Shown here piece by piece: positions 1-64,000 of a DNA stretch of 64,000 nucleotides. Made by a program: the position numbers and the translations under genes. How positions within the stretch are numbered: the first letter of the stretch is position 1; each line of letters starts with the position of its first letter. The notes under the pieces are model-generated. The model ran no database searches. It saw nothing but the letters and a program-made list of their open reading frames with translations, and was not told the DNA's origin. This stretch comes from Escherichia coli (GTDB lineage Bacteria > Pseudomonadota > Gammaproteobacteria > Enterobacterales > Enterobacteriaceae): assembly GCF_048403405.1 (NCBI RefSeq), contig NZ_CP183129.1; one strand, given 5' to 3'.

Positions 1-1104
1 TCACTCGCTTACGGGATTGCGCAACTTCCTTGCGGCCCACTATTGGATCGTAAAGGCCCACGCCTGATGCTGGGACTGGGGATGTTCTTCTGGTCACTGT
101 TCCAGGCCATGTCTGGCATGGTGCACAGCTTTACGCAGTTCGTGTTGGTGCGTATCGGTATGGGGATTGGTGAAGCGCCGATGAACCCATGTGGCGTAAA
201 AGTCATTAACGACTGGTTCAACATCAAAGAGCGCGGACGCCCGATGGGCTTCTTCAACGCAGCTTCTACCATTGGCGTAGCCGTAAGCCCACCGATTCTG
301 GCAGCGATGATGCTGGTGATGGGCTGGCGCGGGATGTTTATTACCATTGGTGTACTGGGGATTTTTCTCGCCATCGGCTGGTATATGCTCTATCGCAACC
401 GCGAGCACGTAGAACTGACTGCCGTTGAACAAGCTTATCTCAATGCAGGTAGCGTCAATGCCCGCCGAGATCCGCTCAGTTTTGCCGAATGGCGCAGCCT
501 GTTCCGTAACCGCACAATGTGGGGAATGATGCTCGGATTCAGTGGCATCAACTACACTGCGTGGCTGTATCTGGCCTGGCTTCCTGGTTACCTGCAAACA
601 GCCTATAACCTGGATTTAAAAAGCACAGGGTTGATGGCGGCTATCCCTTTCCTGTTTGGGGCTGCCGGGATGCTGGTCAACGGTTACGTTACTGACTGGC
701 TGGTCAAAGGGGGAATGGCTCCGATTAAAAGCCGTAAGATCTGCATTATTGCCGGGATGTTCTGTTCTGCCGCCTTTACGCTGGTCGTACCGCAAGCGAC
801 AACATCCATGACAGCGGTTCTGCTGATTGGCATGGCACTGTTTTGTATTCACTTTGCCGGAACATCCTGCTGGGGCTTGATCCACGTCGCAGTTGCTTCT
901 CGCATGACTGCGTCGGTGGGCAGTATCCAGAACTTTGCCAGCTTCATCTGCGCCTCTTTTGCGCCGATCATTACTGGTTTTATTGTTGATACCACCCACT
1001 CATTCCGTCTGGCACTAATCATCTGCGGTTGCGTCACCGCGGCGGGTGCACTGGCGTACATCTTCCTGGTTCGTCAGCCGATCAACGACCCGCGTAAAGA
1101 TTAA
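1..1104 (+). CDS. lgoT: MFS transporter, L-galactonate transporter LgoT/YjjL (5' end truncated by window edge)
   Basis: Frame 1 is open from position 1 to the TAA at 1102-1104; translation is a multi-helix MFS permease recognised as YjjL/LgoT C-terminal portion; lies next to tsr as in K-12. Confidence 0.8.
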   Translation, partial: SLAYGIAQLPCGPLLDRKGPRLMLGLGMFFWSLFQAMSGMVHSFTQFVLVRIGMGIGEAPMNPCGVKVINDWFNIKERGRPMGFFNAASTIGVAVSPPILAAMMLVMGWRGMFITIGVLGIFLAIGWYMLYRNREHVELTAVEQAYLNAGSVNARRDPLSFAEWRSLFRNRTMWGMMLGFSGINYTAWLYLAWLPGYLQTAYNLDLKSTGLMAAIPFLFGAAGMLVNGYVTDWLVKGGMAPIKSRKICIIAGMFCSAAFTLVVPQATTSMTAVLLIGMALFCIHFAGTSCWGLIHVAVASRMTASVGSIQNFASFICASFAPIITGFIVDTTHSFRLALIICGCVTAAGALAYIFLVRQPINDPRKD

Positions 1105-1112
1105 TCTCCCTA

Positions 1113-1146
1113 TGCCCGATAACATTTTGCTTATCGGGCATTTTTA
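1113..1146. terminator. Hairpin terminator between convergent lgoT and tsr
   Basis: Inverted repeat tgcccgataa / ttatcgggca with 8-nt loop, followed by TTTTTA on the + strand. Confidence 0.5.
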
Positions 1147-1152
1147 TGGCGA

Positions 1153-2817
1153 TTAAAACGTTTCCCAGTTCTCCCCGCTATCTGCCACGGCCATTTTACG
1201 CGGCGCAGCTGGCGTCACGGTTTTTACCACAGCCGATGTTTCACGCTGCTGTTGCTGCTGTTGCTGAATCCGGAACACTGCCACAGCTTCGGTCAGGCGA
1301 CTGGCCTGCTCTTCCAGCGCGGCAGCGGCGGCGGCAGATTCTTCCACCAGTGCGGCGTTCTGTTGAGTTACCCGGTCCATCTCAGCAACCGCTAATCCAA
1401 CCTGATCGATACCACGGCTCTGCTCATCAGAAGCAGAAGCAATTTCGCCCATAATGTCCGTCACGCGGGTCACGGCACTGACAATCTCCGCCATTGTTTC
1501 CCCTGCGCTTTCGACCAGCGTAGAGCCAACATCCACTTTCCCCACCGAGTCTTCAATCAGGCTTTTAATTTCACGAGCCGCCTGGGCGCTGCGCTGGGCC
1601 AGATTACGCACTTCTCCCGCGACCACCGCAAAACCGCGCCCTTGCTCACCCGCACGCGCAGCCTCAACCGCCGCGTTCAAAGCCAGAATATTGGTCTGGA
1701 AGGCAATGCCGTCAATTACGCTGATAATATCGGCGATTTTCTGCGAACTGGTGGAGATATCGCGCATAGTCTGCACCACGTTATCTACCACTTTGCCGCC
1801 GCGTTGCGCCGTTTCAGAAGCACTTAACGCCAGATGGCTGGCCTGACGCGCATTCTCGGCGTTCTGTTTCACCGTTGCGGTCAGTTGCTCCATGCTGGCT
1901 GCCGTCTCTTCCAGCGAAGCGGCCTGTTGCTCGGTGCGCGAAGAGAGATCGTTATTGCCGGTGGCGATTTCGCTGGCACCGCTATAAATGGCATTGGCCC
2001 CGTTGCGCACATCACCGACGGTACGCATCAGCTCTCCCTGCATATGGCGCAAACTCTCTGCCAGTTGCCCCATCTCATTAGAGCCATCCACCTCAATCGG
2101 TTTCACCAGATCGCCGCCTGCAATATGACGAATGCTGTCAATCAGGCGATTCATTGGCGCTACCAACGAGGCTTTAATACCGAACCAGACGGCGAAGATG
2201 ACCGCCAGTACGACGATCATCACGCCCACCAGGATCCACATCGCCTGGCTGTAGGAGGCATTATTATCGCTGACGGCGATATCATAGAGCCGATCGTTTT
2301 GCTCCATGTAAGCCACATACTGCTTCTCGAAACCGTCCTGATATCCCTGGGTCGGCTGATCAAAGAACTCGTTGATTTTGCCTGCACCTAACAGTTGGAT
2401 CAGCTCCGCCAGCGCATTGTGATAAATATCGTAATTACGTTTGATCTCTGCCGCTGCGGCGGTGCTCTGACGCGGGTCACGCGGCAACGCTTCGTAATCC
2501 GCCCAGTTTTTTTCCGCCTGTTTCAGCGAAATACTGGCACTCTGCATCAGCTCAGCAACGGTTGAACCGCTACCAATATTATTCTGATCCATCATGTAGC
2601 GGATACCCGCGCGGTTGAGGGTGTTACGCGTCTGCAACAACGCGACCCAGCTGCCATTCAGCGTGGATTGCTGCTGGCGAATGGTTTGTAAAACAGTGAA
2701 ATTTTCTTTGTCATTCTTTAAGGCATTAAAGAACAGACCGCCTGATGTCAGTTGTAAAAGGCCAAAAACGGCCAAAACCAGCAGTAAGCTGGTCACAATT
2801 TTGATACGTTTTAACAT
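1153..2817 (-). CDS. tsr: Methyl-accepting chemotaxis protein I (serine chemoreceptor)
   Basis: 554-aa ORF; N-terminal TM segment, periplasmic ligand domain, HAMP, conserved MCP signalling domain, C-terminal NWETF pentapeptide; recognised as Tsr. Confidence 0.95.
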
Positions 2818-2847
2818 GTTTTCTCTTTCCTGTGGACCGATGCAAGA

Positions 2848-2874
2848 TTTTCGGCCTGGAAAGGAAAAACTTTA
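2848..2874 (-). promoter_or_regulatory. sigma28 (FliA) class III flagellar promoter for tsr
   Basis: Minus strand reads TAAAGTTT-N11-GCCGAAAA, a near-perfect match to the FliA consensus TAAAGTTT-N11-GCCGATAA, about 30 nt upstream of the tsr start. Confidence 0.6.
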
Positions 2875-2935
2875 TGAAAAGGTGTAACCCGCCATCCATG
2901 GAAAAACCAGGCGCTGGTTATCAGATATTAAAAAG

Positions 2936-3382
2936 TTATTCATTATCGCCCGGGATGTCTTCTTGTCGGGAATTACCCAGAGCAATAAATTCCTCTAACA
3001 GATGGGTTAACTGTTGCATTTTCTCGGCAGTAAACTGAGCTTCAATCTGCCGATAGGCCTCTTCAATCTGTGTCTGAGCGCGGTTATACAGCGCCTGCCC
3101 CTCTTTGGTCAGCGAGATATAGAGCTTCCGCTGATCATTGATCGGCTTTAATCGCAACACTAAACCGTCGCGTTCCATCCGCGTAAGGATCCCGGTCAGG
3201 CTTGGGCGCAAAATGCAGGCGCGATACGCCAGATCGTGAAAATCCATTGATGGGCTTTCCGCCAGAATACGCACGATGCGCCACTGTTGCTCAGTCAAAT
3301 TATGCCGTTTAACGATTGGGCGAAAATAACTCATCGCCGCTTCTCGCGCCTGGAGCAACGCAATGGTTAGAGAGTCGTGCAT
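2936..3382 (-). CDS. hpaR: MarR-family repressor of the homoprotocatechuate (hpa meta-cleavage) operon
   Basis: ORF track gives 175 aa; the internal Met (MHDSLTIALLQ...) gives a 148-aa MarR-type winged-helix protein recognised as HpaR; divergent from hpaG. Confidence 0.85.
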   Translation of the reverse strand: MHDSLTIALLQAREAAMSYFRPIVKRHNLTEQQWRIVRILAESPSMDFHDLAYRACILRPSLTGILTRMERDGLVLRLKPINDQRKLYISLTKEGQALYNRAQTQIEEAYRQIEAQFTAEKMQQLTHLLEEFIALGNSRQEDIPGDNE

Positions 3383-3604
3383 TATCTTTCCCCTGAAAAA
3401 TTCAAAATCATTAATATAGAAACAGTTAATCATCACGTTACCGGGACTGCGCTGCCCCTGCAATTCTTCATTTTATCAAAATTGAGCATGTTTTGTTAAC
3501 TTGCTGATATTTAATATTTTATTATCTTTAAATGTAAATAGTTTGTTAATTAGATCACATTTACATCACTTACTTTTGCCAAACTACGCAATCGGGAATA
3601 AAAG

Positions 3605-3628
3605 TAATCATTAACATATTAATGATTA
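3605..3628. promoter_or_regulatory. Perfect 10-bp inverted repeat, candidate HpaR operator at the hpaG promoter
   Basis: TAATCATTAA-cata-TTAATGATTA, 26-49 bp upstream of the hpaG start; related half-sites AATCATTAAT (3406-3415) and TTAATCATCA (3427-3436) sit next to the hpaR start. Confidence 0.5.
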
Positions 3629-3653
3629 AGATGATCGAATCCGAGGAGTGGTA

Positions 3654-4943
3654 ATGAAAGGCACTATCTTCGCCGTAGCGTTGAACCATCGCAGCCAGCT
3701 TGATGCATGGCAGGAAGCGTTCCAGCAATCCCCCTACAAAACCCCGCCTAAAACTGCGGTCTGGTTTATTAAACCGCGCAATACGGTGATTGGTTGCGGT
3801 GAACCGATTCCCTTTCCACAGGGTGAAAAAGTACTGAGCGGTGCGACTGTTGCGCTGATTGTGGGGAAAACGGCGACGAAAGTACGTGAAGAAGATGCGG
3901 CAGAGTACATCGCCGGATATGCGCTGGCTAACGACGTCAGCCTGCCGGAAGAGAGCTTTTACCGCCCGGCAATCAAAGCAAAATGTCGTGATGGATTCTG
4001 CCCCATTGGCGAAACCGTGGCTCCCAGCAATGTCGATAATCTGACTATCTATACCGAGATCAACGGGCGTCCTGCCGATCATTGGAACACCGCCGATTTA
4101 CAACGTAACGCCGCGCAGTTGCTGAGCGCTCTGAGCGAATTTGCCACGCTGAATCCAGGCGATGCCATTCTGCTCGGCACGCCACAGGCGCGCGTGGAAA
4201 TACAGCCAGGCGATCGCGTGCGTGTTCTCGCAGAAGGTTTCCCGCCACTGGAAAATCCGGTAGTGGACGAACGTGAAGTGACCACGCGCAAGAGCTTCCC
4301 AACGCAGCCACACCCGCACGGCACGCTGTTTGCCCTCGGCCTGAACTACGCCGACCACGCCAGCGAACTGGAATTTAAGCCACCGGAAGAACCGCTGGTG
4401 TTCCTGAAAGCGCCGAATACCCTCACTGGCGATAACCAGACCTCCGTGCGCCCGAACAATATTGAATACATGCACTACGAAGCGGAGCTGGTGGTAGTTA
4501 TTGGCAAGCAGGCGCGTAACGTCAGCGAAGCCGATGCCATGGATTATGTCGCGGGCTACACCGTGTGTAACGACTACGCCATTCGCGACTATCTGGAAAA
4601 CTACTACCGCCCTAACCTGCGGGTAAAAAGCCGCGACGGACTGACGCCGATGCTTTCAACCATCGTGCCGAAAGAGGCGATCCCGGACCCGCATAATCTG
4701 ACCCTTCGCACCTTCGTCAACGGCGAGTTACGCCAGCAAGGCACCACCGCCGATCTGATCTTCAGCGTGCCCTTCCTGATCGCCTACTTAAGCGAATTTA
4801 TGACCCTGAATCCGGGCGACATGATCGCCACCGGCACACCAAAAGGCTTATCTGACGTGGTGCCTGGCGATGAAGTAGTGGTGGAAGTAGAAGGCGTGGG
4901 CCGCCTGGTGAACCGAATTGTGAGTGAGGAAACAGCGAAATGA
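3654..4943 (+). CDS. hpaG: Bifunctional 5-carboxymethyl-2-oxo-hex-3-ene-1,7-dioate decarboxylase / 2-hydroxyhepta-2,4-diene-1,7-dioate isomerase
   Basis: 429 aa from ATG 3654 with GAGGAG RBS at 3644-3649; duplicated FAH-family domain; recognised as HpaG. Confidence 0.9.
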   Translation: MKGTIFAVALNHRSQLDAWQEAFQQSPYKTPPKTAVWFIKPRNTVIGCGEPIPFPQGEKVLSGATVALIVGKTATKVREEDAAEYIAGYALANDVSLPEESFYRPAIKAKCRDGFCPIGETVAPSNVDNLTIYTEINGRPADHWNTADLQRNAAQLLSALSEFATLNPGDAILLGTPQARVEIQPGDRVRVLAEGFPPLENPVVDEREVTTRKSFPTQPHPHGTLFALGLNYADHASELEFKPPEEPLVFLKAPNTLTGDNQTSVRPNNIEYMHYEAELVVVIGKQARNVSEADAMDYVAGYTVCNDYAIRDYLENYYRPNLRVKSRDGLTPMLSTIVPKEAIPDPHNLTLRTFVNGELRQQGTTADLIFSVPFLIAYLSEFMTLNPGDMIATGTPKGLSDVVPGDEVVVEVEGVGRLVNRIVSEETAK

Positions 4944-6406
4944 AAAAAGTAAATCATTGGATCAACGGCAAAAATGTTGCAGGTAACGACTACTTCCAGA
5001 CCACCAATCCGGCAACGGGTGAAGTGCTGGCAGATGTGGCCTCCGGCGGTGAAGCGGAGATCAATCAGGCGGTAGCGGCAGCGAAAGAGGCGTTCCCGAA
5101 ATGGGCCAATCTGCCGATGAAAGAGCGTGCGCGCCTGATGCGCCGTCTGGGCGATCTGATCGACCAGAACGTGCCTGAGATCGCCGCGATGGAAACCGCG
5201 GACACGGGCCTGCCGATCCATCAGACCAAAAATGTATTGATCCCACGCGCTTCTCACAACTTTGAATTTTTCGCGGAAGTCTGCCAGCAGATGAACGGCA
5301 AGACCTATCCGGTTGACGACAAGATGCTCAACTACACGCTGGTGCAACCGGTAGGCGTTTGTGCGCTGGTATCGCCGTGGAACGTGCCGTTTATGACCGC
5401 CACATGGAAGGTCGCGCCGTGTCTGGCGCTGGGCAATACCGCGGTGTTGAAAATGTCGGAACTCTCCCCGCTGACCGCTGACCGCCTGGGTGAGCTGGCG
5501 CTGGAAGCCGGTATTCCGGCGGGCGTGCTGAACGTGGTACAGGGCTACGGCGCAACCGCAGGCGATGCGCTGGTTCGTCATCATGACGTACGTGCCGTGT
5601 CGTTCACCGGCGGTACGGCCACCGGGCGCAACATCATGAAAAACGCCGGGCTGAAAAAATACTCCATGGAACTGGGCGGTAAATCGCCGGTGCTGATTTT
5701 TGAAGATGCCGATATTGAACGCGCGCTGGACGCTGCCCTGTTCACCATCTTCTCGATCAACGGCGAGCGCTGCACCGCCGGTTCGCGCATCTTTATTCAG
5801 CAAAGCATCTACCCGGAATTCGTTAAACGCTTTGCCGAACGCGCCAACCGTCTGCGCGTGGGCGATCCGAACGATCCGAATACCCAGGTTGGGGCGCTTA
5901 TCAGCCAGCAACACTGGGAAAAAGTCTCCGGCTATATTCGTCTCGGCATTGAAGAAGGCGCAACCCTGCTAGCGGGCGGTCCGGATAAACCGTCCGACCT
6001 GCCTGCGCACCTGAAAGGCGGCAACTTCCTGCGCCCAACGGTGCTGGCTGACGTTGATAACCGTATGCGCGTCGCCCAGGAAGAGATTTTCGGGCCGGTC
6101 GCCTGTCTGCTGCCGTTTAAAGACGAAGCTGAAGGTCTGCGCCTGGCAAATGACGTGGAGTATGGCCTCGCGTCGTACATCTGGACGCAGGATGTCAGCA
6201 AAGTGTTACGCCTGGCGCGTGGCATTGAAGCAGGCATGGTGTTCGTCAACACCCAGAACGTGCGCGACCTGCGCCAGCCGTTTGGCGGCGTAAAAGCCTC
6301 CGGCACCGGGCGTGAAGGCGGTGAGTACAGCTTCGAAGTGTTCGCGGAAATGAAGAACGTCTGCATTTCCATGGGCGACCATCCAATTCCGAAATGGGGA
6401 GTCTGA
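4940..6406 (+). CDS. hpaE: 5-carboxymethyl-2-hydroxymuconate semialdehyde dehydrogenase (NAD-dependent aldehyde dehydrogenase)
   Basis: 488 aa; ATGA start/stop overlap with hpaG; aldehyde dehydrogenase family with catalytic Cys region (FSINGERCTAGSR). Confidence 0.9.
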   Translation: MKKVNHWINGKNVAGNDYFQTTNPATGEVLADVASGGEAEINQAVAAAKEAFPKWANLPMKERARLMRRLGDLIDQNVPEIAAMETADTGLPIHQTKNVLIPRASHNFEFFAEVCQQMNGKTYPVDDKMLNYTLVQPVGVCALVSPWNVPFMTATWKVAPCLALGNTAVLKMSELSPLTADRLGELALEAGIPAGVLNVVQGYGATAGDALVRHHDVRAVSFTGGTATGRNIMKNAGLKKYSMELGGKSPVLIFEDADIERALDAALFTIFSINGERCTAGSRIFIQQSIYPEFVKRFAERANRLRVGDPNDPNTQVGALISQQHWEKVSGYIRLGIEEGATLLAGGPDKPSDLPAHLKGGNFLRPTVLADVDNRMRVAQEEIFGPVACLLPFKDEAEGLRLANDVEYGLASYIWTQDVSKVLRLARGIEAGMVFVNTQNVRDLRQPFGGVKASGTGREGGEYSFEVFAEMKNVCISMGDHPIPKWGV

Positions 6407-6407
6407 T

Positions 6408-7259
6408 ATGGGTAAGTTAGCGTTAGCCGCCAAAATCACGCACGTACCGTCGATGTATCTCTCTGAACTGCCAGGGAAAAACCACGGTTGCCGCCAGGGT
6501 GCGATCGACGGGCATAAAGAGATCAGCAAGCGTTGCCGGGAAATGGGCGTCGATACCATTATCGTTTTCGATACTCACTGGCTGGTCAACAGTGCTTATC
6601 ACATCAACTGTGCAGACCATTTTGAAGGCGTCTACACCAGCAACGAGCTGCCGCATTTTATTCGTGACATGACCTACAACTACGAGGGCAACCCGGAGTT
6701 GGGGCAGCTTATTGCCGATGAAGCCTTAAAACTCGGCGTGCGGGCAAAAGCGCACAACATTCCCAGCCTGAAACTGGAATACGGCACGCTGGTGCCAATG
6801 CGCTACATGAATGAAGACAAGCACTTCAAAGTGGTCTCCATTTCGGCTTTCTGCACGGTTCACGATTTTGCCGACAGCCGCAAGCTTGGCGAAGCGATTT
6901 TGAAAGCAATCGAACAGTACGACGGCACCGTGGCGGTCCTTGCCAGCGGTTCGTTATCGCACCGCTTTATTGACGATCAGCGTGCGGAAGAAGGGATGAA
7001 CAGCTACACCCGCGAGTTCGACCGCCAGATGGACGAGCGCGTGGTGAAGCTGTGGCGCGAAGGCCAGTTCAAAGAGTTCTGCAATATGCTGCCGGAGTAC
7101 GCCGACTACTGCTACGGCGAAGGCAATATGCACGACACGGTGATGCTGCTGGGGATGCTCGGCTGGGATAAATACGACGGCAAGGTGGAGTTTATCACCG
7201 AGCTGTTCCCAAGCTCCGGTACTGGTCAGGTTAACGCTGTTTTCCCGCTTCCCGCGTAA
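6408..7259 (+). CDS. hpaD: 3,4-dihydroxyphenylacetate (homoprotocatechuate) 2,3-dioxygenase
   Basis: 283 aa; starts 2 nt after the hpaE stop; recognised as HpaD extradiol dioxygenase. Confidence 0.9.
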   Translation: MGKLALAAKITHVPSMYLSELPGKNHGCRQGAIDGHKEISKRCREMGVDTIIVFDTHWLVNSAYHINCADHFEGVYTSNELPHFIRDMTYNYEGNPELGQLIADEALKLGVRAKAHNIPSLKLEYGTLVPMRYMNEDKHFKVVSISAFCTVHDFADSRKLGEAILKAIEQYDGTVAVLASGSLSHRFIDDQRAEEGMNSYTREFDRQMDERVVKLWREGQFKEFCNMLPEYADYCYGEGNMHDTVMLLGMLGWDKYDGKVEFITELFPSSGTGQVNAVFPLPA

Positions 7260-7268
7260 GGACGTTTT

Positions 7269-7649
7269 ATGCCGCACTTTATCGTTGAATGTACTGAAAA
7301 TATTCGTGAAGAAGCCCGCTTACCTGAGCTGTTTGCCAGTGTTAACACTGCACTGGCGGCGACGGGGATTTTTCCGCTTGGGGGAATACGTAGCCGGGCG
7401 CACTGGATCGATACCTGGCAAATGGCTGATGGCAAGCACGATTACGCCTTTGTGCATATGACGCTAAAAATCGGCAGCGGGCGCAGTCTGGAAAGCCGTC
7501 AGGAAGTGGGCGAAATGGTGTTTGATCTGATTAAAACGCACTTCGCCTCACTGATGGAGAGCCGTTACCTGGCGCTTTCATTTGAGATTGCAGAGCTGCA
7601 CCCGACGTTGAATTTCAAACAGAACAACGTACACGCGTTGTTTAAATAA
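7269..7649 (+). CDS. hpaF: 5-carboxymethyl-2-hydroxymuconate delta-isomerase
   Basis: 126 aa beginning [12 protein letters not shown]; recognised as HpaF (CHM isomerase). Confidence 0.9.
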
Positions 7650-7658
7650 ATTTGTACC

Positions 7659-7690
7659 AGCTTCCAGGCCGGATGATAAGGCGCAGCCGC
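7659..7690. repeat. REP-like palindromic element
   Basis: gccggatgataaggcgcagccgcatccggc imperfect palindrome in the hpaF-hpaH spacer. Confidence 0.5.
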
Positions 7691-7716
7691 ATCCGGCAAT
7701 GCCACAGGATATCGCC

Positions 7717-8520
7717 ATGTTCGATAAACACACCCACACCCTGATCGCCCAGCGTCTGGATCAGGCAGAAAAACAGCGCGAACAGATCCGCGCGATCTCG
7801 CTGGATTACCCGGAGATCACCGTCGAAGATGCCTACGCCGTACAGCGCGAATGGGTCCGCCTGAAAATTGCCGAAGGCCGTACGCTGAAAGGCCACAAAA
7901 TCGGCCTGACCTCGAAAGCGATGCAGGCCAGCTCACAAATCAGCGAACCGGATTACGGCGCGCTGCTGGACGACATGTTCTTCCACGATGGCAGCGATAT
8001 CCCGACCGATCGCTTTATCGTGCCGCGCATTGAAGTGGAGCTGGCTTTCGTGCTGGCAAAACCGCTGCGTGGGCCAAACTGCACGCTGTTCGACGTTTAC
8101 AACGCCACGGACTATGTGATCCCGGCGCTGGAGCTGATCGACGCTCGCTGCCACAACATCGATCCGGAAACCCAGCGCCCGCGTAAAGTGTTCGACACCA
8201 TTTCTGATAACGCCGCCAATGCCGGGGTGATCCTCGGTGGTCGTCCCATTAAGCCCGATGAGTTGGATCTGCGTTGGATCTCCGCCCTGATGTATCGTAA
8301 TGGCGTGATTGAAGAAACTGGCGTCGCCGCTGGCGTGCTGAATCACCCGGCAAACGGCGTGGCCTGGCTGGCGAACAAACTCGCACCGTATGACGTACAA
8401 CTGGAAGCCGGGCAAATCATTCTCGGCGGTTCGTTTACCCGCCCGGTTCCGGCGCGTAAGGGCGACACCTTCCACGTCGATTACGGCAACATGGGCTCCA
8501 TTAGCTGCCGCTTTGTTTAA
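7717..8520 (+). CDS. hpaH: 2-oxo-hept-3-ene-1,7-dioate hydratase
   Basis: 267 aa from the second in-frame ATG ([12 protein letters not shown]...); the ORF track starts 6 codons earlier at 7699. Confidence 0.85.
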
Positions 8521-8530
8521 GGAGAGAACG

Positions 8531-9319
8531 ATGGAAAACAGTTTTAAAGCGGCGCTGAAAGCAGGCCGCCCGCAGATCGGATTATGGCTGGGGCTAAGTA
8601 GCAGCTACAGCGCAGAGTTACTGGCCGGAGCAGGATTCGACTGGTTGTTGATCGACGGTGAGCACGCGCCGAATAACGTGCAAACCGTGCTCACCCAGCT
8701 ACAGGCGATTGCGCCCTACCCCAGCCAGCCGGTAGTACGTCCGTCGTGGAACGATCCGGTGCAAATCAAACAACTGCTGGACGTCGGCACACAAACCTTA
8801 CTGGTGCCGATGGTTCAAAACGCTGACGAAGCCCGTGAAGCGGTACGCGCCACCCGTTATCCCCCCGCCGGTATTCGCGGTGTGGGCAGTGCGCTGGCCC
8901 GCGCCTCGCGCTGGAATCGCATTCCTGATTACCTGCAAAAAGCCAACGATCAAATGTGCGTACTGGTGCAGATCGAAACTCGTGAGGCAATGAAGAACCT
9001 ACCGCAGATTCTGGACGTGGAAGGGGTAGACGGCGTGTTTATCGGCCCGGCGGATCTGAGCGCCGATATGGGTTATGCCGGTAATCCGCAGCACCCGGAA
9101 GTGCAGGCCGCCATTGAACAGGCGATCGTGCAAATCCGTGAAGCGGGCAAAGCTCCGGGGATCCTGATCGCCAATGAGCAACTGGCAAAACGCTACCTGG
9201 AACTGGGCGCGCTATTTGTCGCCGTCGGCGTTGACACCACCCTGCTCGCCCGCGCCGCCGAAGCGCTGGCAGCACGGTTTGGCGCGCAGGCCACGACCGT
9301 TAAGCCCGGCGTGTATTAA
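8531..9319 (+). CDS. hpaI: 2,4-dihydroxyhept-2-ene-1,7-dioate aldolase
   Basis: 262 aa from ATG 8531 with GGAGAG RBS at 8521-8526; the ORF-track start at 8390 is an upstream extension overlapping hpaH. Confidence 0.9.
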
Positions 9320-9395
9320 TGCTGAATGCGCTTATCCGGCTTACAGCAGTACCAAACTGTAGCCGGATAAGGCGTTTACGCCGCATCCGCCATAA
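9320..9395. repeat. REP (repetitive extragenic palindrome) copies
   Basis: tgcgcttatccggcttacagc...gtagccggataaggcgtttacgccgcatccg, the canonical E. coli REP/PU consensus, between hpaI and hpaX. Confidence 0.55.
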
Positions 9396-9436
9396 ATCTT
9401 GTCGTACCCTACAAAAATCCCATTAGAGGAAGAAAA

Positions 9437-10813
9437 ATGAGCGACACCTCACCTGCCATACCGGAAAGTATCGATCCGGCAAATCAGCATAAAACGCTGA
9501 CTGCCGGACAACAGGCGGTTATTAAGAAGCTATTTCGCCGCCTGATCGTCTTTCTGTTCGTGCTGTTTATCTTCTCGTTCCTTGATCGCATCAACATCGG
9601 CTTTGCCGGGCTAACGATGGGACGCGACCTCGGTCTGAGCGCCACCATGTTTGGCCTCGCCACCACCCTGTTCTATGCCGCTTATGTCATCTTCGGCATT
9701 CCCAGCAACATTATGCTGAGTATTGTCGGTGCGCGGCGCTGGATCGCCACCATCATGGTGCTCTGGGGCATCGCCTCTACGGCCACCATGTTTGCCACTG
9801 GCCCCACCAGCTTATACGTACTGCGTATACTGGTTGGCATTACCGAAGCCGGCTTTCTGCCTGGCATTCTGCTGTATTTAACCTTCTGGTTTCCGGCCTA
9901 TTTCCGCGCCCGTGCCAACGCCTTGTTTATGGTAGCAATGCCGGTAACGACAGCGCTGGGATCGATCGTTTCCGGCTACATTTTGTCGCTGGATGGCGTA
10001 ATGGCATTAAAAGGCTGGCAGTGGCTGTTTTTGCTGGAAGGCTTCCCGTCGGTATTACTCGGCGTCATGGTGTGGTTCTGGCTTGATGACTCACCGGACA
10101 AAGCTAAGTGGCTGACGAAAGAAGACAAAAAATGCCTGCAAGAGATGATGGATAACGATCGTCTGACGCTGGTTCAGCCAGAGGGAGCCATCAGTCACCA
10201 CGCCATGCAACAACGCAGCATGTGGCGGGAGATCTTCACTCCGGTGGTGATGATGTATACCCTGGCGTATTTCTGCCTGACCAACACACTTAGTGCAATC
10301 AGCATCTGGACACCGCAGATCCTACAAAGCTTTAATCAGGGCAGCAGTAATATCACCATCGGCCTGCTGGCCGCCGTACCGCAGATTTGTACCATTCTCG
10401 GGATGATCTACTGGAGCCGTCACTCAGATCGCCGCCAGGAACGAAGGCATCACACCGCCCTTCCTTATTTGTTCGCTGCCGCTGGTTGGTTACTGGCTTC
10501 GGCAACTGATCACAACATGATCCAGATGCTGGGGATCATTATGGCTTCGACCGGATCATTCAGCGCAATGGCGATTTTCTGGACAACACCGGATCAGTCC
10601 ATCAGCCTGCGGGCACGAGCGATCGGTATTGCGGTGATCAACGCCACTGGCAACATTGGTTCAGCGTTAAGTCCGTTTATGATCGGCTGGTTGAAAGATC
10701 TGACCGGCAGCTTTAACAGTGGATTGTGGTTTGTTGCCGCGCTGCTGGTGATTGGTGCGGGGATTATCTGGGCAATTCCAATGCAGTCCTCCCGTCCGCG
10801 AGCGACCCCGTAA
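9437..10813 (+). CDS. hpaX: 4-hydroxyphenylacetate permease (MFS)
   Basis: 458 aa, 12-TM MFS-type protein inside the hpa cluster. Confidence 0.9.
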   Translation: MSDTSPAIPESIDPANQHKTLTAGQQAVIKKLFRRLIVFLFVLFIFSFLDRINIGFAGLTMGRDLGLSATMFGLATTLFYAAYVIFGIPSNIMLSIVGARRWIATIMVLWGIASTATMFATGPTSLYVLRILVGITEAGFLPGILLYLTFWFPAYFRARANALFMVAMPVTTALGSIVSGYILSLDGVMALKGWQWLFLLEGFPSVLLGVMVWFWLDDSPDKAKWLTKEDKKCLQEMMDNDRLTLVQPEGAISHHAMQQRSMWREIFTPVVMMYTLAYFCLTNTLSAISIWTPQILQSFNQGSSNITIGLLAAVPQICTILGMIYWSRHSDRRQERRHHTALPYLFAAAGWLLASATDHNMIQMLGIIMASTGSFSAMAIFWTTPDQSISLRARAIGIAVINATGNIGSALSPFMIGWLKDLTGSFNSGLWFVAALLVIGAGIIWAIPMQSSRPRATP

Positions 10814-10822
10814 GGAACGACG

Positions 10823-11713
10823 ATGTGTGACCGTCAGATTGCCAATATTGATATCAGCAAAGAGTACGATGAAAGCCTGGGCACGGACGATGTGCATTAT
10901 CAGTCCTTCGCCCGCATGGCGGCATTTTTTGGCCGCCATATGCTGCCACATCGCCACGAACAGTACTTTCAGATGCATTTCCTCAATAGCGGACAGATTG
11001 AGCTACAGCTTGACGATCATCGCTACTCGGTGGAAGCGCCCCTGTTTGTCCTGACGCCGCCGTCAGTACCTCATGCGTTTATTACGGAGTCTGACGCCGA
11101 CGGTCATGTGTTGACGGTACGGGAAGATCTGATCTGGCCCCTGCTGGAAGTTCTTTATCCGGGCACTCGGGAAACCTTCGGCCTGCCGGGGATTTGCCTG
11201 TCACTGGCAGATAAACCCGACGAACTGGCAGCGCTGGAACACTATTGGCAACTGATAGAGCGGGAATCGGTGGAACAACTGCCTGGACGGGAACACACCC
11301 TGACGTTACTGGCACAGGCAGTATTCACCCTACTGCTGCGTAACGCAAAACTCGACGACCATGCCGCCAGCGGGATGCGCGGAGAATTAAAACTGTTCCA
11401 GCGTTTTAATATGCTGATTGAAAGCCATTTTCATCAGCACTGGACAGTACCGGATTACGCTAACGAACTGCATATCACCGAATCACGTCTCACGGACATC
11501 TGCCGCCGCTTTGCCAACCGTCCGCCAAAACGGTTGATTTTCGACAGGCAGCTGCGAGAAGCCAAGCGGCTGCTGCTGTTTTCTGATAACGCCGTGAACA
11601 ATATTGCCTGGCAACTCGGTTTTAAGGATCCGGCTTATTTTGCGCGCTTTTTTAATCGTTTAGTCGGTTGCTCGCCCAGTGCTTATCGTGCCAAAAAAGT
11701 ACCTGTGACGTGA
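10823..11713 (+). CDS. hpaA: AraC/XylS-family activator of hpaBC
   Basis: 296 aa; C-terminal AraC-type helix-turn-helix (IAWQLGFKDPAYFARFFNRLVGCSPSAYR). Confidence 0.85.
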   Translation: MCDRQIANIDISKEYDESLGTDDVHYQSFARMAAFFGRHMLPHRHEQYFQMHFLNSGQIELQLDDHRYSVEAPLFVLTPPSVPHAFITESDADGHVLTVREDLIWPLLEVLYPGTRETFGLPGICLSLADKPDELAALEHYWQLIERESVEQLPGREHTLTLLAQAVFTLLLRNAKLDDHAASGMRGELKLFQRFNMLIESHFHQHWTVPDYANELHITESRLTDICRRFANRPPKRLIFDRQLREAKRLLLFSDNAVNNIAWQLGFKDPAYFARFFNRLVGCSPSAYRAKKVPVT

Positions 11714-11963
11714 AAATCCCTTAGCCTTAACGGGAAACCAGGCACCACCTGCTATTCCCCTTTCTCCGCCTGGAGCAAGGGGATTTAGTAACGTCAAAAA
11801 TCGCTAAAAGCGACCTCGATCACAAAACCGTACCCGACCTGAAAAGTACCAGCCATTGTCCCAAAAGTGTCTTCCCGTAATCGCCCCTTCAAGCTTCAAT
11901 TGAATAACAAAAACAACACACAAAATTAACAATCGTATTCCGATTAATACTGTAGAGGTCGAC

Positions 11964-13526
11964 ATGAAACCAGAAGATTTCCGCGCCAGTACCCAACGTC
12001 CGTTCACCGGGGAAGAGTATCTGAAAAGCCTGCAGGATGGTCGCGAGATCTATATCTATGGCGAGCGAGTGAAAGACGTCACCACTCATCCGGCATTTCG
12101 TAATGCGGCAGCGTCTGTTGCCCAACTGTACGACGCGCTGCACAAACCGGAGATGCAGGACTCTCTGTGTTGGAACACCGACACCGGCAGCGGCGGCTAT
12201 ACCCATAAATTCTTCCGCGTGGCGAAAAGTGCCGACGACCTGCGCCAGCAACGCGACGCCATCGCTGAGTGGTCACGCCTGAGCTATGGCTGGATGGGCC
12301 GTACCCCAGACTACAAAGCCGCTTTCGGTTGCGCACTGGGCGCGAATCCGGGCTTTTACGGTCAGTTCGAGCAGAACGCCCGTAACTGGTACACCCGTAT
12401 TCAGGAAACTGGCCTCTACTTTAACCACGCGATTGTTAACCCACCGATCGATCGTCATTTGCCGACCGATAAAGTGAAAGACGTTTACATCAAACTGGAA
12501 AAAGAGACTGACGCCGGGATTATCGTCAGCGGTGCGAAAGTGGTTGCCACCAACTCGGCGCTGACTCACTACAACATGATTGGCTTCGGCTCGGCACAAG
12601 TGATGGGCGAAAACCCGGACTTCGCACTGATGTTCGTTGCGCCAATGGATGCCGATGGCGTGAAATTAATCTCCCGCGCCTCTTATGAGATGGTCGCGGG
12701 TGCTACCGGCTCCCCGTACGACTACCCGCTCTCCAGCCGCTTCGATGAGAACGATGCGATTCTGGTGATGGATAACGTGCTGATCCCATGGGAAAACGTG
12801 CTGATCTACCGCGATTTTGATCGCTGCCGTCGCTGGACGATGGAAGGCGGTTTCGCCCGTATGTATCCGCTGCAAGCCTGTGTACGCCTGGCAGTGAAAC
12901 TCGACTTCATTACGGCACTGCTGAAAAAATCACTCGAATGTACCGGCACCCTGGAGTTCCGTGGTGTGCAGGCCGATCTCGGTGAAGTGGTGGCGTGGCG
13001 CAACACCTTCTGGGCATTGAGTGACTCGATGTGTTCAGAAGCGACACCATGGGTCAACGGTGCTTATTTACCGGATCATGCCGCACTGCAAACCTATCGC
13101 GTACTGGCACCAATGGCCTACGCGAAGATCAAAAACATTATCGAACGCAACGTTACCAGTGGCCTGATCTATCTCCCTTCCAGTGCCCGTGACCTGAACA
13201 ATCCGCAGATCGACCAGTATCTGGCGAAGTATGTGCGCGGTTCGAATGGTATGGATCACGTCCAGCGCATCAAGATCCTCAAACTGATGTGGGATGCCAT
13301 TGGCAGCGAGTTTGGTGGTCGTCACGAGCTGTATGAAATCAACTACTCCGGTAGCCAGGATGAGATTCGCCTGCAGTGTCTGCGCCAGGCACAAAGCTCC
13401 GGCAATATGGACAAGATGATGGCGATGGTTGATCGCTGCCTGTCGGAATACGACCAGAACGGCTGGACTGTGCCGCACCTGCACAACAACGACGATATCA
13501 ACATGCTGGATAAGCTGCTGAAATAA
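11964..13526 (+). CDS. hpaB: 4-hydroxyphenylacetate 3-monooxygenase, oxygenase component
   Basis: 520 aa beginning MKPEDFRASTQRPFTGEEYLKSL; recognised as HpaB. Confidence 0.95.
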   Translation: MKPEDFRASTQRPFTGEEYLKSLQDGREIYIYGERVKDVTTHPAFRNAAASVAQLYDALHKPEMQDSLCWNTDTGSGGYTHKFFRVAKSADDLRQQRDAIAEWSRLSYGWMGRTPDYKAAFGCALGANPGFYGQFEQNARNWYTRIQETGLYFNHAIVNPPIDRHLPTDKVKDVYIKLEKETDAGIIVSGAKVVATNSALTHYNMIGFGSAQVMGENPDFALMFVAPMDADGVKLISRASYEMVAGATGSPYDYPLSSRFDENDAILVMDNVLIPWENVLIYRDFDRCRRWTMEGGFARMYPLQACVRLAVKLDFITALLKKSLECTGTLEFRGVQADLGEVVAWRNTFWALSDSMCSEATPWVNGAYLPDHAALQTYRVLAPMAYAKIKNIIERNVTSGLIYLPSSARDLNNPQIDQYLAKYVRGSNGMDHVQRIKILKLMWDAIGSEFGGRHELYEINYSGSQDEIRLQCLRQAQSSGNMDKMMAMVDRCLSEYDQNGWTVPHLHNNDDINMLDKLLK

Positions 13527-13543
13527 CGCAGCAGGAGGTTAAG

Positions 13544-14056
13544 ATGCAATTAGATGAACAACGCCTGCGCTTTCGTGACGCGATGGCCAGCCTGTCGGCA
13601 GCGGTAAATATTATCACCACCGAGGGCGACGCCGGACAATGCGGGATTACGGCAACGGCCGTCTGCTCGGTCACGGATACACCACCATCGCTGATGGTGT
13701 GCATTAACGCCAACAGTGCGATGAACCCGGTTTTTCAGGGCAACGGCAAGTTGTGCGTCAACGTCCTCAACCATGAGCAGGAACTGATGGCACGCCACTT
13801 CGCGGGCATGACGGGCATGGCGATGGAAGAGCGTTTTAGCCTCTCATGCTGGCAAAAAGGTCCGCTGGCGCAGCCGGTGCTGAAAGGTTCGCTGGCCAGT
13901 CTTGAAGGTGAGATCCGCGATGTGCAGGCAATTGGCACACATCTGGTGTATCTGGTGGAGATTAAAAACATCATCCTCAGTGCAGAAGGTCACGGACTTA
14001 TCTACTTTAAACGCCGTTTCCATCCGGTGATGCTGGAAATGGAAGCTGCGATTTAA
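13544..14056 (+). CDS. hpaC: 4-hydroxyphenylacetate 3-monooxygenase, NAD(P)H-flavin reductase component
   Basis: 170 aa flavin reductase directly downstream of hpaB. Confidence 0.9.
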   Translation: MQLDEQRLRFRDAMASLSAAVNIITTEGDAGQCGITATAVCSVTDTPPSLMVCINANSAMNPVFQGNGKLCVNVLNHEQELMARHFAGMTGMAMEERFSLSCWQKGPLAQPVLKGSLASLEGEIRDVQAIGTHLVYLVEIKNIILSAEGHGLIYFKRRFHPVMLEMEAAI

Positions 14057-14062
14057 GCTCCA

Positions 14063-14097
14063 GCCCCTTCACGCATTCGTCGAAGGGGCATTTTTAT
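14063..14097 (+). terminator. Rho-independent terminator after hpaC
   Basis: Stem gcccctTC / GAaggggc with a 11-nt loop, followed by TTTTTATT. Confidence 0.6.
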
Positions 14098-14141
14098 TGT
14101 GATCTCAATCACATATCCACCCGATGAATAATTCTTGCCCA

Positions 14142-14170
14142 ACCGCTCACCGCCATTCCTGACCGCTTAC
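14142..14170 (+). promoter_or_regulatory. Direct repeat ACCGCTCA-N13-ACCGCTTA, candidate BtsR (YehT) response-regulator site upstream of btsT
   Basis: Two copies of the ACC(G/A)CT(C/T)A motif with a 13-bp spacer, about 280 bp upstream of the btsT start; matches the LytTR-type BtsR site as I recall it. Confidence 0.5.
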
Positions 14171-14448
14171 GTCCCTAAAATAACCACTCAGTTATTTACC
14201 TTACTTTACGCGCGCGTAACTCTGGCAACATCACTGCAGGATAGCGGTCAATTTACCTCCTCAAACGCAACGCAAACCTAGAACGGCTTCGGCCTATGAT
14301 TAACAAATTACTCTATGGATTTTGGTTTGCAGGAAGGCAGCAAGTGAGTGAATCCCCGGGAGCTTACAACAGTAAGTGACAGGGGTGAACGAACGCAGCT
14401 GCCGCACCTGTAAGCCAAAAGACGACGAGTAAAATGCCAGGTTTTACT

Positions 14449-16599
14449 ATGGATACGAAAAAACTATTCAAGCACATACCCTGGGTGATTCTCGGAATCA
14501 TCGGTGCATTCTGCCTCGCGGTAGTTGCATTACGTCGGGGGGAGCACGTCAGCGCCCTGTGGATCGTGGTCGCCTCTGTGTCGGTGTATCTGGTGGCGTA
14601 TCGCTACTACAGTCTGTACATCGCCCAGAAGGTGATGAAACTCGACCCCACGCGCGCGACGCCTGCGGTTATTAACAACGACGGTCTGAACTACGTTCCG
14701 ACCAACCGTTACGTGTTGTTTGGTCACCACTTCGCCGCTATCGCCGGTGCTGGTCCGCTGGTCGGTCCGGTTCTCGCCGCACAGATGGGCTACCTGCCTG
14801 GCACGCTGTGGCTGCTGGCGGGGGTAGTGCTGGCCGGTGCGGTACAGGACTTTATGGTGCTGTTTATCTCCTCTCGCCGTAACGGCGCATCTCTCGGTGA
14901 GATGATCAAAGAAGAGATGGGACCAGTACCGGGGACTATCGCGCTGTTTGGCTGTTTCTTAATCATGATCATCATCCTCGCCGTTCTGGCGCTGATTGTG
15001 GTTAAAGCCCTGGCCGAAAGTCCGTGGGGTGTCTTCACCGTTTGCTCAACCGTACCAATTGCGCTGTTTATGGGTATCTACATGCGCTTTATCCGTCCGG
15101 GGCGTGTGGGTGAAGTCTCTGTCATTGGTATCGTGCTGCTGGTTGCCTCTATCTACTTCGGTGGCGTGATTGCTCACGATCCGTACTGGGGTCCGGCACT
15201 GACCTTTAAAGACACCACCATTACCTTCGCGCTGATTGGCTATGCGTTTGTTTCCGCGCTGCTGCCGGTGTGGCTGATCCTCGCACCACGCGACTATCTG
15301 GCAACCTTCCTGAAAATCGGCGTTATCGTCGGCCTGGCGCTGGGTATCGTGGTGCTGAACCCGGAACTGAAAATGCCTGCGATGACCCAGTACATTGACG
15401 GTACTGGCCCGCTGTGGAAAGGCGCTCTGTTCCCGTTCCTGTTCATCACCATCGCCTGTGGTGCGGTATCTGGCTTCCACGCACTGATCTCTTCCGGTAC
15501 GACGCCGAAACTGCTGGCTAACGAAACCGACGCGCGTTTCATTGGCTACGGCGCAATGCTGATGGAGTCCTTCGTGGCGATTATGGCGCTGGTTGCTGCG
15601 TCCATCATCGAACCGGGTCTTTACTTCGCGATGAACACCCCGCCTGCTGGCCTTGGCATCACCATGCCTAACCTGCATGAAATGGGTGGCGAGAACGCGC
15701 CGATCATCATGGCGCAGCTGAAAGACGTTACCGCACACGCGGCAGCGACCGTCAGCTCCTGGGGCTTCGTGATTTCGCCAGAGCAGATCCTGCAAACCGC
15801 GAAAGACATTGGTGAGCCTTCTGTCCTGAACCGTGCAGGTGGTGCGCCGACGCTGGCGGTAGGTATCGCTCACGTGTTCCACAAAGTGCTGCCGATGGCT
15901 GACATGGGCTTCTGGTATCACTTCGGTATTCTGTTCGAAGCCCTGTTCATCCTGACCGCGCTGGATGCGGGTACTCGTTCTGGCCGCTTTATGCTGCAAG
16001 ACCTGCTGGGTAACTTCATCCCGTTCCTGAAAAAAACCGACTCTCTGGTTGCTGGTATCATCGGTACTGCGGGCTGTGTGGGTCTGTGGGGCTACCTGCT
16101 GTATCAGGGCGTGGTCGATCCGCTGGGCGGCGTTAAGAGCCTGTGGCCGCTGTTCGGTATCTCCAACCAGATGCTGGCAGCCGTGGCGCTGGTACTGGGT
16201 ACCGTTGTGCTGATTAAGATGAAGCGCACCCAATACATCTGGGTAACTGTTGTTCCGGCTGTATGGCTGCTTATCTGCACCACCTGGGCGCTGGGTCTGA
16301 AACTGTTCAGTACCAACCCGCAGATGGAAGGCTTCTTCTACATGGCAAGCCAGTACAAAGAGAAGATTGCTAACGGTACTGACCTGACGGCGCAGCAGAT
16401 TGCCAACATGAACCACATCGTTGTGAACAACTACACCAACGCAGGCCTGAGTATTCTGTTCCTGATTGTGGTGTACAGCATCATCTTCTACGGTTTCAAA
16501 ACTTGGCTTGCGGTGCGTAACAGCGACAAACGTACTGACAAAGAAACACCGTACGTTCCAATCCCGGAAGGCGGCGTGAAGATCTCTTCGCACCACTAA
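14449..16599 (+). CDS. btsT: CstA-family pyruvate/H+ symporter (carbon starvation protein A paralogue)
   Basis: 716 aa from ATG 14449 (MDTKKLFKHIPWVILG...); the ORF track begins 5 codons earlier; polytopic membrane protein recognised as YjiY/BtsT. Confidence 0.9.
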   Translation: MDTKKLFKHIPWVILGIIGAFCLAVVALRRGEHVSALWIVVASVSVYLVAYRYYSLYIAQKVMKLDPTRATPAVINNDGLNYVPTNRYVLFGHHFAAIAGAGPLVGPVLAAQMGYLPGTLWLLAGVVLAGAVQDFMVLFISSRRNGASLGEMIKEEMGPVPGTIALFGCFLIMIIILAVLALIVVKALAESPWGVFTVCSTVPIALFMGIYMRFIRPGRVGEVSVIGIVLLVASIYFGGVIAHDPYWGPALTFKDTTITFALIGYAFVSALLPVWLILAPRDYLATFLKIGVIVGLALGIVVLNPELKMPAMTQYIDGTGPLWKGALFPFLFITIACGAVSGFHALISSGTTPKLLANETDARFIGYGAMLMESFVAIMALVAASIIEPGLYFAMNTPPAGLGITMPNLHEMGGENAPIIMAQLKDVTAHAAATVSSWGFVISPEQILQTAKDIGEPSVLNRAGGAPTLAVGIAHVFHKVLPMADMGFWYHFGILFEALFILTALDAGTRSGRFMLQDLLGNFIPFLKKTDSLVAGIIGTAGCVGLWGYLLYQGVVDPLGGVKSLWPLFGISNQMLAAVALVLGTVVLIKMKRTQYIWVTVVPAVWLLICTTWALGLKLFSTNPQMEGFFYMASQYKEKIANGTDLTAQQIANMNHIVVNNYTNAGLSILFLIVVYSIIFYGFKTWLAVRNSDKRTDKETPYVPIPEGGVKISSHH

Positions 16600-16607
16600 C
16601 CGTGTTT

Positions 16608-16635
16608 AGCCCCGCTTCGGCGGGGCTTTGTTCTT
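16608..16635 (+). terminator. Rho-independent terminator after btsT
   Basis: agccccgc-ttcg-gcggggct hairpin followed by TTGTTCTT. Confidence 0.6.
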
Positions 16636-16648
16636 ATCAGAGTGAACT

Positions 16649-16852
16649 ATGTTTGGTAACTTAGGACAGGCAAAAAAATATCTCGGCCAGGCGGCGAAGA
16701 TGTTGATTGGCATTCCAGACTACGACAACTACGTCGAGCATATGAAGACCAACCATCCCGACAAGCCGTACATGAGCTATGAAGAATTCTTCCGCGAACG
16801 CCAGAATGCACGCTACGGCGGCGATGGTAAAGGCGGTATGCGCTGTTGTTAA
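16649..16852 (+). CDS. yjiX: Small DUF466-family protein associated with CstA-family transporters
   Basis: 67 aa ([19 protein letters not shown]...) immediately downstream of btsT. Confidence 0.85.
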
Positions 16853-16862
16853 TGGAGAGAGC

Positions 16863-17819
16863 ATGAACCCGATTGCAGTTACCCTACTCACCGGTTTTTT
16901 AGGCGCGGGCAAAACCACCCTGCTGCGCCATATTCTTAACGAACAACACGGCTACAAGATTGCCGTGATTGAAAACGAATTCGGCGAAGTCTCCGTTGAT
17001 GATCAACTGATTGGCGACCGCGCCACGCAGATCAAAACGCTGACCAACGGCTGCATCTGCTGTTCGCGCTCCAACGAGCTGGAAGACGCACTACTCGACC
17101 TGCTGGATAATCTCGACAAGGGCAATATTCAGTTCGACCGTCTGGTCATTGAATGCACCGGCATGGCCGATCCCGGCCCGATTATTCAGACCTTTTTCTC
17201 CCATGAGATTTTATGCCAGCGCTACCTGCTGGACGGGGTGATTGCGCTGGTGGATGCGGTACATGCCGATGAGCAGATGAACCAGTTCACCATCGCCCAG
17301 TCCCAGGTTGGCTACGCCGACCGTATTCTGCTGACTAAAACCGACGTCGCAGGCGAAGCAGAGAAACTGCGTGAACGCCTGGCGCGCATCAACGCCCGTG
17401 CACCGGTCTACACCGTCACCCACGGCGATATCGACCTGGGCCTGCTATTCAACACCAACGGTTTTATGCTGGAAGAGAACGTGGTCAGCACCAAGCCACG
17501 TTTCCACTTTATCGCGGACAAACAAAACGATATTTCGTCGATTGTGGTGGAACTGGATTACCCGGTAGATATCAGCGAAGTTTCCCGGGTGATGGAAAAC
17601 CTGCTGCTGGAATCGGCGGATAAACTGCTGCGTTACAAAGGGATGCTGTGGATTGACGGCGAACCTAACCGCCTGCTGTTCCAGGGCGTCCAGCGCCTCT
17701 ACAGCGCCGACTGGGACAGGCCATGGGGCGATGAAACACCGCATAGCACGATGGTGTTTATCGGGATTCAGTTGCCGGAGGATGAGATTCGGGCGGCGTT
17801 TGCGGGACTCAAAAAGTAA
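16863..17819 (+). CDS. yjiA: COG0523-family P-loop GTPase (zinc-associated metallochaperone-like)
   Basis: 318 aa from ATG 16863; Walker A GFLGAGKTT and CxCC motif (GCICCS); the ORF-track start at 16779 is an upstream extension. Confidence 0.9.
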   Translation: MNPIAVTLLTGFLGAGKTTLLRHILNEQHGYKIAVIENEFGEVSVDDQLIGDRATQIKTLTNGCICCSRSNELEDALLDLLDNLDKGNIQFDRLVIECTGMADPGPIIQTFFSHEILCQRYLLDGVIALVDAVHADEQMNQFTIAQSQVGYADRILLTKTDVAGEAEKLRERLARINARAPVYTVTHGDIDLGLLFNTNGFMLEENVVSTKPRFHFIADKQNDISSIVVELDYPVDISEVSRVMENLLLESADKLLRYKGMLWIDGEPNRLLFQGVQRLYSADWDRPWGDETPHSTMVFIGIQLPEDEIRAAFAGLKK

Positions 17820-17856
17820 CCAGCCCTCCAACATCACAATACCTGAGACTTTATCA

Positions 17857-17883
17857 CCCTCATATTCCTCCAGAATATGAGGG
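17857..17883. terminator. Hairpin terminator between convergent yjiA and pac
   Basis: ccctcatattc-ctcca-gaatatgaggg perfect 11-bp stem. Confidence 0.5.
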
Positions 17884-17896
17884 CTTTCGGGCTTAA

Positions 17897-20437
17897 TTAT
17901 CTCTGAACGTGCAACACTTCCTGCGACTCCTTATGCGCCTCCACATCCTGCTTCGTTAACCAGAGCGACTTACGGCCAAAATTTTCGTACATTTTCAGCT
18001 GATCTTCATAGTGCTTATCAACTGTTCCATCGGGAGCAATAAACCCACTCTGACCGGGTGCGACCACATCCCAGGCAAGCACAGGACGATCGCTTGTCGT
18101 TGGTGAGAAAACAATCATATCGTTTTCTGTTCCACGGTTTTGATACTCCGCCTGATGACGCGTTTCTTCCGCTGCGGCCTGCGGTACACCAAAGAAATTA
18201 TTTGCCCGGAACGTTAAGGCCATTGCAGGTGTTTTCCAGTTACTCACATTATTGCCATAGCGTTTGGAAAGAGTCTCCCAGGTATCTTCCAGCGCAGCCA
18301 ACACAACCTCCTGCTGTGGTTTCCCAGCAAACAGATCAACCGCCTGTGGGATTGGTGATTTGTCTCCCTGCACCGCCTCATACAAAATTTTTGCTCCAAC
18401 ACTTATATTCAGCGAACCAGTTGGGCCGTCCTGGGTTGTTTCGTAGCCACTGGCGCTGTACCACTTATCAAATGGCATAGGTACGGCAGCCACTACGGTA
18501 CGCTTCAACATACTGGTCAGCCAAACGTTCAGGATGGCAGAGCCTGGCTGCTGCCAGGTTTTACCATCATCATTAAGCAAATTGATGCCATCCCAACGTG
18601 TTAATGTTTCTACCAACTGACGACGCGGATCGCTCTGTGTCAAACCAGATGTCGCTGCTTGCAGAGTAGGTAAAAAAAGCCTCAGGTTAAGATCCTGACG
18701 ACTGGTTTGGCGAATAACATCCCATGCCTGATCAGCAGTTAAGCGTGGCTTTTGCTCAAGCAGTCGGTCGATCTCCGTAACGCGATCTGCACCACCCCAC
18801 AAAAAGGCAAACAGATCTGAAGCGGGATAATCTTTTTGGGGAGAATTGTTCCAGTTAGCAATATATCCCGACTGGGGGTTATACACCTTAGGGTTCATTT
18901 CAAAAGGCAATAGCCCTTTCCAGTCCCATTTTCCCGTACCAGGAACGGGTAATCGCGGATCATGGCCTGATTGACGATCTGGATAAGCACCAGTATGAAC
19001 ATAACCAATATTGCCGTTTACATCAGCATAGTACCAGTTGATGGTCAGTGCTTGTTTCGCTGCCTGCTGTGTCCACTCCTGCCAATTTTTGGCCTTCATC
19101 TGATGAGTCCAGGCCAGCAAAGACGCCACCTCTTTACCATCCCATGCGCGGGATTTAGCGTAAGCCGTTTGTGTCGTCTGGTCAGTTTGGAGAATGTTGC
19201 CATGCACCGTACGCCAGACAGTAAAGGTCTCTGCCTGACCATTTTTCACCGTAATGGTTTCCTCACGGCTTAACATTTTCACCCACTTACCATTATGCAA
19301 GTAGTAGCCTGGTTTCTCTGCCGACAGCCGTTCAGCAAAAATATCGACATCATCGCCGAAACCTGCCGTTGATCCCCAGGAAATCACACCATTATGACCA
19401 AAAACCAGCCCAGGATAGGCAAATGGTGTATTGCCAGTGACATCATAACCAGCACCGTGCAGACCAATACCATAAGTATACGCAGGCGCATACCAGCCAA
19501 ACTGCGGACCATTTACCATGATTGCTTTCGCATCCTGGGCTTTGCTTTTGCCGATCACCCACATATTGCTGGTCGTTGGATACCCCGCCAGACCATTGGC
19601 ACCACCCTGTGCAAATTGTGCAGCAATAGTTTCCCGGTTCTTCCCTGCTGTTAACGCCAGCAGTGCGCCATCCGCCCCTTTTGCTGGTCGGTCAAGCATT
19701 GGTGCAGGTAAATCGTAGCGTGGCAACAGAGCTGCTGTTTGCGAGTTTTGCTGATTAAATTTAAGTGGGTAGTTACTCTCTTGTACGGCAATAGTGGTTG
19801 GCGCTGATGGGTTTACCAGCCATTTCAACTGATTAAATACCGCCATGCCTTGTGATACACCATATTTATCTTTTAAAGCCGTTAGCAGTGCCAGATTATC
19901 AATTTCGCTAGTGCTATCAGAGAAGCGGTTTGCCATGGTGCCCACAAATATCATCGCGACATCAAACGGTTCCCAGCGCTTAGGAGTAAAGCCAAATGTA
20001 TTAAACTGTTTTGGTAAGAGCGTCTCTGGATTGGTATTTACCTTATCAATCCAGGCATTCATTCCATCAGCGTAGCCTTGCAGAATGGACATATCCTCTG
20101 GGGAAAGGGCAGCAATTTGCGCCCGGATAGCATCCGGCCAGTAGTTACGACGGATATCTTTATCAAATTTCACAAAATCTTTGCCAAGCACTTCCGCGAC
20201 AGTCCCTTGAGTACTGCGACGTGCCATTTCCATCTGAAAAAGGCGATCTTGTGCTACTACATAGCCATAGCCATAAAATAGGTGCCATGTATCATTGGCA
20301 TAAATATGCGGCATGCCGTATTCATCGCGAACAATCTTTATCTCACTTGACGACTGCTCAGCCAGTGCAGGTAAGCTCCAATAATACATCAGGGAAGCAG
20401 TAACACAGTTCACGATCATACGATTTCTATTTTTCAT
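17897..20437 (-). CDS. pac: Penicillin G acylase precursor (Ntn hydrolase; signal peptide, alpha subunit, spacer, beta subunit)
   Basis: 846 aa; signal peptide; beta-subunit N-terminal nucleophile motif SNMWVIGKS; recognised as E. coli penicillin amidase. Confidence 0.9.
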
Positions 20438-42589: not shown

Positions 42590-43501
42590 ATGGATGACTG
42601 TGGTGCGGTTTTGCATAATATTGAAACAAAATGGCTTTATGATTTTCTGACCCTGGAAAAATGCCGCAACTTTTCCCAGGCGGCAGTCAGTCGCAACGTC
42701 TCGCAACCGGCATTCAGCCGCCGCATCCGTGCACTGGAACAGGCGATTGGCGTTGAATTATTTAACCGCCAGGTGACGCCGCTGCAACTCTCGGAACAAG
42801 GGAAAATCTTTCATTCGCAGATCCGCCATCTGTTGCAACAGTTAGAAAGCAACCTGGCAGAGCTGCGTGGCGGCAGCGATTATGCGCAACGTAAAATCAA
42901 GATTGCCGCTGCACACTCTCTTTCCCTCGGTCTGTTACCGTCCATTATCAGCCAGATGCCGCCGCTCTTTACCTGGGCGATTGAAGCCATTGATGTCGAT
43001 GAAGCGGTCGATAAACTGCGTGAAGGGCAAAGTGACTGTATTTTTTCCTTTCACGACGAAGATTTGCTGGAAGCGCCGTTTGACCACATTCGCTTATTTG
43101 AATCTCAATTGTTCCCCGTCTGCGCCAGTGACGAACACGGAGAAGCACTGTTTACCCTCGCGCAGCCACACTTTCCGTTACTGAATTACAGCCGCAACTC
43201 CTACATGGGGCGATTGATTAATCGCACCCTGACGCGCCACAGCGAGTTAAGTTTCAGCACCTTTTTTGTCTCTTCGATGAGCGAGCTATTAAAGCAGGTT
43301 GCCCTCGACGGCTGTGGGATTGCCTGGCTGCCGGAATACGCCATCCAACAAGAAATTCGCAGCGGGCAGCTCGTTGTACTGAATCGGGAAGAACTGGTGA
43401 TCCCGATTCAGGCCTACGCATACAGGATGAACACCCGTATGAATCCCGTTGCCGAACGCTTCTGGCGTGAACTGCGCGAACTGGAGATTGTGCTTAGCTG
43501 A
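42590..43501 (+). CDS. hypT: LysR-family hypochlorite-responsive transcription factor
   Basis: 303 aa; N-terminal LysR HTH ([29 protein letters not shown]); recognised as YjiE/HypT. Confidence 0.85.
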
Positions 43502-43886
43502 CATTCTCCAGCGTCGCACTACGCCAACCGCCATTATCCCAGACCAGATCAAACGTTAGCGGTTCATCGTCGTGGTACAGCATTATCTCAAGGCTGATCG
43601 CCAGCGTGTGGCTGTACGCTTCTTTCAAATTGACCTGCAACGCCGCAATCCGTGGCTCATGAAATAACAGTGCAGAACGCAGCTGACGGCAATACCAGCT
43701 CTGAAGATGTTTGTCGCTCGGGTTATGCAGTTGCCACTCGGGCATGCCTGAAACAAGTAATGACGGTAATGCCGAATGAGGAGAATTAAAAAGAGTGAGG
43801 AGATCGCTGCATACCGATTTACGCAGCAATGACGTTTTATTGCCTGAAATTTCAGGTAAAACAGCCTGAAGTGATTGGCGCATCAT
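43494..43886 (-). CDS. iraD: Anti-adaptor protein stabilising RpoS
   Basis: 130 aa from the internal Met ([15 protein letters not shown]...); the ORF track gives 133 aa; 3' end overlaps the hypT 3' end by 8 bp. Confidence 0.8.
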
Positions 43887-44558
43887 TTTGCGCACTCCTG
43901 ACGTTTAGCAACATATGCGGCTTGCCCTGAACACCGGGCACCACTGTATTGATGCTCATTTTCCATAGCCATTCCCTTTTGTTCATTACATCCATGTCAC
44001 TCTGAGACAGGCCTGAATCCTGTCAGCAAAGTATAAAACCTTACTTGCCTATGAATATCTACTGACTTTTCAGGAAAAAAGTCATGATTTGATAAAAATC
44101 ATCAAACTCAAAAAAAAACTGCTAGTATATTCTGAATATTCCGAATAGTTACGTAGATGAAAATACTTGTCACCGTCGCTACATAATCCCGGAAAGCAAT
44201 TATTTATCTTCGCATAATCAGCCATGTATTATTTGAAACAATTAGTTTGTAAATAATATAAATTGATAACATATCAAATACATCAAAAATACCATTCACA
44301 GGCATTATTAATATAGACATCAATATAGCAACATCAAATTCCAATTAGTAATAAGATATGCTTTTAAATTGCATGCAAATAATTTTAAATGAGCGTTTTT
44401 TGATACTTTATAGTGTTTCCCACCCTTTAATATCACCGTGTAGAGTTGATATCACTACAACAGAAACATGCATGTCATTTGTTTACTTCTCTTTTTACTA
44501 CAGAAAAATTTATCTATTTTTCTAAACATCATTGAAATACTCATAAAAGGTAACTATT

Positions 44559-45389
44559 ATGTCTATGCCATTAAGCAATGCCGCTAATAACCAATTCAAT
44601 ACAAATAATCACTTCCTTCATCACCCAAAAGTCGACAATGAGTTAACACGTCGATATGAATATGCACGCATGGATACGGAAAATATCTATCTTCTGCCTC
44701 TTACTCGTGGCAATAACCATAATTACGATGGAAAAAGCGTTGTCGAAATTAGAAAACTTAATATTGGCAAACAGTCCTGGCCATTTAATTATGTAACAGA
44801 AACATGCAGCGAATTCAATGGTATTACAACAACAGGGCGTATGCTCTATCGAAACTTGAAAATCACCTCAGCTTTAGACGAAATATATGGTGGTATATGT
44901 AAAAAGGCGCATGCTGCCACAGAGTTAGCAGAAGGTTTACGGCTAAATTTATTTATGAAGAGCCCTTTCGATCCTGTTGAGGACTATACAGTTCATGAAA
45001 TAACATTAGGCCCTGGTTGCAATGTTCCTGGTTATGCCGGAACCACGATAGGATATATTTCAACCCTTCCAGCTTCTCAGGCAAAAAGATGGACCAATGA
45101 GCAGCCAAGAATTGATATCTATATTGATCAGATAATAACTGTCTCAGGGGTGGCAAATTCTTCCGGATTCGCCCTTGCCGCATTACTTAATGCTAATATT
45201 GGAATGGGAAATGACCCAATAATTGGTATAGAAGCCTATCCCGGTACCGCGGAGATCCATGCAAAAATGGGATATAAAGTTATCCCCGGTGATGAAGATG
45301 CAAAACTCAAACGTATGACTTTGCAACCGTCATCTCTTCCAGAGCTGTTTGAATTAAAAAATGGTGAATGGAATTATATTGGTAAATAA
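44559..45389 (+). CDS. yjiC: Uncharacterised protein YjiC
   Basis: 276-aa ORF in a markedly AT-rich segment, preceded by about 650 bp of AT-rich non-coding DNA. Confidence 0.75.
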   Translation: MSMPLSNAANNQFNTNNHFLHHPKVDNELTRRYEYARMDTENIYLLPLTRGNNHNYDGKSVVEIRKLNIGKQSWPFNYVTETCSEFNGITTTGRMLYRNLKITSALDEIYGGICKKAHAATELAEGLRLNLFMKSPFDPVEDYTVHEITLGPGCNVPGYAGTTIGYISTLPASQAKRWTNEQPRIDIYIDQIITVSGVANSSGFALAALLNANIGMGNDPIIGIEAYPGTAEIHAKMGYKVIPGDEDAKLKRMTLQPSSLPELFELKNGEWNYIGK

Positions 45390-45489
45390 CTACCAGGAAC
45401 AATGAGTACTAATATTCAGGTTATACAGATAGTTAAACAATACCCTGCAATTTAGAAAGTAATACTCATTGCGACTTCTTAATTTAAGA

Positions 45490-45518
45490 AAGCGCAAGGA
45501 ATGTTTACCCTTGCGCTT
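45490..45518. terminator. Hairpin terminator between convergent yjiC and uxuR
   Basis: aagcgcaagg-aatgtttac-ccttgcgctt stem-loop with flanking A/T runs on both sides. Confidence 0.45.
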
Positions 45519-45529
45519 ATCATAATAAG

Positions 45530-46303
45530 TCAGGCGTCGACTTTATCCAGCGGCCATGAATCAAACAGATAGCCGTCAAAATAAATATCGTCAACGTTCG
45601 AGAATTCCAGCAGACGTTGTTTAACGTTTTCCAGATGCTGCCACATTGCCAGCTTCGCCGCTCGGGCATCTTTTTTGATTAACGCGGCGAGGATCTGTTT
45701 GTGATCGCCCAACCACTCTTTGCGATACAGGCTGTCATCCAGATGGCTGTGCAACTGGATCCACATCGGATTGTTTTCCCGCCACTGCCAGGACTGACGG
45801 AATAGCTCCACCAGCATGCTGTTATGCGTCGCTTCGGCAATGGCGAGATGGAACTGCATGTCACCACTTTCGCTGCTGCCCGGCGCGCTGGAAGCAAGCT
45901 CACGCTCTTCCAGTTGCAATGCCTGACGCATTTTGACGATATCTTCGCGGGTAGCCTGCAGGGCGGCAAATTCCGCGATGTTACTTTCCAGTAACTGACG
46001 CGCCTGTAACAGCTCAAAAGGACCGGCATCATTGCAGACGTTGGCATCCGGACTGTCTGTGTTGTGGCTCCCTGAGCTATCAAGAACATAAATACCGGCA
46101 CCCCGGCGCACTTCCACCAGCCCTTTGATCTCCAGCATGATCAGCGCTTCACGTACCACCGTCCGCGTGACATCAAGCATTTCTGCAATTTCACGCTCCG
46201 GCGGCAGCCGTTCGCCAGGATTGTACGGCGTCTTTATGATCAGATCGCGGATCATCGCCCCGACTTCCTGGTAAGGTCTTTGCGCAGAGGTGACAGATTT
46301 CAT
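45530..46303 (-). CDS. uxuR: GntR/FadR-family repressor of hexuronate utilisation
   Basis: 257 aa; GntR HTH (EREIAEMLDVTRTVVREALIMLEIKGLVEVRRGAGIYV) and FCD domain. Confidence 0.9.
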   Translation of the reverse strand: MKSVTSAQRPYQEVGAMIRDLIIKTPYNPGERLPPEREIAEMLDVTRTVVREALIMLEIKGLVEVRRGAGIYVLDSSGSHNTDSPDANVCNDAGPFELLQARQLLESNIAEFAALQATREDIVKMRQALQLEERELASSAPGSSESGDMQFHLAIAEATHNSMLVELFRQSWQWRENNPMWIQLHSHLDDSLYRKEWLGDHKQILAALIKKDARAAKLAMWQHLENVKQRLLEFSNVDDIYFDGYLFDSWPLDKVDA

Positions 46304-46339
46304 GGTGTTGTGTCCGTTAGGTGCGGTTAATCAAATTTT

Positions 46340-46374
46340 GCCGGATGCGGCGTGAATGCCTTATCCGGCCTACA
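46340..46374. repeat. REP-like palindromic element
   Basis: gccggatgcggcgtgaatgccttatccggcctac in the uxuB-uxuR spacer. Confidence 0.5.
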
Positions 46375-46516
46375 ACGGGCAATTTTACGGCACCCGTTAA
46401 TCTCAAACTATACCATTAGCACTGGAAGTTGGCACGTACAGGTGGGCAAAAAAACGAAAACTGGTCAACCAAATATCAGTTTGATTGACCAGTAAGTCTG
46501 TAGGGTAATCAGTTAG

Positions 46517-47977
46517 TTACAGCGCAGCCACACACTCGCGCGCACCGCGTTCGCACAACTGCTGATATGCCGCCGTCACCGCGCCAACAAAGTCGGCATT
46601 CTGCGGCAGGTCATCGGCAAAAATACCGCTCAGGCCCAGCAGTGCTTTCACGCGGTCTGCGCCCTGATACTGCGCGTTAATCTTATGGAACTCGGCCAGC
46701 ATCGGGTCAACCACGTCAATGGCATTACCCTGTTCATCCACGCCCTGGGTGTAGCGCATCCAGCCAGCCACGCCCAGTGCCAGGTGACGCCAGCTGCCGC
46801 CGTTTTGCAGATGCAGACGCACCGGATCCAGCAGACGCTGCGGTAACTTCTGGCTGCCGTCCATCGCAATCTGCCAGGTACGGTGACGCAGAGACGGGTT
46901 ACTGAAACGCTCGATCAGCAGAGTCGCATAGGCGTTCAGGTCTGTACCTTCCGGCATCGACAGCGTTGGCGCTTGTTCCTGCATCATCAGGGCAAAGGCC
47001 GCTTTGCGATAATCCGGATTAGTCATGGTGTCGGCAATAGTTTCATAGCCGCCGAGGTAACCGAGGTACGCCAGGAAAGAGTGGCTGCCGTTAAGCATGC
47101 GCAGTTTCATCATTTCGAACGGCACAACGTCTGCAACGAACTGTGCGCCCACTTTATCCCAGTCCGGACGACCATTAACGAAGTTATCTTCAATCACCCA
47201 CTGACGGAACGGTTCGCAGGCAATGGCGCACGGGTCGTAAACACCCAGCTGGTCAGCAATTTCCTGTAAGGTTTCTGGCGTCGCCGCCGGAACGATGCGG
47301 TCAACCATGGTGCACGGGAAGGTGACGTTCTCTTCAATCCATGCCGCCAGCTGTGGATCACGCGCCTGAGCCAGCCCCAGTACCGCGACCTTCGCCACAT
47401 GACCGTTTTCACGCACGTTATCGCAGGACATCACCGTAAATGCTTTCAGCCCTTTTTCACGACGCAGACGCAAGGCTTCGACGATGTAACCAATCGCGGA
47501 CTTCGGCGCAGTCGGGTTTTCCAGATCGTGCTTGATCAGCGGGTTATTGAGATCCAGCTGACCGCTTGCCGCATCGGCGCAATAACCTTTCTCTGTGACC
47601 GTCAGGGAGACAATCGCCGTCTGCGGACGCGCCATCGCGTTGAGAATACCTTCACAACCGTCGATTTCCGGATGCAGGGCTTCTTTCATCGAACCGATAA
47701 TTTTCAACTCGGTGCTTTCTGCGCCTTTTTCCGCCACGGTGTACAGCAGTTGCTGTTTTTTCAGGTTTTCGATCAGCACGCGGTCGTTACCTGGCATCAG
47801 GTTAACTTCGCAGATACCCCAGTCGCTGTCGGTGCTTTCCAGCAGATGATGGGTATACAGCGCCTGGTGCGCGCGGTGAAACGCCCCGCAACCGAGATGC
47901 ACAATGCGTGATTCCAGACGAGAATGATCCCATGACGGGCGGGCAACCGGCAGATTGCTGTCAACAATAGTAGTCAT
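46517..47977 (-). CDS. uxuB: D-mannonate oxidoreductase (fructuronate reductase)
   Basis: 486 aa mannitol-dehydrogenase-family protein. Confidence 0.95.
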   Translation of the reverse strand: MTTIVDSNLPVARPSWDHSRLESRIVHLGCGAFHRAHQALYTHHLLESTDSDWGICEVNLMPGNDRVLIENLKKQQLLYTVAEKGAESTELKIIGSMKEALHPEIDGCEGILNAMARPQTAIVSLTVTEKGYCADAASGQLDLNNPLIKHDLENPTAPKSAIGYIVEALRLRREKGLKAFTVMSCDNVRENGHVAKVAVLGLAQARDPQLAAWIEENVTFPCTMVDRIVPAATPETLQEIADQLGVYDPCAIACEPFRQWVIEDNFVNGRPDWDKVGAQFVADVVPFEMMKLRMLNGSHSFLAYLGYLGGYETIADTMTNPDYRKAAFALMMQEQAPTLSMPEGTDLNAYATLLIERFSNPSLRHRTWQIAMDGSQKLPQRLLDPVRLHLQNGGSWRHLALGVAGWMRYTQGVDEQGNAIDVVDPMLAEFHKINAQYQGADRVKALLGLSGIFADDLPQNADFVGAVTAAYQQLCERGARECVAAL

Positions 47978-48057
47978 CGTAAACTCCAGAATCCGTCTTC
48001 AGAGAGTGACGGCAAGGAAGAAGGAACCGGCACGGCGCGCAGCCATGCCGGTGGATA

Positions 48058-49242
48058 TTAACGGCTAAAGAAAGCGCGCTGGATCGCCAGTTCGACACCG
48101 CGAACTTCGGCCAGGCCTTTCAGACGACCAATTGCGGAGTAACCTGGGTTGGTTTTCTTCTTCAGGTCGTCCAGCATCTGATGACCGTGGTCCGGACGCA
48201 TCGGGATCAGGTCTTCTTTGCCTTCCGCTTTACGACGGTGTTCTTCTTCAACAATCGCTTTCACCACTTCGTACATATCAACGTCACCGTTCAGGTGCGC
48301 CGCTTCGTGGAAGGTTTTCGGGTTATCTTCACGCATGGTGGAGCGCAGGTGGGTGAAGTAAATACGCGGACCGAACTGCTTGATCATATCAACCAGATCG
48401 TTGTCAGCACGCACGCCGTAGGAACCTGTGCACATGGTAAAACCGTTCGCCATGCTGTTTACGGTATCAACCATCCACTGCATATCTTCAATGGTGGAAA
48501 CAATGCGCGGCAGGCCGAGGATCGGGCGCGGCGGATCGTCCGGGTGAACAGCCATACGCACGCCGACTTCTTCGGCAACCGGAATAATCGCTTTCAGGAA
48601 GACAGCGAAGTTTTCGCGCAGTTTGGCTTTGTCGATATCTTTGTACAGCTCCAGGTGCTTACGGAACTGGTCGAGGGTATACCCTTCTTCCGCGCCCGGC
48701 AGACCGGCAATGATGTTACGGGTCAGACGCGCTTTGTCTTCGTCGCTCATAGTCGCGAAGCGTTCAGCTGCCTGAGCAATTTCTTCTTCGGTGTAATCCG
48801 CTTCCGCGCCTGGACGTTTCAGGATATGCATTTCGAATGCAGCGAATTCGATCTGGTCGAAGCGCAGAGCTTTGGAGCCGTCTGGCAGCACGTATTCGAG
48901 GTCAGTACGGGTCCAGTCGAGCACCGGCATGAAGTTGTAGCACACGGTGCGAATGCCGCACTGCGCCAGGTTGCGCAGAGTCTGCTGATAGTTAGCGATC
49001 CACTGCTCGTAGTTGCCAGTGTGGGTTTTGATATCTTCGTGAATTGGCACGCTTTCTACGACAGACCACACCAGGCCTGCATCTTCAACGATCGCCTTGC
49101 GTTTGAGGATCTCTTCTACGGACCATACTTCGCCGTTCGGGATATGGTGCAGCGCGGTAACCACGCCAGTTGCGCCCGCCTGACGGACATCAGCTAAAGA
49201 AACCGGATCGTTTGGGCCGTACCAGCGCCAGGTCTGTTCCAT
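48058..49242 (-). CDS. uxuA: Mannonate dehydratase
   Basis: 394 aa from the internal Met ([16 protein letters not shown]...); the ORF-track start at 49278 is 12 codons upstream. Confidence 0.9.
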
Positions 49243-49404
49243 GATTTTTCCTCTTTCACATAGTGGGTTCCACAGCAAAGAGACGTGGAGCCCCGGAGTT
49301 GTTTAGGTATCCGGATGAACAACCAGACCGCAGCCGTGGCGTTGCATCGGATGAGATGGCGTATAAGTTCTACCTTTTGGTAAGACATGTCAACCCGAAT
49401 TCTA

Positions 49405-49420
49405 AAATTGGTTAACCACA
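49405..49420. promoter_or_regulatory. GntR-type palindromic operator (candidate UxuR/ExuR site) near the uxuA promoter
   Basis: AAATTGGTTAACCACA containing the palindrome TGGTTAACCA. Confidence 0.5.
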
Positions 49421-49512
49421 TCACAAGAATTTCACTCTCCTGGTTGTTGCTGCAAATTGCAGCAAAGGGTAATCGATGGTTATTGATCAGAGGATGTGAC
49501 ATTCATCGCAAC

Positions 49513-49527
49513 AATGGTTGACCAATT
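49513..49527. promoter_or_regulatory. Second GntR-type palindromic operator near the gntP promoter
   Basis: AATGGTTGACCAATT (imperfect palindrome TTGGTCAACCATT), about 55 bp upstream of the gntP start. Confidence 0.45.
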
Positions 49528-49581
49528 TACATAACATGTCGCCCAAAATAACAACGGTTCAACCAGGTAAGGTAAAACGTT

Positions 49582-50925
49582 ATGCATGTGCTTAACATTC
49601 TCTGGGTGGTATTCGGCATTGGTCTGATGCTGGTACTGAATTTGAAGTTCAAAATCAATTCAATGGTGGCTTTGTTGGTGGCGGCGCTGTCCGTCGGGAT
49701 GCTGGCGGGCATGGATTTGATGTCGCTGCTGCACACCATGAAAGCGGGCTTCGGCAACACGCTGGGGGAACTGGCTATCATCGTGGTGTTCGGTGCGGTC
49801 ATCGGTAAATTGATGGTCGACTCCGGCGCGGCGCACCAGATAGCGCATACGCTGCTGGCGCGTCTCGGTCTGCGCTATGTACAGCTGTCGGTGATTATCA
49901 TCGGCCTGATTTTCGGTCTGGCGATGTTTTATGAAGTGGCCTTTATCATGTTAGCGCCGCTGGTTATTGTTATTGCCGCCGAAGCTAAAATTCCGTTCCT
50001 GAAACTGGCGATCCCGGCAGTAGCAGCTGCCACTACCGCACATTCACTGTTCCCACCGCAGCCGGGTCCGGTGGCGCTGGTGAATGCTTATGGCGCGGAT
50101 ATGGGGATGGTTTATATCTATGGCGTACTGGTGACGATCCCAAGTGTCATCTGCGCAGGTCTGATCCTGCCGAAGTTCCTCGGCAATCTTGAGCGCCCAA
50201 CGCCATCATTCCTGAAAGCAGATCAACCGGTAGATATGAATAATCTGCCCTCTTTCGGCGTTTCGATTCTGGTGCCGCTGATCCCGGCGATCATTATGAT
50301 CTCTACCACCATCGCCAATATCTGGCTGGTAAAAGATACCCCTGCCTGGGAAGTGGTTAACTTTATCGGTTCCTCGCCGATTGCAATGTTTATTGCGATG
50401 GTGGTTGCATTCGTACTCTTCGGCACCGCGCGCGGGCACGATATGCAGTGGGTGATGAACGCTTTTGAAAGCGCGGTGAAGAGTATTGCAATGGTGATTC
50501 TGATCATCGGTGCGGGTGGCGTGCTGAAGCAGACCATCATCGACACCGGCATTGGCGACACCATCGGCATGTTGATGTCCCACGGCAATATCTCGCCCTA
50601 CATCATGGCATGGCTGATCACCGTACTGATTCGTCTGGCGACGGGTCAGGGTGTCGTTTCGGCGATGACCGCTGCCGGGATTATCAGTGCAGCAATCCTT
50701 GATCCAGCAACTGGTCAGCTGGTTGGCGTGAATCCGGCGCTGCTGGTACTGGCGACGGCTGCGGGTTCCAACACCCTCACCCACATTAACGATGCATCTT
50801 TCTGGTTGTTCAAAGGTTACTTTGACCTGTCAGTAAAAGATACGTTGAAAACCTGGGGTCTGCTGGAGCTGGTCAACTCCGTGGTTGGGCTGATTATTGT
50901 GCTGATTATTAGCATGGTAGCGTAA
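49582..50925 (+). CDS. gntP: GntP-family gluconate/fructuronate permease
   Basis: 447 aa polytopic membrane protein, divergent from uxuA. Confidence 0.9.
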
Positions 50926-50989
50926 AAGAACACCTGAGCCTGCCATTGGCAGGCTCTGACTGATGACAAAGTCTAAAAATGTGCCCGGC

Positions 50990-51110
50990 CAGTCCCCTCG
51001 CCCCTCCGGGGAGAGGGTTAGGGTGAGGGGAACAGACCAGCAAAGTGCGCTTTGTTTATGCCAGATGCGACGCTGACGCGTCTTATCTGGCCTACAAAGG
51101 GCTAACGTGC
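50990..51110. repeat. Clustered repetitive extragenic elements (BIME-like: gagggg-rich unit plus REP)
   Basis: cccctcgcccctccggggagagggttagggtgaggggaa followed by tgccagatgcgacgctgacgcgtcttatctggcctac. Confidence 0.5.
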
Positions 51111-51167
51111 AGGTTTTTAGCTTCAGGTAATATTGCGTACCTGCATTAGCAATGTCCTGTGATTTCT

Positions 51168-52070
51168 TTATTGATAAACAAAAGTCACGCCAATAATCGA
51201 TTGCACATTCCCTGCAGTCACCTGCCCTCCGGTACGTGCGTAATTTGCCGTTAATCCCAGACTTACCGCCGAAGTCCCTACTGCTCCTAACGATACCGTG
51301 TTATTCGCTGGAATAATCGTACCGTTGCGTGTCAACTGTACGCCGACGCCCTGCGCTGGTGAAAACGAGGCGGTATTGGTGAAAATCGAGTTGCCCGCAT
51401 CTGCGGTTGTGCCGGAGAGGTAATACCCCAGGTTTTGGCTTTTCGCACAATAAACGGTAAGAGGAATTGGCACTGAACCAGGGTAGTCCGGCAGAGTAAC
51501 GGTGACATCACGAGCAGAAACATCGCAGCCGCCAGTGGGCACCACCACATCATTATTGGCGTAAATATTCCACACAAACTGAAAATCATCGCTGTTATAG
51601 TTGTTGGTCTGTCGCAAAATAAGCACGGCAATTAATGAACCAGCTTTAATCGCCACCCCGCCCGCACTGCTCACAGGCGTCAAATAAAGCGCCACCGGCC
51701 ACGGCTTATCCGTTCTCGAATTATAAACAACGCGCGGCGTTTCGCTGGTGGTCGGAAATGGATAGCTACTGCCACTATATTTTACGGTCCCGGAAAAATT
51801 AGATAACACGCCGCCGTAAGCCGAGCCTCGTTGCAGTGTGACATAGTCTGTAATGGTTTCCGGGTAATCGTTATGGCAAAAGATTTGCGTCGAAAGATCT
51901 ACGACCAGGTTTTGCCCCACATTCACGGCGGGCGCAAGGTTTACATAAACATTGGCGCTGCCACCGCCAATAGGGATAGCGGTGCCATTGGCGGTTTTAC
52001 AGGCGAATGACCAGGCATTTACCGACCAGCCCATCAGCAGTACAGCAAACAGGGTAATAACTCGTTTCAT
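51168..52070 (-). CDS. fimH: Type 1 fimbrial tip adhesin (mannose-binding)
   Basis: 300 aa from MKRVITLFAVLLMGWSVNAWSFACKTANGTAIPIGGGSANVYVNLAP... Confidence 0.9.
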   Translation of the reverse strand: MKRVITLFAVLLMGWSVNAWSFACKTANGTAIPIGGGSANVYVNLAPAVNVGQNLVVDLSTQIFCHNDYPETITDYVTLQRGSAYGGVLSNFSGTVKYSGSSYPFPTTSETPRVVYNSRTDKPWPVALYLTPVSSAGGVAIKAGSLIAVLILRQTNNYNSDDFQFVWNIYANNDVVVPTGGCDVSARDVTVTLPDYPGSVPIPLTVYCAKSQNLGYYLSGTTADAGNSIFTNTASFSPAQGVGVQLTRNGTIIPANNTVSLGAVGTSAVSLGLTANYARTGGQVTAGNVQSIIGVTFVYQ

Positions 52071-52089
52071 TACAATCATCTCTTCGGGT

Positions 52090-52593
52090 TCAGCTGTAGG
52101 TATAGGTGATGCTAATCACTGCCTGAATGGTTCCCTGAGTGGCTCTGCCATTTACCGTCAATGCTCTGACCTGTAACGGGAAGTGCGCTGATTGTGAGGA
52201 ATCATCCACCTGAACTGTTTTGGTTGCGCCAGTATTCAATGTGTTGCCACTGTCATCCTGTAGCTCTAACTGGATGTTTTGCGCGGTCCCCTGGTTTTTA
52301 TAATATCCGGTACTGTCGGCTGCCCCGCTGAAGCTGGCAGTGACCCTCGACGTTCCCACCGGACAATTAGTCAACTCAAGCGCAACATCATGCCAGGCCG
52401 ATGCCGCCCCGGCAGACATCAGACTGAAAGAATAAAGATCGCCGAGATCTACCGTGGCATTGGTGGTGGAAACCGTGCACGGTTTGGCGACGACCTTACC
52501 GTTCACCGTGATGGTGACATCGGCTGCCTGTATCGTCGCACTTGCGAGCGCCAATATTGCCGCCAATAAATACCCACGTTTGCGCCATTTCAT
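52090..52593 (-). CDS. fimG: Type 1 fimbrial minor subunit
   Basis: 167 aa from MKWRKRGYLLAAILALASA... Confidence 0.9.
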   Translation of the reverse strand: MKWRKRGYLLAAILALASATIQAADVTITVNGKVVAKPCTVSTTNATVDLGDLYSFSLMSAGAASAWHDVALELTNCPVGTSRVTASFSGAADSTGYYKNQGTAQNIQLELQDDSGNTLNTGATKTVQVDDSSQSAHFPLQVRALTVNGRATQGTIQAVISITYTYS

Positions 52594-52605
52594 GAGCATC
52601 TCCAG

Positions 52606-53136
52606 TTACTGATATTCAAGAGTGAAGGTAGCCGTGGCATTGATATGCCCTGCAGTGACAGGCACCTGTGTCGCCATTAGCCGGGCGTAAAAATTCAGCG
52701 TATTTGGTTTACCCGGCGTCAGGGTCGTCCACGAAATCGCGGACGATGGGGCATTAAGGGGTATCTGATTTTGTTGCTCATTCAGAAGCTGTATTCCCAG
52801 TCCCGCAGCCGCTGACACCGTATTTTCAAGTGCAAGCAGGTTGGCATTGTGGCTATCTGCAACACCGGTAAACCCAACTTTTACGGCAGAAACGGCATTA
52901 CCACAGGGTGACAGCAAAATACGAAATGGAACGACAGGAGTCGTCGCGCCAATGTTGTTAAATTGCTTCGCCGCGTTTTCCATCAGATCAACAGTAAAAT
53001 TGGTTGATTCAGCGGCCACACTACAGCCGTTATCTCTGACATAGCCGCGGATAGTAATCGTGCTATCCGCAGCCAAAGCGTGACTTACCGCCAGCCACAA
53101 AAAAGCGCACAGAAGATAAAAAGGTTTGTTTCTCAT
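52606..53136 (-). CDS. fimF: Type 1 fimbrial minor subunit
   Basis: 176 aa from [22 protein letters not shown]... Confidence 0.9.
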
Positions 53137-53145
53137 CACGCCCCC

Positions 53146-55782
53146 TTAACGACATTCAGCTGATAGCTGGGTTAATAACTGCTGCTGACTCTCTGGTGGC
53201 AGTTGATAATTGGCGACACAGTGAGCATTTTCCTCTTCTCCCCATTTCACCTGAACTTTTCCCGCTAAAGGCATTCCGCTGAGGTAAACCTGACCATTAT
53301 CCGCAACAATGCCGCTACTCTGGCTACTCTCTGATGTCACCATCGCCCCAAACGGCAGCGGCTTATTATTGTGGGTTAGCGTCATGAGCAGTTTTATCCC
53401 AACGCGCGCTTTAAACTCTGCTCGCACGATCGCCCCACGGGTGGGAACAACGTTAGCGACCGCGTTATCTAAATCGACGTTATCAGCCAGGGTATTGGTA
53501 TCCAGCGCTACTCTGTTTTCCCGATACTCAGTGGCATAAGGCAGCACGGCATAACCACGCCAGTCGGTACGCACCCCCGTCTGGTTTTCGACTTTTGCAT
53601 CTTTTGCGCCAGGCGCTTTAACAAGCACCACCGTATCGTTTAACGGCTGCCCCAGCGTTACGCCATTGGCATGAGCCAGTACCCCACCGCTGACTCCGTA
53701 ATAGAGCTGCTTAATATCATCGCTATGGCTGTAACCGATATTGGCATTGCCGTAACCACCGCGATAATTCAGCGTGGCGTAGCCTGTACTTCCGCTATTA
53801 CCATCGCCTCCCCCGGCATAGCCGGTTTGCACGCTATAGCTGAGGTTGTTGTCTTCCAGCAACGTACCGTATACGCCAGCCAGATTGGTCATCCGACCGT
53901 TGAGATCGTGTGACATGCTGTAGCTGGCACTGGCATGTCGCCACTGAGATTTACTGTCAGAACGCAGCCAGTGGCTGAAAGGAATATTGACGTTAAGCGC
54001 TAACATCTGATCCCGTCCTTTTTGCCAGGCGTTTTTCGTCAGGCTATAGCTGAGCGTCCAGTTGATATCTTCGAATGCAGTATTTAAACCAGCCTGGAAT
54101 TGCTCATCGACATTACTCGTTCCCCAATAAGTTTGATGGCTACCACTCAAATACAGTGTTGATGTGCGCCCGAGTTGCTGAGTAACGGTGAGTTGTAATT
54201 TCCCGCGTTTGTTATAAGCGAGATTGTAATAGTCGGTGAATTTCGGCTTAACCTGAATAACACCATCCTGTGTTTCGATGTTGTAGCCATTCATTCGACT
54301 GTATGTTGTATCAGCGAAATTAAAATACCCACTGGTCGAATAACGGTAACCCACTAACTGAATATTCGTGCCTGATTCATTGAGCGATTTGTTATAGAGA
54401 AAACGCACCGATTGTCCGTCATGCTGACTGTCATCGGGAAGTGTGGAATTAGCCTGCGTCATATCCACAGACAGAGCGCCCAGTGCCCCCATGTTTTTCC
54501 CGATACCGAAATTAAAAGCACGATAACGATCCGCCAGTTGCGTTCCACCATATATTGTCCAGCCAGCCGGAAGGCCGTGGAGTAATGTACTCTGGAAAAA
54601 GCGGGGTTTTTCCTGCTGCGCATTTCCACTACGGTATTCTCCTGCCGTAATGGAATAACGAGTATGCCCTTCACGTTGCAAAAGCGGGACTGACGAATAG
54701 GGTACGGTAAAGATCTGCGTGCTGCCGTCAGCCTCTTTAATCGTTACCTGCAAGTCACCACTATTACCTGCGGCATAGATATCGTTGATGGTAAAAGGCC
54801 CCGGCGGCACCGTACTATTATAAATGTCATACCCATTTTGTTTAATAGTGACCTGTGCAGTACCACGAGCAATACCGTGGATCACCGGGGCAAATCCTCT
54901 TTGGCTATCGGGTAACATATTGTCATCTGAGGCCAATTGTGCGCCGCGAAAGTTAATACCATCGAAAATATCGCCCTGGGTATAACCATCACCCAGCGTC
55001 AGCCGGGAACGTAACGGAATTATGTCTCGCTCAAGCCAGGTATTGATATGCTGCCATTTATTTTTGCTACCTGATGAACTGTCGCTACTGTTATAACTCC
55101 AGGTGGTATTGTCGCGTAAACGCCACGCACCAATATTTAGCCCACTCTGTAGGTTTAAATATGCATAATGGCTGTTACTACCAATCCGATTCTGTACACT
55201 ATTTCCGCTGAAATTATAATTGAGCAAGCCTGCATTAATACCGGGATCCCACAACTCAGGAGGAATATATCCACGCGCGCGATTACTCATAAATGCCTGA
55301 GGGATCGTCAGGTTGAGTCGCTGCTGACCAACATCTAAATGCGCAGTAGCGTCATGGATCATTGAGGTTAATGGCACGCAGGCATCATCCGCCAGCAGAT
55401 TCATACCGGAGACAGAAGCCGTATTCAGCCCCATACTGGCAAGTTGCACGCGTGTCAGGCAGGGAACAATCCCTTGTTCACTGTCGCCCGTGTTAAATGT
55501 GACATCACGCGTTGCCATATAAGCATTATTCAAATAGATATCGACGCGATACGTCCCTGGCGGTAATTCTTGCCCATTTTCAAAACGCGATAAATCGGCC
55601 ACAGCCTGGGGATCATCCGCTAAAAAGCGCGGATTAAAATAGAGTTCGGCAGATGACAAAGGTGCCTGTGCGGCAAAAGCACAGGCGACAAAGAGCCGGA
55701 CAAAAAGACCAGCCAAACGATGCTTACGAATATGCAAGCATTGTGTGTTTCGCTGGTAAAGTCTTAAATTCAGATATGACAT
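53146..55782 (-). CDS. fimD: Type 1 fimbrial outer-membrane usher
   Basis: 878-aa usher-family protein. Confidence 0.95.
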   Translation of the reverse strand: MSYLNLRLYQRNTQCLHIRKHRLAGLFVRLFVACAFAAQAPLSSAELYFNPRFLADDPQAVADLSRFENGQELPPGTYRVDIYLNNAYMATRDVTFNTGDSEQGIVPCLTRVQLASMGLNTASVSGMNLLADDACVPLTSMIHDATAHLDVGQQRLNLTIPQAFMSNRARGYIPPELWDPGINAGLLNYNFSGNSVQNRIGSNSHYAYLNLQSGLNIGAWRLRDNTTWSYNSSDSSSGSKNKWQHINTWLERDIIPLRSRLTLGDGYTQGDIFDGINFRGAQLASDDNMLPDSQRGFAPVIHGIARGTAQVTIKQNGYDIYNSTVPPGPFTINDIYAAGNSGDLQVTIKEADGSTQIFTVPYSSVPLLQREGHTRYSITAGEYRSGNAQQEKPRFFQSTLLHGLPAGWTIYGGTQLADRYRAFNFGIGKNMGALGALSVDMTQANSTLPDDSQHDGQSVRFLYNKSLNESGTNIQLVGYRYSTSGYFNFADTTYSRMNGYNIETQDGVIQVKPKFTDYYNLAYNKRGKLQLTVTQQLGRTSTLYLSGSHQTYWGTSNVDEQFQAGLNTAFEDINWTLSYSLTKNAWQKGRDQMLALNVNIPFSHWLRSDSKSQWRHASASYSMSHDLNGRMTNLAGVYGTLLEDNNLSYSVQTGYAGGGDGNSGSTGYATLNYRGGYGNANIGYSHSDDIKQLYYGVSGGVLAHANGVTLGQPLNDTVVLVKAPGAKDAKVENQTGVRTDWRGYAVLPYATEYRENRVALDTNTLADNVDLDNAVANVVPTRGAIVRAEFKARVGIKLLMTLTHNNKPLPFGAMVTSESSQSSGIVADNGQVYLSGMPLAGKVQVKWGEEENAHCVANYQLPPESQQQLLTQLSAECR

Positions 55783-55847
55783 TATTCCTCCGGTTTAAAT
55801 CACCCGGCAGTCAATTCTTTTTATTCAGGCGAAAAATTCCCCCTGCG

Positions 55848-56573
55848 TTATTCCATTACGCCCGTCATTTTGGGGGTAAGTGCGCCATAATCATTTATTG
55901 TTCGGTAAGTAATATTGCTTCCTGCATCAGAAGGCAATTTAACCGTGCTTTCGCCCATTGGAGGCACCAATGCATTTTCAAGAACCCGGGTTCCGGCATT
56001 CAACTCTGTTACCGTCAGGTAATAGGGTGTCGGGTTAATCAGCGTCAGAGAATTCGCGCTACGACGAAATCTTAATTTTTCTGCGGCCTGATCGGGTGGC
56101 AACGCTAATTTAGCCGGGCGATAGTACAGTTTAATGCGGCTGATAATTGCGAGCTGTAGCGTATTCTCAGTCAATTTTGATTTATCCATTGACGGAATCG
56201 CTTTAACATTCATCCAGAATAAACTTTCCCGATCCTGTGGCAATTGGTTATTTGTTGCATCAAGAATACGCAAGATATTCTCTCTTTTTCCCTTCATCGC
56301 AAACAGAGGAGGCGTCACGATAAAACGACCATCCTTTACACCATCGGCATTTTCCACCCATGATTGAATTAAATAGGTACTATTTTCATCATTATTTGTC
56401 ACGGCAAGTTGCACTTGTTTTTGCCCTGCCGGATAAATTACGCGAGTCGCACCTAAGGCCACTCCCGCTTCAGCGCGTCCGGCAACCATCATTGCCATGA
56501 ACATCAGGATACCTGCCAGCAAGCAGAATGTTATTTCCTGCGATTTCCTTACATTGACGTTTTTATTACTCAC
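55848..56573 (-). CDS. fimC: Type 1 fimbrial periplasmic chaperone
   Basis: 241 aa PapD-like chaperone. Confidence 0.95.
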   Translation of the reverse strand: MSNKNVNVRKSQEITFCLLAGILMFMAMMVAGRAEAGVALGATRVIYPAGQKQVQLAVTNNDENSTYLIQSWVENADGVKDGRFIVTPPLFAMKGKRENILRILDATNNQLPQDRESLFWMNVKAIPSMDKSKLTENTLQLAIISRIKLYYRPAKLALPPDQAAEKLRFRRSANSLTLINPTPYYLTVTELNAGTRVLENALVPPMGESTVKLPSDAGSNITYRTINDYGALTPKMTGVME

Positions 56574-56609
56574 TGTCCTGTTCCTGTTATCACATTATCT
56601 GCTGAACAA

Positions 56610-57149
56610 TTACTGATAGGTTAAAGAGAACCAGGCCTGGGCATTGGCGATGCCGCCAGTAACCCGACGCCCGGTAGCACGATATTTGGCGATGAAATGT
56701 AGCGAAGTAGAGCCTGAGTAAAGCCGTTTCCAGTTTGCTGGAGGACGATTAATCGGTACGAGGTTTCCTTCATCATCAAATAACGCTACGCCAATATTTG
56801 TGGCTATCCCTGGCCCCTCTCCCACGGAAAGCACATCCGGATTTTTACCATCCGCGACACCGTGAAACGCCACACCCACACGTTCACTCACCACCGTGCT
56901 ACATTCCCGTAAATGAATAACAAAAGGCACCGGTGCGCTATCTTCCCCTACCGCATGAAACCGGTTACTGCTGATTTGCCCCATATTGACCGTCATTTGT
57001 TTATCACCAGCTTCAACTCGGCAAGTTTCCGCAATAATGACGCCCTGAAATTGCATATTTCCGCCGGGCAGCGTGGTATTCCATTTATTTCCGGCCAGAG
57101 CAAACATTGGCAGTAACGACGCTAATAGAAATAATCTCTTCCTTTTCAT
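56610..57149 (-). CDS. fimI: Fimbrin-like protein FimI
   Basis: 179 aa from the internal Met ([19 protein letters not shown]...); the ORF track extends upstream to 57281. Confidence 0.8.
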
Positions 57150-57213
57150 CGTTATTTTTATCGCACAAGGGTGGGCATCCCTGCCCGTAATGACGTCCCT
57201 GAACCTGGGTAGG

Positions 57214-57768
57214 TTATTGATACTGAACCTTGAAGGTCGCATCCGCATTAGCAGCACCCGGGGTTGCCTCGCCGATTGCATAATAACGCGCCTGGAACGG
57301 AATGGTGTTGGTATCGTTATTCAAGGTTGTTTGTGCACTAAATGTCGCACCGTCCAGCGTCAGCTCATTTCCTGTTCTGTCCAGTATCTGTACACCAACA
57401 TTTGTTGCGCTACCCGCAGCTGAACTCTGCAGAGCCAGTACTTTAGGATGAGCACTGTCAATCGCAGTCCCCAAGAAGGCAACAGCGGCTTTTGTGGCAA
57501 CACTGGTATCGCAATCATTCAGCTGAATGTTAAAACCGACAGCAGAGCTGGTTGCTCCAGTCTGCTTCAGACTAGCGGTACGAACCTGGCCCAACTGAAC
57601 GGTTTGATCAACAGAGCCTGCATCAACTGCGCAAGCGGCGTTAACAACTTCCCCTTTAAAGTGAACGGTCCCACCATTTACCGTCGTGGGTGTAGTTTCA
57701 GCCAGAGCCGCTGTAGAACTCAGGGACAGAGCGGACAGAACAACAATTGCCAGAGTTTTAATTTTCAT
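57214..57768 (-). CDS. fimA: Type 1 fimbrial major subunit (variant allele)
   Basis: 184 aa; signal peptide and pilin C-terminus ...ATFKVQYQ; the central region differs from the K-12 allele as I recall it. Confidence 0.9.
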
Positions 57769-57887
57769 ACTGCTTTCCTTTCAAAAAACTATTTCTAAAT
57801 CGACATGGGCAGTCGTTCTGTACACTTTGTTTTGTCAACGAGTTTGACTGCCAACACTGCACAGTTTTCCCCCAAAAGATGAAACAT

Positions 57888-58201
57888 TTGGGGCCATTTT
57901 GACTCATAGAGGAAAGCATCGCGCACAAACTTTTTCAGTTTATTTGTTGGCTTAATATTCTATTGTTATCTTTATTTATAGATTTTTATATTGCATGAGG
58001 TGGTTTTTGGAGAGAAGAATGAGGAAGATGCGTCGAGCCACAGAAACGTTAGCTTTACATTTGGCGGAGGTGATGTGAAATTAATTTACAAGAGAAATAA
58101 TTTACATATCAAACAGTTAGATGCTTTTTATCGTTTTTTAATATTTTTATGCTTGAGAAAAAATACGTAACTTATTTATGATATGGACAGTTTGGCCCCA
58201 A
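57888..58201. promoter_or_regulatory. fimS: fimS invertible phase-variation switch bounded by 9-bp inverted repeats
   Basis: TTGGGGCCA at 57888-57896 and its inverse TGGCCCCAA at 58193-58201, 314 bp end to end, lying between fimE and fimA. Confidence 0.85.
58153..58183 (+). promoter_or_regulatory. sigma70 promoter inside fimS (TTGAGA-N18-TATGATA), directed towards fimE
   Basis: -35 TTGAGA at 58153-58158 and -10 TATGATA at 58177-58183 on the + strand, just inside the fimE-proximal inverted repeat; points away from fimA. Confidence 0.5.
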
Positions 58202-58248
58202 TTGTCTTGTATTTATTTGTTTTTTAACTTTATTATCAATGAGTTAAA

Positions 58249-58845
58249 TCAAACCTCTTCTCTTTTTAATTTTTCGTTTATGAGATTATTTCTTTCCCAT
58301 AATCCGGCAAAACGAGCAGCATTACTGGCGGTATAACGTACAGTATGGCGAATATTTCGATGCCCGAGATAATCCTGAATTAAACGGGTATCGGCACCAC
58401 GCTCCGCCAGTTCATAACCGCAAGCATGCCTTAACATATGAGGATGAGTCTGCGTTACGGTTCCAGCTTCAATACCTGCATCGCGAATAATGCGATAGGC
58501 CTGCTGGCGAGAAAGCCGACTCCCGCGGCGAGAAATAAATATAGCGTCGGTCCGGTCAGCGCCTTTCCAGTTAGCACGTTCCTGGGTCCAGCGTTCCACG
58601 GCTTCACGCTCATCAAAACGTAACGGGTGAACGGTAGAAAATCCGTTCTTCAGTCGGCGAATATTTATTCGACCTTCATTAAGGTCAAGATCCTGATAAT
58701 GCAGATCAAGCAGTTCACTAATACGCATCCCATGCCGATATGCCAACAGAATAAGACAATAATCTCTGGCTCCCGTTGCCCCGTAACAAACCGCCTGCAT
58801 CATGGCCTGAACTTCTTTACCGGTAAGATAACGACGTTTACTCAC
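58249..58845 (-). CDS. fimE: Tyrosine recombinase for the fim switch (ON-to-OFF bias)
   Basis: 198 aa lambda-integrase-family recombinase (…HPHMLRHACGYELAERG…LGHRNIRHTVRYT). Confidence 0.95.
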   Translation of the reverse strand: MSKRRYLTGKEVQAMMQAVCYGATGARDYCLILLAYRHGMRISELLDLHYQDLDLNEGRINIRRLKNGFSTVHPLRFDEREAVERWTQERANWKGADRTDAIFISRRGSRLSRQQAYRIIRDAGIEAGTVTQTHPHMLRHACGYELAERGADTRLIQDYLGHRNIRHTVRYTASNAARFAGLWERNNLINEKLKREEV

Positions 58846-59322
58846 AATAGTAGTACTCCTGACTGAGATATATTTGAATGAATACCTATAGGAAACCTCA
58901 ATCGGTCAAAATTAGCCCAATAGATAAAAAGATAACCACACACGAAGTGATGTGGCTATCAGTCAATTACATTAAATATCATACAAAAATAAAATATCAC
59001 TGATGTGACAACATCTATTTTCATTGATTTGATTCAATATAACAATAGATTGCAGTGGATTAACTTCCAGTTGCTTAAAAAATAAAGAAAAAAGTATGAA
59101 AACAGGCGAATTTAAGTGATGTGTAAATTTATGAATGATTTTGTTTATTTATTTTGAAGAACATAAACCATTGGATTTTGTATGGGTATGGTTAACTTAA
59201 TGTTTATTATGATAATTAAGAATCACACTTACAATAACATCAATTAATAAATGGTTAATCATTTTTGATATATCGTAAGAATAATGTAGTTTTTAACACC
59301 ATCCCTGGTATCTCAACTATCT

Positions 59323-59925
59323 CTATAAAACAGCGTGACGCTGTCTCCCTCTGGCTCTATCCCAGATGCCGTAAAAACGCCCTGCATTGCTGGCGGTATA
59401 CCAGACAGTATGACGAATATTGCGATGCCCAAGATAATCCTGGATAAGTCGCGTATCTATTCCCATATTCGCCAAAGCAAAACCACACGAATGGCGTAAC
59501 ATGTGCGGATGAATCTCCAGTGACAACCCGGCATTACCGCCGGAAGTCGAAATAATATGGTAAAACTGTTGCCGAGAAAGCGGATTCCCCTTACGTGATA
59601 AAAATACCCACTCGCTCTCAGCATGCGGATAAGAAGTACGGATACTCAACCAATTTTTTAAAGCCTGAACTTCTTTGTTCAATAGCGGGTGCGTTGTTGA
59701 AAAGCCTTTTTTTAATCGATGGATATATATACACTTTGCCTTAAGATCAATATCCGAAATCCTCAATCGACAAATTTCACTCGCCCGGAAACCATGAATA
59801 AAACAAAGCAAAGTCAGACAATAATTACGTGCTGCATGAGGCCCGGTATTTGCTGCTTTAAGGAGTGACTCGATTTCACTATGGGTAAGGAAGTTCCTTT
59901 TTTTGTTATCAGCCTTATTCTTCAT
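59323..59925 (-). CDS. fimB: Tyrosine recombinase for the fim switch (bidirectional)
   Basis: 200 aa paralogue of FimE (…HPHMLRHSCGFALANMG…LGHRNIRHTVWYT). Confidence 0.95.
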   Translation of the reverse strand: MKNKADNKKRNFLTHSEIESLLKAANTGPHAARNYCLTLLCFIHGFRASEICRLRISDIDLKAKCIYIHRLKKGFSTTHPLLNKEVQALKNWLSIRTSYPHAESEWVFLSRKGNPLSRQQFYHIISTSGGNAGLSLEIHPHMLRHSCGFALANMGIDTRLIQDYLGHRNIRHTVWYTASNAGRFYGIWDRARGRQRHAVL

Positions 59926-60938
59926 CGTTTTCCCTTATAATTACAGACGCGCACTAGCTGTGCTGGGTTAGCAATAATCCAACATTTTAATCCTGATTAT
60001 GTTTATAAAAGCGAACGTTTGCTTAATAACTAACGTAAGTGGACCAGTTCTTCTGAGCGAATTTAAATGGAGTAGCGATAGTTACTTATAATAACTTTGC
60101 CATACAAACGCCATGCTCTTGCATGCTATGTACCTTTATATATTTATCAATCTGATACGAATCTAATAATAACCCTCATCATTAATGCAACTAATCTTAT
60201 CTATATATCATGTGATATGTTCTGTAACAAGTAAAATCAACATAAAAAATTCAGCAAAATTTAATATTCGTTCAACTAGCCGTCTCACATATGACATTAT
60301 TAGTCAACTCCACTTGCCACAAAATGGCTATTTCATGGAACGCAGTAATTTCTTAGTGGCTATTATCAAGCTAATTCTTAGGTCCCTAGCGATTATTCCT
60401 GGCTGGTTCGTCAGTTTAGGTCATGAGATTGTTACATTCCTTTTTATCCTGGAGATATGGGGGAACGCAGGCGACGCTTTTTCATCTACATCCGTTGGTA
60501 AATATGGCTTTGGTCACTACGACTTAAACCCTCCTCAATCACAGCTACTCGCCGGGCGATACGGCAAACAAACTAATTGAAACATCATCCTGAAAACACC
60601 AGCATCAACAAGCCTCTCCAGATCGACATCAGGAGTGACCAGTTACAAGCCACAAACCAAGAAACATATTTCATGATGAGAATTATGCTCAGCCTGATGG
60701 CGGGTAAACACTTATTTTCACCAAGCTCACTGAGTTAGCTTGCAAAGCTTTCTTTGTTTAGATTCTAAATAAATTATTTATAAAACATATAGTTAAAAGA
60801 AAATCTTTAGTTTTTGAAGACCACCGCAAGTGTTCGTCTGGCTTCACATGGCATCTGCCTCTTAGAAAAAGATCGACATATTTTGTGACACGAATTGCAA
60901 ATCTGGTTTTGTTGTATAGATTGCGTGATTTTTGATCT

Positions 60939-60961
60939 GGTATAACAGGTATAAAGGTGCG
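60939..60961. promoter_or_regulatory. NanR-type operator (GGTATA repeats)
   Basis: GGTATAacaGGTATAaaGGTGCG in the nanC-fimB intergenic region, about 415 bp upstream of nanC. Confidence 0.5.
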
Positions 60962-61376
60962 CCACGATAGTCAATGAAACTGGGCATCTCGCAATCTATG
61001 GCAAACATCACTTCAGTTCTTTCTCATCGGGTGATGAAAACGCACTTCAGTCTGAAAGGAATATGAAAATGAGATCAACAGACACTCTATTTTATGACTC
61101 TGGGTAAAATGGATTGAGTAAGTGATATAGCTTACGAACATTCAAATCAATTAAACATCAGAAGAGATTTTATACTCAGGTATTTAATCTGGTTCTCTGT
61201 TTATTTAAATAATGTGGAAAGAGAATTTTCACAGGAGACCTTATACAAAAAATATAAAATAAGCTACCCGTTGCCAAAGACACTATAAGCCTGGCAAAAA
61301 ATATTACACAACATAAATGCTAATTGTTTATGCGGGCTTTGTATTGCTTTCTGTATCCTACAAATGAGTGAAATTT

Positions 61377-62093
61377 ATGAAAAAGGCTAAAATACTTTCT
61401 GGCGTATTATTACTGTGCTTTTCGTCACCATTAATTTCTCAGGCTGCGACACTGGACGTACGTGGTGGATATCGTAGCGGAAGCCATGCCTATGAGACTC
61501 GACTCAAAGTCAGTGAGGGATGGCAAAATGGATGGTGGGCAAGCATGGAAAGTAATACCTGGAATACCATTCATGATAATAAAAAGGAAAATGCCGCACT
61601 CAATGATGTTCAGGTTGAAGTTAATTACGCGATTAAACTTGATGATCAATGGACGGTGCGCCCGGGAATGTTAACGCATTTTAGCAGCAACGGCACACGC
61701 TACGGACCCTACGTAAAACTGTCCTGGGACGCGACAAAAGATCTTAATTTTGGCATTCGCTATCGTTACGACTGGAAAGCTTACCGACAACAAGACTTAT
61801 CCGGTGATATGTCTCGTGATAACGTTCATCGTTGGGATGGATATGTCACTTACCATATTAATAGTGATTTCACCTTCGCATGGCAAACGACGCTATACAG
61901 CAAACAGAATGATTATCGCTATGCAAACCACAAGAAATGGGCGACGGAAAATGCCTTTGTTCTACAATACCATATGACGCCCGATATTACGCCATACATA
62001 GAATATGACTACCTTGACCGCCAGGGTGTTTACAACGGCAGAGATAATTTATCGGAAAACAGTTATCGCATTGGTGTGTCATTTAAACTGTAG
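61377..62093 (+). CDS. nanC: N-acetylneuraminic acid outer-membrane channel (KdgM family)
   Basis: 238 aa from ATG 61377 (MKKAKILSGVLLLCFSSPLISQA...). Confidence 0.9.
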   Translation: MKKAKILSGVLLLCFSSPLISQAATLDVRGGYRSGSHAYETRLKVSEGWQNGWWASMESNTWNTIHDNKKENAALNDVQVEVNYAIKLDDQWTVRPGMLTHFSSNGTRYGPYVKLSWDATKDLNFGIRYRYDWKAYRQQDLSGDMSRDNVHRWDGYVTYHINSDFTFAWQTTLYSKQNDYRYANHKKWATENAFVLQYHMTPDITPYIEYDYLDRQGVYNGRDNLSENSYRIGVSFKL

Positions 62094-62112
62094 TAGACAG
62101 GAGACAGTCACA

Positions 62113-63219
62113 ATGAATAAAACAATAACGGCGCTTACTATCATAATGGCTTCATTTGCCGCAAACGCGTCTGTATTACCGGAAACTCCTGTGCCATTTA
62201 AAAGTGGTACTGGAGCAATTGATAACGACACTGTCTACATTGGTTTAGGTAGCGCAGGTACGGCATGGTACAAGCTGGATACACAGGCCAAAAATAAAAG
62301 CTGGACAGCGTTAGCTGCATTCCCTGGCGGACCGAGAGATCAAGCAACCTCGGCATTTATTGATGGCAATCTGTATGTGTTTGGCGGCATTGGCAAAAAC
62401 AGCGAGGGCTTGACTCAGGTATTTAATGACGTACACAAATACAACCCCAAAACCAATAGCTGGGTTAAATTGATGTCGCACGCGCCGATGGGCATGGCGG
62501 GCCATGTGACTTTTGTACACAACGGAAAGGCTTATGTTACTGGCGGTGTTAACCAGAATATCTTCAATGGCTATTTTGAAGATCTCAACGAAGCTGGAAA
62601 AGATTCAACCGCTATAGATAAAATCAACGCCCACTATTTTGACAAAAAAGCAGAAGATTATTTCTTCAATAAGTTTCTGTTGTCTTTTGATCCCTCAACA
62701 CAGCAATGGAGTTACGCTGGCGAATCTCCCTGGTACGGAACGGCTGGTGCGGCGGTTGTGAATAAAGGTGATAAAACCTGGCTTATTAATGGCGAAGCCA
62801 AACCAGGATTACGAACGGATGCCGTATTTGAACTTGATTTCACCGGTAATAATTTAAAATGGAATAAGCTTGCTCCCGTCTCATCACCAGATGGCGTCGC
62901 TGGCGGTTTTGCAGGCATGAGCAATGACTCACTGATATTTGCCGGAGGGGCCGGATTCAAAGGTTCACGGGAAAATTACCAAAACGGTAAGAACTATGCG
63001 CATGAAGGCCTGAAAAAATCATATAGCGCTGATATTCATCTTTGGCATAACGGGAAATGGGATAAATCGGGCGAATTATCGCAAGGTCGGGCCTACGGAG
63101 TATCATTGCCCTGGAATAATAGTTTATTAATTATTGGCGGTGAAACTGCAGGCGGCAAAGCGGTGACGGATTCAGTTTTGATCTCTGTGAAGGATAATAA
63201 AGTCACAGTACAAAACTAA
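62113..63219 (+). CDS. nanM: N-acetylneuraminate mutarotase (Kelch-repeat beta-propeller)
   Basis: 368 aa from ATG 62113 (MNKTITALTIIMASFAANA...); the ORF-track start at 62005 is an upstream extension overlapping nanC. Confidence 0.9.
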   Translation: MNKTITALTIIMASFAANASVLPETPVPFKSGTGAIDNDTVYIGLGSAGTAWYKLDTQAKNKSWTALAAFPGGPRDQATSAFIDGNLYVFGGIGKNSEGLTQVFNDVHKYNPKTNSWVKLMSHAPMGMAGHVTFVHNGKAYVTGGVNQNIFNGYFEDLNEAGKDSTAIDKINAHYFDKKAEDYFFNKFLLSFDPSTQQWSYAGESPWYGTAGAAVVNKGDKTWLINGEAKPGLRTDAVFELDFTGNNLKWNKLAPVSSPDGVAGGFAGMSNDSLIFAGGAGFKGSRENYQNGKNYAHEGLKKSYSADIHLWHNGKWDKSGELSQGRAYGVSLPWNNSLLIIGGETAGGKAVTDSVLISVKDNKVTVQN

Positions 63220-63224
63220 TGCTT

Positions 63225-63248
63225 CAGGGCCCCGGTAAAGGGGCCCTG
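63225..63248 (+). terminator. Candidate hairpin after nanM
   Basis: cagggcccc-ggtaaa-ggggccctg perfect 9-bp stem; downstream T-tract is weak. Confidence 0.4.
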
Positions 63249-63283
63249 CTATCAATTTATCATTTCAATTACGCGAAAATTAT

Positions 63284-64000: not shown

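Follow-up and report, generated by a model that had tools for sequence, protein, structure and literature searches.

An apparently ordinary, invertible fimS switch assembled in phase OFF in an Escherichia coli chromosome

In which orientation is the promoter switch of the type 1 fimbriae fixed in the sequence analysed here, and does this orientation reflect anything other than the ordinary state of the system? The DNA in question, hereinafter the window, is a 64-kb stretch of an E. coli chromosome that encompasses the hpa cluster, yjiA, the uxu and gntP genes, the fim cluster, and nanC/nanM. An earlier note, made from the sequence alone, had described a repeat-bounded element between fimE and fimA as the fim switch captured in its OFF phase, with the internal promoter directed away from fimA. 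The evidence presented below indicates that fimS is almost certainly assembled in phase OFF in this chromosome, with the promoter not reading into fimA, with all its parts intact and in what looks like an invertible form.

The element occupies positions 57888–58201 (unstranded) and is delimited by its bounding repeats. The fimA-proximal 9-bp repeat (IRR), TTGGGGCCA, lies at 57888–57896 on the plus strand and is identical to the published fimS repeat (PMC9820224). Its exact reverse complement, which reads TGGCCCCAA on the plus strand, is located at 58193–58201 and represents the fimE-proximal repeat (IRL) on the minus strand. The repeat coordinates and the 314-bp length of the element, as given in the earlier note, proved exact when compared with the sequence itself and with the output of a repeat finder and a pattern search. 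The two arms form the core of an inverted pair separated by 296 nt, and the 9-mer occurs only twice in the 64-kb window, both occurrences being the fimS repeats. This count alone is not significant (2 observed against 0.68 expected, with at least two copies in 12 of 100 shuffles), so that the case for the repeats rests on homology and on geometry, that is, on an inverted pair with arms 296 nt apart that is located between fimE and fimA. Both the repeat sequence found here and the length of 314 bp are those of the published definition of fimS (PMC9820224). The element is AT-rich, with a GC content of 0.325 compared to 0.497 for the window as a whole. All the hallmarks of fimS with FimB and FimE for which we tested were found, namely, the repeats, the location, the recombinases, an internal promoter match, and IHF matches. 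We thus confirm that the element is fimS, the already known promoter switch of type 1 fimbriae in E. coli, which has been a textbook example of promoter inversion since 1985.

The genes around the switch are arranged in the order fimB-fimE-fimS-fimA-fimI-fimC-fimD, all on the minus strand, according to the list of open reading frames (ORFs) and to the RefSeq annotation of the 99.9% identical locus of strain ST2747. On one side of the element, fimA (57214–57768, minus strand), which encodes the major type 1 fimbrial subunit of 184 aa, has its start codon 119 bp from IRR, and is followed by fimI, fimC and fimD, which together span 53146–57150 on the minus strand (fimC, 55848–56573; fimD, 53146–55782; the end of fimI is approximate, all three being delineated from the ORFs and the ST2747 annotation). 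On the other side, the stop codon of fimE (58249–58845, minus strand), which encodes a tyrosine recombinase biased toward ON-to-OFF inversion, is located 47 bp from IRL, and fimB (59323–59925, minus strand), the gene for a tyrosine recombinase that inverts the switch both ways, lies beyond it. Both recombinases are 100% identical to their K-12 counterparts, and their catalytic residues are present at the published positions, R41, H136, R139 and Y171 in FimE, and R47, H141, R144 and Y176 in FimB (PMC9820224).

Several minor features of the structural genes are worth recording. The 184-aa FimA is of the same length in ST2747, ETEC4070 and UTI89, and 2 aa longer than in K-12 (182 aa); within the fim region, the window and K-12 diverge mostly in fimA, not in the switch. 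The mechanically called ORF of fimI (56610–57281, minus strand; 223 aa) overlaps the 3' end of fimA, whereas the RefSeq call is 540 nt long and encodes 179 aa; this overlap is an artefact of start-codon choice and is not real.

The sites for accessory proteins around the switch conform to the published layout, in which one IHF site lies within the switch and another, IHF-1, is adjacent to IRL (PMC9993118). Inside the switch, the sequence TATCAAACAGTTA at 58107–58119 (plus strand) matches the IHF consensus WATCAANNNNTTR and is consistent with the putative site IHF-2, and just outside IRL, a second consensus match, TATCAATGAGTTA at 58234–58246 (plus strand), is consistent with the putative site IHF-1. 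The 135-bp region used as a Fis/LRP-2 gel-shift probe (PMC9993118) corresponds to positions 57869–58003 (unstranded), at the promoter-distal end of the switch, next to IRR; the primers BSREVBIO and BSFORBIO map to this interval with 0 and 1 mismatches, respectively.

Within the interval 57700–58400, the best sigma-70 match identified by the promoter scan is TTGAGA-N18-TATGAT at 58153–58182 on the plus strand (10 of 12 positions), which we annotate as the predicted fimA promoter, with the -35 hexamer TTGAGA at 58153–58158, an 18-nt spacer, and the -10 hexamer TATGAT at 58177–58182. This match is located 10 nt from IRL, points across IRL to fimE and away from fimA, and occupies positions 266–295 of the element, the same as in UTI89. 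Weaker, 9/12 matches were detected at 57963–57992 on the plus strand and at 58112–58083 on the minus strand. Promoter-like sites are not enriched in the scanned interval, with 3 sites seen and 2.4 expected from shuffled sequences (sd 1.3), and for this reason, the scan was not used as stand-alone evidence; with the scan statistics at chance level, the identity of the promoter rests on homology to the characterised switch. We take the TTGAGA/TATGAT pair to be the fimA promoter mapped by Olsen and Klemm, who reportedly located the start of the fimA transcript in 1994; this putative assignment draws on where the motif lies with respect to the figures described in the literature. In the OFF state, the fimA-side boundary is the promoter-distal end (PMC9993118), and the window agrees with this arrangement, the promoter match being at the fimE-side end.

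These observations bear out most of what the earlier note had proposed for the promoter: the match adjoins the fimE-proximal repeat and reads the plus strand toward fimE, antisense to it, and fimA, on the minus strand, lies across the switch from the promoter end, with fimE and fimB also on the minus strand in the ORF list. The further statement that this is the only near-consensus promoter within the element stands insofar as it is the best match but not in the sense of its being the sole one, given the existence of the two 9/12 matches. The minus-strand site of this pair (58112–58083, TTGATA-N18-TAAATT) faces fimA in the OFF orientation, overlapping the IHF-2 consensus, and has probably arisen by chance in AT-rich DNA, because strains that carry this region locked in the OFF orientation are non-fimbriate (PMC6765310).

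Under the mechanism established for this system, the fimA promoter would reside inside the 314-bp segment next to one of the repeats, in this case IRL, the fimE-proximal one, and RNA polymerase would read the plus strand out of the switch toward the 3' end of fimE, antisense to that gene. With the promoter at the IRL end and reading the plus strand, the minus-strand fimAICDFGH operon would be left without a connected promoter, and fimI, fimC and fimD would not be transcribed from the switch promoter in the window orientation. Recombination within the 9-bp repeats, catalysed by FimB in both directions or by FimE from ON to OFF, would flip the segment, with IHF and Lrp bending the DNA for the inversion, and would reconnect the promoter to fimA. 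Flipping of the segment also determines whether fimE is connected to a Rho-dependent terminator located within fimS (PMC9993118). What the element is, how it is oriented and that its parts are intact can be read directly from the DNA; promoter activity and actual inversion in this strain would be expected by analogy with the published work on K-12 and UPEC.

The assignment of the ON and OFF states was anchored independently of the promoter prediction, by in silico versions of two restriction assays, by comparison with references of known state, and by comparison with a genome of the opposite orientation. The element contains a single HinfI site (GACTC, 57901–57905), 5 bp inside IRR, and a single BstUI site (CGCG, 57920–57923), near IRR, both of which are unstranded and serve as markers of orientation. 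With the primers Phase_L and Phase_R, the window yields a 559-bp amplicon (57704–58262) that HinfI cuts into fragments of 198 and 361 bp. This is the OFF pattern: in the published phase assay, a band of 489 bp denotes ON and one of 359 bp denotes OFF (PMC4349694), and fragments of 74 and 485 bp for ON and of 202 and 357 bp for OFF have been described as well (PMC6765310). With the primers OL4 and OL20, the 727-bp amplicon is cut by BstUI into fragments of 188 and 539 bp, again the OFF pattern, the published sizes being 539 and 187 bp for OFF and 433 and 293 bp for ON (PMC9993118). By contrast, the genome of ETEC4070 (NZ_CP122676.1), in which the switch has the opposite orientation, produces the ON patterns in silico, 482 and 78 bp with HinfI and 435 and 293 bp with BstUI. 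The difference between the in silico ON fragments (482 and 78 bp) and the published ones (489 and 70 bp or 485 and 74 bp) is treated here as a matter of rounding and cut-site convention, and the contrast between OFF and ON is unambiguous.

The comparison with other switches is in full agreement with these patterns. In UTI89, for which the reference genome is stated to be OFF (bioRxiv 10.1101/494401), the 314-bp switch is collinear with that of the window at 302 of the 314 positions, with 12 substitutions, but at only 99 positions if flipped, and the in silico digests are the same as for the window (a 559-bp amplicon cut into 198 and 361 bp by HinfI, and 188 and 539 bp with BstUI). The FimB and FimE accessions of UTI89 differ from those of K-12, whereas the proteins encoded in the window match the K-12 sequences exactly. 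The O157:H7 switch, which is locked OFF by a 16-bp deletion (PMC6765310), has the same orientation, repeats and promoter-proximal sequence as the window, but lacks the 16 bp that correspond to positions 58121–58136, such that the element is 298 bp long compared to the full 314 bp in the window. In K-12 MG1655, the switch is of the same 314-bp length, with identical 9-bp repeats, orientation and promoter hexamers and with identical FimB and FimE proteins, and the in silico fragments (198 and 362 bp, and 188 and 540 bp) form the same OFF pattern; the identity over the switch and the 60-bp flanks is 97.7%, and 6 of the 314 positions of the switch differ (57924, 57984, 58061, 58063, 58092 and 58130). 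ETEC4070 shares its flanks, repeats and genes with the window, but the interior is inverted, showing 96.6% identity to the window once flipped and 52.8% unflipped. The phase-OFF call of the earlier note is thus upheld by the HinfI fragments (198 and 361 bp), the BstUI fragments (188 and 539 bp), and collinearity with the OFF references UTI89 and O157:H7, and no observation contradicts it; moreover, the identity to a reference ON sequence that the note had named as grounds for refuting this call is not observed, as ETEC4070 yields the ON patterns.

To place the orientation in the context of the species, we compared the window with complete E. coli genomes, using a 901-bp query in the window configuration and requiring collinear coverage of at least 80%; 4,725 of these genomes hold the locus. 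The window orientation was found in 4,459 of the 4,725, and the query with the inverted interior was collinear in 251, so that the fimS segment occurs in both orientations at the species level, with a skew of 94.7% versus 5.3% among the 4,710 assemblies with an intact locus. About 15 genomes with the locus match neither orientation collinearly, and in a few complete genomes, the fimE-fimS-fimA stretch contains an insertion of the IS1A family. The predominance of OFF among assemblies is accounted for by the known bias of FimE: when both recombinases are made, its preference for switching from ON to OFF prevails, and the majority of cells are OFF (PMC9993118, PMC9096935). The OFF state in the assembly is the norm, shared by about 95% of complete genomes, and not a notable event. 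The description of the switch as captured in this phase accordingly needs qualification; no sign of a lock is apparent in cis, but the state itself is nothing special. Because the system is textbook and the OFF state is the norm, we claim no novelty for this locus. In annotation, it can be recorded as a type 1 fimbrial system that is intact and competent to switch, with a consensus phase of OFF, and otherwise it matters little. The strong bias of reference assemblies toward OFF should nevertheless be kept in mind when fimbriation is predicted from a genome, and it also matters for the mapping of RNA-seq or ChIP reads to the fim region.

The census bears directly on the alternative that fares best, namely, that the assembled orientation is an arbitrary choice by the assembler between co-existing orientations and carries no information on the culture. 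Most reads span an inversion of 314 bp with 9-bp repeats, and populations are commonly mixed (10.1101/494401); an assembler could in principle fix the minority orientation. Consensus assemblers, however, follow the majority of the spanning reads, and the skew of 94.7% to 5.3% over 4,710 assemblies fits the OFF bias of broth cultures (PMC9993118) rather than a coin flip, so that we regard an arbitrary choice as rather unlikely. It is reasonable to suppose, from the behaviour of consensus assembly and the FimE-driven OFF bias (PMC9993118), that the sequenced culture was mostly non-fimbriate.

We consider it less probable still, indeed very unlikely, that a lock keeps the switch in the OFF state, caused either by a defect in cis, such as the 16-bp deletion, an IS element in fimB or fimE, or mutations in the repeats, or by a bias in trans that involves Fis and FimE. 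Such a reading could appeal to the six positions at which the switch differs from that of K-12, to the fact that the trans-acting factors are encoded outside the window, and to the precedent of EPEC E2348/69, where an apparently intact switch stays OFF under the Fis and FimE bias (PMC9096935). The window switch, however, is of the full 314 bp, without the deletion characteristic of O157:H7, and its repeats are exact; neither FimB nor FimE is truncated, and each is identical at every residue to its functional K-12 counterpart; and no change affects the promoter hexamers or the IHF consensus sites, the six substitutions mapping outside the repeats, the hexamers and the IHF cores. Furthermore, ETEC4070, which shares the FimA accession WP_000695589.1 with ST2747, the closest match of the window, was assembled in the ON state. 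On these grounds (no 16-bp deletion, exact repeats, intact recombinases, unaltered hexamers and IHF consensus), a switch locked in cis was rejected. Because neither the recombinases nor the repeats nor the two IHF consensus sites are damaged, we expect the switch to be invertible, not locked, and it looks like an ordinary fimS sampled in its majority state. There is an equally slim chance that the six substitutions relative to K-12 shift the binding of nucleoid-associated proteins and so bias this lineage to OFF or alter its frequency of switching to an unusual one; one of them, at 57984, lies where the primer BSFORBIO maps, at the end of the region of the Fis/LRP-2 probe.

The possibility that the switch is actually ON, the wrong promoter or convention having been chosen, could draw on the 9/12 minus-strand site that faces fimA (58112–58083), but its probability is negligible and we rule it out, as the two published assays return OFF fragment lengths for the window, with ON lengths obtained only from the flipped ETEC4070, the window is collinear with UTI89, which is documented to be OFF, and with the locked-OFF, non-fimbriate O157:H7, and the minus-strand site lies outside the 58121–58136 deletion, such that O157:H7 retains this region while remaining non-fimbriate (an argument that applies at the level of the region, not of the hexamers).

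In blastn comparisons with ST2747, the identity of the window is 99.25% over 51040–64000 and about 98% outside the fim region. No tRNA genes or Rfam families were detected at threshold in tRNA and Rfam scans of the whole 64 kb. For two stretches in and around the hpa (4-hydroxyphenylacetate) cluster, 1–6800 and 9282–11841, blastn produced no alignment of more than 300 bp with the retrieved ST2747 stretch, with neighbouring segments about 98% identical; in the case of 1–6800, the sequence may lie beyond the end of the retrieved ST2747 locus. Between yjiA and yjiS/yjiR, the window contains an 846-aa ORF (17897–20437, minus strand) that is annotated as penicillin G acylase in 100%-identical genomes; at this position, ST2747 carries a cluster of about 10 kb with a type I restriction-modification system, symE and GmrSD. 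The arrangement with the penicillin G acylase (17000–21500) is covered by at least 80% in 1,068 of 5,426 complete genomes. A 1,746-aa ORF at 34004–39244 on the plus strand corresponds to an inverse autotransporter that is annotated as iatD in ST2747. Near the end of the window, the sialate O-acetylesterase gene that follows nanC/nanM (approximately 63284–63850, plus strand; mapped from ST2747) is truncated to a pseudogene, and beyond this gene, outside the limits of the window, ST2747 harbours an IS3 remnant, a type I Zorya system and a dnd phosphorothioation cluster.
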